This document shows, piece after piece, positions 1 through 64,000 of a DNA stretch of 64,000 bases; the stretch's first letter is position 1, and each line of letters begins with the position of its first letter. The stretch is from an uncultured Candidatus Rokubacteria bacterium (GTDB taxonomy: Bacteria > Methylomirabilota > Methylomirabilia > Rokubacteriales > DASRDR01): the NCBI GenBank assembly GCA_963826115.1, contig CAWGVS010000007.1, positions 32,001-96,000 on the forward strand, in the 5' to 3' direction. The notes beneath the pieces are model-generated. The model was not told the DNA's origin, made no database searches, and saw only the letters and a program-made list of their open reading frames with translations. The position numbers were made by a program, and so were the translations under genes.

Positions 1-1134
1 CGCGTCCGGGAGGCGGGCCGCCTGGATGGCGTCGCGGATGCTCGCGCGCGTGACCGGGCGGCCGGCTCGCGTCACCCGCTCCACGGCGTCGGCGACGATC
101 ATCGCGGCCGTGTAGGCCGTCAACGAATAGGCGGTGGGCTCGGCGCCGAACCGGGTCCGGTAGCGCGCGGCCCAGGCCGTGGCCACGAGACTCATCGCCG
201 GATCGGGCCCGACGTGGGGAACGTACCAGCCCTCCCCGCCGCCGGGCCGGGCCTGGATCGGAAACGCGCCGTCATATAGCGTCTCGGTCCCGAGGACGCG
301 GACGGTCGGCAGCACCTCCGGGATCCGCCGGGCCAGCTTGACGCCAGCCGCCAGCCGCACCCCTACGAAGAGTGCGTCCGGCTGAAGCCGCGCCACGTCC
401 TGCAGGTCGTCCCGGTAGTCCAGCTGAACGTAGTTGACGAGCCGCCGGTCCAGGATCGTGATCCCGAGCTGCGCGGCGCGACGCGAGAACACCTCGATCG
501 TCCGGTCGCCGAACGACGACCCGTCGCCGATCACCACGACTCGGCGGACCCCGAGGCGCTCCTGGGCAAAGCGGGCCATCGCGTCGCCCTGCGCCACGTC
601 GGTGCCGATGGAGCGGAAGTAGACGGTGCGCCCCCCCGGGCGGAAGGTCGCCCGGAGCCTCGGGTCGGTGACGTCAAAGGTCGTCGCGCTGGGCGTGATC
701 GTGGCCAGGTTCGTCCGGCTGAGGAGCGGTGCCACGACGCGGCTCTCGGGGCTGGTCTGCGGGCCAATCACCGCGACCACCAGCGGGTCCGCCAGGAGAC
801 GCTCGTAGCTCGCAACCGCAGCCCGCTGCAGCGACGACGTATCCGGCGCGTGGTCCGACGTGTCCGCCTGGAGCGTCTCGAGCGGGCGCCCTCCCACGCC
901 ACCACGCCCGTTGACGTCTTCGACCGCCAGCTGGACACCCTGTAGCATCGCGACGCCCCACGGGGCGTTGGGGCCGGCGGTCGGCAAGGCGACCCCCAGC
1001 CGGAGCGGGGCCGGCGCCGGCGAGGTCGCGCCCACGCCGCCGAGCCAGCCGAGGGCCAGCGCGACGACCGCAATCGCGCCGCTCACCCACCTCGCCGGGC
1101 CGTGTCGGGACGCCCTGCCGCGTACCACCCCCAT
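1..1134 (-). CDS. LivK/LivJ-like ABC transporter substrate-binding protein (3' end runs off the window)
   Basis: Manual translation from ATG 1134: signal-like segment, then LRLGVALPTAGPNAPWGVAMLQGVQLAVEDVNGRGGVGGRPLE...VVAVIGPQTS...YFRSIGTDVAQG, typical of the Peripla_BP_6 fold; frame open to base 1. Confidence 0.85.
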   Translation of the reverse strand, partial: MGVVRGRASRHGPARWVSGAIAVVALALGWLGGVGATSPAPAPLRLGVALPTAGPNAPWGVAMLQGVQLAVEDVNGRGGVGGRPLETLQADTSDHAPDTSSLQRAAVASYERLLADPLVVAVIGPQTSPESRVVAPLLSRTNLATITPSATTFDVTDPRLRATFRPGGRTVYFRSIGTDVAQGDAMARFAQERLGVRRVVVIGDGSSFGDRTIEVFSRRAAQLGITILDRRLVNYVQLDYRDDLQDVARLQPDALFVGVRLAAGVKLARRIPEVLPTVRVLGTETLYDGAFPIQARPGGGEGWYVPHVGPDPAMSLVATAWAARYRTRFGAEPTAYSLTAYTAAMIVADAVERVTRAGRPVTRASIRDAIQAARLPDA

Positions 1135-1380
1135 CAGTTCCCCTTGTCCCCGTAGTCGGGAGGGACCGGGTCGGGCACTCGCAGGGGGGCCGCCGGGATC
1201 ACGTGCAACGGGAGGTGCGTCAGGGCCACCTGTCCGATCGGCTCGAGGCTCTCTCGGCGCCGCTGGGACTGCTCGTCACCGCCAGCCCGGGGGCCGCGGC
1301 GACGGCGAGCGCCGCGCCATGCAGGGGCCGGCCGCCGATGGCGCCGGCGGCCCGGAAACGCGCTCACCGGACCGCCGATG

Positions 1381-2208
1381 TCAGCGCCCCGCCCGGCGAC
1401 GGAGCGCCTCCCACGCCTCCCAGGGCACGGGCGGCTGGCCCAGCGTCGCGGCCCGCACGCGCGGGCCGTGGAAGTCGGACCCACCGGTCGGCAGGAGCCC
1501 GAGCTCCCGGCTGAGGCTGAGGAACTGCGCGGTCTGCTCCGGCGAGTGCTCGGCGTAGTAGCACTCGACGCCGTCCAGAAGACCCGTCGCCGCGAGCGCG
1601 CGCACCATTCCCGCGGGGTCATCGTGAAAGCCGGGATGCGCCACGACCGCCAGGCCGCCCGCGCGCCGTATGATCTCGCACGCCTCGCGCGGCGCCACCT
1701 TCCGGTGCGCCACGTAGGCCGGCTTCCCCGCCGCGAGGAACCGGTCGAAGGCCTCGCGCACCGTGCCCACGTGTCCGCGCCGGACCATGACCTGCGCGAC
1801 GTGGGGCCGGCCCGCCGAGCCCTCCTGGACGAGCGCGAACACCTCCTCGACATCGATCGGGTGGCCGAGCGCTTCGAGGCGCTCCGCGATGCGGTGGATG
1901 CGGGCCGCGCGCTCCGCCCGAGCCTCCCGCAGAAGCGCGGCGAGCCACGGGGCCTCGTGGTCCACGAAGTATCCGAGGACGTGGATCTCGCCCCCGGGAT
2001 CGTCGGTGTTGATCTCGATGCCGGGCACGATCTCGAGCGGGGGGTGCTCTCGCGCGGCCAGGAGGGCCGGCGCCACCCCTTCGACCGAGTCGTGGTCGGT
2101 CAGGGCCAGGACCCGCACGCCCCGCCGGGCAGCCTCGCGGACCAGCTCGGCGGGCGTGTACGTGCCGTCCGACGCCACCGTGTGCGTGTGGAGGTCGACG
2201 CCGCTCAC
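1381..2208 (-). CDS. PHP-domain metal-dependent phosphoesterase (YciV/TrpH family)
   Basis: DLHTHTVASDG, LTDHDS, GIEIN, HVLGY, GRPH, AHPG and GGSDFHG motifs. Confidence 0.9.
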   Translation of the reverse strand: MSGVDLHTHTVASDGTYTPAELVREAARRGVRVLALTDHDSVEGVAPALLAAREHPPLEIVPGIEINTDDPGGEIHVLGYFVDHEAPWLAALLREARAERAARIHRIAERLEALGHPIDVEEVFALVQEGSAGRPHVAQVMVRRGHVGTVREAFDRFLAAGKPAYVAHRKVAPREACEIIRRAGGLAVVAHPGFHDDPAGMVRALAATGLLDGVECYYAEHSPEQTAQFLSLSRELGLLPTGGSDFHGPRVRAATLGQPPVPWEAWEALRRRAGR

Positions 2209-2229
2209 GGGGCCACCCGCACCTCCGCC

Positions 2230-3738
2230 TCACCCCCGCCCTGCGGCGGCCAGCACGTACTCGATGAGGGTGCGCGCGCCGAAGCCGACGCCGCCCTTCG
2301 GCGCGTAGGGAAGGTCCTTGTCCGTGAAGGCGACACCCGCGATGTCGAGGTGCACCCACGGCGTGTCGCCCGCGAACTCGCGGATGAAGAGCCCGGCCGT
2401 GATGGCCCCGCCCGGCCGGGGCCCGGTGTTGCGGAGGTCGGCCACTTCGCTCCGGAGGCCCTCCCGGTACTCGTCGATCATGGGCAGCGGCCAGAGCCGC
2501 TCCCCGGCGCGGGCGCCCGCCGCCAGCACTCGCGACTGGAGGCCCGCGTCGTTCGACATCGCGCCGGCGCAGAGGCTCCCGAGCGCGATGGAGCACGCCC
2601 CCGTCAGCGTGGCGATGTCCACGATCTCGTGCGGCCTGATCTCCTTCCGCGCGTAGGCGATCGCATCGGCCAGGGTGAGGCGCCCCTCCGCGTCCGTGTT
2701 GTTGACCTCGATCGTCTTGCCGTTCATGGCCCGCAGCACGTCGCCCGGCTTGGTGGCCGAGCCCGAGGGCATGTTGTCGGTCGCGGCGATGAGCCCGTGC
2801 ACCTCGACGGCCGGTCGTAGTCGCGGCAGGACCTTGAAGACGCCGAGGACCGCGGCGGCGCCCGACATGTCCCCCTTCATCCACGCCATGCCCTCGGCCG
2901 TCTTGAGGTCGAGGCCCCCCGAGTCGAACGTGATGCCCTTGCCGATCAGCACGACCCGGCGGCGCGCCGGGCGGCGGGGCGCGTACGTGAGATGGATGAA
3001 CCGCGGCGGCTCGACGCTCCCGCTGTTGACGCCCAGGAACGCGCCCATGCCCAGCTTCTCGCACGCGGCGCGGTCGAGCACGCGGACGCGGAGGCCGGCC
3101 TCCTTCGCGATGGTCTGCGCCATCTCGCCGAGCGCCGACGCCGTCACGCTGTTGGCCGGCTCGTTGATCAGGTCGCGGGCGAAGCACGTCGCCTCGGCGG
3201 CCAGCTCGGCCCGGCCGAGTCCCTCCCGAGCGGGCGCCCGGTCCCCCGCCGCCGCGACCAGGACGGTCAGGGCCGAGATCGCCCGGTCGCCGTTCCGCTT
3301 CTCCTTGTACCGGTCGAAGCGGTAGAGGCCGAGCAGCGCGCCCTCGCCGGTCGCGTGGGCGCGCGCCACGATCCCGAGCGCGGGCGCCCGCGTCCCGAGC
3401 ACCGGGATGGCGAGCGTGGCCGCGCCGAGGTCCCGCGCGCGGCGGGCGGCGGTCGCCGCGGCGCGCCGCAGCACCTCGGTCGTGCACTCTCCGCGCGGGC
3501 CCAGACCCACGACGATGACCCGCTTGGCCGCGAGGCGCCCCCCGGTGTGCAGGTCCGCCACCTCCGCGACCCGGCCCTCGAACCGCTGGTCGCGCAGCGC
3601 CAGGGCGAGGAGGCCGCCCAGGGCCTGATCCACGCGTCGGATCTCCGGCCCGAGCCGGTCCTCGCCGGCGTAGTATTCGAGGACGAGGGCGTCCGCGGCA
3701 GCGTCGACCGGCAGCTTCGTGGTCACGTCGAGCTTCAT
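2230..3738 (-). CDS. pepA: Leucyl aminopeptidase (M17)
   Basis: GKGITFDSGG, MKGDMSGAA and NTDAEGRL motifs; start MKLDVTT at 3738 overlaps the Nudix stop (ATGA). Confidence 0.95.
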   Translation of the reverse strand: MKLDVTTKLPVDAAADALVLEYYAGEDRLGPEIRRVDQALGGLLALALRDQRFEGRVAEVADLHTGGRLAAKRVIVVGLGPRGECTTEVLRRAAATAARRARDLGAATLAIPVLGTRAPALGIVARAHATGEGALLGLYRFDRYKEKRNGDRAISALTVLVAAAGDRAPAREGLGRAELAAEATCFARDLINEPANSVTASALGEMAQTIAKEAGLRVRVLDRAACEKLGMGAFLGVNSGSVEPPRFIHLTYAPRRPARRRVVLIGKGITFDSGGLDLKTAEGMAWMKGDMSGAAAVLGVFKVLPRLRPAVEVHGLIAATDNMPSGSATKPGDVLRAMNGKTIEVNNTDAEGRLTLADAIAYARKEIRPHEIVDIATLTGACSIALGSLCAGAMSNDAGLQSRVLAAGARAGERLWPLPMIDEYREGLRSEVADLRNTGPRPGGAITAGLFIREFAGDTPWVHLDIAGVAFTDKDLPYAPKGGVGFGARTLIEYVLAAAGRG

Positions 3739-4184
3739 TCCCGCTCCTCTCGCCGGCGCCCGGCCTCGAGCGCCAAAGCGCGGCGCACCATGGATTCGAC
3801 CCCGTCCGTCACGTCGAGCCCGGCGAGCGCGTCGGGCTCGCACCACCGGACGGCCTGCGCATCCGAGCCCGCACGGGCGCTCCCGGCCGCGGGCGTCGCC
3901 AGGTAGTCGAGCAGCACGTAGTGATACTGGACGCGTCCGTTGCCGTCCCGCACGATGCGATCCACCACCCCCACGAGCTCGTGAACGTCCACCGCCAGCC
4001 CGCACTCCTCGGCCACTTCACGCCGGACCGCGGCCTCGAGGCCCTCGCCCACGTCGACCAGCCCGCCCGGGAGGCTCCACCGCCCCAGCCCGGGCGGCCG
4101 GCCGCGCTGGACGAGGAGCACCCGGCCCCCGTCGACGACGACGGCGCCCACGCCCACCAGCGGCGCGGCCGGGTACTCGCGCAC
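3735..4184 (-). CDS. Nudix hydrolase
   Basis: Complete Nudix box GGLVDVGEGLEAAVRREVAEECGL. Confidence 0.9.
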   Translation of the reverse strand: MREYPAAPLVGVGAVVVDGGRVLLVQRGRPPGLGRWSLPGGLVDVGEGLEAAVRREVAEECGLAVDVHELVGVVDRIVRDGNGRVQYHYVLLDYLATPAAGSARAGSDAQAVRWCEPDALAGLDVTDGVESMVRRALALEAGRRREERE

Positions 4185-4203
4185 GCGCGCGCCGGCCGGT
4201 TGC

Positions 4204-5046
4204 TCAGCCGACCGCGCCGACGGCGGCGGCGCCGTCGGGCAGCTCGCCTCGCGCGGTCCAGGCCTCGGTGCCGTACTTTCCGGCGATGAGCTCGTCCACG
4301 AGCGCGGTCTCGTCCGGCGACAGGCCGCCGGGCACGAGGGACGCCCCGAGGGCCTCCGCGAAGCCTGCCGTCAGCCCGTCGACCACCGCGGCGAAGCTCG
4401 GGGTCCGTCCGAGCGCCTCGGCGAGCGTGGTCAGCGCGGTCATGGGCGCCGCCTCACGCGGGAAGACGGCGCGGAGCCGGCCGGGGTCCGCGTCGAGGAG
4501 CACCGAGCCGTGCTGGAGGAACGCGCCCCGCTGGCGCCGCTGGGCGCTGCCGGCTAGCTTCCGGCCGCCGGCCGTGATCTCGTACGCGCCCGTCCGGCGG
4601 AAGCAGAAGGCGGGCGTCCCGCTGCCCGCGCGGCCGCGGACGAGCGGGGCCAGCTCGGCCAGGACGCCCAGCCGCCCGAGGCCGGCGGCGAGGCCCTGAC
4701 CGAGGACCCGGTACGTCTCGAGGACGTCGTCCGCGCCGGGAAAGTCGCCGCCCCGCCCCACCACGCTGTAGGTGACCTCGCGCTCCGGCGGCTCGTGGAG
4801 GATCGCGCTGCCGCCGGTGGGCCGCCGCACGAGGCCGATCCCCAGCGCCGCGCACCGCTCCCGGTCCACCGTCTCGTCGAGCGGCTGCGCGTAGCCGAGG
4901 GAGACCGTGGCGGGCTGCCAGGCGTAGAACCGCACGGTGGGTGGCCCGGACGACCGGACGCGGGCGCGCAGGAGCGCCTCGTCCATGGCCATGTTCGTCG
5001 CGCCGTCCAGGGGCTCCGTGACCAGGAGGCGCCAGGTCGGGCCCAT
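4204..5046 (-). CDS. Lipoate-protein ligase family / LipM-like octanoyltransferase
   Basis: NMAMDEALL, VRRPTGGSAILH, GRKLAGSAQ and QHGS motifs; no C-terminal LplA domain; next to the gcv genes. Confidence 0.88.
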   Translation of the reverse strand: MGPTWRLLVTEPLDGATNMAMDEALLRARVRSSGPPTVRFYAWQPATVSLGYAQPLDETVDRERCAALGIGLVRRPTGGSAILHEPPEREVTYSVVGRGGDFPGADDVLETYRVLGQGLAAGLGRLGVLAELAPLVRGRAGSGTPAFCFRRTGAYEITAGGRKLAGSAQRRQRGAFLQHGSVLLDADPGRLRAVFPREAAPMTALTTLAEALGRTPSFAAVVDGLTAGFAEALGASLVPGGLSPDETALVDELIAGKYGTEAWTARGELPDGAAAVGAVG

Positions 5047-5109
5047 GACCGTCGCGTCAGGCGGCGGCAGGCCGCCCGCGAGCGCCGTCCAGTGGCCGAC
5101 CCGTTGGGC

Positions 5110-6579
5110 TCAGGAAGCGGACTTCGGCGGCGTCCAGCGGAGGTTCGGCTGGCGGGCGGCCTGGGTCTGGTCCAGCCGCTTGACCGGCATCGTCACCGGC
5201 GCCTCGTGGAGCGTGTGGGGGGTCGACGTGGCCTCGCCGGCGATCTGGATCATCGCGTCGCAGAACTGATCGAGCGTCTCCTTCGACTCGGTCTCGGTCG
5301 GCTCGATCATCATCGCCTCCTCGACGATCAGCGGGAAGTAGATCGACGGGGCGTAGAAGCCGAGGTCGAGGAGCCGCTTCGCGATGTCCGTCGCGGCCAC
5401 GCCATGCGCCTTCTGGCGCCGGGCGGAGAAGACGACCTCGTGCATCGAGGCGCCCTCGTACGGCAGGTCGTAGTGCGGCAGGAGGCGCGCGCGGATGTAG
5501 TTCGCGTTGAGGATCGCGTTCTCCGCGACGGCGCGCAGCCCGTCCGGCCCCATCGTGCGGATGTACGTGTAGGCCCGGACGTGCATCCCGAAGTTGCCCC
5601 AGAACGATTGCACCTTGCCGATGGACTTCGGGCGCTTCCAGTCCATCCGCCACTGCTCGGCGTCTCGGGTCACGACGGGCACCGGCATGAACGGCGCCAG
5701 GTGCGACTTGAACGCCACCGGGCCCGCGCCGGGTCCGCCGCCGCCGTGCGGCGTGGTGAACGTCTTGTGCAGGTTCATGTGGACCACGTCGAACCCGAGA
5801 TCGCCCGGCCGCGTGATGCCGAGGAGCGCGTTGAGGTTCGCGCCGTCCATGTACACCTGCGCGCCCTTCGCGTGACACAGGCCCGTGGCCTCGAGGATCC
5901 GGGACTCGAAGAGCCCGAGCGTGTTGGGCACGGTGATCATCAGCGCGGCGACGTCCTCGTCGAGGTGGCGCTCGAGGTCCAGGAGGTCCACCTCGCCGTT
6001 CTCGTCCGACTTGATCTGCACCGTCTGGTAGCCCGCGATCGCGGTCGAGGCGGGGTTGGTGCCGTGGGCCGAGTCGGGGACGAGGATCTTCTTCCGCGGG
6101 CTCCCCTCGCGGTCCAGGTGGTACGCGCGGATCATCAGGACGCCCGTCATCTCGCCCTGCGCGCCGGCGGCGGGCTGGAGCGAGGCGGCGTCCATCCCGA
6201 CGATCTCCGCCAGCATCTCGCCGAGCTCGCCCATGAGCTGGAGCGCGCCCTGCGACGCGTCCTCCGGCGTCAGCGGGTGGAGCCGCGCGAAGCCCGGGAG
6301 CCGGGCCATGTCCTCGTTGATCTTGGGGTTGTACTTCATCGTGCAGGAGCCGAGCGGGTAGAAGTGCGTGTCGATCCCGAAGTTCATGCGGCTGAGACGC
6401 GTGTAGTGGCGGACGGCGTCGAACTCGCTGACCTCGGGGAGGGCCGCCGGCGTGCGGCGGAGGTGGGCGGCCGGCAGGAGGCGCGCGGGATCGGCCTCGG
6501 GGACGTCCGCCTCCGGCAGCGAGTAGCCCACTCGCCCCGGTACCGACAGCTCGAAGACCAGCCCGTCGTACTCGTTCAT
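5110..6579 (-). CDS. gcvPB: Glycine dehydrogenase (decarboxylating) subunit 2
   Basis: [21 protein letters not shown] and [16 protein letters not shown] (PLP lysine). Confidence 0.97.
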
Positions 6580-6589
6580 CGTCGGTCCC

Positions 6590-7933
6590 TCACGCCACCG
6601 CCGAGGCGAGGGCCTCGGCGTAGGCGTCGATCTCGGCCCGGGTCCGGCGCTCCGTCACCGCGACGAGGATGGCGTCCTTGAGCTTCCGGTCGAACGGCCC
6701 GAGGGCGAGGCCCCCCAGGATCCGGCGGCGCCGGAGCGCGCGCAGCACCGACCCGGGATTCTTCGGCAGGCGTAGCGCGAACTCCTTGAAGAACGGCGCC
6801 GCGAACCGCGGGGTCACGCCCGCCACCTTGCCGAGCGCCTCGGCCGCGTAGTGCGCCTTGGCCGTCGAGAGCGTGGCGGCCTTTCGGAGCCCCTCCTTGC
6901 CGAGGAGCGCGGTGTGGATCGTGGCGGCGAGGGCGACCAGGGCCACGTTCGTGCAGATGTTGGAGGTGGCCTTCTCGCGGCGGATGTGCTGCTCCCGCGT
7001 CTGGAGCGTCAGGACGAACCCGCGCTTGCCGTCCTTGTCCACGGTCGCACCGACCAAGCGGCCGGGCATCCGCCGGACCAGCTCCCGCCGGCACGAGAAG
7101 AGGCCCAGGTAGGGCCCGCCGAAGTTCATGTGGTTGCCCAGCCCCTGCCCCTCGCCGACGACGATGTCCGCCCCGGCCTCGCCCGGCGGCCGGAGCACGG
7201 CGAGCGCGACCGGGTCCACGCTCACGACCAGGAGGGCGCCCTTGTCGTGAGCGATCGCGGCGGCCTGGTCGAGGTCCTCCAGGCACCCGAAGAAGTTCGG
7301 GTACTGGACCATCACGCAGGCCGTCTTGCCCGTGACCGTCTTGCGGAGGGCGTCCAGGTCGGTGACGCCGTCGGCCCACGGGACCGTCTTCACCGGCAAG
7401 CGCGGGCCTTCGCAGTACGTCTCGACGACCTGCCGGGCCAGCGGCGACAGCGCGCTCGAGACCACGATCTGGCCCCGCTCCGTCGTGCCGTGCGCCATGA
7501 GCGCGGCCTCCGCCAGCGCCGATCCGCCGTCGTAGAGAGACGCGTTGGTCACGTCCATGCCCGTGAGCTCGCAGATCATCGTCTGGTACTCGTAGATCGA
7601 GCGCAGCGTCCCCTGGCTCGCCTCGGGCTGGTAGGGCGTGTAGGCGGTGAGGAACTCGCCCCGCAGGAGCATGTGGTTGACCATGCTCGGGATGTAGTGG
7701 TCGTACGCGCCGCCCCCGAGGAAGCTCACGTAGCGGTCGGCGTCGGCGTTCTGCTCCGCGAGGCCGCGCATGTGGGCGACGAGCTCGCCCTCGGCGAGCG
7801 CGGGCGGAATCGCCAGGTCGCGGCCGAGCCGCGCCTTCGAGGGGATCCGCTCGATCAGGGCCTCGATGTCACCGACCCCGATCGTGCGCAGCATGTCGCG
7901 CCGCTGCGCCCCGGTGGTCGAGAGGTAGCGCAT
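6590..7933 (-). CDS. gcvPA: Glycine dehydrogenase (decarboxylating) subunit 1
   Basis: [16 protein letters not shown] and [20 protein letters not shown]; start MRYLST at 7933 within the 867-aa ORF. Confidence 0.96.
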
Positions 7934-7953
7934 CGTCTCGCCGTGCCGCACGC

Positions 7954-8349
7954 TCAGTGTCCCTCCGCCGTCTTGAGGAATTCCTCGTACTGCGGCGCGG
8001 TCATCAGCTTGTCCGCCTCGGCGGGATTCGAGAGCTCGACCACCACGAGCCAGCCGCCGCCGTAGGGGTCGCGGTTGACGCGCTCGGGCTGCTGCGTGAG
8101 CTCCTGGTTCACCTCGACGACCACGCCGGACAGCGGGGCGAACAGATCGGACACCGCTTTCACCGACTCGACCACGCCGAACGTCTGCATCTGGGTGATC
8201 TTGGCGCCGACCTTGGGCAGCTCGACGAACACCACGTCCCCCAGCTGGTCCTGCGCGTAGTGGGTGATCCCCACCCGCGCGCGCTTGCCTTCGACCCTGG
8301 CCCACTCGTGCTCGCGCGTGTAGCGCAGCTCGGCCGGATACGTCGCCAT
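7954..8349 (-). CDS. gcvH: Glycine cleavage system H protein
   Basis: HEW, GITHYAQDQLGDVVFV and VESVKAVSD (lipoyl lysine). Confidence 0.97.
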   Translation of the reverse strand: MATYPAELRYTREHEWARVEGKRARVGITHYAQDQLGDVVFVELPKVGAKITQMQTFGVVESVKAVSDLFAPLSGVVVEVNQELTQQPERVNRDPYGGGWLVVVELSNPAEADKLMTAPQYEEFLKTAEGH

Positions 8350-8358
8350 GGGTATCTC

Positions 8359-9471
<1,113 letters not shown>

Positions 9472-9516
9472 CGGGCGTGGTCCTCTCGGTCTCGAACCGT
9501 GGGCAAAGCGGTGGTT

Positions 9517-9545
9517 ATTATCGCCTTGCCCCTCCCGATTTTCAA
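9517..9545 (-). promoter_or_regulatory. sigma70-type promoter of the gcv operon
   Basis: Minus strand TTGAAA-N17-GATAAT about 45 nt upstream of the gcvT start. Confidence 0.65.
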
Positions 9546-9554
9546 CCGCGGCCG

Positions 9555-9959
9555 TCACGGGCCGACGTCGACGTCGATGCTCGCCGGATCGCTCTCCTCG
9601 CGCTCGTCGGTCACCAGCGTGAACGTCACCCGCCGCCGTCCGGGCGTGGCGAACCCGAGGGGCAGCGAGAGCTCGCCCTCCTCGCGGCCGAACGCCGCGG
9701 CGATCACGCTGATCTCCCGCTGGGTGGTGGCCCGGCTCGGCCCGTCCAGGTCCTCGACCTCGAGGATCACCGCGACGACGTTGCCCTGCTGGGCGCGGTA
9801 GGACAGGCGCGCGGTGACCGCGCGGCCGGCGACCGGGCGGCCGGCGACCGCCACGTTCACGATCTCGGGCCGCTCCCCCTCGGTCACCCCGGCCGCGCTC
9901 GCCGGCCAGAGCGCGACGAGACACGCCAACACCACGCCGGCCCCGAGAGGCCGGATCAC
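9555..9959 (-). CDS. Small secreted hypothetical protein, beta-rich (possibly Ig-like)
   Basis: GTG start overlapping the upstream stop (GTGA); signal peptide VIRPLGAGVVLACLVALWPASAA; alternating beta-strand pattern ending ATPGRRRVTFTLVTD...SDPASIDVDVGP. Confidence 0.7.
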   Translation of the reverse strand: MIRPLGAGVVLACLVALWPASAAGVTEGERPEIVNVAVAGRPVAGRAVTARLSYRAQQGNVVAVILEVEDLDGPSRATTQREISVIAAAFGREEGELSLPLGFATPGRRRVTFTLVTDEREESDPASIDVDVGP

Positions 9960-11779
9960 GAGAGCCCGTCCTGGGCCTCGACGAGCGTGGCGAGGTCCGG
10001 CTGGAGCCGCCGCAGGACCTCGAGCTCGCCGCGCGCGCGCTCCCGGTCGCCGAGGGCGGCCCAGGCCCGGACGAGGCCGAGGCGCGGCGCCGGCGCCGCC
10101 GGCCGGTGCTGGGCCGCCACGCCAAAGTAGGCCACGAGCGCCGCCGGGGCGTAGAAGCGGCTCGCCCCGTCGATCACGCCCATCGCCTCTTCCAGCCGGC
10201 CGGCGGCGAGCAGCGCGCTCGCCAGCGAGAGCCGGAGCGCCATGTTCGGGGGGGTCAGCCCGAGCCCGGCGCGGTAGGCGGTGATCGCGGCCTCGCGCCG
10301 GCCGAGTCCCTCGAGCGCGAGCCCGAGGCTCCGATAGGTCTGGGCCCGGCCCGGCTGGAGCTCCAGCGCGCGGGTGAAGTGCTCGAGCGCGGCACCGGGC
10401 TCCCCCGCCTCGAGGAGCTCGTGCCCGAGGTTCAGCCAGCAGACCATGCAGTCGGGCGTCGCGCGGACCGCCTGGCGCCACAGGCTCACCGAGTCCCGCC
10501 ACGCCCGCGTCTGGTGCCACGTGAGGACGCCCAGGCCGATGGCCACGAGTACGATCGCGGCTCCGGTCGCGGCGGCGAGCCAGCGGAGCCCAGGCCGGCG
10601 CCGGGAGCGTTCGACGGCGACCGCCACACCGCCGCCGGCCAGCACCGCGAAGCCGAGGCAGGGCACGTAGCTGTACCGGTCGGCGGTCAGGTGATACCCG
10701 AGCGACAGGGCGCCGGCCACCGGCGCGAGCATGATCACGTAGGACGCCCAGGCGACGAGGACCCCGGGGCACCGGCGGCGGAGGAGCCACGCCACCGCCG
10801 TGACGAGGACGACGCCCGCGACGGCCCGCAGGACCGCGGGGTGACCCGGGCCGAGTCCCGGGGGCGCCTCGTAGATCGGCGACAGGTCGAGGGGCACCAG
10901 GAGCTTCACCGGGTAGAACCAGAGGCTCACCACGACGCGAGACAGGGCCTCGCGCCACGGCAGGAGCTGAACGGCCTCGAGGTCGCCCAGGAAGAAGTGG
11001 CGCGTGAGGAGCGCCTGCACGACGCTCAGGATCGCGTGCGGCGCCTTCTCGGCCGCGACTCGCGCGACTGCTCCGGCCGTCCACCGCCCCGAGGGACCGG
11101 GAAGGCGCCGGAGCGGATAGACGTCCAGCAGGAGGAGCACGAGCGGGGCCATGACGGTGATCGACTTGGACAGGAGCGCCGCCAGGTGGGCAACCACCGA
11201 GACGAGCAGGAGCCAGCGGCGACGCGCGCCGGTCGCGCCGGCGGCACGTACGTAGGCCAGCACCGTGAGGAGGAAGAACAGCCCGGAGAGGACGTCGCGC
11301 CGCTCCGTCGCCCACGCGACGGATTCGACCCGCAGAGGATGAAGGGCGAAGAAGAGCGCCGCCGCCGCGGCGCCCGCGCGGACGGCGCTCGGCGCGACCG
11401 GGCTGGCCCGGGTGATGAGGGTCCGCGCGACGCAGTAGAGAGTGACGGTCGCCGCGACGTGGATCAGGAGGCTCGTGAGATGGTAGCCGGCGGGATTCAT
11501 CCCCCAGACCACGTAGTCGGCGGCGAGCGTCAGCCAAGCCAGCGGGACGTAGTGCCCGTAGTGGCTCTCCGTTGCCATCCACCGGAGCTGCGCCCATCCG
11601 AGGCCGCGGTAGTGGGGATTGTCGACGAGATTCCGGGTGTCGTCCCACGCGACGAAGCCGTTTCCGAGGACGGGCAGGAAGGCCAGCACCGTGGCCGCGG
11701 CAAGGACGAGCGCCACCCACACGTCCGGCCCGATCGCGGGTCGCGCAGCGGACGAGCGTGCGGCCGCGGCCCCCTGCAT
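9956..11779 (-). CDS. Polytopic membrane protein with C-terminal TPRs; TMTC-like putative glycosyltransferase (GT-C)
   Basis: FVAWDD loop after TM1, YHLTSLLIH, FFALHPLRVESVAWATERRDVL, ADRYSY, WRDSVSLW, then TPR repeats. Confidence 0.8.
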   Translation of the reverse strand: MQGAAAARSSAARPAIGPDVWVALVLAAATVLAFLPVLGNGFVAWDDTRNLVDNPHYRGLGWAQLRWMATESHYGHYVPLAWLTLAADYVVWGMNPAGYHLTSLLIHVAATVTLYCVARTLITRASPVAPSAVRAGAAAAALFFALHPLRVESVAWATERRDVLSGLFFLLTVLAYVRAAGATGARRRWLLLVSVVAHLAALLSKSITVMAPLVLLLLDVYPLRRLPGPSGRWTAGAVARVAAEKAPHAILSVVQALLTRHFFLGDLEAVQLLPWREALSRVVVSLWFYPVKLLVPLDLSPIYEAPPGLGPGHPAVLRAVAGVVLVTAVAWLLRRRCPGVLVAWASYVIMLAPVAGALSLGYHLTADRYSYVPCLGFAVLAGGGVAVAVERSRRRPGLRWLAAATGAAIVLVAIGLGVLTWHQTRAWRDSVSLWRQAVRATPDCMVCWLNLGHELLEAGEPGAALEHFTRALELQPGRAQTYRSLGLALEGLGRREAAITAYRAGLGLTPPNMALRLSLASALLAAGRLEEAMGVIDGASRFYAPAALVAYFGVAAQHRPAAPAPRLGLVRAWAALGDRERARGELEVLRRLQPDLATLVEAQDGLS

Positions 11780-11846
11780 GTCAGCCCACTCTACCCCTCG
11801 GGGGCCGGGGTCCGAAGACCTCCGTCGCCCGGGGTGCCGACGTCCG

Positions 11847-13037
11847 TCAGCGCAGGTAGGAGTGCGAGAAGGCGCCGCCGTCGGCGTGCGGCTCTGCGGC
11901 GAACCGGTCCAGCCGGAAGTCCGCGAGGTCGGCCACGTCGGAGCGGCCCCGGGTGATGAGGTCGGCCATCATCCGGCCCACGGCCGGGGACAGCTTGAAA
12001 CCGTGACCCGACATCCCGGCGGCGACGTACAGGCCGCGGACCGGGGTCTGGTCCAGGATCGGCATCCAGTCGGGCGTGATGTCGAAGGCCCCGGCGTACC
12101 CGCGCTGGTAGCGCGCCTCCGCGAGGGCCGGGATGCAGCGGCTCGCCCGCTCCATGATCCGGGCGACCTCGTCGAAACCCACGTCGCCGCCGAGGGCCTC
12201 GGGGTCGAGCGGGTGGTTCGTCTCGTCCGCGTCGAGGAATCCGGTCAGCGTGAGACCACCGGTCTCGGGGCGGAGGAACGTCCCGCTCGAGAGGTCCAGG
12301 TACACCGGGTGGGGCCGCCCGAACTCCGGCGCGCGCTGGACGATGAACACGGGATGCCGCCCGACCATGATCGGGAGCGTCACCCCCGCCAGCGCCGCGA
12401 CCGCCGGCGACCAGAGGCCGGCGGCGTTCACCACCACCCGCGCCGCGATCCGGTCCCCGCCCGCGAGGCGGACGCCCTCGATCGCGCCTCGCGCGACCTC
12501 GAGGCCGACGACCTCGGTCCCCTGCTCGATGATGACGCCCCCGCGCGCGGCCGCGCGCGCGAAGCCCGCGGTCACGCCGGTCGGGTCGCCGTACCCCGAC
12601 TCCGGCTCCCAGACCGCCGCCCCCACGGCGAAGGGGTCGATCCGGGGATCGAGCTCGCGGATGTCGTCCGGGCCGATCAGCCGCGTGTCGATGCCGAGCC
12701 CGCGCTGGGCCTCCACCGTCCGCGCGAGCGCCCCGCGCTGCTCCGCCCCGACGGCCAGGAGCGCCCCGCACTGAACGTACCCCGCGTCGCCGCCGGTGAT
12801 CTCGCCGAAGCCCTGGAAGACCCGGAGCGAGTGGAGCACCATGCGGGAGCTCGCGTCGCTCGGATAGAGCTGGCGCATGACCCCCACCGACCGGCCGGTG
12901 CCCCCCGACGCCAGGAAGCGCCGCTCGAGGACGAGGACGTCCCGCACCCCGGCGCTCGCGAGGTGGAACGCGATCGAGCAGCCGGTCACCCCGCCGCCGA
13001 CGATCACGACGTCGGCGGTGCGCGTCGCGGGCGTCAC
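11847..13037 (-). CDS. FAD-dependent oxidoreductase, DAO / sarcosine oxidase beta-like family
   Basis: VVIVGGGVTG, VVNAAGLWS, DITPDWMPI and AAGMSGHGFKLSPAVG. Confidence 0.88.
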   Translation of the reverse strand: MTPATRTADVVIVGGGVTGCSIAFHLASAGVRDVLVLERRFLASGGTGRSVGVMRQLYPSDASSRMVLHSLRVFQGFGEITGGDAGYVQCGALLAVGAEQRGALARTVEAQRGLGIDTRLIGPDDIRELDPRIDPFAVGAAVWEPESGYGDPTGVTAGFARAAARGGVIIEQGTEVVGLEVARGAIEGVRLAGGDRIAARVVVNAAGLWSPAVAALAGVTLPIMVGRHPVFIVQRAPEFGRPHPVYLDLSSGTFLRPETGGLTLTGFLDADETNHPLDPEALGGDVGFDEVARIMERASRCIPALAEARYQRGYAGAFDITPDWMPILDQTPVRGLYVAAGMSGHGFKLSPAVGRMMADLITRGRSDVADLADFRLDRFAAEPHADGGAFSHSYLR

Positions 13038-13489
13038 GCGGGCCGCCGCTTGATCATGCGGGCGATCGTCGCCTCCATGACCGCCTCCCCGCGCTGGTTC
13101 GAGACGCGGTGCCGGAAGGTGACCACGCCCCGGTCGGGCTTCTTCGTCTCGCGCCGGTCGAGCACCTCGATTTCCACCGAGATCGTGTCGCCCGACAGGA
13201 CGGGGGCCAGGACGCGCACGTCGTAGGACAGGAGGGCCAGCCCGGTCCCGTGGAGGATCCCCGTCTGGAGCGTCAGGCCCTCGGCGAGGGCGAAGGTGAG
13301 GACGCCCGGCGCCACGCGCGTCCCGAACACGCTCTCGCGCCGGATGTACTCGAGATCCATGAAGAGGGGCTCGGTGAAGCCGGTCAGCGTGACGAACTGG
13401 AGGATCTCGAAGTCCGAGACGGTCCGCCCGAGCGTTCGGTAGCGGTCGCCGACCCGGAACTCCTCGAAGTGGACGGCGGTGGCCGCCAC
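13034..13489 (-). CDS. MaoC/hotdog-fold dehydratase
   Basis: HFEEFRVGD, GRTVSD, PLFMD, FGTRVAPG and PVLSGDTI. Confidence 0.85.
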   Translation of the reverse strand: MAATAVHFEEFRVGDRYRTLGRTVSDFEILQFVTLTGFTEPLFMDLEYIRRESVFGTRVAPGVLTFALAEGLTLQTGILHGTGLALLSYDVRVLAPVLSGDTISVEIEVLDRRETKKPDRGVVTFRHRVSNQRGEAVMEATIARMIKRRPA

Positions 13490-13495
13490 GCGGAG

Positions 13496-14215
13496 CTACT
13501 TCTCTCCGAGATACGCCTTGCGCACGACGTCCGAGCGCAGCAGCCCCGACCCGGTGTCGGTGAGCACGATGCGGCCCGTCTGGATGACGTAGCCGCGGTG
13601 CGCCACCCGGAGGGCCATCCGGGCGTTCTGCTCCACGAGGAGGATGGTCGTGCCCTGGGCGTTGATGTCCCGGACGATCCCGAAAATGGTCTCCACCAGG
13701 ATGGGCGACAGGCCCATCGACGGCTCGTCGAGCAGCAGCAGGCTCGGGCGCGCCATCAGGGCGCGGCCCATGGCGAGCATCTGCTGCTCGCCGCCAGACA
13801 GCGTCCCGCCCTTCTGCTGCAGGCGCTCCCGCAAGCGCGGGAACAGCGCCAGCACGCGCTCGAGGTCCTCGGGGATGTTCGCCCGGTCCTTCCGCGAGAA
13901 GGCGCCGAGCTCGAGGTTCTCGTAGACGGTCATCCGGGGGAAGATCCGCCGGCCCTCCGGCGACTGGGCGATCCCCAGTCGCACGATCCGGTCCGTCGAC
14001 AGCGCGTCGATCCGCCGGCCGTCGAAGGTGACGGCGCCGCGAAGCGGCCGCACGTTGCCGATGACCGTCTTGAGCGTGGTCGTCTTCCCGGCGCCGTTGG
14101 ACCCGATCAGCGTGACGATCTCGCCCCGGTTGACGGTCAGCGAGACGCCCTTCAGCGCGCGGATGCTCCCGTAGTAGGTGTGGATGTCGGCGACGTCGAG
14201 CAGCGCGCCGCTCAT
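13496..14215 (-). CDS. livF: Branched-chain amino acid ABC transporter ATP-binding protein
   Basis: GSNGAGKTT, LSGGEQQM, LLLDEPSMGL and VEQN. Confidence 0.93.
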   Translation of the reverse strand: MSGALLDVADIHTYYGSIRALKGVSLTVNRGEIVTLIGSNGAGKTTTLKTVIGNVRPLRGAVTFDGRRIDALSTDRIVRLGIAQSPEGRRIFPRMTVYENLELGAFSRKDRANIPEDLERVLALFPRLRERLQQKGGTLSGGEQQMLAMGRALMARPSLLLLDEPSMGLSPILVETIFGIVRDINAQGTTILLVEQNARMALRVAHRGYVIQTGRIVLTDTGSGLLRSDVVRKAYLGEK

Positions 14216-16182
14216 GCCGTGGCCAGCTCCTGCTCGTAGCCCTTGCCGAGGTACGCCTCGATGACCTTGGAGTCGCGCTGGACCTCCGCGGGCGTCCCTT
14301 CGGAGATCCGCGTCCCGTAGTCGAGGACGGTGATGCGGTCCGAGATGCCCATCACCACTTCCATGTGGTGCTCGATGAGGAGGACCGACAGGCCGAGCTC
14401 GCGCCGCAGCATGTCGATGAACTGGGTCAGGACCTCGGTCTCACGCGGATTCATGCCGGCCGTCGGCTCGTCCAGCAGCAGGAGCTTCGGCTCGGTGGCG
14501 AGGGCCCGCGCGATCTCCAGCCGGCGCTGATCGCCGTACGGGAGATTCTTCGCGAGCTCCTGGTCCTTGCCGCCGAGCCCGACGAACTGGATGAGCTCGA
14601 GGGCGCGGGCGCGGGCGCGCTGCTCTTCGGCGCGCACGCGCGGAGGCCGGAAGACCGCCCCGGCCACCGACGCGGACAGCCGCGAGTGCTCCCCGACCAG
14701 GATGTTGTCCAGGATGCTCATGTTCTGGAAGAGCCGAATCGACTGGAAGGTCCGGGCGATGCCGCGGCCCACGATCGCGTTGGGTCGGCGGCCCACGATG
14801 CTCTGGCCCTCGAAGAGGATCTGGCCCTGGTCCGGCTCCAGGAGGCCCGTCACCACGTTGAAGAAGGTGGTCTTGCCGGCGCCGTTCGGACCGATCAGGC
14901 CCACGATCGAGCGCGGCGGGATGACCAGGTCGACCTGGTTCACGGCCACCAGGCCGCCGAACGCCTTCGTCACGCCGCGGGCCTCGAGCAGCGCGCGGCC
15001 GCCGGTCTCGCGGGACGCCGACGCGGACCGGAGCCACGCCGGGATGCTGTCGGCCCGCGGCACCTGGGGCGCCGCGGCCAGGAGGCCGGCCTCCTCGCCC
15101 TCGTCCACGTCGACGGCCGCCGGCTTCACCCGGCGCCCTACGAGCCCTTCGGGCTTGAACAGCATGGTGAGCGCGAGCCCGAGCCCGAAGAAGAACCAGC
15201 GCCAGAGCGTGAGGTCCACGGCCTGGAGCGCGCCGATGCCGGTCTGGAAGCCGACCCACCGGACGAGGTGCGTCATCTGGGACAGGAGGAGGCGATCGAA
15301 GAGCGTGATCAGCATCCCGCCCAGGATCACGCCCTTGAGGCTGCCCATGCCGCCCAGCACGACCATGCAGAGGAGCATGATCGAGACGTTGAACTCGAAG
15401 GCGCCGGGCGTGATGGCCTGGAGCTTCGCGGCGTAGAAGGAGCCGGCGAATCCCGAGAAGCACGCGCCGAGGGCGAAGGCGAGGAGCTTCGTCTTGATGG
15501 GGTCGACCCCCATGCAGTCCGCCGCCGTCTCGTCCTCGCGGATGGCCATCCACGCGCGTCCCAGCCGGGAGTCGCGCATCCGGTTCATCGCCCACAGGGA
15601 CGCGGCGCCGATGACCAGGATGAGGAAGTACCAGGGGATCGCGCTGTTGTCGAAGTCCACGCCAGGCAGCCATGGCCGCCCGATCGGGTTGATGCCGTTC
15701 TCCCCGCCGGTCAGGTTCAGGCGCTGGACGGGCTTCCAGCTCCCGATCTCGATGTTCACGTCCCCGAGGTTCCGGATGAAGACCGGGATGATCTCCCCGA
15801 AGCCCAGCGTGATGATCGCCAGGTAGTCCCCGCGGACCCTGAGGGTCGGGGCGCCGATGACCAGCCCGAGGAGCGCCGAGATCAGGGCCGAGAACCAGAT
15901 GACGACCCAGAAGCTCCACCGGTGCCCGTAGAGCGGGGACCCGAGGGCCGGGGAGTTGAGGATGCCCATCCCGTAGGCCCCGATCGCGAAGAACGCCGCG
16001 TAGCCCAGATCGAGCAGGCCCGCGTAGCCGATGACGATGTTGAGGCCGAGTGCCAGCAGCACGTAGATCATGCCGTCGGTGACGGCGTACACCGTCTGCG
16101 CCTGGAGCGCGTGGTCCACGAACGGATACGCGAGCAGGACCGACACCAGCAGCGCGAGCGAGACGACCTGCCGTCCGTTCAT
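14212..16182 (-). CDS. livM: Fused LivM permease + LivG ATP-binding protein
   Basis: N half: GLNIVIGYAGLLDLG, LRVRGDYLAIITLGFGEI, GRAWMAIREDE. C half: GPNGAGKTT, LPYGDQRRLEIARAL, LLLDEP, IEH. Confidence 0.9.
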   Translation of the reverse strand: MNGRQVVSLALLVSVLLAYPFVDHALQAQTVYAVTDGMIYVLLALGLNIVIGYAGLLDLGYAAFFAIGAYGMGILNSPALGSPLYGHRWSFWVVIWFSALISALLGLVIGAPTLRVRGDYLAIITLGFGEIIPVFIRNLGDVNIEIGSWKPVQRLNLTGGENGINPIGRPWLPGVDFDNSAIPWYFLILVIGAASLWAMNRMRDSRLGRAWMAIREDETAADCMGVDPIKTKLLAFALGACFSGFAGSFYAAKLQAITPGAFEFNVSIMLLCMVVLGGMGSLKGVILGGMLITLFDRLLLSQMTHLVRWVGFQTGIGALQAVDLTLWRWFFFGLGLALTMLFKPEGLVGRRVKPAAVDVDEGEEAGLLAAAPQVPRADSIPAWLRSASASRETGGRALLEARGVTKAFGGLVAVNQVDLVIPPRSIVGLIGPNGAGKTTFFNVVTGLLEPDQGQILFEGQSIVGRRPNAIVGRGIARTFQSIRLFQNMSILDNILVGEHSRLSASVAGAVFRPPRVRAEEQRARARALELIQFVGLGGKDQELAKNLPYGDQRRLEIARALATEPKLLLLDEPTAGMNPRETEVLTQFIDMLRRELGLSVLLIEHHMEVVMGISDRITVLDYGTRISEGTPAEVQRDSKVIEAYLGKGYEQELATA

Positions 16183-16192
16183 GCGCCCGGGC

Positions 16193-17131
16193 TCACACCT
16201 TGTCCACGGTGCGCTCGCCGAGGAGTCCGTGCGGTCGGAAGACGAGCACCAGGATCAGGATCGTGAAGACGACGGCGTTGGTCCAGCGCGCGGAGATGTA
16301 CTGATCGCTCCACGCCGACAGGAACCCGATGACCAGGCCGCCGAGGGCGGCTCCCGGCATGTTGCCGATGCCGCCGAGCACGGCGGCGGTGAACGCCCGG
16401 AGGCCGGCCTGGTAGCCGACGTACCACTGGCCGATGTTGTAGTACATCCCCTGGATGATGCCGGCCGCCCCCGCCAGCGCCCCGCCGATGAAGAACGTCA
16501 GGATGATCGTCCTCTCGACGTTGATCCCCATCGCCTGGGCAGTCTCCCGGTCCTGGGCGGTGGCCCGCATCGCCTTCCCCCAGGTCGTGCGCGTCACGAA
16601 GAACTGGAGCGCCAGCATCAGGGGAATCGTCGCGCCGATGACGAGCAGGTCCTTGGTCGTCAGGAAGATCTTCGAGTTCCAGCCCAGCCACTCGTAGAGG
16701 ATGTCCACCGACGGGAAGATGTCCGGGTACGAGAACGGGGCCGGCCCCTTCCAGACCAGGGCGATGTTCTCCAGCATGAACGAGACGCCGATGGCGGTGA
16801 TCAGCGGCGCCAGGCGCGTGGACCGGCGCAGCGGACGGTAGGCGAGCCGGTCGATGGTCACGTTGATGGCCGCCGTCGTCACCATGGTGGCAAGGAACAC
16901 GAGCGGCAGGATGGTGACCAGCTCCCAGCCGTGGAGCGTCCGCCCCATGCCGAGGAGGGTGAAGTAGCTGAGCGAGATGACCAGGCCGAGCATGAACACG
17001 TCGCCGTGCGCGAAGTTGATCAGCTCGATGATGCCGTACACCATGGTGTAGCCCATCGCGACCAGCGCGAAGACGGACCCCCGCGTCAGTCCGTTGATGC
17101 TCTGCTGGACGAGGACTTCCCACCAATTCAT
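16193..17131 (-). CDS. livH: Branched-chain amino acid ABC transporter permease
   Basis: GYTMVYGIIELINFAHG, GKAMRATAQD, AFTAAVLGGIG and RPHGLLG. Confidence 0.93.
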   Translation of the reverse strand: MNWWEVLVQQSINGLTRGSVFALVAMGYTMVYGIIELINFAHGDVFMLGLVISLSYFTLLGMGRTLHGWELVTILPLVFLATMVTTAAINVTIDRLAYRPLRRSTRLAPLITAIGVSFMLENIALVWKGPAPFSYPDIFPSVDILYEWLGWNSKIFLTTKDLLVIGATIPLMLALQFFVTRTTWGKAMRATAQDRETAQAMGINVERTIILTFFIGGALAGAAGIIQGMYYNIGQWYVGYQAGLRAFTAAVLGGIGNMPGAALGGLVIGFLSAWSDQYISARWTNAVVFTILILVLVFRPHGLLGERTVDKV

Positions 17132-17156
17132 GCGTGCGGACGATCTGGGGGATCAG

Positions 17157-17189
17157 GCGGGAGAGCCGGCGCGCGGCCGGCCCTCCCGC
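17157..17189 (-). other. Intercistronic stem-loop after the binding-protein gene
   Basis: GCGGGAGGGCCGGC-N5-GCCGGCTCTCCCGC: 14-bp stem with one G-U pair and no U tail, typical of an mRNA-stabilising hairpin in ABC operons. Confidence 0.6.
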
Positions 17190-17198
17190 GCCAATCGC

Positions 17199-18467
17199 CT
17201 ATTCGAGGATGGACTCGAAGCCGAACGTGCAGCCGGGCTCCTTGTCGCTCTTCACGACCTTGAACCCGGACATGGTCTCGAGCGTGGTGTCGCCGTTCTC
17301 GTCGAAGCTGAACTTGCCGTTCAGCCCGTCGAAGTTCTTGAGCCCGGCGATCGCCTTCCGGACGGCCTCGCGCTTCGCCATCGGGTTGGCGCCCTTCTCG
17401 ATGTCCGCAGCGGCCCGCTTGATCCCGTCGATGGCGATCCGGGCCGCCTCCGCCGAGTAGAGCGCGTAGCCGGTCGGCTCCTTGCCGTACTTCTTCTTGT
17501 AGTTCTCGTAGGTCGAGGCGCCCACGCCCTTCATCTTCTCGAAGGGCAGGCTCGCGAACGTGATCCGCATCTCGGTCCCGAGCGCGGCGTCACAGGTCCC
17601 CGCCTTCAGCACTTCCTCCTCGTAGAGGCCGTCGGGGCCGATGAGGCGAACGCCACGCGCCGCGACGAGACCCAGGTCCTTCATCTGGCGCAGGACGATC
17701 GGAGCACCCGTGTCGACGACGCCCGCCAGGTACACCATGTCGGCGCCGGAGGCGCGCACCTTGGTCAGCAGCGGCTTCTGGTCGGGCTGCTTGTAGTCCA
17801 TGCCCTCGTTCGCCGCGACCTGGAGGCCGATCTTCTTGGCGGCCGCCTCGAACACGTCGGCGATGCCCTTCCCGTAGAGCTCCTGGTCGTTGATGATGTA
17901 GACCTTCTTCGCACCCAGGAGCTTGGCCCACTTGGCGCCCACGGTGCCCTGAACGTCATCCGGCGGTGGGACCCGGAAGTAGTTGACGAAGCCCATGGGC
18001 CGGTAGATCTCCGGCTCGCCGGGGGCGGCGCCGTTCTTCCGGGTGAGGCCGGGATACGTGTTCGCCGGCGTGATCTGGGCCATGTGCGCGCGGTTGTTGA
18101 TCGGGATCGACACCTTCGCCGCGCCGGAATTGTAGGTCCCGATGTAGACGATCGCCAGCGGGTCGGCGACAGCCTTGTTCGCGTTCTCCGCCTCGACCGC
18201 GCCGTCCCACTTACCGGTCTGGGGCGAGGCGTCGTCGAGGTTCACCACCTCGAGGCAATAGCCACCGACCACGCCGCCGGCCTCGGCGACGGCCATGTCG
18301 ACGCCGTTCTTCATGCCGGTGCCCTCGGCGAGCATCGCGCCCTGCATCGGCCACGACGTGTAGATGCGGAGCTTGCCCTTCGGGCACTGCTGCGCGTCGG
18401 CGGGAGCGGCGAGCGCCATGACAAGCGCCGCCATGCCGGCCATTCCCATCCACTTCCATCCTCGCAT
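17199..18467 (-). CDS. livK: Branched-chain amino acid ABC transporter substrate-binding protein
   Basis: Signal peptide, IGTYNSG, QITPANTYPGLT, YFRV..DDVQG and YGKGIA; RBS AAGGAGG upstream. Confidence 0.9.
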   Translation of the reverse strand: MRGWKWMGMAGMAALVMALAAPADAQQCPKGKLRIYTSWPMQGAMLAEGTGMKNGVDMAVAEAGGVVGGYCLEVVNLDDASPQTGKWDGAVEAENANKAVADPLAIVYIGTYNSGAAKVSIPINNRAHMAQITPANTYPGLTRKNGAAPGEPEIYRPMGFVNYFRVPPPDDVQGTVGAKWAKLLGAKKVYIINDQELYGKGIADVFEAAAKKIGLQVAANEGMDYKQPDQKPLLTKVRASGADMVYLAGVVDTGAPIVLRQMKDLGLVAARGVRLIGPDGLYEEEVLKAGTCDAALGTEMRITFASLPFEKMKGVGASTYENYKKKYGKEPTGYALYSAEAARIAIDGIKRAAADIEKGANPMAKREAVRKAIAGLKNFDGLNGKFSFDENGDTTLETMSGFKVVKSDKEPGCTFGFESILE

Positions 18468-18620
18468 TACCGACCTCCTTGTCGTGCTGCTGTGACGTGG
18501 ATCACGACTGAGCTGCGTGAGTCGGGTTCGTGCGGCCCGGCTCTCCTCGGACCAGCTTTCCTGGCTGCTCGGACCTGTCCGTACCTGGGCGTCGTTGCCC
18601 CAGAAAACGAGTGGGTCCGT

Positions 18621-18650
18621 ACGCTACTATGGCCCTCCGGCGGGTGTCAA
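18621..18650 (-). promoter_or_regulatory. sigma70-type promoter of the liv operon
   Basis: Minus strand TTGACA-N18-TAGCGT. Confidence 0.55.
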
Positions 18651-18853
18651 GGTGACGCCCGTCGCGGCGGGCCTGGCCTCGCCCCGGGACGGCGCGGCGG
18701 CGACCTGGCCGAGGACCCGGTTCTGCCGCCAGCGGTCCGGATCCGCGCTCGCCACCGGGAGCACGAAGTACGGCGCCCTCGCGCGGTCGCCCCGGGCGTC
18801 GACCTCGCCGGTCACCCCGCGGTGCTTCGTCCGTCGGCCGGCGGGCCGGCCGC

Positions 18854-20188
18854 TCAGAGTCCCGACTCGAGGAACGTCGTGGAATAGTCCCCGGCGACGA
18901 AGCGCGGGTCCACCAGGAGGCGGGCGTGGAGGGGCAGCGTCGTCTTGATGCCCTCGACGATGTACTCCGCCACCGCCCGCCGCATCCGCGCCAGCGCCTC
19001 GGTCCGGTCCGCGCCGTGGGCGATGACCTTCGCCACCAGGGAGTCGTAGTGCGCCGGCACGGTGTAGCCCGCGAAGCAGTGGCTGTCCACGCGCACGCCC
19101 GGCCCGCCCGGCGCCACGTACGCCGTGACGCGGCCCGGGCTCGGCGTGAAGCTGACCGGATCCTCCGCCGTCACGCGGCACTCGATGGCGTGGCCCGCGA
19201 AGCGCACGTCCTCCTGCCGGATCCCGAGCGGCTCCCCCGCCGCGATCAGGATCTGAGCGCGGACCAGGTCGATGCCGGTGACCATCTCGGTCACGGGGTG
19301 CTCGACCTGGATGCGCGTGTTGACCTCCAGGAAGTAGAAGCGCCCGTGCCGGTCGAGCAGGAACTCGACGGTGCCCGCGTTCTCGTAGCCCGCCGCCCGG
19401 CAGAGCCGCAGGGCCGCGCCGGTCAGCTCCCGGCGGACGTCCGGCGTCATCGTCGGACACGGCGACTCTTCCAGGAGCTTCTGGTGCCGGCGCTGGATCG
19501 AGCAGTCGCGCTCGCCCAGGTGGATCATCTGCCCGTGGCCGTCGGCGAGGACCTGCACCTCGACGTGGCGGGCGCCCTCCACGTACTTCTCGACGTAGAC
19601 CTCGGAGGACCCGAACGCGGCCGCCGCCTCGCTCTGGCAGGTGCGCACCGCCGACGCGAGCGCATCCGCGTCCCACACGATGCGGATGCCGCGCCCGCCC
19701 CCGCCCATCGAGGCCTTCAGGAGCACCGGGTACCCCAGCGTCTCCGCCACGCTCTGCGCTTCCCCTTCGTCGCGCACCGCGCCGTCGCTGCCGGCGAGGA
19801 GCGGCACGTCGGCCTTGCGGGCCAGCTCGCGCGCGCGGACCTTGTCGCCCAGGAGGCGGATCACCTCCGGGCTCGGCCCGATGAAGCGGACGTTGCACGC
19901 ACGGCAGATCTCGGCAAACGTCGCGTTCTCCGCGAGGAAGCCGTACCCCGGATGGATCGCCTCCGCGTCGGTCACCTCGGCCGCCGCGATGAGCCGGGGG
20001 ATGTTGAGGTAGCTCTGGGCGCTGTCCTCGGGACCGATGCAGATGCTCTCATCCGCGAGCCGGACGGGAAGCGATCCGGTGTCCGCCGTCGAGTGGGCCA
20101 CGACCGACCGGATACCCATCTCACGGCACGCGCGCAGGACTCGCAGCGCGATCTCACCGCGGTTGGCGATCAGGATCTTTCCGAACAT
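18854..20188 (-). CDS. accC: Biotin carboxylase
   Basis: KILIANRGEIA, IHPGYGFLAEN, GGGGRG, ERDCSIQRRHQK and EVNTRIQVEHPVTE. Confidence 0.97.
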   Translation of the reverse strand: MFGKILIANRGEIALRVLRACREMGIRSVVAHSTADTGSLPVRLADESICIGPEDSAQSYLNIPRLIAAAEVTDAEAIHPGYGFLAENATFAEICRACNVRFIGPSPEVIRLLGDKVRARELARKADVPLLAGSDGAVRDEGEAQSVAETLGYPVLLKASMGGGGRGIRIVWDADALASAVRTCQSEAAAAFGSSEVYVEKYVEGARHVEVQVLADGHGQMIHLGERDCSIQRRHQKLLEESPCPTMTPDVRRELTGAALRLCRAAGYENAGTVEFLLDRHGRFYFLEVNTRIQVEHPVTEMVTGIDLVRAQILIAAGEPLGIRQEDVRFAGHAIECRVTAEDPVSFTPSPGRVTAYVAPGGPGVRVDSHCFAGYTVPAHYDSLVAKVIAHGADRTEALARMRRAVAEYIVEGIKTTLPLHARLLVDPRFVAGDYSTTFLESGL

Positions 20189-20212
20189 GGGCTCCTCAGC
20201 GCCGTCCCCGCA

Positions 20213-21760
20213 TCAGCTCCGCCCACCGGCCGCGCGCAGGCGCGCCTCCACGTCCTCGACGCTCACGCCGACGCCTTCCTTGAGCGCCTGGGCCATGGAC
20301 CCCCCCTGACCGAGCCGCTCGAGAAGGGCGCGGATGCCGCTGATCCCGCCCCGATCCACCAGGTACTCGGCCACGATGTGGGACAGCTGGTAGGCCGAAC
20401 CGACCGCGTTCGAGCGAAACAGACGCTCCAGTCCGTCGAGCGTGAAGTACTGACGGTCCAGGACCACGTCGGTCTCGATCAACCGCGGCGCGGAGCGGGG
20501 CTCCATCACCTGGGCCAGTCCCTCGTGGAGCCACCGGGGCGCGTTGCCGCGCGTGGCCTGGTGGATCAAGAGGTGCGTGTACTCGTGCCGCACCAGCCGA
20601 TCGAGCCCGACCGAGCCCGACTGGGACGCCGACATCCGGAGACGGAGCTTCTGGTAGTCGTAGAAGCCGAGCACGTGCTCGGCGAACTCGGGCGGGATGC
20701 CGCCGAGCTCCGCGAACGTCTTCGTCGCGTAGATGCCAGCCTGGACCCGCTCCTTCGGATACACTCCGAGGTCGCGCCCGAGCGACTCGTAGGCGCGCTC
20801 GAGGGAGTCGGCCACGGACCGGCCCACCTCTATCCCGCCGCCCCCCTCGTAGCGAACGAGGAAGTGCGGGCTCTCCTGGCTCCAGTACCCGCCCTCGACG
20901 GTCTGCTCCCGCTCGAGCCGCGCCAGGAGGGTCTTGCCGCGAGCGTGTCCGGCGTCGCGGGCCAGGAGCCGCCGGAGCGTCTCCACCGCCTCTCGCGTGC
21001 GACCCTGCCGCTCCTGGACGTCCGCCAGGAGATAGAGGAGCTCCGGGTCGTCCGGGAAGGCCCGTAGCGCCTGCTCCAGCACCGCTTGGGCCCGCGACAG
21101 CTCGCCCGCGCTGCCATGGGCGATCGCCAGCCCCGCCCAGTGCGCCCGCTCGGGCGACGCCTCCACGGCCTGCCGGTAGAACTCCGCCGCCTCCCCGTAC
21201 TTGCCGGCCTGGTACGCGTCGCGGCCGAGTCGCCCGTAGCACCCGCCGAGCGACCGCTGGATGTCGTCGCGCCGGGTCCGCGCCGCCAGGTCGCGGTAGC
21301 GCTCGCAGGCTGCCGCGATCTCGCCCCGCTGGTAGAGCGCGTGCGCCTCGCGCGCCGCGCGGGCGTCCGCGTCGTCGCCGGCGGGCGCCGCCGTCGGCTC
21401 CACGACACGGGGCAACGTCGGCTCCGGCCGCGCGTCGTCGACGCCGACCGCGGAGGACCCCGCGCCGGCCGAGGGCGCGGCCCTCCGCTGCGCCTCCCAC
21501 CAGCGCATCAGGAACGGGCCGGTCACCCCCAGGACGAGCGCGGCCGCCAGCACGAGGTTCAGCCGCGCGAGGGTCGTGCCGCGGGGCGTCGGGGACGCCG
21601 CCGGGGCCGGTGTCGATGCCGGTGTCGATGGAGGAACGGGCGCCGGAGTCGACGCGGCCGTCGGCGCGGGCGGAGCCACCGCCACGCGGGGGTCCTTCTG
21701 GCACTTCGGACACTGCTCGGTACCGTCGGGGAGATTGGCCCAGCAGGATCGGCAGAACAT
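20213..21760 (-). CDS. Zinc ribbon - TM - TPR - gluzincin (peptidase MA-like) protein
   Basis: CRSC..CPKC, Pro/Ala/Thr linker, TM helix, TPRs and HEYTH...PRWLHEGLA. Confidence 0.82.
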   Translation of the reverse strand: MFCRSCWANLPDGTEQCPKCQKDPRVAVAPPAPTAASTPAPVPPSTPASTPAPAASPTPRGTTLARLNLVLAAALVLGVTGPFLMRWWEAQRRAAPSAGAGSSAVGVDDARPEPTLPRVVEPTAAPAGDDADARAAREAHALYQRGEIAAACERYRDLAARTRRDDIQRSLGGCYGRLGRDAYQAGKYGEAAEFYRQAVEASPERAHWAGLAIAHGSAGELSRAQAVLEQALRAFPDDPELLYLLADVQERQGRTREAVETLRRLLARDAGHARGKTLLARLEREQTVEGGYWSQESPHFLVRYEGGGGIEVGRSVADSLERAYESLGRDLGVYPKERVQAGIYATKTFAELGGIPPEFAEHVLGFYDYQKLRLRMSASQSGSVGLDRLVRHEYTHLLIHQATRGNAPRWLHEGLAQVMEPRSAPRLIETDVVLDRQYFTLDGLERLFRSNAVGSAYQLSHIVAEYLVDRGGISGIRALLERLGQGGSMAQALKEGVGVSVEDVEARLRAAGGRS

Positions 21761-21786
21761 CGGCCGCGGCGCGGGGCCGGCCGGAG

Positions 21787-22224
21787 CTAGGGCTCCAGGA
21801 GGAACAGCGGCTGACCATACTCGACCGGCTGCGCGTTCTCGACCAGCACCTTGACCACGCGGCCGGCGACCTTGGACTCGATCTCGTTCATGAGCTTCAT
21901 CGCCTCGATGATGCAGACGACCTGCCCCTTCTTCACGCGGTCCCCGTCGCGGAGGAACGGCTGGGCGTCCGGGGACGCCGCCCGGTAGAAGGTCCCCACC
22001 ATGGGCGCCTCGATCGTGAGGAGGTGCGCCTCGCTGGCGGAGGTGGTGGGCGCCGCCGCAGGCGTCCCGGCAATCGCCGGCGGAGCGGCGGGAGCCGCTG
22101 ACGCGGCGACCGGCGCCGGCTCGCGCCGCAGGCGGATGCGGACCCCTTCCCGCTCCACCTCGACCTCGGTGAGGCCGTAGTCGCGGAGGAGGTCGGCGAG
22201 CCGCCGGATCTCGCGCTGGCTCAC
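21787..22224 (-). CDS. accB: Biotin carboxyl carrier protein
   Basis: APMVGTFY and IIEAMKLMNEI; GTG start VSQREI at 22224. Confidence 0.95.
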   Translation of the reverse strand: MSQREIRRLADLLRDYGLTEVEVEREGVRIRLRREPAPVAASAAPAAPPAIAGTPAAAPTTSASEAHLLTIEAPMVGTFYRAASPDAQPFLRDGDRVKKGQVVCIIEAMKLMNEIESKVAGRVVKVLVENAQPVEYGQPLFLLEP

Positions 22225-22231
22225 GGCGTCC

Positions 22232-22789
22232 TCAGGCCCGCTCGATGTAGGCCCCGGTGCGCGTGTCGATCCGGAGCATCTCGCCCTGGTCGATGAAGAG
22301 CGGCACGTGCACGACGGCACCGGTCTCGAGCGTCGCCGGCTTGGAGCCGCCCGACGCCGTGTCGCCCCGGAGACCCGGGTCCGTCTTGACGACCTCGAGC
22401 TCGACGAAGTTCGGGACGTCGACGCCCGCCGGCACCCCGTTGATGATGTAGACGTCGACTTCCATGGTCTCCTTGAGCCAGTTCGACGCTTCGCCGACCA
22501 CGTCGGGCGGGAGCGCGATCTGCTCGAAGGTCTCGAGATTCATGAAGTGGAAGTTGTCGTCCTTGTAGAGGTACTGCATCGAGCGCTGCTCGTAGTCGAC
22601 CAGCCCGACCTTCTCGCCGGCCCGGAAGGTCTTGTCGACGACCCGACCAAGCCTGAGGTGCTTCAGCTTGGTCCGGACGAACGCGCCGCCCTTGCCGGGC
22701 TTCACGTGCTGGAACTCGACGATGTTGTACGGCTGCCCGTCGAGCTCGATCTTCAGGCCCCTCCGGAACTCCGCGGTCGACACCTGCAT
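22232..22789 (-). CDS. efp: Elongation factor P
   Basis: [27 protein letters not shown] and RIDTRTG. Confidence 0.97.
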
Positions 22790-22791
22790 CG

Positions 22792-23421
22792 CTAACCTCG
22801 TGGCCGCCGCGCCGCCCCTCGCGGCCGTCCGAGGTCGCCGAGGCGTGCGCGGGCCGTCTCATGATCGGGCTGCCGGACGAGAATCCGGCTGAACACCGCC
22901 GTGGCCTCGTCGCCGAGCCCCTGCCCGAGGCAGAGGTCGCCGAACGCGACCGTCGCGTACGTATCGTCGACGAGGAGCGGCCAGACGCCGCCCACGTCGC
23001 CCGTGCCCCGCGCCGTGACGCCCACCTCGAGCGCCCGGGTCAATCCCTGCACTCCCCGGTCGTGGGGATCCAGCGCCGTGAGTCGCCGCGCGTACCCGAG
23101 CGCCGCGGCCGGGTCACCCGCCCGGAGCGCGCACTCGACGGCGATGCGCAGCGCCGGCTCGTGCTCCGCCTCCCCCGCGAGGAACCGCTGGATCTCCGCG
23201 CGCGCCGCCTCGACGTCGCCGCGCTCGAGCAGCGCCTTCGCGAGGACGAGCCGGGTGGTGGCATACCCCGGGTGACGCGCCAGTCCCTCGCGGCAGAGCG
23301 TCACTGCTTCCTCGATCCGACCCGCCCGGCGGTAGGCCTCGGCCAGCGCCGCATAGGCCTGGGAGGTGGGCTCCCGGGCCAGCCGCGCCTCGAACTGTCG
23401 GATCTCGTCGGTGGTCGGCAA
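22792..23421 (-). CDS. TPR-containing protein
   Basis: [12 protein letters not shown]...GLARHPGY and [12 protein letters not shown]; TTG start at 23421 preferred because the ORF-track start (23454) lies inside the -10 box. Confidence 0.8.
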
Positions 23422-23446
23422 GCGATGTCTCGACCTGGCCCGAGCC

Positions 23447-23572
23447 GGCCCCACTATACGGGCGCGCCTCCGAGCTTGTCAACGTCGGTGAAGCGCAAAC
23501 TCGCGTCGTGCCGGCGCTTCCGGACCGTTCTCGGTCGTTGGTCCGCGTGGCGGGCCCCGGTATAGTGGGGCC
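23447..23572. repeat. 13-bp perfect inverted repeat (GTATAGTGGGGCC) flanking a 100-bp divergent promoter segment
   Basis: ggccccactatac at 23447-23459 and gtatagtggggcc at 23560-23572. Confidence 0.85.
23453..23482 (-). promoter_or_regulatory. sigma70-type promoter of the TPR-efp-accB-accC operon
   Basis: Minus strand TTGACA-N18-TATAGT. Confidence 0.75.
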
Positions 23573-24688
23573 ATGCTCCGGGTCCGGCGCCGGCTGGCCG
23601 CGATCGGGACGGGCATCGCGCTCGCCACGGCCCCTGGTCTCGTGCCGGCCGCAGCCCAAACCGCCCCCGCGCGCGGACGCCCGGGGACCCCCCGCACCTA
23701 CCTCATCCACCTGATCGACGGCGGCGATCCGATCGTGGTCCAGAAGTACACGGAGGAGGCGGGCCAGATCCGGTTCGAGAAGTACGGCGGATGGGTGTCG
23801 ATCCCGAGCTACGAGGTGCGCCGCATCGTCCCGGGCGACTCCCCGACCGATTCGGCCGAGCTGGCCGGGGTCCTCCCGCCGGACGCCTCCGCCGACACCC
23901 CGGCGCCGCTCTACGTCACTACCCGCTCGGGCGCCGCGCTCCGCGTCACCCAGGTCGGCACGGCGGGCTCCGAGGTGCGCGTCCGCACGCCCGAGGGCTC
24001 GCTCACCATGCCGCGCGCGGACCTCGTCGGGGTCGTGCGCGTCCCCGCGCCGCCCGCCCAGCCCGAGGCATGGATCACCCTCTGGAACCAGGACGGCGGC
24101 GCAGCGCGACCCACGCTTCCGCCCGAGCTCCGCCCGCCGACGCGCCCGCCCGCCCTCAGCAACCGGCCGCACCTCCTCCAGCTCGCGAGCGGGGTCGTCA
24201 TCCAGGTGGACAGCTTCTGGCTCGAGGGCGGGGAGATCCGGTTCCGCCGGCTCGGCGGCATCGTGGGATTCGCCCTCGGCGAGGTCGCCCGGCTGCTCCC
24301 GCAGGAGGTCGAGTCGGTTCGCGGCCGCCTCGCGGCCCGGTTCGTGCGCCGGCTCGGTCCCGATCGGCTCGAGGTCCGCCTCGGCAACGAGCCGCGGCGC
24401 GTGCGACTGATCGGCGTCGAGCCGGTGCCCGGGGCCGCCGAGGGACTCGACGACCCCTGGGCCGGGCTCGACCGCGGGCTCCTGGTCCACCTCGAGTTCG
24501 ACCGCGAGCGGTCGGGCGCCGAGGGTGACTGGCTCGCGTACCTCTACCTGCCGAGCGGGCGAATGCTGAACGCCGAGCTGATCCGGGTGGGGCTCGCCCG
24601 ACCGCGGAGCGACGGCCGGAACCTGCGCTACCTAGACCTCTTCGAGGAGCTCGTCCGGAAAGACGCACCCCCGCCGCCGGCGCCCTGA
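23573..24688 (+). CDS. Secreted protein with three small beta repeats and a degenerate thermonuclease (SNase) domain
   Basis: Signal peptide; C-terminal VRLIGV...VHLEFDRE...LAYLYL.SGRMLNAELIRVGLAR matches the SNase OB-fold pattern. Confidence 0.75.
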   Translation: MLRVRRRLAAIGTGIALATAPGLVPAAAQTAPARGRPGTPRTYLIHLIDGGDPIVVQKYTEEAGQIRFEKYGGWVSIPSYEVRRIVPGDSPTDSAELAGVLPPDASADTPAPLYVTTRSGAALRVTQVGTAGSEVRVRTPEGSLTMPRADLVGVVRVPAPPAQPEAWITLWNQDGGAARPTLPPELRPPTRPPALSNRPHLLQLASGVVIQVDSFWLEGGEIRFRRLGGIVGFALGEVARLLPQEVESVRGRLAARFVRRLGPDRLEVRLGNEPRRVRLIGVEPVPGAAEGLDDPWAGLDRGLLVHLEFDRERSGAEGDWLAYLYLPSGRMLNAELIRVGLARPRSDGRNLRYLDLFEELVRKDAPPPPAP

Positions 24689-24731
24689 GCGCGCGGCGGC
24701 GGGGGCGGTGTGCGACCCGCGCCGTCCCCGC

Positions 24732-25329
24732 CTACGCGCAGGGGTTGTTGCTGGCGGGCGTGACCGGGACGAAGGCTGCCGCCCGTGACGATTGACGCCG
24801 TGCCGTCGACGATCGCAGTCACGGTCCCGCCGCCGGCGGGCGCCACGGTCCCGCACGGGAGGGAGAGGGTGGTCCGGTACACCCCGTCCACCAGCTCGCC
24901 CTCCGGCCCGTCGATGCTCCCCACGCTGGTGGTCACGATCACCTTGTGCGTCCCGGCGAGCCTCACGCCGTTCTTGTTCGTCGCGACCACGATGACGGTC
25001 GCCCGTCGGCCGATGTCCACGGAGTTGGGCGTGACCGCGACGGTGACGGTGATCGCGCCCACGGCCCCGCTGTTCGCGTCACCGACGACCTGCACCGGTC
25101 CGGCGGTGCCGGTGGGGCAGGCCGCCAGCGCCCGGGTGCTCCCCGAATTCCCTTGCGCGAGTGGCGTCTCATTGCACGCAAAGGTTGGCCCGGTGGTGGC
25201 GTTGTTGTCCGAGCACGCCTGGAGCAGGGTGCCGGCCACCAGGACGAGGATCAGGGCCATCGGGGTCCATGGGCGGCCGGCCCACGAGCGACGGCGTCTT
25301 GTGCTAGGCGGTGACAGTGTCGCGTCCAT
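24732..25329 (-). CDS. Lipoprotein with Ig-like (Big_1/invasin-like) domain; apparent frameshift near 24783
   Basis: Lipobox LQAC; ITVTVAVTP..ATVIVVATNKNG..VIVTTSVGSI..TVTAIVDG; natural-looking end AAFVPVTPASNNPCA* (stop 24732) in the adjacent frame. Confidence 0.7.
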
Positions 25330-25341
25330 GGTCCTGGCCCC

Positions 25342-25792
25342 CTAGAAGACCGTGATGAGCACGGAGTCGAAGGCGTCTTCTGCGCTGGCGGTGATGGTGG
25401 CCGTGCCGCGGTCGGTCGTGGCGCAGAACGTCACGGTCGCCACCCCGCGGGTGGTCGTGACCACGTTCACCTGCGTGATGCCCGCCGCGGACGTGGCGGT
25501 GTCAGCTGAAGCAGCAGAGCGACGTCGCGAAGTTGACCGTCGTTCCGTCGACAAGCTGGCCCTTGACGGTGGACACCTTGGCCTGGACCAGCGCGCATCC
25601 GCCGATGTTCGGGGACGCGGGTGATCCAGACGACGCCCCCCGGAGGACGTTGGGGCTGGCGACGAGGTCGAGGATGAAGCCCGACGCGGCGCTCGGCTGC
25701 GTGCCTCCGCTCCGGTTGGGTCCGTCGCAGCTCGCCAGCGCCACTCCGAGGAGGAAAATGCACAGCATCAGTCCCCAGGGCATCCTTCGCAT
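25342..25792 (-). CDS. Lipoprotein with Ig-like domain; apparent frameshift near 25507
   Basis: MRRMPW...LASC lipobox and DGTTVNFATS; continues in the adjacent frame as ADTATSAAG...TTTRGVATVTF...GTATITAS...ITVF*. Confidence 0.7.
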
Positions 25793-25827
25793 CGGCTCAC
25801 TCTCCGTTGCCCGCGTTCGAGCGCGGG

Positions 25828-26913
25828 TCATTCCTGGATCTCCCGCAGCACTTGGAGGACCGTCTCCGCCGGCACCTCGTCGCACACCTCGGCCCGCCCC
25901 ACGCGCCGCATCAGCACGAAGGGGACCCGGCCGTCCCGAGCTTTCTTGTCGTGGCGCAGCGCATCGGCGATCGCGCGCGGGTCGACCCCGCCGAACCGGG
26001 TCGGGAGCCCGACGTCGCGCAGGAGCGCGTCCTGGCGCGCCGCCGCGGCCGCGTCGGTCCAGCCCATGCGCACCGCGATCCGCCCCGCGCCGGCCATCCC
26101 GATGGCGACCGCCTCGCCGTGGAGCCACCGGCGGTACCCGGTCAGGGCCTCGAGCGCGTGGCCGATGGTGTGGCCGTAGTTCAGCACCATGCGCAGGCCG
26201 GTCTCCTCGCGCTCGTCCTGCTCGACGATCCGGGCCTTCGCGGCGCAGCACGTCGCCACCACGGCCTCGAGCAGGCTCGCGTCCCGGCGACGGAGCGCGT
26301 CGAGACCGGTCTCGAGCGTCCGGAACAGGTCGGCGTCCAGGGCCGCGCCCGTCTTCACCACCTCGGCGAGGCCCGAGCGGTACTCTCGCTCCGGCAAGGT
26401 CCGGAGGGCCTCCGGGTCGATGAGGACCAGGCGGGGCTGGTGGAACGCGCCGAGCAGGTTCTTGCCCCGGGCGTGGTTGACCGCGACCTTGCCGCCGACC
26501 GACGCGTCGACCTGGGCGAGCAGGGTCGTCGGCACCTGGACCACGGGCAGGCCGCGCATGAACGTCGCGGCCGCGAACCCCGCCAGGTCGCCCACCACGC
26601 CGCCGCCGACCGCGACGACCGGCGAGGACCGGTCGAGCCCGTGCGCGACGAAGCCGTCCCAGAGGCGCTCAGCCTCGCGGAGGCTCTTGCTCTCCTCGCC
26701 CTCGGTCACCTCGAGGACCGTCGGCTCGAAGCCGGCGCCCCGCAGGCTGGTGGTCACGCGCGCCGCGTGCGCACGCACCGCGGGCTGCGTGACGACGGCC
26801 GCCCGGCGCCCGAGCCGCAGCTTGGCGCAGGCCGGCCCGGCCGCGTCGAGAAGACCCGGTCCGATCTGGACCGCGTAGCTCCGGGCCCCGAGCTGCACCA
26901 TGACCTCCTGCAC
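25828..26913 (-). CDS. aroB: 3-dehydroquinate synthase
   Basis: GEESKS, GGGVVGDLAGF, PTTLLAQVDASVGGK, LNYGHTIGHALE, HGEAV and DKK. Confidence 0.97.
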   Translation of the reverse strand: MQEVMVQLGARSYAVQIGPGLLDAAGPACAKLRLGRRAAVVTQPAVRAHAARVTTSLRGAGFEPTVLEVTEGEESKSLREAERLWDGFVAHGLDRSSPVVAVGGGVVGDLAGFAAATFMRGLPVVQVPTTLLAQVDASVGGKVAVNHARGKNLLGAFHQPRLVLIDPEALRTLPEREYRSGLAEVVKTGAALDADLFRTLETGLDALRRRDASLLEAVVATCCAAKARIVEQDEREETGLRMVLNYGHTIGHALEALTGYRRWLHGEAVAIGMAGAGRIAVRMGWTDAAAAARQDALLRDVGLPTRFGGVDPRAIADALRHDKKARDGRVPFVLMRRVGRAEVCDEVPAETVLQVLREIQE

Positions 26914-26927
26914 CGCCTCGTGCGTCT

Positions 26928-27548
26928 CTACCGGATGAAGAAGTGGAACCGCTGCCGCTCGGCCTTCGGGTACGTCTTGGAGGCGTCGAGCAGCGTGCCG
27001 ACCCGGATCTCCGTCAGCCGGATCTCGAAGAGCGTGTCCTGGATCTGGTTCTGCATGAACGCCACCGCGTCGAGGTTCCGGCGGCGGGCCAGCTCGGAGT
27101 CGGCGCGCGTGTTCGGGTCGCTCGCGAACTCGCCGGTCGCCGCGAAGGCGCTGACCACCGCCTGAGCGTACGCGCGCGTCTGCTCGCGGAGCCGGGCGAT
27201 CGCGTCGTCCAGGCGCTTGGCCTCGAGCTCCACGATGCTCTGGTACACGCGCGGCATCGTCGTGGGCAGGCGCTCGACCGGGCAGGGCGGCGGCGGGATC
27301 GCCGCCCCGCCGCGCGTGACCTTCTCGACCCGATCGCAGCCCACCGCGAAGACGTACTGGCTCTCGTCGTCGCGGAAGAAGATCCAGGGCGGGTCCTCGG
27401 CGTAGAAGCTCGCCTTGATGGGCTCGTTGCGCGCCCACAGGTGAATCGAGTACTCCTGCGCGAGCGCGGGCGAAGCCGTCCCGGCGAGCAACGCGCCGCC
27501 GACGACGACGCCCAGGCCCAGCCGCGACACGAGCCGCCGGTTCGTCAT
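26928..27548 (-). CDS. Secreted hypothetical protein with coiled-coil C-terminal half
   Basis: ATG at 27548; signal peptide ending PALA; strong GC3 bias; helical C-terminal half. Confidence 0.75.
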   Translation of the reverse strand: MTNRRLVSRLGLGVVVGGALLAGTASPALAQEYSIHLWARNEPIKASFYAEDPPWIFFRDDESQYVFAVGCDRVEKVTRGGAAIPPPPCPVERLPTTMPRVYQSIVELEAKRLDDAIARLREQTRAYAQAVVSAFAATGEFASDPNTRADSELARRRNLDAVAFMQNQIQDTLFEIRLTEIRVGTLLDASKTYPKAERQRFHFFIR

Positions 27549-29391
27549 CACCGATCTCCCACCGGGCTTGCGGGGGCCGCGACGGCCGCGGGGCGCAGCG
27601 CCGCCGAGGAGGAGACCAGCGCCGGCGCGAGGGCCGCCGACGTCACGGTCCGCGGGGTCGTCGCCGGCGCCTCGCCGGTCGGCCCCGGAGGCGTGGTCGT
27701 GCCAGGCGCGGGGCACCCGGCGCGACGGGCAACGACGGCGGGGCGACGCCGGCCTGGCCGGGGGTCGACACGACCTTCGCCGTGAGGAAGACCACCAGCT
27801 CGCGCCGCGACGTCTCCGTCAGGTCGTTCTTGAAGAGCCACCCGAGCACGGGGATCTTCGACAGCCACGGGATCCCCTTCTCGTCGTTCTGGAAGGCTTC
27901 CTGGCGAAGGCCGGCGATGACGACGGTCCCGCCGTCCACGATGTCCGCCTGCGTGATCGTGTTGCGCGTGGCGACGACCGGCGCGATCAGGAACGTGGTG
28001 TTGATCCGCTCCACCGCGACCTCGTCCTTCACCGCGATGTTCAGCACGATGCGCCCGTCACCCACGACCCGCGGCGTGACCTGGAGCCGGGTCGTGACGT
28101 CCTGGAAGGTGATCGAGGCCTGCTGCGAGCCCTGCACCGCCGTGAGGCTGATGATCGGGAACTTGGTGCCGCTCGCCACCGTGGCCGGCTGGTTGTCCAC
28201 GGTCATCAGGCTCGGGGACGACAGGATGCGGGCCCGACGCTGCCCTTCCAGCGCCTGCAGCTGGATGTCGAGCGCGAAGTTGGACGCGAGCCAGCCGAGC
28301 CCGATGCCGAAGGGCGTCGCGCCGGCCATCAGCGTGCCCATCGTGGCGGGCAGGTTCAAGGCCGTCGTGGGTTGCGCAGCAGTCGCCGTGTCCCCGGAGA
28401 CCGGCCCGCCCGGCGGCGCGCCGCGCACGTCGATGACGGGGCCGTTCCCCGAGTTCCGCGGGGTCCACGCGCCGCCCCAGATGACGCCGAGCGAGCGCGC
28501 GTCGCCGCGCTGCATCTCGACCAGCCGCGCCTCGATGAGGACCGACGGCGCGGGCCGGTCGACCTTGTCGATGAAGGACCGGATCTTGGCCAGGTTGTCG
28601 GGGATGTCGCGGATGATCAGCGAGTTCGTCCGCTGGTCGACGGTCAGCGAGCCGCGGGGCGAGAGCATGCCCGCGGACTTGCCCTCTTCCTTCTTGATGC
28701 CGCCGGTGATCGCCTCCTCGACGCCCTTCTCCTCCAGGGTCGTGATCGAGTCGGTGAAGAAGTCGATCGTCTGCACGCGCTTGATACCGACGTGGCTATA
28801 CCGGAGCTTGACCACTTCCTCGGCCGTCGGAGCCAGCAGACCCTCGATCTCCTGGCGCTTGACCTCGAACCGCTGGCGGGCCAGCGCGGCCTCGCGCTCC
28901 TGGTCGGCGATCCGGAGGTCGAACTCCTTCCGCCGCTGCTGGATGTCGACCTCGCGCTGCTCGGCCCGGAAGGCCGCTTCGGCCTCCTTGGTGAGGTTCT
29001 CGAGCTTGTCGACCCGGATGATGTTGCCTTCCTGAACGTACGCGAGCTTGGAGGCCCGCACGACCGAGTCCAGGGCCTGCTGCCAGGGGACGTTCTGGAG
29101 CTTGACCGTCACCTTGCCCTTGACGTCGTCGCTCGTGACGATGTTGAGGCCGCTGAACTCGGCGAGGATGCGGAGGAGGTTGTTGATATCCGCGTCCTTG
29201 AAGTCCAGCGAGATGAGGCGGGGCCGCTGTGGGCCGCTCGCCGTCTGGGCGACGATCGGCGCGCGGAGCTGAGCCAACAGCACGGGGCCGCGGACGACCT
29301 CTTCTCCCCTTGCCGCCCCCGCGAGAGCAAAGGTCCAGGCACAGCCCAGGAGGATCAGGACTCCTCGTCTAGCCACGCCGCTCCCCCCCAT
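27548..29391 (-). CDS. pilQ: Type IV pilus secretin PilQ (frameshift near 27712 in the Pro/Ala tail)
   Basis: ISLDFKDADI..VKGKVTVKLQNVPWQQALD, VDQRTNSLIIRD, VLIEARLVE and GIPWLSKIPVLGWLFK..ELVVFLT; as sequenced it stops at 27643, the corrected frame ends at 27548 overlapping the next ATG. Confidence 0.92.
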
Positions 29392-29432
29392 CCTCGACCG
29401 TCGCGATTGGGCCGCGATGGCCACAGGCTTTC

Positions 29433-29966
29433 TCACTGTCCGTCCGGTCTCGGCAACCGGAGCTCGACGGTCCGCTCTCGCGTACCCACCCCGGGAACGT
29501 CCTCCCGGATCACGAACCGCACGCGGTCCCGCTCCAACGCGACGACCTTCCCGCCGAACTTCTCCTCGTTGAGGCGCAGGTAGTAGCCGAGGCCGTCCGG
29601 CGTCTCGACGAGCGCACGGATCGATTCGGTGTCCCGCACGTCCCAGACGATGCCCACGAGCCTGAGGTTCGCCACTTCCTGCGTCTTGCGCTCCTCGCCC
29701 GGCTCGAGCCGCCGCACCAAGGGCTCGAAGGGATCCCGCGGACCCCCGGAAGCCGGCGCCCCAGCCGCGGGTGCCCCGGCCGCCGCGTCGGCGGGCGCCG
29801 CGGGCGCCGTCGGAGCGACGGCCGGCGCCGGCGCCTTGGGAGCCGGCAGCGGCGTGGGAAACTTCGGCTGAGACTGGGCCCAGGCCGCGGCCGCCAGAAG
29901 GCTCCCGGCGACGATCGTCGCCAGCCCGAGCCCGCTCGACCGAGACCACCCTGGCAGGTCCATCAT
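29433..29966 (-). CDS. pilP: Type IV pilus assembly protein PilP
   Basis: RDPFEP, LRLVGIVW..ALVETPDG and GGKVV; position between pilO and pilQ. Confidence 0.88.
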   Translation of the reverse strand: MMDLPGWSRSSGLGLATIVAGSLLAAAAWAQSQPKFPTPLPAPKAPAPAVAPTAPAAPADAAAGAPAAGAPASGGPRDPFEPLVRRLEPGEERKTQEVANLRLVGIVWDVRDTESIRALVETPDGLGYYLRLNEEKFGGKVVALERDRVRFVIREDVPGVGTRERTVELRLPRPDGQ

Positions 29967-29984
29967 TTCCTCCGTCGTCGTCCG

Positions 29985-30629
29985 CTACCGCTTGGGCTGC
30001 TGGGCGGCCGCCGCCCCGGGTGCCGGCGTCGCCGGCATGGGCGTCGCCTGGAACACCACCGCGACGAGGTCGGCGCGCACGCTGCCCGGCGACAGATCCG
30101 TGCCGCGCCCGGCGGCCTGGGGCCCGCCCGCTCCGCGCGGCCGCGCGAGGACCTTCACCTCGTTCAGGGTCACGAGCCGCGGCAGCTGCGCGAGCTGGTC
30201 GGCGAACTTCAGGAGGTCGTGGTACCCGCCGCCCACGCCGACCTCCATCGGGATCTCGACGTAGAGCTCCTGCGGACGATTCGGCCGCCGCTTCACCTGC
30301 CCCACGGTCAACCCCGACTTCCCGGCCAGCGTCTCGACGCTCCGGAGCACCGCCGCCGACTCGTGCTCGCTGGGCAGCCGCCGGGCGAGCTCGCGGAGCT
30401 GGACCTCGAGGGCTTCCCGCTCGCGCTTGATGCGCCCGAGGTTGGCCACCATCTGCTGCCCGTCGCGAACCTCCTTGGCGAGGCCGTTCCGCTCCACCTC
30501 GAGCTTCGCCGCCTCGGCGCGGAATCCCCGCACGCCGGGGAACCCGCCGATACCGGACCACGCGAAATAGCCGACACCGAGGATGAGGAGGCCGATCAGG
30601 ATGACCTTCTGCCGTTCTGCGCGGTCCAT
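29985..30629 (-). CDS. pilO: Type IV pilus assembly protein PilO
   Basis: TM, coiled coil, LPSEHE and YVEIPMEVGVGGGYHDLLKFADQLAQLPRLV. Confidence 0.92.
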   Translation of the reverse strand: MDRAERQKVILIGLLILGVGYFAWSGIGGFPGVRGFRAEAAKLEVERNGLAKEVRDGQQMVANLGRIKREREALEVQLRELARRLPSEHESAAVLRSVETLAGKSGLTVGQVKRRPNRPQELYVEIPMEVGVGGGYHDLLKFADQLAQLPRLVTLNEVKVLARPRGAGGPQAAGRGTDLSPGSVRADLVAVVFQATPMPATPAPGAAAAQQPKR

Positions 30630-30651
30630 CGTCCCCTGAGCCTCTTTCCGA

Positions 30652-31389
30652 TCAGAGCTTCACGCTCGCCGTGACCTCGAAGGACACGACGCGCGTCTGC
30701 TCGACCCGTTCAGCCTCGGTCACCACGAAATCCACGTCCGCGAAGATGCCCGCCTTCCGGAGGTTGTCCATGAAGTCGGCGATCTGGAAGTTGTTGAAGG
30801 CGCCGCCCTTGATGACCACCGAGTACCCGGAGAGCTGGGTCACCTCGCGCGTCGGCCCCTGACCCTTCGGCGGGGGCGGGCGGGTGCCCTGCGACTCCAC
30901 CTCGGCGCGCTTGGCCTCGAGCCGGCTCAGGGTCTCGCTCACCGGGGCCGTCTGGGCGTCCTCGACACGGACCCGCTGCTCCTGGGACTTCATCTCGACG
31001 ACGCTCAGCCAGACGCCCTGCGGCACGGCCTTGAGGACGCCGTTCAGCATGGCCAGCGGCACGCCCTGGCTCTTGGCGACCTTGCCGATCACCTCGATCC
31101 GGCGCTGGATCTCGATCTTGGCCCGCTCGGCCTGGTCGAGCTCGACGAGCTGGCCTTTCAGCTGCTCGTTCTGCGCCTTGAGCGTCGTGATCTCGGCCTG
31201 GAAGTCGCGCTTGGCGGCCCAGGCGCGATACCCGACCAGGCCCATGCCCGCCAGCATCAGCACGAAGACGCCGGCCAGGACCTTGGTGAGCAGGTCGGCA
31301 CTGACGCTGGTGCGAGGAGCGGGAGCCGCGGCCCGCCCGGTGCGGGCGGCCCGCGCTTCGCGGGGGAGCAGGTTGATTTTGATCGCCAC
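30652..31389 (-). CDS. pilN: Type IV pilus assembly protein PilN
   Basis: N-terminal INLLP motif, TM, coiled coil, VPQGVWL and IADFMDNL. Confidence 0.92.
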   Translation of the reverse strand: MAIKINLLPREARAARTGRAAAPAPRTSVSADLLTKVLAGVFVLMLAGMGLVGYRAWAAKRDFQAEITTLKAQNEQLKGQLVELDQAERAKIEIQRRIEVIGKVAKSQGVPLAMLNGVLKAVPQGVWLSVVEMKSQEQRVRVEDAQTAPVSETLSRLEAKRAEVESQGTRPPPPKGQGPTREVTQLSGYSVVIKGGAFNNFQIADFMDNLRKAGIFADVDFVVTEAERVEQTRVVSFEVTASVKL

Positions 31390-31401
31390 GGCGTACCGTC
31401 C

Positions 31402-32457
31402 TTACTTCCGGTCGTCCGGATAGCGCATGGCCAGCCCGGTCGCGACACTCGCGAGCGGCGCCAGCTTCTCGACCATGCCTGCGTCGGTCCCGGTGCCCAC
31501 GTCGACCCGCTTGAACGGGTTCGCCCGGATCACCTCGATGCCCCACTGCCCGGCGAGGAAATCCTGAAGGCCGGGGATCAGCGCGCACCCGCCCGAGAGG
31601 TAGATCCGCTGGATGCGCTCGTGCTCCGCGGTGGTGCCGAAGTAGTCGAGCGTGCGCTGGATCTCCTGCCCGATCTCCTGCGAGACCAGGTCCAGCACGG
31701 GCTCGACCTCGACCCAGCTGATCGAGCCCTGCTCGCCCCGCACGATGGCCTCGGCCTCCGCCGGGGCCAGATCGAAGCGCTGGGCGATCGTCGAGGCGTA
31801 CTGCCGGCCGCCGACGAAGATGTCCCGCGCGTACACGTTCATCCCGCCCTGCAGGATGTTGGTGTTCGTCGTCTCGTGGCCGATGTTGACGAGCGCCACG
31901 ACCTCGTTGCCCTGGCCGGGCTCGTTGTGCTGGTACTGCGTCTCGAGGGCGAAGACGTCGACGTCGACGACGACGACATTGAGCCCGCACGCCTCCACGA
32001 CGTCGGCGTAGCTCTGGACCTTGCCCTTCTTGACCGCGACCAGCATGACCTCGAGCTGCGGCCCGTCCTGGCGAAGGATCTGGAAGTCGATGTTGACGTC
32101 GTCGATGTCGAAGGGGATGTGCTGCTCGGCCTCCCAGCGGATCGACTCGCCGAGCTCGCTCTCCGACATCTTCGGCAGGTTGACGCGCTTCGCGATGACG
32201 GAGCCACCCGACACGCCGATCACCGCCTCGGTGGCCTGGACGCCGCCCTGCACGAGCGCCTGCCGGATGGCCTGCTGCACCGCGTCCGGCTGCTTCACTT
32301 CCCCGCCCTGGATCGCTCCCGCGGGGATGTGGGCGATGCCGAACCCGGCCAGCTCGTAGCCTGACCCCTTCGGCTTGAGCTCGACCACCTTGACCGCGCT
32401 CGTGCCGATGTCGAGGCCGACGACTTCCGGTCGCTTCTTCTTCTTCCAGAACGTCAT
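31402..32457 (-). CDS. pilM: Type IV pilus assembly protein PilM
   Basis: VGLDIGTSAVK, EAEQHIPF, VDVDVFAL, LSGG and ATGLAMR. Confidence 0.95.
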   Translation of the reverse strand: MTFWKKKKRPEVVGLDIGTSAVKVVELKPKGSGYELAGFGIAHIPAGAIQGGEVKQPDAVQQAIRQALVQGGVQATEAVIGVSGGSVIAKRVNLPKMSESELGESIRWEAEQHIPFDIDDVNIDFQILRQDGPQLEVMLVAVKKGKVQSYADVVEACGLNVVVVDVDVFALETQYQHNEPGQGNEVVALVNIGHETTNTNILQGGMNVYARDIFVGGRQYASTIAQRFDLAPAEAEAIVRGEQGSISWVEVEPVLDLVSQEIGQEIQRTLDYFGTTAEHERIQRIYLSGGCALIPGLQDFLAGQWGIEVIRANPFKRVDVGTGTDAGMVEKLAPLASVATGLAMRYPDDRK

Positions 32458-32572
32458 GGGTTATTCCTCACTGCCCGCGAGTCTCCACCAGCCCCCGCGA
32501 AAACCCAAAGCTATTTTTTTCGACTCTTCCACTGTGTTGTTTACAGATCTTGGTAGTTATTAAGTGTACGTG

Positions 32573-32601
32573 AGTATGACTCGCAGGTTCAGGGGAGTCA
32601 A
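32573..32601 (-). promoter_or_regulatory. sigma70-type promoter of pilMNOPQ
   Basis: TTGACT-N17-CATACT in a conspicuously AT-rich intergenic region (32460-32640). Confidence 0.7.
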
Positions 32602-32641
32602 GTTTTAAAACGTCCAGGAAAACGAGGCAGTTACGAGACGG

Positions 32642-35484
32642 CTAGCCGCGCTTGCGGCCGGCCAGAAGCCCGCGAACGGTGGTCAGGAACTCCTGAATGT
32701 CGAACGGCTTCGAGATCACCAGGTCGACGCCGAGCTCCCTCGCGCGACGCGTTGCGCGCGCGCGATCGAACCCCGAGAGGATCACGACGGGCGTGGCCGC
32801 GTCGACCTGCTTGACGGCCTCCACGACCTCCCATCCCGGAACGTCCGGCATGCCGAGATCCGTGATGACGAGATCGTACGGGCCCTCGCGCTCCCGGACC
32901 TTGGCGATCCCCTCGAGCCCCGAGCCCGCGAGCGTCACCGCGTAGGCGGCGCCGCGCAGCATGTCCCCCACCGCCGTGCGCACCGTCTCGTCGTCGTCGA
33001 CCAGCAGCACCTGCGGGCGGTCCGTCTCGGCGGCCGTGACCAGAGGCGGCGCGCCTTCGCCGGCCGTGGGGAGGCGCAGCGTGACGGCGGTGCCGCGGCC
33101 CTCCTCGCTGTCGACCGTGGCGTCACCGCCGTGGCGGGCCATCACGCCGTACACCATCGAGAGTCCGAGACCCAGGCCCGTCTCGCCCTTCGTGGAGAAG
33201 AACGGCTCGAACGCGCGCCGGCGCACGGTCTCGGACATGCCCACACCGGTGTCCGACACCGACACGGTCGCGCGGCCGGCGTCGAGCCCGGTGCGGATGG
33301 TGATGGTGCCGCCGCGCGGCATCGCGTCCACGGCGTTGTGCAGGAGCTGCACGACGGCCTCGAGGAGCTCGGACTCCGCGCCGATGAGCTGAGCGTGCGG
33401 TCCGAAGTGGGTGATCAGCTCGATGGGGGTCCCGCGCGAGCTCGGCTCGTCCCGCCACCGCGCTCGCGTCTGCTCGACCGCGCGCTGGACGATGTCGTTC
33501 AGGTCCACGGGGGCGAAGGGCTCGGCCGGCCGCGAGCGACTGAACTCCTGGATCCGCGAGAGGGCGTCGATCCCCGTCCGCGTGGCGGCCTCGATCTCGT
33601 GGAGCCCGGAGGCGATCTCGCGGGACTTCTCCCGGGACGCGCGCTTCACGAGGAGCTGCGTTCGGCCGAGGATCCCCGCCAGGACGTTGTTGAAGACGTG
33701 CCCGACTCCGCCCGCCATGTTCAGGAGGGCCTGCATCTTTTCGTCGATGGGGACGCGGCCCGCCCGCGCGGCCATCTGGTCCTGCGCGTTCTCCAGCTCC
33801 TCGAGCCGCCGGCGGAGCCTCCGGAGCTCCTCCTCGTCGATCTGGGTGGTGTCGCGAAGGACCTCGCGGACCACCTCCCGATCGACGGGGACCTCGCGCA
33901 CGATCTCCACGGGGACGTCGCGGACGATCTCCCGGACGACCTCTACCGGGACCTCGCGGATCACCTCCCGGTCGACCGGAACCTCCCGAGCCGTCGAACC
34001 ACCTCGACCTCGCGGATCACCTCGACGGGCACTTCGCGCACGACTTCGCGGTCGACCGGCACCTCCCGGATGATCTCCTTCAGGAACTCCACGGGGACTT
34101 GAACCGGGACCTCCCGGAGCACCTCGACCTCGCGGATGACCTCGACCGGCACCTCCCGCACGACCTCGACGGCCACCTCGCGCACGACTTCCCGGTCGAC
34201 GGGGACTTCGCGGACGACCTCCACTTCACGCACCACCTCGACCGGGACTTCCCGCACGACTTCCCGGTCAACGGGGACTTCGCGGACGACCTCCACTTCA
34301 CGCACCACCTCGACCGGGACTTCTCGCACGACTTCCCGGTCGACGGGGACCTCGCGCACCACCTCTCGGAGGAACTCCACGGGCACCTGGACCGGGACCT
34401 CCCGGACGACCTCCACCTCGCGGACGACCTCGACCGGGACCTCCCGGACGACCTCCCGGTCGACCGGCACCTCGCGCACGACTTCGCGGTCGACCGGGAC
34501 CTCCCGCACGACCTCGACTTCGCGGATCACCTCGACGGGTACTTCCCGGACGACCTCGCGGTCGACCGGGACCTCCCGCACGACCTCGACTTCGCGGATC
34601 ACCTCGACGGGCACCTCGCGGACGACCTCCTTCACGACCTCCACGGCCGAGGCGGCCGGGGCCGGCTGGGCGGCCTTCATCGAGGACGCGAGGATACCGG
34701 CTGCGAGCTGGGAGGCCAGGAGCTCGTCGGGCGTCGCAGCGCTGTCGCCCGACCGGCCGACAAGCAAGAGGCCCAGCACGGCGTCGCCCGCGCGGAGAGG
34801 CAGCACGCCCGCGGTCCCGACACCCTTGCTCGGCCGCGTGAGCCACAGCGGCTCGCCCCGCCCAAGCACCTGCTTGACCTTGTCGGCCGGCAGCCGCGAC
34901 AGCGCCATGCTCTCGGGCGCAGCCACGACCCAGGACAAGGCCCCATCCGCGGCCGACAAGGCCAGGGCGGCCCACTCCATCCCCGTGGCCCGCGCCAGGC
35001 TCGGAAGGAGCGCCTTGACCGCTTCGTCGGGCGCGCCGCCGTGCCGGAGCGCCTCCTGGAGCGCCGCGGCCAGCGGCTCGAGCAGATGGAGACCGTCCGT
35101 CGCGGCCGGCGCAGCGACTCCCGCCTCGCCGCCACCCGGAACGACCTCGGCCTTCTTCAGGAGGTCCATGAGGAGCCTCGCCCCACGGACGCTCATCACC
35201 TCGACACCGGGCGGCTTGATGGACAGGAGCCGCTCGTATTGCCGCTCGTCGCCGCTGACCTCGAGGACGAGATTGGCCTCGGTCTTGAATACCTCCATCG
35301 CGTTCTTGACGACCTGCAGATGGAGGGTGCGTGCGAGCTTGCCCCCCTCGGAGCGATCGCTCGCGTCCGCGACAATCGCGATGGTGACCCCCGAAACGGT
35401 TCGCAGGGACTCGATGGCCTGGACGAGGTGAATCCCCGTCCCGACCAGCCCTACCTTGTATCCGGTACTCGGGGGCGGCGGCAT
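32642..35484 (-). CDS. Cytoplasmic hybrid histidine kinase (Rossmann-like N-terminus, GAF-like domain, long VPV repeat, HisKA, HATPase, REC); frame break near 33990
   Basis: ORFs 33961-35484 and 32642-33964 share one repeat and join across an extra ~8 nt; GHVFNN H-box, NAVDAM, DTGVGM, FEPFFSTK, GLGLGL; REC motifs VDDD, TDLGMP, SG, KPF. Confidence 0.85.
33856..34646 (-). repeat. Coding tandem repeat built from EVVREVPVDR / EVVREVPV / EVIREV modules
   Basis: About 790 nt of imperfect repeats with synonymous variation; 24-aa (72-nt) composite unit. Confidence 0.95.
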
Positions 35485-35490
35485 GGGAGC

Positions 35491-35496
35491 ATTATA
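35491..35496 (-). promoter_or_regulatory. -10 box of a probable leaderless transcript of the hybrid kinase
   Basis: TATAAT-GCTCCC-ATG, with no Shine-Dalgarno sequence. Confidence 0.65.
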
Positions 35497-35565
35497 CGCA
35501 GGGGGCCTCAGACTCGAAGATGTTGTGAAACATTCGAAAATGCCCTTCGGAAGCGCCTTCGGGGG

Positions 35566-37125
35566 CTATCGGCAAGGGGTCCCGCCGGTGGTGTCCGCCG
35601 CGTAGTCCGCACACACGCTGATCGACTTGCGGATCAGGATCACAGCGCGGCCCGGGCCGGCCGGGAACCCCGGGGGTGGGGAGGCGCCGCCGTAGGTCGG
35701 GTCATAGGTGAACCGGGTGTCGGCGGACTGGGTCTGGATCTCGAACGCCACGACCCCGCCGTCCAGGGCGATGGGACCGAATCCGACGTGCCCGCCGGAG
35801 TACACGATGCCGTGAACCTCGCTCCCGGTCCCACTTCCCATATCGGCCACCGTTTCCTGAGGCGCCAACGGATTCGCCGAGGGCGCCGGCAGCCGGGGGT
35901 CGTAAACGAGGTACGCAAGGGGGTAGCCGTACACGGGCCGCCCGTGGGCCACGTTCGTCGGCTCCGCCCGCGCGATCGCCTGGGTCCCGTGCCGGAGGTC
36001 GTCGTTCCCGCCGCCGTCGCCCTCCACCACGACGACCCCGTGCACCGCGTCGTGCGCCACCGAGAAGGTCCCGTCCATCACGTACAGGTTCCGGCCGTCG
36101 CCCGGAGCGCCGACGCTCCCGTGGCCGTCCCACGTCACCGCGCCGACGAAGACCATTCCGCTGTGGGCGCCGCAGGCGCCGGACGCGGCGCTGTGGTAGC
36201 GCTCCGGGTCGGCGAGCCGCGGGTCCCCGGCGGGCACGCACGCTCGCCGCGTCGGCACGCAGACCGGCGCCTCGCAGGGCGTGGTCAGCGCGCAGTCGAA
36301 GTAGCCGCGGAAGGTGACGCCACCGAACGTGCCGCAGTCGCCGCGCGCGGCATCACCCTGCACGACGAGCCGCTTGCCCGGCGGATACGGGTAGGCGTAG
36401 GTCTGTCCGGGAGGACAGTTCGCCTCGGTCTCGTGGTGGAGCGTCACGTCGATCACGGAGCATCCGAGCTGGGGGCGCGGTAGGTCGTCGTAGGCCGCGG
36501 GGCCGCCGGAGGACTCGTTCGGGTCGGCCGGCGCGATCGCCGGGCGGCCGTTCCGGCCCGCGGGCTCGTTGCAGTGGCCCGGCGGGTTGTCCCGGCTCGA
36601 ACTCGCGCACACGTGCTTCCAGGGGTGATCGATCGCGACCAACGCCCGCACTCGCGCCCGCCCGAGGCCGCTTCCAGCTTCTGCCCAAGCGGTGAGCACC
36701 GCGGTCTCGTTCGCATCGCGGGCCGGCGCGGCACCGCTACACGCCGGGTCCTGGATCGCCGGGGGCACGAGGGGGCTGCAGTCGTTGTCGACGACGGCGG
36801 AGTAGCGGCCGGCGCCCAGCGCGGCGTCCGCGGAGAGCAGGGACGCCAGCCCGGCCCCGCATCCCCACGCGGCCGAGCGCCCCGGATCCGTCCACCGCGT
36901 GAACCCGCACGGGTCCCCGGCGGCCGGCCGCAGGTGGTCCCGTCCGCGCTCGAGGCCGGCCTCGGCGAGGGCCTCGGCCTGCGCCTGGGCCTTGTAGCTC
37001 GCCCCGGTCGTCACCTCGATCCGGGACAGCAGCGCGAACGAGAAGCTCAAGATGCCGAGGACGAGCATGGCGACGACGGCCAGGACGAGAACCGATCCGC
37101 GCTGGTCGGCTCCGATCGCGTGCAT
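35566..37125 (-). CDS. pilX: PilX-like minor pilin with a large Cys-rich domain
   Basis: QRG|SVLVLAVV (no E5) and AQAEALAEAGLE PilX N-terminal signature; 519 aa with 16 Cys. Confidence 0.8.
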   Translation of the reverse strand: MHAIGADQRGSVLVLAVVAMLVLGILSFSFALLSRIEVTTGASYKAQAQAEALAEAGLERGRDHLRPAAGDPCGFTRWTDPGRSAAWGCGAGLASLLSADAALGAGRYSAVVDNDCSPLVPPAIQDPACSGAAPARDANETAVLTAWAEAGSGLGRARVRALVAIDHPWKHVCASSSRDNPPGHCNEPAGRNGRPAIAPADPNESSGGPAAYDDLPRPQLGCSVIDVTLHHETEANCPPGQTYAYPYPPGKRLVVQGDAARGDCGTFGGVTFRGYFDCALTTPCEAPVCVPTRRACVPAGDPRLADPERYHSAASGACGAHSGMVFVGAVTWDGHGSVGAPGDGRNLYVMDGTFSVAHDAVHGVVVVEGDGGGNDDLRHGTQAIARAEPTNVAHGRPVYGYPLAYLVYDPRLPAPSANPLAPQETVADMGSGTGSEVHGIVYSGGHVGFGPIALDGGVVAFEIQTQSADTRFTYDPTYGGASPPPGFPAGPGRAVILIRKSISVCADYAADTTGGTPCR

Positions 37126-37136
37126 GGCGTCCTCCG

Positions 37137-37961
37137 CTAGGAGCGGTTGCGGAGCGTGACTTCGGTGGCGAGCGTTCGGCTGAGCGTCTGCCCCGCCACC
37201 CGCTGGCGCGCCGTCACCGAGATCCGGATCCGGCCGACGTTGTCGGCCTCGGCCTGGCTCGCGAGCGGCAGAGAGAGCGGACGGTCGCACGCACCGGCCA
37301 CCCCTGCGCACGGCCCGAAGCCCGCGCGCGGGTAGTACGTGAAGGCGAGCTCGTCGACGTCCACCGCCACCAGCGCCGCCGGGCCCGTGCCGTCGTCCCG
37401 CGTGACGCACCGGGGCACTCCCGGCGGGCAGCTCGCGGTGGAGAGTGCGTAGACCACGTCCTCCTCGCCTCGATCTGCGGTCGACGCCGGCGCCGTCACC
37501 GCGTTGTCCAGACCGGCGATCCGCCCGTTGTGGTTGCGGTCGGAGCGGACGCGCAGCGTCGTGGCGGTCGCCTGAGCGAACGGGATGGCGTGCACACCAG
37601 AGCATCCCGAGCCGCCGAGCCCGTTGGGCGCGTCCCAGGCCGGGGTTCCGGACCCGCCGAGCCGAGCGGCGCAGCGCGCCACCTTGGCGCCGTCGCAATC
37701 CTGCGACGCGGCGGTCACGAAGTCGAACGCGCAGACCGTGGCATCCCGGCCCGCCGCCCGGATCTCCCGGGCCATGAAGTCCAGCGCCGCCCGCACGTTC
37801 TGCTGCATCTCGGCCGATTCCAGCCCGACGAGGTACGCCTCCTGGGCCTTGCCCCAGGCGCCGGCCACGCCCGCCATCATCAGGGCGAGGAGCGCCAGGA
37901 CGATGACCAGCTCGGTGAGACCGACCCCGCGTCCGTCGCGCGCCACCGCCCGTCTCGACAT
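37137..37961 (-). CDS. pilW: PilW-like minor pilin
   Basis: RG|VGLTELVIVL, MQQNVRAALDFMAREIRAAG and C-terminal EVTLRN. Confidence 0.85.
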   Translation of the reverse strand: MSRRAVARDGRGVGLTELVIVLALLALMMAGVAGAWGKAQEAYLVGLESAEMQQNVRAALDFMAREIRAAGRDATVCAFDFVTAASQDCDGAKVARCAARLGGSGTPAWDAPNGLGGSGCSGVHAIPFAQATATTLRVRSDRNHNGRIAGLDNAVTAPASTADRGEEDVVYALSTASCPPGVPRCVTRDDGTGPAALVAVDVDELAFTYYPRAGFGPCAGVAGACDRPLSLPLASQAEADNVGRIRISVTARQRVAGQTLSRTLATEVTLRNRS

Positions 37962-37975
37962 GTCGCCCCTCCCGC

Positions 37976-38395
37976 TCAGTTGGACCGGATCGTCACGAGG
38001 GTGGTGCGGTGGACGGCGCCGGGCCCCGCGCCGCCGAACTCGACCACGGCGGTGATCGTCGTGCTGGTCGGCGTCGGCACGCCGCTCTCCACCGCGACGC
38101 ATCGGCCGAATCCGGCGAGAGCCGCCACCGGACGCAGCCCGGCGTCGCAATCGGCGGGGGGCGGCGCCGACGACCCGTCGAAGCTCAGGCTCGGCAGACT
38201 CGCGTAGTCCACACTCTGGGCGCGCTCGATCGCCTCCTGGGCGAGGAGCGTCGCCGTGGTCTGGACGCCGGCGGCGACGATTCCATACAGGGAGTACGGG
38301 ATCGCAGCCGCCAGCACGAGGAGCGCCACCGCCATGAGCACCATGGCCACCATCAGCTCCACCAGGCTGACACCCCGCTGATTCTGCGTATTCAC
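37976..38395 (-). CDS. pilV: PilV-like minor pilin
   Basis: QRG|VSLVELMVAM..AVALL and ATLLAQEAIE; GTG start at 38395. Confidence 0.82.
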   Translation of the reverse strand: MNTQNQRGVSLVELMVAMVLMAVALLVLAAAIPYSLYGIVAAGVQTTATLLAQEAIERAQSVDYASLPSLSFDGSSAPPPADCDAGLRPVAALAGFGRCVAVESGVPTPTSTTITAVVEFGGAGPGAVHRTTLVTIRSN

Positions 38396-38483
38396 GGCTT
38401 CTCTCCCGCTCTCCGTCGGAGTTCCCCGCGTCCCTCCGCCCCGGCGTGATCCACGGCCACCGGATCGGGACACTGCTCCGGAG

Positions 38484-38499
38484 TGCAAGCGATGGGCCG
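38484..38499 (-). promoter_or_regulatory. sigma54 promoter upstream of the minor pilins
   Basis: CGGCCC-ATCGC-TTGCA with exact GG-N10-GC spacing. Confidence 0.6.
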
Positions 38500-38606
38500 A
38501 GGGCTCGAGCACCGCGCGTGGCGCGCCGGCGCTCAACGATGGCGGCGACGTCTAGCGGTGTGGGAGGCGCGGAGACGACGACATCCGTCCGCCGGGGGTG
38601 GGCGGA

Positions 38607-39503
38607 TCAGCTGGCCGTGGGGACCTCGTCGCTCTTGGGGGGGTAGCCGGTGACGCGGTTCCGGCCCGCGCGCTTCGACCCGTAGAGGGCCTCGTCGGCC
38701 GCCCAGACGATCTCGTCCGAGTTCCGGCCGTCCTGAGGAAACGCGGCGAGACCGATGCTGACCGTGATGGGGTTCAGGCTGTCGGGCGCCATGACGCTCG
38801 ACTCGACCCGCCGGCGGAACCGCTCGGCGAACACGAGCGCGTCGGACTTGCCCGTCTCGGGCAGGATGAAGGCGAACTCCTCGCCGCCGACACGGCACGG
38901 CACGTCGCCCTCGCGCGAGGCCGAGCGCATGAGAGCCCCGAGGGCGCGCAGCACGGCGTCGCCCTTGGGATGGCCGAACTCGTCGTTGAACTTCTTGAAG
39001 CCGTCGATGTCGATCATCAGCAGGCTGAACGCGTGGCCGAAGCGGCTGGACCGGCTGATCTCCTCGCGGAGTCGCAGGTCGAAGTTCCGCCGGTTCCCGA
39101 CCTCCGTGAGCTCATCGGTGTGCGACATCTCCCGGAGCCGGAAGTTGGCCAGGCGGAGCTCCTCGACGATCCCGTCCGCCCGGGCGCCGCTCATCCGTAG
39201 CCGCTCGAGCTCCTCGTCGAGGCTCCGCTGCATGTGCCCGAGGACGTCGCTGTAGATCATGTAGAAGCCGGCGAGCTCGAGGAACGCGAGGATCGCGAGG
39301 AGCGCGAAGAAGACGGGCGCCCCCTTCGGATAGAGGGGCGCGTTCGCGGTCGACGGCAGCATGACCGGGAGGCCCAGGTAGATGAGGAACAGCAGCGGGA
39401 GCAGCCCCGCCATGAGGAAGGCAAAGAGGAACTTCTTCCGGATGTCGCGCCCGGGCAGCACCACCCGGGGTCGGCCGGGCCGAGTCGGCTCCCGCTCAGC
39501 CAA
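38607..39503 (-). CDS. Membrane-bound diguanylate cyclase
   Basis: Two TM helices, coiled coil, DELTEVGNRR, DIDGFKKFNDEFGHPKGD, I-site REGD and GGEEF; TTG start overlapping the pilD stop (start uncertain). Confidence 0.92.
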   Translation of the reverse strand: MAEREPTRPGRPRVVLPGRDIRKKFLFAFLMAGLLPLLFLIYLGLPVMLPSTANAPLYPKGAPVFFALLAILAFLELAGFYMIYSDVLGHMQRSLDEELERLRMSGARADGIVEELRLANFRLREMSHTDELTEVGNRRNFDLRLREEISRSSRFGHAFSLLMIDIDGFKKFNDEFGHPKGDAVLRALGALMRSASREGDVPCRVGGEEFAFILPETGKSDALVFAERFRRRVESSVMAPDSLNPITVSIGLAAFPQDGRNSDEIVWAADEALYGSKRAGRNRVTGYPPKSDEVPTAS

Positions 39504-40527
39504 GGTACCACTCCATGATGGGCCGGCCCCAGACGGCCGCCACGATCCCGCCGGCCGCCAGGAAGGGCCCGAAGGGCAGGTACTCGCCGAAGCGCCGGCG
39601 CCCCGAGACGAGCAGCCCCGCCGCCACCACGCCGCCCAGCATGATACCGACGAACGCGGCCACGAGCCCGCCGCCCACGCCGAGCGCCGCACCGATGAGT
39701 CCCGCGAGCTTGATGTCGCCCCCGCCCAGGCCCGTGCGTCCGAGCACCGCGTAGCTCACCCAGGCGACCACGAAGAACAGGCCGCCCGCGATGATGCAGC
39801 CCGCGACCACGTGGTCGACCTGGGCCAGCACCCTGAACGTCAGCGGCACGTCCGGCATCGTCAGGGTCGCGACGTCCACGACCGCCAGCTGGCGCCCGAC
39901 CAGCGCGCCCCACGCGCCGGCCCAGTAGACGTCGAGGCGCCGGCGCTCCGCGGGATCGACCTCGTCGTCGCCCTCGGGCGCCGGTGGAGGCGGCCCACCT
40001 TGCGCGGCCGCCCGGCGCGCCCGCATCGCCGCGATCAGGCCGAAGACGACCCCGCCCACGATGGCGCCGAGGCTCCCCCGTGAGAGGCCCTCGGGCGCCA
40101 GCACGCAGGCGCCGACCACCGCCGGGAGCGTGATGCGATCCGGGATCCGGCGCGTCTCGAGATCCGTGAACGCCGTCGCCACCATCGCCAGGCAGAGGAG
40201 AAAGACGCGGAACGCCTCCCACGTCGGACCGAGCTGCCACAGCGCCAGCGCGCCCATGAGGATGGCGAGGGCCTCGACCAGCGGGTAGCGCCAGGGGATG
40301 GCCACGCCGCAGGCCCGGCACCGCCCGCCGAGCACGATGTAGGACAGGAGCGGGATGTTGTCGACGGGCCGGATCGGGGTGTGACACTTCGGGCAGTGCG
40401 AAGCGGGCAGGACGATGCTCTCCCCCCGCGGCAGCCGCGAGATGCACACGTTGAGGAAGCTGCCCAGGAGCGCGGCCAGGATGACCCCGGCCGGCCAGGC
40501 CACGACGGGCGGGAGCGTGGTGCTCAC
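39496..40527 (-). CDS. pilD: Prepilin peptidase / N-methyltransferase
   Basis: GSFLNVCISRLP, SHCPKC..GRCRAC, YPLVE, TDLETRRIPD, GGGDIKL and PFGPFL. Confidence 0.95.
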   Translation of the reverse strand: MSTTLPPVVAWPAGVILAALLGSFLNVCISRLPRGESIVLPASHCPKCHTPIRPVDNIPLLSYIVLGGRCRACGVAIPWRYPLVEALAILMGALALWQLGPTWEAFRVFLLCLAMVATAFTDLETRRIPDRITLPAVVGACVLAPEGLSRGSLGAIVGGVVFGLIAAMRARRAAAQGGPPPPAPEGDDEVDPAERRRLDVYWAGAWGALVGRQLAVVDVATLTMPDVPLTFRVLAQVDHVVAGCIIAGGLFFVVAWVSYAVLGRTGLGGGDIKLAGLIGAALGVGGGLVAAFVGIMLGGVVAAGLLVSGRRRFGEYLPFGPFLAAGGIVAAVWGRPIMEWYLG

Positions 40528-40832
40528 GTCCCGCGCTCCGCGTCAGCCGCGCCGTACCGCTGGATCGCGCGCGCCAGCACCTGGGGCCAGCGGCCGCGGT
40601 CCCGGAGCGCCCCGAAGCCCTCCGGCGCGAGCACCCGCTCGACCTCGGCCCGGCTCACCGACACCTCGCCCTCGCCGCCGGCGAGCACCACCGTGTCGAG
40701 GACCGAGAAGCGCTCGAACACGCGGATCGCGGTCGCGAGCGCCAGGGTCTCGCGCTCGGCGGGCAAGGGGTCCGCCGCGCCCACCCGGAGCGTTACCCCG
40801 GCCAGGCTGACGTTGTCGACCCAGGTCTTCAC
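40524..40832 (-). CDS. Small hypothetical protein (102 aa)
   Basis: GTG start and stop each overlap a neighbour by GTGA; globular-looking sequence VKTWVDNVSLAGVTLRV... Confidence 0.7.
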   Translation of the reverse strand: MKTWVDNVSLAGVTLRVGAADPLPAERETLALATAIRVFERFSVLDTVVLAGGEGEVSVSRAEVERVLAPEGFGALRDRGRWPQVLARAIQRYGAADAERGT

Positions 40833-41989
40833 GCCGGCACCTCGACGGGCATGCGGTCCCGCATCATGCGGAGCGTCCGGTCCAGCACGCGGACGAGCCG
40901 CGGGTCGAAGGTGCGGCCCGCCTCGTCCCGCACGAAGGTGCGAACCTGATCGAGCGGGATCGCCCTCTTGTACGCGCGCCGCGACGTCATCGCGTCGAAG
41001 ACGTCGGCCAGGCACGCGAGGCGGCTCACCGGGTGCTGGCGCCAGCCTTCCCGGACGAACGGATAGCCCTTGCCGTCGTACCGCATGTGGTGCTCGAACG
41101 CCACGATCAGCGGGAGCCGGTTCGACCCCGGCAGCCGGGCGAGGAGATCGGCCCCCAGGACCGGGTGCCGGCACATGATGCGCCATTCCTCCGCGTCGAG
41201 GAGCCCGGGCTTGCGCAACACCTCGACCGGGATCGCGATCTTCCCGAGATCGTGGAGCATTCCGGCCATTCCGAGCTCGCGGAGGAGCTCATGGGGCAGG
41301 CCGAGCGCGAGCCCGATGCCCATCGAGATGAGGGCAACGTTGACGGAGTGGTAGAGGGTGTACTCGTCATACGACTTGATGCTGGCCAGCCTGAGCACGA
41401 GGCCTGGGCTTTGCAGCATTTGTTCCAAGATGGTGGAGGTGTACACCCGCAGGGTCCCGACGTGCTCCACCGTGAGGGCCCGCCGGGCACGGATCAGGGA
41501 CTCCACGTCCCGCAGCACCTCGATGGACCCGTAGTAGGCGCGCCGGGCGACCCCTTCCCCGCTCTGCCGGTCGGGCTGGCTCGGGGAGGCCAGGTGGAGG
41601 TGCGCGAGCCGCCGCTGGGCCACCCACTCCTCGAGGGACGGCCCAACCCCATCGGTCAGCGCCTCGAGGAGGGCGTCGATCTCCCGGTCCTCGAGGCCCG
41701 CCGTGAAGCCCACGACGCCGATCCCCCGCTCGCGCTGGCAGGTCTCGAGGAAGCGTCGGTACAGGAGGCTCTCGCGCGGGAGGATGCGGTCGTTGGCAAC
41801 GAGGAGGTCGCCCATGAACCGGTACGTCAGCCGCCCCTGCCCGCCCAGATAGGCGGTCAGGGCCTGGAAGAGGGTCTGCTTCGCGCGACGCGTCTGGGGG
41901 TGCGTCGGCAAGTAGAGACCCGCGGCGCGCAGCATGCCGTGCATGTACGTAAAGATGAGCTGCGGATCCGGCCGCGGTGCGTCACTCAT
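40829..41989 (-). CDS. HD-GYP c-di-GMP phosphodiesterase with an uncharacterised N-terminal domain
   Basis: DEYTLYHSVNV, LHDLGK, HPVLG, HHMRYDGKGYP, ADVFDAMTS.RAYK and FDP. Confidence 0.93.
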   Translation of the reverse strand: MSDAPRPDPQLIFTYMHGMLRAAGLYLPTHPQTRRAKQTLFQALTAYLGGQGRLTYRFMGDLLVANDRILPRESLLYRRFLETCQRERGIGVVGFTAGLEDREIDALLEALTDGVGPSLEEWVAQRRLAHLHLASPSQPDRQSGEGVARRAYYGSIEVLRDVESLIRARRALTVEHVGTLRVYTSTILEQMLQSPGLVLRLASIKSYDEYTLYHSVNVALISMGIGLALGLPHELLRELGMAGMLHDLGKIAIPVEVLRKPGLLDAEEWRIMCRHPVLGADLLARLPGSNRLPLIVAFEHHMRYDGKGYPFVREGWRQHPVSRLACLADVFDAMTSRRAYKRAIPLDQVRTFVRDEAGRTFDPRLVRVLDRTLRMMRDRMPVEVPA

Positions 41990-44021
41990 CGCGGTCGTCC
42001 TCGACGTCGGCGCGCGCGGCCAGCGCGGTCGCGGCCATGTCACGAAGGCGGCGCTCCGTCCGCTTCCAGGGCCAGACGCGGCGGTGCGCCAGGGCCGCGA
42101 GCGCGTCGCGCGCCCCGGGGTCGGTGATCGCGCCGAGGGCTTCCACGGCCTCCTGGCGCAGCGCCAGGTCGGCGCCCACCGCCCCCGTGCCCGCGGCCAC
42201 GTCGCGGAGAACCGGGACCGCCTCCCCGCGGCGGAGCGCCCCGAGCGCGCGCACGGCCTCCACCCGCACCTCGGGGTCGGCGTCGCTCGCCACCGTGACG
42301 AGGGGCGCCGTGGCCCGGGCCGGCGCGATGAGCGCGAGCGCGCGGGCGGCCTCGATACGGACCCGCGGATGGGGGTGCCCGAGCAGCGTCACGACCGGCT
42401 CGAACACGGCCTCGTCGCCGACCTTGCCCAGGATGAGGGCCAGATTGCGCACGAGATACCAGCGGGGATCCTCGAGCCACTCCAGGAGCACGGGCACGAC
42501 CGACGGGCCGACCTTGGCCAGCACCTGGCACATCCGCGCACGGACCTGGCGGTCGCGCTCCTCGGCCAGGAGCTGCGTGAACTCCCCCACGGCCTGCCGC
42601 GCCACGAGGCCGAGGTACTGGGCGATCAGCTCCAGCTGGCGGTCGTTGCCGCCATGCTGCCGCAGGAGTCCGCCGAGGAGGGCGACGTGCGTGCGGCCGC
42701 CCAGGCGCTCCTGGAGAACCGTGAGGTGCTGGACGCGCTCCCGGCTCCGCGCGTCGGCCTCGCGGACGGAGGCCTCGATCGACGACAGCACGTGCGTCGC
42801 CAAGTCGACCCGACCCCGGGCCAGCGCCTCGCCCAGGATCTCCTCGAGCGCGTCCGTCGCGGACGTCCCGTACTCCTCGCCGTCGACGTTGAGCACGAGG
42901 GCGAGGAGGATTTCGGCACTGCGCTCGAGGAGGGGATCCGGCTGGCACGAGGCCAGGATCTCCTCCCGCAGCTCCGCGACGAGCGGATCGTCGGCCTCGA
43001 CCACCACGCCCTCGTCCCCGAGGATGCTCGGCGCCCCGTCGCCCTGCACCGCGGCCGTGATCGCCTCGACCAGCCGGCGTCGCTGGACCTCCTCCCACGG
43101 GAACTCGAGGAGCTCCGAGCTCAGGGCGAGGAGCGACTCGTGGGGCACCAGCCGGGCCGCCATGTGTCGGATCTCGTCCTCGGTCATCTGGCTGAGGAGG
43201 TTGAGGGCGAGGACCTCGCGACCGGCCAGCGGGATGAGGTGGTCGGTGAAGAACGGTCGGAGGAGATCCTCGGGCAGCCCCAGGAGAGCCTCGACCAGGG
43301 TCCGCGTCCGCACCTCGCGGTCGGGGGCGGCCTCGACGAGCCCGTGAATCATCCCGACCGCGGCGTAGAGCCGGTCGGGGCCACCGGCCGCCGTCGCCTG
43401 GAGCCACACGACCATCGCGGGACGGTCGTACGTCAGGTCCGCGAACCGCGCCTCGACGAGCCCGACCACGGTCTCGGCAAAGAGGTCGACCACGTCGTGG
43501 CCGGTCTCGAGCATCCGCCGGGTCGCGTCGGTCGGGTCCGCGTCCCCCTCCGCCGCGTCGCCCGGCGCCGCGACGCGCACGCGCAACACGCCGCGGGTCG
43601 TCAGGAAGGCGCTCGCTCCGCCCAGCTGGCGCAGCTCGCCGTCGGGCGTGTTCAGGAGGTCGAGGAGCGCCTGGATCTCCCACTCTTCGACCGCGGCGTC
43701 GATGTCGAGCTCCCGGATGCCCCGGCTCTCGAGGTCGAACCGGAACGCCTCCAGCGCGGGATCCCGGGTCCGGAGATCGGGCCCGACCCACACGAACCGG
43801 TCGGCCTCCACGCGGAGCGGGAACGCGAGCCCCTGCTGGAAGAACTCGGCCAGCGTGCGATGCAGGCGACGGACCCACGACGAGGCGATCTCGCTCCCCG
43901 CCGGATACAGGCTGAGCGACTTCCGCGACGCCATGAGGGCCCGCAGGAAGAGGCCCAGGACCCGCTCGCCGCCTGCGGTTTCGGCGGCCTGGACGGTGTC
44001 GCTCGCGCCGCGGGCGGTCAC
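41982..44021 (-). CDS. HEAT-repeat (PBS lyase-like) protein
   Basis: DPRWYLVRNLALILGKVG, HPHPRVRIEAARAL, DPEVRVEAVRALG and LRQEAVEALG; GTG start at 44021 overlaps the upstream stop. Confidence 0.88.
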   Translation of the reverse strand: MTARGASDTVQAAETAGGERVLGLFLRALMASRKSLSLYPAGSEIASSWVRRLHRTLAEFFQQGLAFPLRVEADRFVWVGPDLRTRDPALEAFRFDLESRGIRELDIDAAVEEWEIQALLDLLNTPDGELRQLGGASAFLTTRGVLRVRVAAPGDAAEGDADPTDATRRMLETGHDVVDLFAETVVGLVEARFADLTYDRPAMVVWLQATAAGGPDRLYAAVGMIHGLVEAAPDREVRTRTLVEALLGLPEDLLRPFFTDHLIPLAGREVLALNLLSQMTEDEIRHMAARLVPHESLLALSSELLEFPWEEVQRRRLVEAITAAVQGDGAPSILGDEGVVVEADDPLVAELREEILASCQPDPLLERSAEILLALVLNVDGEEYGTSATDALEEILGEALARGRVDLATHVLSSIEASVREADARSRERVQHLTVLQERLGGRTHVALLGGLLRQHGGNDRQLELIAQYLGLVARQAVGEFTQLLAEERDRQVRARMCQVLAKVGPSVVPVLLEWLEDPRWYLVRNLALILGKVGDEAVFEPVVTLLGHPHPRVRIEAARALALIAPARATAPLVTVASDADPEVRVEAVRALGALRRGEAVPVLRDVAAGTGAVGADLALRQEAVEALGAITDPGARDALAALAHRRVWPWKRTERRLRDMAATALAARADVEDDRDE

Positions 44022-45667
44022 GGCGCCCTCCCCGCCCCAAGGGCGCCCGGCGGCTGGGCGGTGCGCGCCACGACGCCGAGCGCGGGCGCCCCGTCCCGGC
44101 TCCCGGGCGATATCGCAGCCGACCCGCGGCCGAGGCGGTCCAGGAGCGGCCGGTTGGCGTCCGTCTCCCGGACGAAGACCACGGCCTCGCGCTCCGTGAA
44201 CACCAGGCGCCATCCGCCCTGCGCGAGAAGGGTCTCGGTGAGGGGCGAGACCCGGAGTCCGAGGATCGTCTCGACGCGCCACTTGTCCAGCACCGCCTGC
44301 CAGCGCGGGCTCACGTTGACGACGTCGAGGAACTCCTTCAGCACGTCGGCGCCGTACACGTGCGTGCGGCCGTCCATGAACATCCGGTACTCCGGGTAGA
44401 GACGCCACAGCTCGTACCCGCCCCAGGCGTACACGCTGAAGAGCCGCGCCGGCAGCTGGTTCTCCCGGATGAATGCCATGGTGAGACCCGGATAGCGGCT
44501 CTCGGCGAGGTCGAGGCGGAGCGGATTCGTCGGAACCCCGGCCATCGCCACCCAGTGCGCGGACACCGCGGTCAGGAGCAGGATCGCGCCCGCGACCGCC
44601 GGCGCTCCGGGGGCCGTCAGGGCCGGCGCGAGCGACGGCAGGCGCCGGCGGACGGCGTCGCGGACGCGCGCCCAGTCGATCCGCCGCGCGCGCGCCATGG
44701 TCTCGTGGAGCCCGACCGCCAGCGGGGCGGCAGCCACGACCGCGAACAGGGGGACGTGGCGCACGGAGGTGAGCCCGAGGTTTGCGAACACGCAGATGAG
44801 TCCCACGTCGACCGCGCTGAGCCGACCGCGGCCCCAGGCGAAGGCCGGGAACAGCAGGAGCAGCATGAGCTCGAGCGGCCGGAAGCTCGCGTGGTGGAAG
44901 TTCGGGGGGAACCACTCGATGGTCGAGGTCATGAACGGCACGCTGCTGACCACCTCGAGCGGGAACAGGATGGCCCGCACCCCGAACGGATTCACGAGAC
45001 TCGCGGTGGCGGTGGCGAGCCCGAGGGCCGCCGTGAGCCCGACCACGCGCCAGCCGGCGGTGCGGCGCGCCGGGTCCACCACGAGGGGCAGCGCGGTCCC
45101 GAGTCCGACCACGGCGATCATGAGGAACGCCATCACGAAGCCCGCGTGGAGGTTCACCCAGAGCACCGTCAGCGCGGGCACCAGCACCAGCGTGTGGCGC
45201 CGGTCCACCCAGCCCGGGCGGAGGAGCCAGCCCAGGATCGCCATGAACAGGTACGTGAACGTCTGGGGCCGCGCGTGCCAGAACTCCGCGCCCGTCCACG
45301 CGGCGAGGAGCGTCACGGTCGACGCCAGGAGGGGGTGGACCCCGCGCGCCCGCATCGAGGCCAGGACCACGCCGAAGGTGGCCACCACGAGCGCGGTCTT
45401 GAGCCCGATGAGCGCGAACCGGCCCCATCGCTCCCAGAGGACCGTGAAGAGCACCTGCGTCGCCCACATGTGATTGACCCACGGCCGCCCCGCGGCCGTG
45501 TAGGAGAACGGGTCGGTCGTCGGCACCGAGCGCGTCTCGAGGATGCGCTGGCCGGACGCGAGGTACCACCAGAAGTCGAAGACCGTGAGCGACGACAGGG
45601 CGATCGTCGCCACGACCAGGAGCGTGGCCACGACGAGCGCCCCGTGGGCGGCTCGTGCCGCGGTCAT
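44018..45667 (-). CDS. Polytopic membrane protein, putative GT-C glycosyltransferase (paralogue 2)
   Basis: FDFWWYLASG..PTTDPFSYT..WVNH.W, RPQ, LWVNLHAGF, NPFG, IEW, WGGY.LW and DGR..VYG; ATG at 45667. Confidence 0.75.
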   Translation of the reverse strand: MTAARAAHGALVVATLLVVATIALSSLTVFDFWWYLASGQRILETRSVPTTDPFSYTAAGRPWVNHMWATQVLFTVLWERWGRFALIGLKTALVVATFGVVLASMRARGVHPLLASTVTLLAAWTGAEFWHARPQTFTYLFMAILGWLLRPGWVDRRHTLVLVPALTVLWVNLHAGFVMAFLMIAVVGLGTALPLVVDPARRTAGWRVVGLTAALGLATATASLVNPFGVRAILFPLEVVSSVPFMTSTIEWFPPNFHHASFRPLELMLLLLFPAFAWGRGRLSAVDVGLICVFANLGLTSVRHVPLFAVVAAAPLAVGLHETMARARRIDWARVRDAVRRRLPSLAPALTAPGAPAVAGAILLLTAVSAHWVAMAGVPTNPLRLDLAESRYPGLTMAFIRENQLPARLFSVYAWGGYELWRLYPEYRMFMDGRTHVYGADVLKEFLDVVNVSPRWQAVLDKWRVETILGLRVSPLTETLLAQGGWRLVFTEREAVVFVRETDANRPLLDRLGRGSAAISPGSRDGAPALGVVARTAQPPGALGAGRAP

Positions 45668-47127
45668 CCGCGCCGCTCCGGCGGGTCGAGCACCGTGGCG
45701 ACGCGGTCCTCGTAGCGGACCACCCAGCCCGCGGCCCGGAGGGCCGCCACCAACGGCGACCCGCTCCGCACCACGGCCGCCGCCACACCCTGCCGGGCCA
45801 GGACGTCCTGCCAGCCGGGCTGGACCTCCGACACCATCAGGTGCTCCGCGAAGCGCGCGGGGCCGTACACGGCCATCCGGCCGTCGATCGACACCCGGAG
45901 CTCCGGATACAGGTGCCAGATGAGATACCCCCCCCACACATACTCGTTCCAGAGCGTACCCCGACGACCCTCCCGGCGAAGAAAGTCCACTGCGCCCGCC
46001 GGCAGGGTGTCGGACACGCCGAGGGCCGGCCTGAGCTTGCTCCAGATCGCGTCGGGGCGGCGCGAGCCCGCCACCAGGCTGCACGCCGAGAAGACCAGGC
46101 CCACAGCCCCGACCGCGACCACGCGCCGGCCGAGCCCCGGCAGGGCGGGCCAGCGGGCCGCGACGCACGAGGCGACCGCCCGTCCGATGATGGGCGTCCC
46201 GACGATCACCAGGAGGGGCGTGTTGCGCACGGCCTGGAGGGCCAGGTGCACGAGCGGCACGAGCACGCCCAGGTCGCGCCACGGCACCGGCCGGGCCGTG
46301 CCGAGCGACAGGAGCAGCATGAGCCCGAGCATGATCTCGAGGACGAGAACCTGCGGGTGACCGAACGGCGGCGACGCCCACTCGGCGATCCAGGTTTGCG
46401 ACAGACGCTCGCCCATCACCTGGAAGGGGAAGAGCACGGCATGGTAGTGGAACGGGTTCGCCAGGGACGCCAGCGCGCTGACCGCCGTCCACGCCCCGAG
46501 CCCGCGCGCCCGGGCGAGGCCGCCGTTCCGTCCCGTCTCGTCGCCGAGCGCCCACCCGACGAGCTCGCCGCCGGCGCAGAGTGCCACCAGGGCGGGCCCG
46601 GCGAGGAACCCGGCGTGCAGGTTCGCCCACAGGGCCGTCAGGATCGGGAGCCACCACAGGCGGTTCCGCCGGCCGGCCTGGTAGTCGGCAAGGATCGCGG
46701 CGAAGACTGCCAGGATCAGATACGTCACCAGCTGAGGGCGCGGCGACCAGAACCCGTGCGTCGCGAGCGCGCCGAGGCTCAGCAGCGCGAGCGCCCATCC
46801 GGACCCGACGCCCTCGCGGCGAAGGAGCCGGTAGAGGACCCCGAACGTCGCCGCCGCGGCCAGACCCTGGAGGAGGATCACGCCCGTGGTGCCGGCCAGC
46901 GTGTACACCGCGTAGACCGCCAGCTCGAAACCCCACGCGTGATTCAGCCACGTCGAGCCCTGCGCGGTCGCCGAGAAGGGATCCGTGGTCGGGAAGGTGC
47001 GCGTCTCGACCATGTAGCGGCCGCCGCGCAGGAGCCACCAGAAGTCGGCATCGTCGATCGGCTGGAGCGCCGTGAGCCCGATCGCCGTCAGCACCGCCAC
47101 GGGGATCAGCCGACGGAGTGCCGTCAT
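45664..47127 (-). CDS. Polytopic membrane protein, putative GT-C glycosyltransferase (paralogue 1)
   Basis: DADFWWLLRGG..PTTDPFS..WLNH.W, RPQ, LWANLHAGF, NPF, IAEW, WGGYLIW and DGR..VYG. Confidence 0.75.
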   Translation of the reverse strand: MTALRRLIPVAVLTAIGLTALQPIDDADFWWLLRGGRYMVETRTFPTTDPFSATAQGSTWLNHAWGFELAVYAVYTLAGTTGVILLQGLAAAATFGVLYRLLRREGVGSGWALALLSLGALATHGFWSPRPQLVTYLILAVFAAILADYQAGRRNRLWWLPILTALWANLHAGFLAGPALVALCAGGELVGWALGDETGRNGGLARARGLGAWTAVSALASLANPFHYHAVLFPFQVMGERLSQTWIAEWASPPFGHPQVLVLEIMLGLMLLLSLGTARPVPWRDLGVLVPLVHLALQAVRNTPLLVIVGTPIIGRAVASCVAARWPALPGLGRRVVAVGAVGLVFSACSLVAGSRRPDAIWSKLRPALGVSDTLPAGAVDFLRREGRRGTLWNEYVWGGYLIWHLYPELRVSIDGRMAVYGPARFAEHLMVSEVQPGWQDVLARQGVAAAVVRSGSPLVAALRAAGWVVRYEDRVATVLDPPERRG

Positions 47128-47202
47128 CGCCCCGCTCCGGATGGACGGCGCGGGGCGGCAGCTATCGTGCGGCCGCGTCGAGGACCGGGGCGGAGCGCCC
47201 CG

Positions 47203-47802
47203 TCAGACCGTCCCGTAGACGAGGACCCAGGGAAACGCCCCGGTCCGCACCCGGATGTCGAGCTCGCGCTCGCAGAAGGCCGCGAAGTCCCGCGCCCCCC
47301 AGTGCTGGAGATGGTCCGAGGGATCGCCGAGCCGGGAGAGGTTCTTCCCGCGCATGAGGTTGCCGAGCCGGAAGAACGGCTCATGCGGCACGCTCAGCAG
47401 GCATCCGGCCCGCGCGACCCGGCGAAGCTCCCGGAGCGCCCGCGCCGGCTCGGGGAGATGCTCGAGGACCTCGAGGCAGACCACGAGGTCGAAGCTGTCG
47501 GCCCCGAAGGGCAGCGCGCATGCGTCCCCTCTCACGAGCGCGGCGCCGGGGCAGCGCGCGCGCGCTCCCTCCAGCGCCGTCTCATCGAGCTCGAGTCCGT
47601 CGAGCCGCACCCCCGGCAGGCGAGTCGCCAGGGTCGCCAACACGATACCCTCGCCGCATCCAACTTCCAGGATGCTGCGAGGGCGCTCGGCCACAGCCAG
47701 ATCCGACACCCGGCGCAGGAAGCGCCCCACGAGGTGTCGGACGACCGGATTCTTCGTCCGATACTTCCCCTCGTTGTCGCTGCGCGGGGCGCCGGCGATC
47801 AC
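47203..47802 (-). CDS. Class I SAM-dependent methyltransferase
   Basis: ILEVGCGEG, GDACALPF..SFDLVVCLEVLEHL and SVPHEP; GTG start at 47802. Confidence 0.9.
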   Translation of the reverse strand: MIAGAPRSDNEGKYRTKNPVVRHLVGRFLRRVSDLAVAERPRSILEVGCGEGIVLATLATRLPGVRLDGLELDETALEGARARCPGAALVRGDACALPFGADSFDLVVCLEVLEHLPEPARALRELRRVARAGCLLSVPHEPFFRLGNLMRGKNLSRLGDPSDHLQHWGARDFAAFCERELDIRVRTGAFPWVLVYGTV

Positions 47803-48734
47803 TCCAGGCGACGCCGGATCGAGACGTCGTCGGTCCGCGTCTGGTAGCTGAGCACCAGCTCGCTCAGGAGGCCGACGGCGAAGAACTGGACGCCCACGAG
47901 CATGCTGAGCACGCCGAAGGCGAGGAGCGGCCGGTGCCCGATCGGCTGCGCGCCCGACAGCCAGATACCGGTCAGGTACGCGTTGACCACGAACCCCACC
48001 GTCCACGCGATCAGCCCGAGCCCGCCGAAGAGGTGCAGCGGCCGGCGCGTGTACCGGGTCAGGAAGAGCACCGTGAGCAGATCGAGGAAGCCCCGCCAGA
48101 GGCGGGCGGAGCCGAACTTCGACCGGCCGAACTTCCGCGGGCGGTGGTGGACGGGGACCTCCGTCACCTGGAAGCCGCGCCAGGCGGCCAGCGCCGGGAT
48201 GAAGCGGTGCAGCTCGCCGTACAGGCGAAGCTCCTGCGTCACCTCGCGCCGGTAGACCTTGAATCCCGAGTTGAAGTCGCGAAGCTGCACACCCGTCAGC
48301 CGGCCGGTGATCCAGTTGAACAGCCGGGAGGGCCACGTCTTCGACCGCGGGTCGTGGCGTTCCTTCTTCCAGCCCGACACGAGGTCGAACCCCTCCTCCA
48401 GACGCGCCAGGAGCTTCGGGATCTCGGTGGGATCGTCCTGGAGGTCGGCATCGAGGGTCACGACGATCTCGCCCCGGGCCTCGCGGAACCCGACGGCGAG
48501 CGCGGCGGCCTTGCCGAAGTTGCGGCGGAGCTGGAGACCGCGGACCCGCGGATCCTCGATGGTCAGCTTCTCGATCAGCTGGAAGGAGCCGTCGCGGCTC
48601 CCGTCGTCGATGAAGAGGATCTCGTACGAACGACCGAGACGCTCGAGCGTCTCGGTCAGCTCGCGGTGGAGGACACCCAGGCTGTCAACCTCGTCGAGGA
48701 CCGGCAGGATCACCGAGACCTCGATCTGCTTCAC
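47799..48734 (-). CDS. GT2 polyprenol-phosphate glycosyltransferase (ArnC/GtrB/DPM-synthase-like)
   Basis: SVILPVLDE, IDDGSRDGS, RNFGKAAAL, LDADLQDDP, DFNSGFK, HRFIP and two C-terminal TM helices. Confidence 0.92.
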   Translation of the reverse strand: MKQIEVSVILPVLDEVDSLGVLHRELTETLERLGRSYEILFIDDGSRDGSFQLIEKLTIEDPRVRGLQLRRNFGKAAALAVGFREARGEIVVTLDADLQDDPTEIPKLLARLEEGFDLVSGWKKERHDPRSKTWPSRLFNWITGRLTGVQLRDFNSGFKVYRREVTQELRLYGELHRFIPALAAWRGFQVTEVPVHHRPRKFGRSKFGSARLWRGFLDLLTVLFLTRYTRRPLHLFGGLGLIAWTVGFVVNAYLTGIWLSGAQPIGHRPLLAFGVLSMLVGVQFFAVGLLSELVLSYQTRTDDVSIRRRLE

Positions 48735-48768
48735 CTGGGCATCCTCCCCCGCTCGCGCTGCTTGCAAC

Positions 48769-49101
48769 TTACGGGCAGCTCGCCACGGTGGCCGTGAAGT
48801 CGAGCTTGCCGTTGCTCGCGGTGTAGGTGGGGACAACGCCGCACTGCCAGGTCGGGGACGGCGTCACCAGACCCTCGATGAAGACCTCGGTCGGGGGGAA
48901 GACGCCGTTCTTCTTGCCGTAGTAGATGGCGACGGCGGACCGCATGGCGGCCACGTTGCCCTGGTCGGCCGCGAGCTTCGCCTTCTTCTGGATGTCCTGG
49001 AACACGGTGATGGCCACTGCGGCGATGATGGCGATGATCGCCACGACCACCATGAGCTCGACGAGGGTCAAGCCCTTCTGACTCCGGAGCTGCTTGAACA
49101 T
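48769..49101 (-). CDS. pilA: Major type IVa pilin
   Basis: MFKQLRSQKG|LTLVELMVVVAII with E5; C-terminal Cys pair; RBS GGAGG; sigma54 promoter; directly downstream of pilR. Confidence 0.9.
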   Translation of the reverse strand: MFKQLRSQKGLTLVELMVVVAIIAIIAAVAITVFQDIQKKAKLAADQGNVAAMRSAVAIYYGKKNGVFPPTEVFIEGLVTPSPTWQCGVVPTYTASNGKLDFTATVASCP

Positions 49102-49182
49102 CTGTCTACCTCCGCTGGTTGGGGTGAACTGCATCGGATCTCTGTCTTGAGCCCGCTTCTCAACGCACACGACGCTTGGTAG

Positions 49183-49198
49183 AGCAATTCCGGTGCCG
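49183..49198 (-). promoter_or_regulatory. sigma54 (-24/-12) promoter of pilA
   Basis: CGGCAC-CGGAA-TTGCT with exact GG-N10-GC spacing. Confidence 0.85.
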
Positions 49199-49281
49199 AC
49201 CCTCCAGAGACCATTCCGGGCCTTTCCGGGGCCTCCCCGGAGGGTCCCACGAGGTCCCGGAACCGCACCCAGCAGGGCATT

Positions 49282-49328
49282 TTGAGACCTAAAGGCACGT
49301 CTCAATTGACGAATATGGTCGCTGTCAA
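49282..49328. promoter_or_regulatory. Candidate PilR upstream activator sites
   Basis: Adjacent palindromes TTGAGAC-N10-GTCTCAA (49282-49305) and TTGAC-N13-GTCAA (49306-49328), about 85-130 bp upstream of the sigma54 site. Confidence 0.5.
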
Positions 49329-49355
49329 GATTGGCCACGGCCGCTTCGCAAATTG

Positions 49356-50768
49356 TCATTGCGCCGCGTCGTCCGGGCCGCCGTCAGGGCCCGTGCCGCG
49401 CTCGATCATCCCGTACTTCTGGAGACGATAGCGGAAGGACCGGAAGCCCGTCCCGAGGAGCTGCGCCGCGCGGCTCTGCACGCCGTCCACGCGATCGAGC
49501 GCGCGCCGGATCAGATCGCGCTCGATCTGCTCCATGAGCTTGTCGAGGTCGATGCCCTCCGGCGGGAACTCGACGTGGAAGGCGTCGGGCGGCCGCGGGC
49601 GCCGGAGGGAGTCCGGCAGGCTCTCCGGGCGGATGATCGGCCCGGGCTCGAGGGTCACGGCTCGCTCGACCACGTTCTCCAGCTCCCGGATGTTGCCCGG
49701 CCACGCATAGGCCTCCAGGCACGCGAGCGCCTCGGGGCTCAGGACCTTCGGGGGCGCCCCCGCCAGCTCGGTGAACTTCTGGAGGAAGTGGTTGGTGAGC
49801 AGCGGGATGTCCTCGCGGCGCTCGCGGAGCGAGGGCAGCGCCACGGCGATGACGTTCAGCCGGTAGAAGAGGTCCTCGCGGAAGACGCCGCGCGCCATCG
49901 CCTGGGCGAGATCCCGGTTCGTGGCCGCGATGATCCGCACCTCGACGCGGACCGGCTTGGTCCCGCCGACCGGCCGCACCTCGCGGTCCTCGAGCACGCG
50001 GAGGAGCTTCGCCTGGAGGTGGGTCGACATCTCGCTGATCTCGTCGAGCAGGAGCGTGCCGCCGTCCGCGGTCTCGAACAGCCCCTGCTTGTTGGCGATG
50101 GCGCCCGTGAACGCGCCGCGCACGTGGCCGAAGAGCTCCGACTCCATCAGCTCGTTGGGGATGGCCGCGCAGTTCACGGCCACGAACGGCCCGTTCTTCC
50201 GGCTCGAGTTGAAGTGGATGGTCTTCGCGAGCAGCGTCTTGCCGGTGCCGCTCTCCCCCGTCAGGAGGACCGTCGCCCGGGACTCGGCCAGCCGGCTGAT
50301 GGTCGAGAAGAGCTCCTGCACCTTGGCGCTCTTGCCCACCATGTTGCCCAGCGTGTAGCGGAGCTCGACCTCGCGTCGCAGCCGCTGGTTCTCCCAGCGG
50401 AGCCGCCGCTCCTCGAGCGCCTTCCGCACCACCAGCTTCAGCTCGTCGACCTTGAACGGCTTGATCAGGTAGTCGTAGGCGCCTTCCTTGAGGGCCTGGA
50501 TCGCGGTCTCGGTCGTGGCGAAGGCCGTGACGATCACCACCGCCACCGTCTCGCTGATCTCCTTGAGCCGCCGGAGCGTCTCGAGCCCGTCCATGCCCGG
50601 CATCTTGAGATCCACGAGCGCGAGGTCCGCAGGCGCCTCGGCCATGGCCTTGAGGGCCTCGGGGCCGGACGCGGCCGCGACGACCTCGAAGCCGTCCCGC
50701 CCGAGAGTGATCGTGAGGAACTCCCGGAGGCTCTGATCGTCGTCGACGACGAGGACGCGTTCGATCAC
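49356..50768 (-). CDS. pilR: sigma54-dependent response regulator PilR
   Basis: REC domain, [46 protein letters not shown] and Fis-type HTH ending FRSFRYRL. Confidence 0.92.
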
Positions 50769-50772
50769 GGGT

Positions 50773-52449
50773 CTAGCCCTCGCTCAGGGGGAGTGAGATG
50801 GTGAACCGGCTCCCCCGGTATGGCTCGCTCTGCACGTGGATCTCGCCGCCGTGGTCCTCGACGATCCGGTGCGCGATCGCGAGCCCGAGCCCGGTTCCCT
50901 GGGGCTTGGTCGTAAAGAATGGCTCGAAGACCTGGGCCAGCTCGGCGGCGCTGATGCCGACGCCGGTGTCCTCGACGGTGATCTCCTGCACGGGCTTGGC
51001 CGAGCCGGCGCCCACGGTTCGGACGCCCACCCGGAGCTCCCCGCCCTGGGGCATCGCCTCGACCGCGTTGAGGCAGAGGTTCCACAGGGCCTGGCGCATC
51101 TGCGAGGGGTCGACGTCCGCCTTCGCCGTCGGCTCGGCCATGTCCCGCCGCATCTGGACCGGCGCCGCGCCCCCGCTCTTGGTGCCCCGCTGGTGCGAGA
51201 GCATCAGCAGGATCTCGTCGAGCATCGCCGGCATGTCGGTGGGGACCCGCACCAGGTGGGGCGGCCGGGAGAACTGGAGGAAGTCCCGGATGATCGCGTC
51301 CAGCCGGTCCGACTCCCGGAGGACGATGTCCATGAGGCGCCGGTCGTCCTCCTGCGGATCGAGACTCCCGCGCAGGACCTCCACCGAGCCGCGAATGGAG
51401 CCGAGGGGATTCCGGATCTCGTGGGCGAGCCCGGCGGCCAGGCGCCCGATGGCCGCCAGGCGGTCCGCCTGCCGCACCTGCTCCTCCATCCGCCTGATCT
51501 CGGTGAGGTCCTGGAAGGAGCAGATCGCGCCGCGGCCGCGGCGGAGGAACGACAGGCTCATGCCGACCGGGATCCGGGAGCCGTCGGGGCGCACGAGGTC
51601 GGCCTCGGAGCGGGTCCGCCGCGCGCTTCCGCCCTCCAGGCTCTCCCACACGCTGGCGAACGGCGACGCGCCGGGGAACAGCGTCTCCCACCGGGCCCCC
51701 CGGAGCTCCATCTCGCGGCGGCCGCACAGGCTCTCGGCGGCCCGGTTGACGGAGGTCACGACCCCTCGGCGGTCGAAGGTCAGGAGCCCGCTCGCGACGC
51801 TCTGGACGATATCCTCGTGGAGGGCGCGCAGGGCCGCGAGGCTCGCCTCGTTGCGATGCGCCTCGCCGCGCGCCTGGCGGAGCCGGCCGGCCAGATAGGT
51901 CCCCAGGTACGCCATCAGGAAGCACGCGCAGAAGTTCGTGCTGATGATCAGGATGGTGAGGCTGCCTTCCATCCCGACGTTGCGCGCCAGCAGGTGGTCC
52001 ACCGCCGGCGGGAGCCAGCGGTAGAACTGGGCGCCCAGCGTCACGCCGTGGAGGAACACCGCGACGGTCGCGACCCCGAAGCTCTCCCGCGGCGCCACGA
52101 TGATGCTGGCCGTGAGGATCGACACGAGATAGAGGAACGGAAAGACACTGTACGGCCCGCCCGTGAGGTAGATCAGGATCGTCGCGAGGACGATGTCCCC
52201 GTAGATCTGGACCTCGGCCAGCCAGACGGGGTTGCGGACGTGCCCGAGGAGCGCGAGGTAGACGGCGGACAAGAGGTATGTCGCCGCGAGAAGCGTCAGG
52301 ACCGGCGGGAGCGGGAACAGGGTCAGGCCGCTGAGGCTCGCCCCGATCAGCGCCGCCGCGAGCAGGGACACGAAACCCGTCCGGCCGTAGACCAGCCAGC
52401 GGACCGTGCCCTGTCCCTCGGGTGGCGTGATCATCCCGCTCCCCACCAC
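50773..52449 (-). CDS. pilS: Sensor histidine kinase PilS
   Basis: About six TM helices (D..LAT.LIYLTGG..S.F), PAS, AHEIRNPL and HATPase; start may be the ATG about 15 nt downstream. Confidence 0.9.
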   Translation of the reverse strand: MVGSGMITPPEGQGTVRWLVYGRTGFVSLLAAALIGASLSGLTLFPLPPVLTLLAATYLLSAVYLALLGHVRNPVWLAEVQIYGDIVLATILIYLTGGPYSVFPFLYLVSILTASIIVAPRESFGVATVAVFLHGVTLGAQFYRWLPPAVDHLLARNVGMEGSLTILIISTNFCACFLMAYLGTYLAGRLRQARGEAHRNEASLAALRALHEDIVQSVASGLLTFDRRGVVTSVNRAAESLCGRREMELRGARWETLFPGASPFASVWESLEGGSARRTRSEADLVRPDGSRIPVGMSLSFLRRGRGAICSFQDLTEIRRMEEQVRQADRLAAIGRLAAGLAHEIRNPLGSIRGSVEVLRGSLDPQEDDRRLMDIVLRESDRLDAIIRDFLQFSRPPHLVRVPTDMPAMLDEILLMLSHQRGTKSGGAAPVQMRRDMAEPTAKADVDPSQMRQALWNLCLNAVEAMPQGGELRVGVRTVGAGSAKPVQEITVEDTGVGISAAELAQVFEPFFTTKPQGTGLGLAIAHRIVEDHGGEIHVQSEPYRGSRFTISLPLSEG

Positions 52450-52462
52450 GCCCTGCGGGGCC

Positions 52463-53692
52463 CTACTTGACCAGCGTCACCACCTTGAAGATCGGCAGGT
52501 AGATCGCGATGACGATACCGCCGATCACCACGCCGAGGAACACGATCAGCAGCGGCTCGAGCAAGGCGGTCAAGCCGGAGACCGCCACGTCGACCTCGTC
52601 CTCGTAGTAGTCGGCGACCTTCGCCAGCATGTTGTCGAGCGCGCCGGTCTGCTCGCCGACGATGACCATCTGGACGACCATCGGCGGGAACACCCCGCTG
52701 TCCTTCAGGCGCTCGCCGAGGGTCTGTCCGGCCATGACTCGCTCGCGAGCGGCCATGACCGAGTTCTCGACGACGCGGTTGCCCGCGGTCTTGGCGGTGA
52801 TGCGCAGCGCGTCGATGATCGGCACGCCGCCACCCAGGAGCGCCGACAGGGTGCGCGTGAAGCGGGCGATCGAGATCTTCCGCACCAACGGCCCGAAGAT
52901 CGGGGCCCGGAGCAGGAAGCGGTCGACCGCCAGCCGGCCCGCCACGGTCCGGTACCACATCCGGAAACCGTACATTGCGGCCACCCACGCCGCGATGATG
53001 ATGTACCAGTACCGCACCACCCCGTTGCTGATCGCGATGACGATGCGGGTCGGCAGGGGCAGCGGCACACCGGCGTTCTCGAAGAACGCAGAGAAGATCG
53101 GGATGATGAAGACCATCAGGAACGCCACGACCAGGACCGCGATGGTCATGACGAGGATCGGGTACACGATGGCCATCTGCACGCGGTGCTTCAGCGCCTG
53201 GGCCTTCTCGAGGTACGTGGAGAGCCGCGAGAGCATCGAGTCGAGCACGCCGCCCGTCTCGCCGACGTGCACCAGGTTCACGTACAGCTCGTCGAAGACC
53301 CGCGGGAACCGGCCCAGCGCGTCGGACAGGGTGGACCCCGACTCCACGTCGGACGCGACCTTGGCGATGATGTCCTGGAAGCCCTTCCGCTCCATCTGCA
53401 TGCCCAGCGTCTGAAGGCACTGGACGAGCGGGAGACCGGCCGCGATCATCGTGGCGAACTGCCGGCTGAAGACCGAGATGTCCTTGCCGCGGACGCCGCC
53501 GACGAGCGCCTTGATCCCGGGCAGCTCGTTGAGGGAGAACGAGGCGTTGACACCCCGCTTCACGGCGATGTTCTGGACGACGATCCCCTGCGAGCGGAGC
53601 TGGCGCGCCGCCGCGCGCTCGTCCGGCGCCGTGATCTCCGCCCGGACCTGCCCGCCGCCCGCCGTGACGCCCCGATACGTGAAGTTCGGCAT
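52463..53692 (-). CDS. pilC: Type IV pilus platform protein PilC
   Basis: FSRQFATMIAAGLPL, GETGGVLD, YP, FPPMV..GEQTGALD and LEP. Confidence 0.96.
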   Translation of the reverse strand: MPNFTYRGVTAGGGQVRAEITAPDERAAARQLRSQGIVVQNIAVKRGVNASFSLNELPGIKALVGGVRGKDISVFSRQFATMIAAGLPLVQCLQTLGMQMERKGFQDIIAKVASDVESGSTLSDALGRFPRVFDELYVNLVHVGETGGVLDSMLSRLSTYLEKAQALKHRVQMAIVYPILVMTIAVLVVAFLMVFIIPIFSAFFENAGVPLPLPTRIVIAISNGVVRYWYIIIAAWVAAMYGFRMWYRTVAGRLAVDRFLLRAPIFGPLVRKISIARFTRTLSALLGGGVPIIDALRITAKTAGNRVVENSVMAARERVMAGQTLGERLKDSGVFPPMVVQMVIVGEQTGALDNMLAKVADYYEDEVDVAVSGLTALLEPLLIVFLGVVIGGIVIAIYLPIFKVVTLVK

Positions 53693-53711
53693 GGCTTCCC
53701 CCGTGTCGGCC

Positions 53712-54803
53712 CTAGCGGGCGGCGATCGCCGCCGGCTGGTCCATCATGCGGAGCAGCTCCTCCGGATACGAGCTCCGGGATAGCGCCTCCGGCCGCGAGA
53801 CGTGGCCACGGAGGTACAGGTTCGCGAGCGACTGGTTCATCGTCTGCATCCCGAACTTCTGGCCCGCCTGCATCGCCGAGTAGATCTGGTGGACCTTCTC
53901 CTCGCGGATCATGTTGCGGATCGCGGGGGTGGCGATGAGGATCTCCATCGCGAGCGACCGGCCGCGGCCGTCGCGTCGCGGGATCAGGAGCTGGTTGAAG
54001 ACGGCCTCCAGCACGAGGGCCAGCTGGGCGCGCACCTGGGACTGCTGGTGCGGCGGGAAGACGTCGATGATCCGGTCGATCGACTGGGCGCACGAGTTGG
54101 TGTGCAGCGTCGCGAACGTGAGGTGCCCCGTCTCCGCGATCGTCAGCGCCGCCTGGATCGTCTCGAGGTCGCGCATTTCGCCGATCAGCACGACGTCCGG
54201 GTCCTGCCGCAGCACGTACTTGAGGGCGGCCGGGAACGAGTGGGTGTCGCTCCCCACCTCGCGCTGGTTCACGAGCGCTTTCTGATGCTGGAACAGGTAC
54301 TCCAGCGGGTCCTCGACCGTGACGATGTGGACGTCGCGCTCCCGGTTGATCCGGTCGAGCATGGCCGCCATCGAGGTCGTCTTCCCGTGCCCGGTCGGTC
54401 CCGTGACCAGGATGAGCCCCTTGTGCCGCTGGATCAGCTGGGTGCAGATCTCCATCGGCAGCCCGAGCTCCTGGAAGCTCTTCGGCTGGTGGGGAATGGA
54501 CCGCAGCGCGACGCCCACCGCCCCCCGCTGCCGGTACACGTTGACCCGGTACCGGGAGAGCCCCGTCACCCCGTACGAGAAGTCCAGCTCGTGGTTCGAC
54601 TCGAACCGCTCCCGCTGCTCCGCGTTGATCAGGCTGTACGCGAGAGCCTTCGTCTGCTCCCCGTCGAGCGGCGCGTAGTCCAGGGCCACCAGGTGGCCGT
54701 GGACACGCAGCGTCGGGGCCGCGCCGGCGGTGATATGGAGGTCCGACGCGTTCCTCTCCGCCATCGCGACGAGAAGATCGCGCATCGACACGTTCTGGTT
54801 CAC
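53712..54803 (-). CDS. pilT: Retraction ATPase PilT
   Basis: ASDLH, GPTGHGKTT, EDPLE, LRQDPDVVLIGEMRD, TGH..TLHT and AIRNMIRE; GTG start at 54803. Confidence 0.96.
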   Translation of the reverse strand: MNQNVSMRDLLVAMAERNASDLHITAGAAPTLRVHGHLVALDYAPLDGEQTKALAYSLINAEQRERFESNHELDFSYGVTGLSRYRVNVYRQRGAVGVALRSIPHQPKSFQELGLPMEICTQLIQRHKGLILVTGPTGHGKTTSMAAMLDRINRERDVHIVTVEDPLEYLFQHQKALVNQREVGSDTHSFPAALKYVLRQDPDVVLIGEMRDLETIQAALTIAETGHLTFATLHTNSCAQSIDRIIDVFPPHQQSQVRAQLALVLEAVFNQLLIPRRDGRGRSLAMEILIATPAIRNMIREEKVHQIYSAMQAGQKFGMQTMNQSLANLYLRGHVSRPEALSRSSYPEELLRMMDQPAAIAAR

Positions 54804-54823
54804 GGCTCTTCCCCCTTTGGCCC

Positions 54824-56527
54824 TCAGTCGGCGAACGTCACGCGGAGAACCTCGTCGATCGTGGTCAGGCCGTTGGCGACCTTCCGGAGCCCGGTCTGGC
54901 GCAGGGTCCGCATCCCGGCCTTCACCGCGATGTCCTTGAGCTCGTTGGCCGGCCGCTGCCGCACGATCGCCTCCTGGAGCTCCGGGAGCATCCACATGAT
55001 CTCGTGGACGGAGATCCGGCCCTTGTACCCGGTATTCGCGCAGGTCGCGCAGCCCTTGCCCGCGTAGACGCGCACCCCCTCGGCCTCCTCGGGGCGGAAG
55101 CCGACGTCGATCAGGGCGGACACCGGCACCTGCACGGGCTCGCGGCACTCGAGGCAGATCCGACGCACGAGGCGCTGAGCGATCACCAGGAGCAACGACG
55201 AGGAGATCAGGAACGGCGGAATGCCCATGTCCTGGAGACGGGTCACGGTGCTCGGCGCGTCGTTGGTGTGGAGCGTCGAGAACACGAGGTGGCCGGTCAG
55301 GGCCGCACGGATCGCGATCTGCGCCGTCTCGAGGTCGCGCATCTCGCCGACCAGGACGACGTCGGGGTCCTGCCGCAGGAAGGCGCGCAGGGCCGCGGAG
55401 AACGTGTAGCCGATGTCCTCACGCACGAGCACCTGATTGACCCCGGCGAGGCTGAACTCGACGGGATCCTCGGCCGTGATGATGTTGATGTCGGGGCTGT
55501 TGATGGTCGCGATGGCCGCGTAGAGCGTCGTGCTCTTGCCGCTGCCCGTCGGCCCCGTCACCAGGATCATGCCGTAGGGCGTCGTGATGGTCTTCTTGAA
55601 CCGCACGAGGTCGTCCTCCTCGAACCCGAGGCGGGTGAGGTCGAGGACGACGGCGCCCTTGTCCAGGACGCGCATGACGATCTTCTCGCCGAAGGTCGTG
55701 GGCAGGGACGAGACGCGCAGGTCGATCTCGCGGTTCTGGAACTTCACCGAGAGCCGGCCGTCCTGGGGGAGGCGCCGCTCCGCGATGTCGAGGTTCGACA
55801 TGATCTTGACGCGCGACAGGATGGCCGCCTCCATCTGCTTGGGCGGGTTCATCATGTCGTGCAGCACGCCGTCGATGCGGTACCGCACCCGGAAGACCTT
55901 CTCGTACGGCTCCAGGTGGATGTCCGACGCGCGCTTCCGGATGGCGTCGGCGATGATCAGGTTGACGAAACGGATCGTCGGGGCTTCTTCCGCCTCGCGC
56001 CCGAGCTCCGCGATGTCGACCTTCATGCCCTTGTCGACCAGCTCGAGGTTCGTGTCGATGCCCGTCGACTCCTGGTCGATCAGCTTCTTGATGTCGTCGA
56101 CGCCCGAGCTGTAGTTGTGGTCGATCGCCGCCCGGATGGCGCTCTCGGCCGCGAGCACCGGAATCACGTGGAGCCCCGTGGCGAACTGCACGTCGTCGAT
56201 CGCGAGGACGACGGTCGGGTCCGAGAGGGCCAGCGTCAGCGTGTTCCCGACCTTGCGGACGGGGAACACCTGGTACTTCTGGACGATCTCCTTGCGCACC
56301 AGGCGCAGGATGTCGGGGTCCACCTCGACCCGGCCCAGGTTGATCACGGGGATGCCGTACTTCCGGCTGAGGAAGTCGAGCAGCTCGTCCTCGGGGATGA
56401 ACCCGAGCCGCGTGAGGACCGTGGCGAGCCGCTCGCCCGAGCGGCGCTGGTCGGCGATGGCCTTGCCGGCCTGGTCCTGGGTGAGGAGGTTCTCCTTGAC
56501 GAGCAGCTCGAGCAGGCGCGGATTCAC
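54824..56527 (-). CDS. pilB: Extension ATPase PilB
   Basis: ASDIHLEP, DIAERRLPQDG, GPTGSGKST, LRQDPD and Zn motif CLEC..CATC. Confidence 0.96.
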   Translation of the reverse strand: MNPRLLELLVKENLLTQDQAGKAIADQRRSGERLATVLTRLGFIPEDELLDFLSRKYGIPVINLGRVEVDPDILRLVRKEIVQKYQVFPVRKVGNTLTLALSDPTVVLAIDDVQFATGLHVIPVLAAESAIRAAIDHNYSSGVDDIKKLIDQESTGIDTNLELVDKGMKVDIAELGREAEEAPTIRFVNLIIADAIRKRASDIHLEPYEKVFRVRYRIDGVLHDMMNPPKQMEAAILSRVKIMSNLDIAERRLPQDGRLSVKFQNREIDLRVSSLPTTFGEKIVMRVLDKGAVVLDLTRLGFEEDDLVRFKKTITTPYGMILVTGPTGSGKSTTLYAAIATINSPDINIITAEDPVEFSLAGVNQVLVREDIGYTFSAALRAFLRQDPDVVLVGEMRDLETAQIAIRAALTGHLVFSTLHTNDAPSTVTRLQDMGIPPFLISSSLLLVIAQRLVRRICLECREPVQVPVSALIDVGFRPEEAEGVRVYAGKGCATCANTGYKGRISVHEIMWMLPELQEAIVRQRPANELKDIAVKAGMRTLRQTGLRKVANGLTTIDEVLRVTFAD

Positions 56528-56555
56528 GGCCGGGCGACCTCCTCGGCGAGCCCGG

Positions 56556-56933
56556 TCACGTCCGCGCCTTCGGCGACGCGCCCAGCGTCTCGTTCACGAG
56601 TTCAAGGAAGCGATCCAGGCCCGACCCCTTCTCGAAGAAGGAGACGGCCTTGTGGTGAGCGACCTTTTTGGCAAGGGAATCGCCGACGAGGCCGGTGATC
56701 AGGATCACGGGCAGCTCTCCGCTCGTCCGGCGGATGGCGTCCAGAACGACCAAGCCGTCCATGTCGGGCATCATGATGTCGATCACCGCCAGCTCGGGCG
56801 GAGACTCCTCGAACCGCCGGAGCGCCTCCTGACCGGAGGTCGCCCGGATCACTTGATGGCCCTCGAGTGTCAGGATGTCATCCAGGACATCCAGGACAGC
56901 CGGGGCGTCGTCGGCAACGAGGATGCGTGCCAT
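56556..56933 (-). CDS. Single-domain response regulator
   Basis: ILVADD, IDIMMPDMDG, ILITG and FEK. Confidence 0.9.
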   Translation of the reverse strand: MARILVADDAPAVLDVLDDILTLEGHQVIRATSGQEALRRFEESPPELAVIDIMMPDMDGLVVLDAIRRTSGELPVILITGLVGDSLAKKVAHHKAVSFFEKGSGLDRFLELVNETLGASPKART

Positions 56934-57009
56934 CTCAGGTTCGGCCGGGTGAATTTTGGCAGCCTCGCGGCCAGAACAGGCAAATGTTTGTCATCGGCGA
57001 ACAGTAAGG

Positions 57010-57025
57010 AGCAAAGGCCGTACCA
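57010..57025 (-). promoter_or_regulatory. sigma54 promoter of the RR-pilB-pilT-pilC-pilS-pilR operon
   Basis: TGGTAC-GGCCT-TTGCT with exact GG-N10-GC spacing. Confidence 0.75.
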
Positions 57026-57049
57026 GTGACGACTGGGGCGTCAGCCGGG

Positions 57050-57595
57050 TCAGCTCGCTCGCCGGGCGCTCGTCAGGCCCAAGAGAGACCCAAACGCGTG
57101 ATAAGCATCGTCCTGGAACAGTACCAGAAGAATGCGCCGGAGGCTCGATTCCTTCGCCTCGGCGAAGTGGGCCCGCACGGCCCCGATCATCGCGACCGCG
57201 CAGTCCTTCGGCTCCACCCGGCCGGCCCCGGTCCCGAACGCCGGGAAGGCGACGCTGTGGAGGCGGAGGTCCTCCGCCCGGCGGAGGGAACTCAGCGTGG
57301 CCTGCCGCACCAGGTCCGCGTTCGACCGCTGGTCGGGCCCCATGATCGCGGCGTGGATGACGTAGTTCGCGGGAAGGTTCCCCGCGGTGGTGACCACGGC
57401 CTCGCCGCCCTCCACGGGTCCCTGCCGCATCGCTTCCTCCTCGACGATCAAGCCCCCCTTGCGCTTGATCGTCGACGCGACGCCCGTGCTCATGGAGAAC
57501 TCGCTGTTGGCGGCGTTGACGATGGCATCGACCTCGCACTCGGTGATGTCACCGCGCTCGAGGTAGATGTCAGCTGGGCCCACCCGAACCTTCAT
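57050..57595 (-). CDS. Macro-domain (ADP-ribose-binding) protein
   Basis: GDIT, DAIVNAAN, GEAVVTTAGNL, VIHA and VAFPAFGTG. Confidence 0.9.
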   Translation of the reverse strand: MKVRVGPADIYLERGDITECEVDAIVNAANSEFSMSTGVASTIKRKGGLIVEEEAMRQGPVEGGEAVVTTAGNLPANYVIHAAIMGPDQRSNADLVRQATLSSLRRAEDLRLHSVAFPAFGTGAGRVEPKDCAVAMIGAVRAHFAEAKESSLRRILLVLFQDDAYHAFGSLLGLTSARRAS

Positions 57596-57607
57596 CGCAG
57601 TCTCCCC

Positions 57608-58414
57608 TCACACCTTTCGCTGGACCGGTGGCTCCAGAGACTTTGCGTACGACCAGAGGCGCTCGAGCTCGTCGGCCGACAGGCCGGCCAGGTGGCGGCC
57701 CTCGCCCCGGGCGGCCTCTTCCATGGACGCGAAGCGCCGGCCGAACCGGTCAACGGCCGACTGCAGCGCGCCCTCGGGATCCACGTCCGCCAGCCGGGCC
57801 ACGTTGACGACGGAGAACAAGAGGTCCCCGAGCTCTTCCCGGAGGGCCTCGGCGCCGCCCCGGTCCAGCGCTTCGGCGACCTCGCCCAGCTCCTCCCGGA
57901 CCTTCTCGAGCGCCCCCGTCGCGTCCGGCCAGTCGAAGCCCACGCGGGACGCCTTGTGCTGCACGCGTTGGGCACGATGGAGCGCCGGCAGGGCGCGCGG
58001 CACGCCGGCGAGGGCCGATCGCGATCCCTCGTTCTCCTTGTCCTTGATGGCTTCCCACTGGGCCAGCGCCTCGGCGGCGCTGCCGACGGGGCGGTCGCCG
58101 AAGACGTGGGGATGCCGCCGGGTCATCTTGGCGACGAGCGCCGCGACGAGATCGGCCATCGTGAACTCGCCGCGCTCCCGCGCGATCTCCGCGTGGAAGA
58201 CGACCTGGAAGAGAAGGTCGCCGAGCTCCTCGCGGATGCGGCCGGCGTCGCCGGTCTCGAGGGCGTCGAGAACCTCGTAGGTCTCCTCGACGAGGAAGGG
58301 ACGGAGCGATTCGCGGGTTTGCTCTCGATCCCACGGACACCCGCCTTCGCCGCGCAGGCGGGCCATCATCGTCAGCAACTCGAGGAAACGCTGGCCGGCG
58401 TCGGCGCTCGACAT
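57608..58414 (-). CDS. mazG: Nucleoside triphosphate pyrophosphohydrolase MazG
   Basis: GCPWDREQT, EETYE, EELGDLL (twice), RRHPHVF and GFDW. Confidence 0.95.
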   Translation of the reverse strand: MSSADAGQRFLELLTMMARLRGEGGCPWDREQTRESLRPFLVEETYEVLDALETGDAGRIREELGDLLFQVVFHAEIARERGEFTMADLVAALVAKMTRRHPHVFGDRPVGSAAEALAQWEAIKDKENEGSRSALAGVPRALPALHRAQRVQHKASRVGFDWPDATGALEKVREELGEVAEALDRGGAEALREELGDLLFSVVNVARLADVDPEGALQSAVDRFGRRFASMEEAARGEGRHLAGLSADELERLWSYAKSLEPPVQRKV

Positions 58415-58594
58415 CTGAGGCCCCATCGTGGGCGTTCTGCGGGGTCGATGACGGCTGACCGCCGCAGGGCGCGGCCAGTATAGCACGGGCCTCTCGGGAC
58501 GCTCCGCGCTTGTCCGGGGTAGGTTCGTGTGCTAGCGTCAGTTCGCTTCCGGCGGGCTCGGCCCCGAGCCCCGCACTCGAGGGAGGAGCCATCG

Positions 58595-59062
58595 GTGTCC
58601 GAGCGAGAGCCCGATCCCGGTTTCAGCTTCGTGGATCGCCGCCGGCGTGGCGGCGAGGAGGAGTCCGCCCCGTCCCGACCGGCGCCGACGCCCACCCCCG
58701 TGGTGGAGCCGCCGCGTCCCAAGGCCCCGCCGCCGCCGGCCGCCCCGTCGCCACTGGCCGCGCCGGGACCCGGGGCCGCCTCGGGCGGGCCGGCGGGGGC
58801 GCCGAAGGCCGACCTGACGTCCCTGCTGGTGATGCTCTACGGGGACGCCATGGCCAACATGGGGCAGGCCCCGGACCCGGCGACCGGGCGCCCGCACCTC
58901 GACCTGGAGCAGGCGCGGTTCGTGATCGACCTCCTGGCGATGCTCCAGGACAAGACGCGCGGCAACCGGACGCCGGAGGAGGATGCCGTCATGGAGGAGA
59001 TGCTCGGCGCCCTCCGGATGGGCTTCGTCCGGCTGAGCCAGGCGCGGCGCGGAGGGCGCTGA
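58595..59062 (+). CDS. DUF1844-like protein
   Basis: F.DRRR N-terminus, Pro-rich linker and MGQAPDP.TG...DLEQARFVIDLLAMLQDKTRGNRTPEE; RBS GGAGGAG. Confidence 0.8.
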   Translation: MSEREPDPGFSFVDRRRRGGEEESAPSRPAPTPTPVVEPPRPKAPPPPAAPSPLAAPGPGAASGGPAGAPKADLTSLLVMLYGDAMANMGQAPDPATGRPHLDLEQARFVIDLLAMLQDKTRGNRTPEEDAVMEEMLGALRMGFVRLSQARRGGR

Positions 59063-59069
59063 GAGCTTC

Positions 59070-59723
59070 CTAGCCGGGCGCCCCGTGGCCCGCCCCGCGG
59101 CGCCGCGTATGGATGACGAGGCGCCCGGGCTCGACGTCAACCCGCTCCACGATCCGCGGCATCCGCCAGGTGAGCGCCCGCGGACGCCCACCCATCACGG
59201 TCCAGAGCCACGAGACCGGCACCCACTGCTGGCCGACGGCGGCCGTCTCGGCGAGGAACTCGGCCTGGCCCGTGGCCGACACTGAGATGCGGCCCCGCGC
59301 CGCGACCCAGACCGGATAGTCCGCCAGGGCGCGCGGCGTCAGGCGGGCCATCGTCGATCCCAGCCCCGCCTCGACCAGCCGCCCGAGGGTCGTCAGGCCG
59401 CCCAGTTCCGCGCCGTCCGGATCGATCCGGGCGCGGACCGGCCAGACCGGGGCGTCCCGGACCTCCACATGCTGGGCCAGGAACGCGTTGACCTCGGCGG
59501 CCGAGAGGACCAGGGGGTCCTGGCGTGAACTGAGGCCGGCCTCCCGGAGCAGCAGCTGAGCCACGACGCTCTGGACGTGGATGCTGGCCTGCGGGTCCGG
59601 GGCCGGCGGCGGGCCGTCAGGGAGGGCCAGGGTCCGTCCCAGGAGGGTCATCGCCGCGATCCCGGGCAGGAGGACGGCCAGGACGAGGACGATCCCCCGC
59701 CAGCGGCCCTTACGGCCCCCCAT
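59070..59723 (-). CDS. Membrane-anchored hypothetical protein
   Basis: N-terminal TM helix; LSAAEVNAFL and C-terminal VERVDVEPGRLVI pattern; TATGGT-N6-ATG upstream. Confidence 0.65.
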   Translation of the reverse strand: MGGRKGRWRGIVLVLAVLLPGIAAMTLLGRTLALPDGPPPAPDPQASIHVQSVVAQLLLREAGLSSRQDPLVLSAAEVNAFLAQHVEVRDAPVWPVRARIDPDGAELGGLTTLGRLVEAGLGSTMARLTPRALADYPVWVAARGRISVSATGQAEFLAETAAVGQQWVPVSWLWTVMGGRPRALTWRMPRIVERVDVEPGRLVIHTRRRGAGHGAPG

Positions 59724-59760
59724 GGCGCCACCATACGGGCTCACCGGCAGAGAGGCAACC

Positions 59761-59789
59761 TTGACATGAGTCATATCAGCTTGTATATG
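59761..59789 (+). promoter_or_regulatory. sigma70-type promoter of the hsp20-dnaK operon with possible HspR half-sites
   Basis: TTGACA-N17-TATATG in an AT-rich patch; TGAGT (59767) and ACTCA (59798) resemble HAIR half-sites but lack canonical spacing. Confidence 0.55.
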
Positions 59790-59816
59790 AACTAGAGACT
59801 CAGGTCACTCTGGAGG

Positions 59817-60272
59817 ATGGCTTCCATGGATCGATGGCGGATCGAGCGGTTGGACCCCTTCCGAGAGCTGACGGACATGCAGACGGAGATCAACCGGGCG
59901 TTCGACGCCTACTTCGGGCCTCGGACGGCCGCCCCCGAGCGGACCTGGGCGCCCGCGATCGATGTCTACGAGACCCGCGACGATCTGGTCGTGGCAGTCG
60001 AGTTGTCCGGGGTCCGCGAGAAGGACATCCACCTCTCCATGATGGGCGACGTGCTGAGCCTCCGCGGGCAGCGGGGCACCGCCGCGGACGCGCGCGAGGA
60101 GAACTACCACCGCATCGAGCGATGGTCCGGGCCCTTCGAGCGCCACGTCCAACTGCCGATTCCCGTCCAGGCGGACAAGATCCGGGCCAGTTACCGCGAC
60201 GGCGTTCTCGAGATCCGGCTCCCGAAGCTCCCCGAGGTGCGGCCGCGCGAGATCAAGATCGAGGTCGGCTAG
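59817..60272 (+). CDS. Small heat shock protein (Hsp20/alpha-crystallin family)
   Basis: [36 protein letters not shown] and C-terminal IKI. Confidence 0.93.
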
Positions 60273-60330
60273 GAAGGACACCCCGGGCGTCCCGCGGAGG
60301 GCAGCCCGAATTTCAAGGAGACAGCACGCA

Positions 60331-62253
<1,923 letters not shown>

Positions 62254-62286
62254 CACCGGGACGAGGGCGCCGGCGAGGAGCGACGG

Positions 62287-63327
62287 GTGAGCAAGCGCGA
62301 CTACTACGAGGTCCTCGGGGTCTCGCGAGAGGCCCCGGCGCTCGAGATCCGTCGCGCCTACCGGCGCCTCGCCCGGCGCTACTCGCCGGACGTCAACCTC
62401 TGGGACGTGCGCGCGGAGTCGCTGTTCGAGGAGATCCAGGAGGCGTACCGCGTGGTCGGGGATCCGGCCGCGCGGTCCTTCTACGACCGCCTCGGGCACC
62501 AGGCCGTCGCGCCGGGTCGGGACGCGCCCGCCGGCGGGCCGGCGCCGCGCGGCGAGGACATCCACTCCGTGATGGAGCTGGACCTGGAAGAGTCGCTGCG
62601 GGGAGTGCGGGCGGAGATCGAGGTCACGCGACTCGAGCCGTGCGAGGCCTGCCGGGCCTCGGGCGGGGCGGGCAGCCAGGCCGCGTCCCCCTGCGCGGTG
62701 TGCGAGGGCCGGCCGGTACGGGTCGGGATGCACCGGGACCGCCCGGTGACAGCCCGCTGCGCGGCGTGCGGCGGGACGGGCTGGCGGCTGCCGCCGCCCT
62801 GCCCCGCGTGCCAGGGGCGCGGCACGCGACCCCGGCCCGTCCGGATCCCGATCGCGGTCCCGCCCGGCGTGGACACGGGCGCGCAGGTGCGCGTCGTTGG
62901 CGAGGGGCACGCCGCCCCGGCCCCCGGCCGCCGCGGCGACCTGATCGTGATCACGCGGGTCCGGCCGCATCCTTTCTTCACCCGGAAGGGCGATCACCTC
63001 CACTGCGAGGTACCGCTGACGGTGCCGGAGGCGGCGCTCGGGGCGCGGATCCAGATCCCGACGCCCGAGGGTCCGGTGGTCGTGACCATCCCGGCCGGGA
63101 CCCAGGCGGGCCAGACGCTCCGCGTGCGGGGCAAGGGCTGTCCCCGCCTCGGGCGCGAGGGGCGGGGGGATCTCCTCGTGGAGACGCGGGTCCTGATCCC
63201 GCGGAACGCCGATCCCGCGCTCGAGGAGGTGCTGCAGGCCCTCCGCCGCCTCCTGCCGGAGGACCCGCGGGCGGATCTCTGGCGGGCCCAGGACCACCCG
63301 GGGGTGCGGGGCGAGGGGCGCCGGTGA
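62287..63327 (+). CDS. dnaJ: DnaJ-like protein with Zn-finger and C-terminal domains; J-domain has SPD instead of HPD
   Basis: DYYEVLGV..YRRLARRYSPD..FEEIQEAY..YDR, four CxxC motifs, PPGVDTG, GDL and PAGTQ. Confidence 0.85.
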   Translation: MSKRDYYEVLGVSREAPALEIRRAYRRLARRYSPDVNLWDVRAESLFEEIQEAYRVVGDPAARSFYDRLGHQAVAPGRDAPAGGPAPRGEDIHSVMELDLEESLRGVRAEIEVTRLEPCEACRASGGAGSQAASPCAVCEGRPVRVGMHRDRPVTARCAACGGTGWRLPPPCPACQGRGTRPRPVRIPIAVPPGVDTGAQVRVVGEGHAAPAPGRRGDLIVITRVRPHPFFTRKGDHLHCEVPLTVPEAALGARIQIPTPEGPVVVTIPAGTQAGQTLRVRGKGCPRLGREGRGDLLVETRVLIPRNADPALEEVLQALRRLLPEDPRADLWRAQDHPGVRGEGRR

Positions 63328-63710
63328 GCGAGCGGGGGCGGCCGCTCTACCGGATCAGCGTGGTGGCCGAGATGCTCGAGCTCCACCCGCAGACGCTCCG
63401 GCTCTACGAGCGGAAGGGCCTCATCCGGCCGAGCCGCACGACCGGGAGGACGCGGGTGTACTCCGCGGAGGACGTGGAGGACATCCGGCTGATCCTCCGG
63501 CTCGGGCGGGAGCTCGGAGTGAATCTCGCGGGGATCGAGATCATCTTAAAGATGCGCCGCCAGATGCAGGCGATGCAGCAGGAGCTGGAGGCGGTGGCCT
63601 CCCACGTAGGCCGCGAGCCCGGCACCCCCGTCCCGGACGGAGCGGCCGCGGCCCGCGGCGGCTTGGTCCGGGTCGCGGACCGGCAACTTCGCAAACTCGA
63701 TGTCGGCTAG
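63324..63710 (+). CDS. hspR: MerR-family heat-shock repressor HspR
   Basis: YRISVVAEMLELHPQTLRLYERKGLIRPSRT..GVNLAGIEIIL; GTG start overlaps the dnaJ stop. Confidence 0.92.
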   Translation: MSERGRPLYRISVVAEMLELHPQTLRLYERKGLIRPSRTTGRTRVYSAEDVEDIRLILRLGRELGVNLAGIEIILKMRRQMQAMQQELEAVASHVGREPGTPVPDGAAAARGGLVRVADRQLRKLDVG

Positions 63711-63723
63711 GACGGGGGCGAGA

Positions 63724-64000
63724 ATGACACGTTCGCGATCGAGCAAGCGACCCGCCGACGTGCAGGCGGAGCTGAAGGCGCTGCTCCTCCAGAAGCGCGC
63801 CGAGCTCGTGGCCAAGCTGAAGGACGAGCGCGAGGGTCGCATCGAGGCGACGGCGCGGCGCGAGAAGGTCGAGGGCATGCCGTTCGGCGACCGCCCCGCC
63901 CTGTCGCCCGACGACGAGATGGGGTTCGCGGTGGCGGACCGGCGGGCCGGCATGCTGGCCCAGGTCGACCTCGCCCTGAAGAAGATGGAAGAAGGCAGCT
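63724..64000 (+). CDS. DksA/TraR-family protein (truncated by the window end)
   Basis: LKALLLQKRAEL coiled coil...LAQVDLALKKMEEGS, the segment that precedes YG.C in DksA-like proteins; the Zn finger lies outside the window. Confidence 0.7.
   Translation, partial: MTRSRSSKRPADVQAELKALLLQKRAELVAKLKDEREGRIEATARREKVEGMPFGDRPALSPDDEMGFAVADRRAGMLAQVDLALKKMEEGS

Follow-up and report, generated by a model that had tools for sequence, protein, structure and literature searches.

Sensor histidine kinases are thought to signal from the input domain to the DHp domain through continuous helices. Segments dominated by P, E, V and K or R can also lie between functional domains, as do the titin PEVK segment and the proline-rich spacer of TonB, both thought to be extended or elastic spacers. 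Excerpts of the papers on protist membrane-skeleton proteins describe V/P-rich repeats with charges in register in the articulins (PMC2120578, PMC2289617), a 12-residue period in the tandem repeats of articulins and alveolins (PMC4303705, PMC2120578), and filaments with about 30% beta-sheet formed by recombinant articulin p60 (PMC2120578). For histidine kinases, the part of PMC8292422 consulted names the acidic H+1 residue as the general base for autophosphorylation and implicates H+4 in phosphatase activity.

We analysed a window of 64,000 nucleotides (the whole stretch of DNA under study) from an uncultured soil bacterium, in which the gene of a soluble two-component kinase adjoins the type IV pilus genes. 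The kinase region (32642..35484, minus strand) spans 2843 nt, which is not a multiple of 3. The setting in a pilus locus, proposed in an earlier note made from the sequence alone, was confirmed by Pfam matches of the neighbouring genes (pilM, pilN, pilO) and by the secretin:

27646-29430: secretin of the window pil cluster
31405..32457, minus strand: pilM, the next gene downstream of the kinase (PilM_2, E 5.3e-75)
Downstream of pilM: pilN, pilO, an ORF in the PilP position and pilQ (Pfam matches to PilN and PilO)
32642..33964, minus strand: C-terminal ORF of the kinase region, 440 aa, GTG start, with the repeat tail, a probable coiled coil, DHp, CA and REC
33961..35484, minus strand: N-terminal ORF of the kinase region, 507 aa, with a Rossmann-like domain, GAF and most of the repeat
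35491..35496, minus strand: TATAAT hexamer, part of the conserved motif CTGCGTATAAT and located 6 nt upstream of the start codon ATG

Database searches returned 11 loci, of which 9 were counted as family, the other two being weak, unrelated kinase-core matches. All nine came from Rokubacteria/Methylomirabilota MAGs. The gene order pilD-GGDEF-pilin-like genes-kinase-pilMNOPQ was collinear with the window, and in each of the nine loci the kinase was a single ORF of 652-931 aa directly upstream of pilM. The long database homologues (902-955 aa) were likewise encoded by one uninterrupted gene and carried HATPase_c and REC in 9 of 9 cases. The common architecture of the family comprises a Rossmann-like N-domain, an optional GAF domain, an 88-377-aa V/E/R(K)/P repeat, a coiled coil, DHp, CA and REC, so that the description of a soluble hybrid kinase with a repeat between sensor domains and kinase core is correct at the family level (9 loci, 9 full-length proteins). 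These data establish that the window kinase belongs to a hitherto uncharacterised family of soluble hybrid histidine kinases. All members seen to date come from metagenome genomes of Rokubacteria/Methylomirabilota, and their gene always lies directly upstream of pilMNOPQ. The earlier note knew of no characterised kinase of this architecture; likewise, none was found in the literature searched on Rokubacteria/Methylomirabilota pili, on repeat-bearing histidine kinases or on bacterial PEVK and histidine kinases, and that on DUF2760 contained nothing about the family; few subscription-journal papers were covered in either case. In all 8 related loci having upstream DNA, the CTGCGTATAAT motif preceded the aligned start by 12-24 nt. 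The TATAAT hexamer is probably the -10 element of the kinase gene itself, in which case the leader would be very short or absent.

The domains of the window kinase were assigned using Pfam searches and AlphaFold2 models:

35149..35460, minus strand: N-terminal alpha/beta (Rossmann-like) domain, residues 9-112 (pLDDT 76-87)
34669..35091, minus strand: GAF-like domain, residues 132-272 (block-mean pLDDT 67-92)
33997..34644, minus strand: main V/E/R/P repeat, residues 281-496 in the frame of the N-terminal ORF
33989..33996, minus strand: frame break, about 8 nt without counterpart in the canonical repeat unit
33854..33988, minus strand: last 45 repeat residues, in the frame of the C-terminal ORF
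33761..33835, minus strand: helix after the repeat, C-terminal ORF residues 44-68 (AlphaFold2 helix, heptad-like EEELRRLRRRLEELE)
33536..33748, minus strand: DHp helical hairpin, C-terminal ORF residues 73-143, two long helices, His89
33686-33709, minus strand: H-box GVGHVFNN, with Val, not Asp/Glu, after the His
33065..33514, minus strand: catalytic ATP-binding domain HATPase_c (Pfam E 3.7e-23)
32651..33013, minus strand: receiver domain REC (Response_reg, Pfam E 9.1e-23; modelled residues 318-438)

In the model, the N-domain displayed alternating strands and helices (E9-14, H17-28, E33-39, H46-53 and onward), and the glycine-rich loop following strand 1 (G15, T16, G17) was invariant across the family. 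The window domain had no Pfam match at E<=10 and its ESM Atlas leads were all below 0.9; distant relatives exceeded the Pfam cut-offs for GFO_IDH_MocA (P0191, P0196, P0197) or CoA_binding (P0187). Its modelled alternating beta-alpha fold is that of a putative NAD(P)-binding Rossmann-like domain. The GAF assignment was supported by fold, Foldseek matching the model to the solved GAF domains 3cit_B (E 1.6e-6, TM 0.67), 4g3k_B and 2vzw_A, with sequence matches below the Pfam cut-offs (GAF_3, E 1.6e-4, 22.5 bits for a cut-off of 27; GAF, 19 bits for a cut-off of 22.4). The location of the repeat between a GAF-like domain and a HisKA domain, as originally described, was therefore upheld on the GAF side by fold, whereas the HisKA match of the DHp piece was sub-threshold (E 0.032 in a search at E<=10, 14.7 bits for a cut-off of 26.9). 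The helix immediately following the repeat is, according to the model, a probable coiled coil. The N, G1 and G2 boxes of the CA domain were located (NAVDAM, DTGVGM, GLGLGL), its fold having block-mean pLDDT values of 56-90, mostly 83-90, and below 50 at residues 260-265. The REC domain had both its acidic pocket and the aspartate of ITDLGMP. No transmembrane segment was found.

The earlier note had read 32642..35484 as one hybrid kinase. Translation with table 11 gave instead two ORFs in different frames, overlapping by 4 nt. The N-terminal ORF quits the repeat frame at residue 497 and meets a stop 11 out-of-frame codons on; in tblastn, the N part matched in frame -2, whereas the C part, from 33988 on, matched in frame -1. 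Alignment with 7 orthologues revealed 26 extra nt at the break, corresponding to one 8-residue module plus 2 nt. The gene is thus interrupted within its last canonical repeat unit, by an indel whose length is not divisible by three. Both halves were under strong purifying selection: in comparisons of the window with the orthologues, the N part had a dN/dS of 0.12-0.19 and the C part one of 0.06-0.11, as compared to 0.19-0.28 and 0.07-0.11 for pairs of orthologues. Since both halves are as constrained as in the intact orthologues, we infer that the break is either a very recent lesion or a sequencing/assembly error, two options that we do not rank. Separate halves, which the earlier note had listed as refuting its reading, are what the window contains in the form of two ORFs, but this is not the design of the family, which has one ORF in 9 of 9 related loci; the split in the window reflects a lesion or an error. 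Annotation of the window gene as a single intact kinase should therefore await a check at the level of the reads.

A split that is real and lasting would make this gene either a pseudogene or the source of two proteins, one consisting of the sensor and repeat, the other of the repeat tail, kinase and REC and starting at the GTG. The two window ORFs do share a GTGA overlap, and GGAGG-like strings recur across the repeat DNA, making internal initiation conceivable; by inspection, however, the GGAGG closest to the GTG directly abuts it and leaves no spacer. Other shortened forms exist in databases (e.g. P0039, 554 aa), but most of them are located on short contigs and resemble fragments cut at contig ends, and many family fragments begin or end inside the tract on such contigs. 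Given that all nine loci and all nine long proteins are uninterrupted and that neither half displays relaxed selection, we regard a lasting split as unlikely.

The repeat tract extends on the minus strand from 34644 down to ~33854. The claim of a ~260-residue tract made almost purely of V, E, R, P, D and I proved accurate, these amino acids representing 95.7% of the 254 residues counted (V105, E59, R40, P21, I9, D9, L4, K2, Q2, F2, A1). Valine alone contributed 41%; 43% of the residues were charged, and the net charge was -27. Modules of 10, 8 and 6 aa (EVVREVPVDR, EVVREVPV and EV[VI]REV) were all seen, as had been reported, and the QVPVEFL marker recurred with the previously noted spacing of exactly 288 nt, its two copies in the N-terminal ORF being at residue 366 (window 34389) and residue 462 (window 34101). 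Synonymous codon variation between units was also evident: the 14 occurrences of EVVREVPV used 12 DNA versions, and among the 35 codons following the two QVPVEFL markers, 16 were identical, 15 synonymous and 4 non-synonymous. Tandem Repeats Finder reported a 72-nt period at 34143-34630 (6.7 copies, 76% matches, 7% indels) as well as a 144-nt period (4.3 copies). The 24-aa unit described previously was indeed the commonest arrangement, but a weak one, its autocorrelation at lag 24 (0.57) equalling the maximum of 500 phase-preserving shuffles.

The strongest regularity of the tract was a two-residue register. One phase contained V71, R33, K2, F2 and I1, the other E52, V20, P18, D7, I5, L3, Q2 and A1; R/K were confined to the former and E/D/P to the latter, so that the V/P-rich units carry their charges in register. 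Even lags gave identity autocorrelations of 0.21-0.57 (0.34-0.57 for lag 4 and above), odd lags values of 0.09-0.15. The best lags were 24 and 98 (0.57 each), lag 12 (0.39) did not rise above other even lags, and the prolines were mostly spaced by 10 and 14 residues. The register was unchanged through 217 tract residues of the window N-terminal ORF and nearly so in the tracts of the orthologues; in the L008 tract it flipped at a Gly-rich hinge. The last ~45 tract residues (in 7 orthologues) and the QVPVE[FI]L marker were positionally conserved, with pN/pS 0.29.

The earlier note had also raised the expectation of repeat-number variation and the fear of an assembly expansion. The first was realised, tract length ranging from 88 to 377 residues and differing even between kinases that are 94-99% identical. 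The second was rejected, because independent assemblies have tracts alike in kind and size (9 assemblies, together with over 20 proteins from metagenomes) and no exact DNA repeat in the window exceeds 56 nt. Tract indels among close relatives were even-numbered in 18 of 18 cases; between near-identical kinases they measured 2, 4, 6, 8, 10, 12, 14, 34, 36 or 60 residues. DNA microhomology favours slips of 6 and 12 nt over slips of 3 and 9 nt, which weakens the even-only indels as proof of selection on the register, and the two-residue register could be partly mechanical in origin. The kept register, the even-only indels, the positionally conserved tract end and the QVPVE[FI]L marker hint that the tract may do more than serve as a passive spacer.

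Among 1.84 billion representatives, 40 proteins matched the N-domain plus GAF. Distant matches such as P0187 and P0180 had the order N-domain(+GAF)-HisKA-HATPase-REC with no repeat, and a tree of 28 rows placed these two outside the repeat-bearing clade with 100/100 support. The repeat-less relatives share with the family the Rossmann-like N-domain (with or without GAF), DHp, HATPase_c and REC, and their H-box context agrees (G-V-A/G-H-x-F-N-N, ILG-x-TQLL). They differ in three respects: their sensor runs straight into the DHp helix, they have Asp at H+1, and their HisKA match is at or near the Pfam cut-off. Probably, then, the tract was a later insertion into an ancestral kinase whose sensor module and signalling helix had been directly connected, and it now separates the two. 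H+1 was V or I in all 24 family proteins and D in 2 repeat-less relatives; with Val in the window, the acidic H+1 feature of HisKA-type kinases is absent. Val/Ile at H+1, together with the Asn kept at H+4, leads us to predict that the kinase core is probably biased to phosphatase or phosphorelay activity over strong autophosphorylation. Its output would act on type IV pilus regulation.

AlphaFold2 gave the tract a pLDDT of 31-37 and no secondary structure next to confident flanking domains, a low confidence that cannot separate disorder from assembly-dependent beta structure. The most likely role of the tract is that of an extended, non-globular spacer or tether. Its variable length, the lack of modelled structure, the lack of a transmembrane segment and the placement of the same repeat class between domains of unrelated proteins (PadR HTH-repeat-membrane domain; hydrophobic N-terminus-repeat-DUF2760) speak for this role. 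A non-helical tract of such length could not relay the helical rearrangements that normally couple the sensor to the DHp domain. It would be two-faced, with a V/R face and an E/P/V face, its length free to change while its register is kept; it would hold the Rossmann/GAF module away from the dimeric kinase core yet attached, and might also have weak self-association or surface binding. The best overall explanation, which we hold with moderate confidence, is therefore a family of hybrid kinases adjoining pilM, broken in the window by a recent event or an error, in which the tract acts as a spacer or tether and the core is biased to phosphatase or phosphorelay activity.

Alternatively, the tract could be a self-assembling, articulin/alveolin-like beta scaffold (filament, sheet or ruler) that polymerises or stacks and thereby anchors the kinase to the cell pole or the base of the pilus, its reach being tuned by the number of repeats. 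Such repeats occur well beyond the kinases: the class had at least 804 matches at E<=1e-3 (the kinase family accounting for 14 among the 120 listed) in many unrelated bacterial and eukaryotic proteins. The register was kept across the class: in 120 non-kinase tracts, the 9045 informative steps contained 351 changes, and 52 of the tracts had none. This, the strict register opposing a V/R face to an acidic face and the even-only indels would suit a scaffold, as would the V/P repeats, charge register and p60 filaments that excerpts on articulins describe (PMC2120578, PMC2289617); the ESM Atlas gave a weak lead to an IMCp-labelled cluster at 0.82, below the 0.9 threshold. Yet kinship with articulins or alveolins, as advanced by the earlier note, was not substantiated. 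Pfam IMCp (PF12314) had no match in the tract even at E<=10, in a search where HMMER filters may drop weak low-complexity matches; the period is not 12 residues; and the same repeat class is found in many unrelated proteins. AlphaFold2 predicted no strands, and the net charge, the high proportion of charged residues and the L008 register flip also argue against a scaffold. The tolerated indels of 2-60 residues stand against a regular solenoid or fixed lattice, and a regular beta-solenoid whose coils each hold one 24-residue unit was rejected because such indels separate near-identical kinases. Weighing both sides, we find the scaffold doubtful and rather improbable.

A further reading, which we consider quite a long shot, is that the tract is a two-faced beta ribbon of adjustable length, which would be a bacterial counterpart of protist membrane-skeleton repeats. 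The V/R side of the ribbon might rest on the acidic surface of the inner membrane, or else associate with the other chain of the kinase dimer, leaving the acidic face in the cytosol. The ribbon may tether a Rossmann/GAF sensor, possibly of redox or nucleotides, to a phosphatase-biased kinase at the type IV pilus base, and the module may be reused in hundreds of other membrane-proximal proteins (DUF2760, PadR-membrane fusions, cortical PH-domain proteins in fungi). As for the frame break, programmed -1 ribosomal frameshifting inside the repeat, which would join both frames and is geometrically possible with the downstream frame open from 34225, is hardly credible and was rejected: by inspection there is no X XXY YYZ slippery heptamer at 33985-34000, none of the nine orthologous loci requires a frameshift, and the break coincides with sequence absent from every other repeat unit.

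Collectively, the family departs from the continuous-helix picture of sensor kinases, with 88-377 non-helical, register-keeping residues exactly at the sensor-DHp junction and the general base missing. If the tract is a tether, these kinases would be a natural example of proximity coupling instead of conformational relay; if it is a scaffold, they would reveal a membrane-skeleton-like module in bacteria. As most matches of the repeat class are unannotated and Pfam lacks a model of it, solving its structure would allow many proteins to be annotated together.

The family kinase shares with PilS/PilR its two-component nature and the location of its gene in a type IV pilus cluster, and the Myxococcus pil cluster likewise has a second kinase/regulator pair. 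The window itself also encodes a canonical PilS (6TM_PilS, PAS, HisKA, HATPase) and PilR. In contrast to PilS/PilR, the family kinase has no membrane domain and is a hybrid with its own REC, a Rossmann-like input and a repeat. Although the titin PEVK segment and the TonB spacer resemble the tract in composition and placement, to our knowledge neither has a strict two-residue register together with 41% valine. The Deinococcus bacteriophytochrome, in the part of PMC8292422 consulted, similarly lacks the otherwise strictly conserved acidic H+1, but has His where the family has Val/Ile; as in other HisKA proteins with a non-acidic H+1 in that source, the H+4 position is kept, as Asn. Articulins, alveolins and plateins, in the excerpts consulted, share with the tract V/P-rich composition, acidic and basic residues in register and even periodicity, and the articulins, described as having extended beta character, are the closest described repeat type (PMC2120578, PMC2289617, PMC4303705). 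Their 12-residue VPVP--V-V-V- differs from the 6-, 8- and 10-residue units and loose 24-residue arrangement found here, and so does the host protein, which is structural in articulins and alveolins and a cytoplasmic bacterial signalling enzyme in this family.

The earlier note had described a hybrid histidine kinase at 32642..35484. This interval spans 2843 nt, which is no multiple of three, and two ORFs were found there instead:

33961..35484, minus strand, N-terminal kinase ORF of 507 aa with an ATG start
32642..33964, minus strand, C-terminal kinase ORF of 440 aa with a GTG start

The minus-strand ORF listing gave a 4-nt overlap between the two. Three-frame translation showed that the N-terminal ORF passes from ...EVIREVEVVR into RLGRFRSTGR, which lies outside the repeat, and then reaches a stop, and that the repeat past the break goes on in the -1 frame (REVPVDREVIREVPVEV...DTTQIDEEE). 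By eye, the junction differs from the canonical repeat unit by ~8 nt; in a DNA alignment, the window carries 26 nt more at the break than 7 orthologues, the length of one 8-residue module and a further 2 nt. The data show what the gene is and that its frame is broken in the window. For the N-terminal part, dN/dS was 0.12-0.19 between the window and orthologues and 0.19-0.28 between orthologues; the corresponding values for the C-terminal part were 0.06-0.11 and 0.07-0.11. Since the window values are not above those of intact-orthologue pairs, the break is recent, tolerated or artefactual. Within the family, many database entries start or stop inside the tract (P0040, P0041, P0048, P0094, P0107, P0158, P0160 and P0039), mostly on contigs of 1-4 kb, showing that both metagenome assemblies and gene callers frequently break off there.

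A search among longer proteins gave 37 matches, the top 9 (902-955 aa) carrying the same architecture on one polypeptide. Scanning species-representative genomes revealed 11 loci, 9 of which belong to the kinase family: seven in MAGs named as Candidatus Rokubacteria, Rokuibacteriota or Methylomirabilia and two in MAGs whose title reads only 'uncultured bacterium'. The remaining 2 were weak, unrelated kinase-core matches. In 9/9 family loci the kinase ORF is uninterrupted, and pilM is the next gene, starting up to ~320 nt further on. The order pilD, GGDEF, pilin-like genes, kinase and pilM-N-O-P-Q is collinear between the window and the family loci, and the kinase is the only window gene with a frame change relative to them. 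The window locus also holds pilB, pilT, pilC, pilS, pilR, a prepilin, an HD-GYP protein, the pilQ secretin and aroB. Genes for a GGDEF diguanylate cyclase and an HD-GYP-type HD_5 protein lie either side of pilD (38610-42388, minus strand), so that cyclic-di-GMP signalling genes are interleaved with pilus genes; the GGDEF gene beside the kinase is also conserved in related loci. A 1268-codon candidate ORF with HEAT repeats near its C-terminus occupies the middle of the pilus locus (41985-45788, minus strand) in high-GC DNA. Downstream of pilQ, aroB (3-dehydroquinate synthase) follows on the same strand (25831-29430, minus strand); in Pseudomonas, pilMNOPQ is followed by aroK and aroB.

Just 5' of the kinase start codon, a CTGCGTATAAT motif (35485-35501, minus strand) stands out in DNA of ~70% GC. 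It was also present upstream of the start in 8/8 related loci with upstream sequence (L002-L009). The kinase gene probably uses it as its own -10 element, in which case the leader would be very short or missing. The 184 nt separating the kinase stop from pilM contain the single sigma-70-like promoter match in 3.4 kb (TTGACT, 17-nt spacer, CATACT; 32573-32601, minus strand), against a shuffle average of 0.0.

Pfam analysis of the C-terminal ORF identified HATPase_c (3.7e-23) and Response_reg (9.1e-23), and sub-threshold matches were found for GAF in the N-terminal ORF and HisKA in the C-terminal ORF. Neither ORF contains a transmembrane segment. AlphaFold2 modelling of the N-terminal ORF from an alignment of 17 sequences gave an alpha/beta domain at residues 9-112 (pLDDT 76-87) and, at residues 132-272 (block means 67-92), a GAF-like domain matched by solved GAF domains in Foldseek, followed by a tract with pLDDT 31-37 and no secondary structure. 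In the C-terminal ORF, the repeat tail was likewise unmodelled, ahead of a helix (44-68), DHp (73-143), the catalytic ATP-binding domain (151-300) and a receiver domain (318-438). The H-box G-V-G-H-V-F-N-N (33686-33709, minus strand) has Val at H+1 and Asn at H+4; H+1 is V or I in 24/24 repeat-bearing family proteins and D in both repeat-less relatives. According to PMC8292422, HisKA domains strictly conserve an acidic residue at H+1, which serves as general base, its loss impairs kinase activity, and phosphatase activity is governed by T/N at H+4. The non-acidic H+1 and the retained Asn at H+4 suggest that the family leans to phosphatase or phosphorelay activity.

A phmmer search with the N-domain and GAF against 1.84 billion representatives returned only 40 proteins. 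Pfam was run on 24 of these, spanning the score range outside the shortest fragments and close family members. The distant matches were N-domain(+GAF/PAS)-HisKA-HATPase(-REC) kinases, all devoid of the repeat, two were N-domain-MCP signalling proteins, and several N-domains reached GFO_IDH_MocA or CoA_binding cut-offs. This marks the input module as a rare Rossmann-like domain of cytoplasmic signalling proteins, and the repeat-less distant kinases point to the repeat as an insertion at the sensor-DHp junction.

The repeat's original description was borne out: V/E/R/P/D/I make up 95.7% of 254 residues counted, modules have 10, 8 and 6 residues, QVPVEFL markers recur at exactly 288 nt, and codons vary synonymously. 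EVVREVPV is encoded 14 times, by 12 different DNA sequences; among the 35 codons after the two markers, 16 are identical, 15 synonymous and 4 non-synonymous; and no exact DNA repeat is longer than 56 nt. The tract has a 72-nt period (6.7 copies, 76% matches). Its main regularity is a two-residue register rather than the 24-residue unit, one phase containing only V/R/K/F/I and the other E/V/P/D/I/L/Q/A. Autocorrelation was 0.09-0.15 at odd lags and 0.21-0.57 at even lags (0.34-0.57 from lag 4 on), the value at lag 24 (0.57) being just level with the best of 500 phase-composition-preserving shuffles. Its net charge, over the whole tract, is -27; 43% of the residues are charged, 47% are V/I/L and 8% P.

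In a maximum-likelihood tree of the kinase core (28 rows: all full-length family members retrieved, the window and two repeat-less relatives), repeat-bearing kinases formed one clade with 100/100 support. Repeat number varies, as the earlier note had proposed to check, family tracts ranging from 88 to 377 residues: 216-292 in the subclade with GAF (17 rows), 130-377 in that without (7 rows), 281 and 88 in P0009 (with GAF) and P0161 (2 rows), and 107 in P0159, outside the tree. In the GAF-less subclade, the repeat directly follows the Rossmann-like domain (L007:6001-8661, L008:6001-7956; P0044, P0114, P0057, P0078 and P0091). P0045 has the repeat and then REC, without kinase core, and P0161 lacks the H-box helix. 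Pairs that share 94-99% identity beyond the tract (88% in one pair) are separated by tract indels, 18/18 of which are even-numbered. Register changes inside tracts are rare (14/1156 informative steps in 15 family tracts; 351/9045 in 120 tracts of unrelated proteins with the same repeat class), with one true flip in L008, at a Gly-rich hinge. The even-only rule may be partly mechanical rather than selected, because DNA microhomology is greater at 6- and 12-nt offsets, with 12 and 32 matching runs of 4 or more bases, than at 3- and 9-nt offsets, with 3 and 7.

A tract-only search retrieved 804 proteins of 278-888 aa (E<=1e-3). Among the 120 listed, 14 belonged to the kinase family, 17 carried DUF2760, 5 CAP-Gly (dinoflagellates) and 2 PadR, most of the remainder having no Pfam domain. 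The longer-protein search also gave Gram-positive surface proteins and fungal PH-domain cortical proteins, the latter with precomputed PF12814 and PF00169 annotations. E-V-x-[RK]-E-V-P-V repeats with the same two-residue register occur in at least 804 other proteins (listed sets P0038-P0157 and P0010-P0037); holders of the class include Planctomycetota DUF2760 proteins, clostridial PadR-membrane fusions, dinoflagellate CAP-Gly proteins and basidiomycete PH-domain cortical proteins. Pfam has no model for the repeat, and precomputed MgtE_N labels on such tracts look spurious. In the sequences inspected the tract lies between domains, with a membrane-associated partner in 3/5 unrelated proteins: P0069 combines a PadR HTH domain, the tract and a multi-pass C-terminal region, and P0047 and P0120 a hydrophobic N-terminus, the tract and DUF2760.

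We favour the tract as a spacer or tether that is extended, non-globular and adjustable in length, since near-identical kinases show no constraint on its length, AlphaFold2 models it without a fold, the ancestral kinase functioned without it, and the same module connects domains in other proteins. A self-assembling scaffold is kept alive by the conserved two-residue register, the conserved tract end (pN/pS 0.29) and the precedent of articulin filaments, as described in PMC2120578, PMC2289617 and PMC4303705. No paper on this kinase family, or on any kinase carrying a tract of this sort, was found among the titles, abstracts and matching passages searched, in which subscription journals are sparsely covered.
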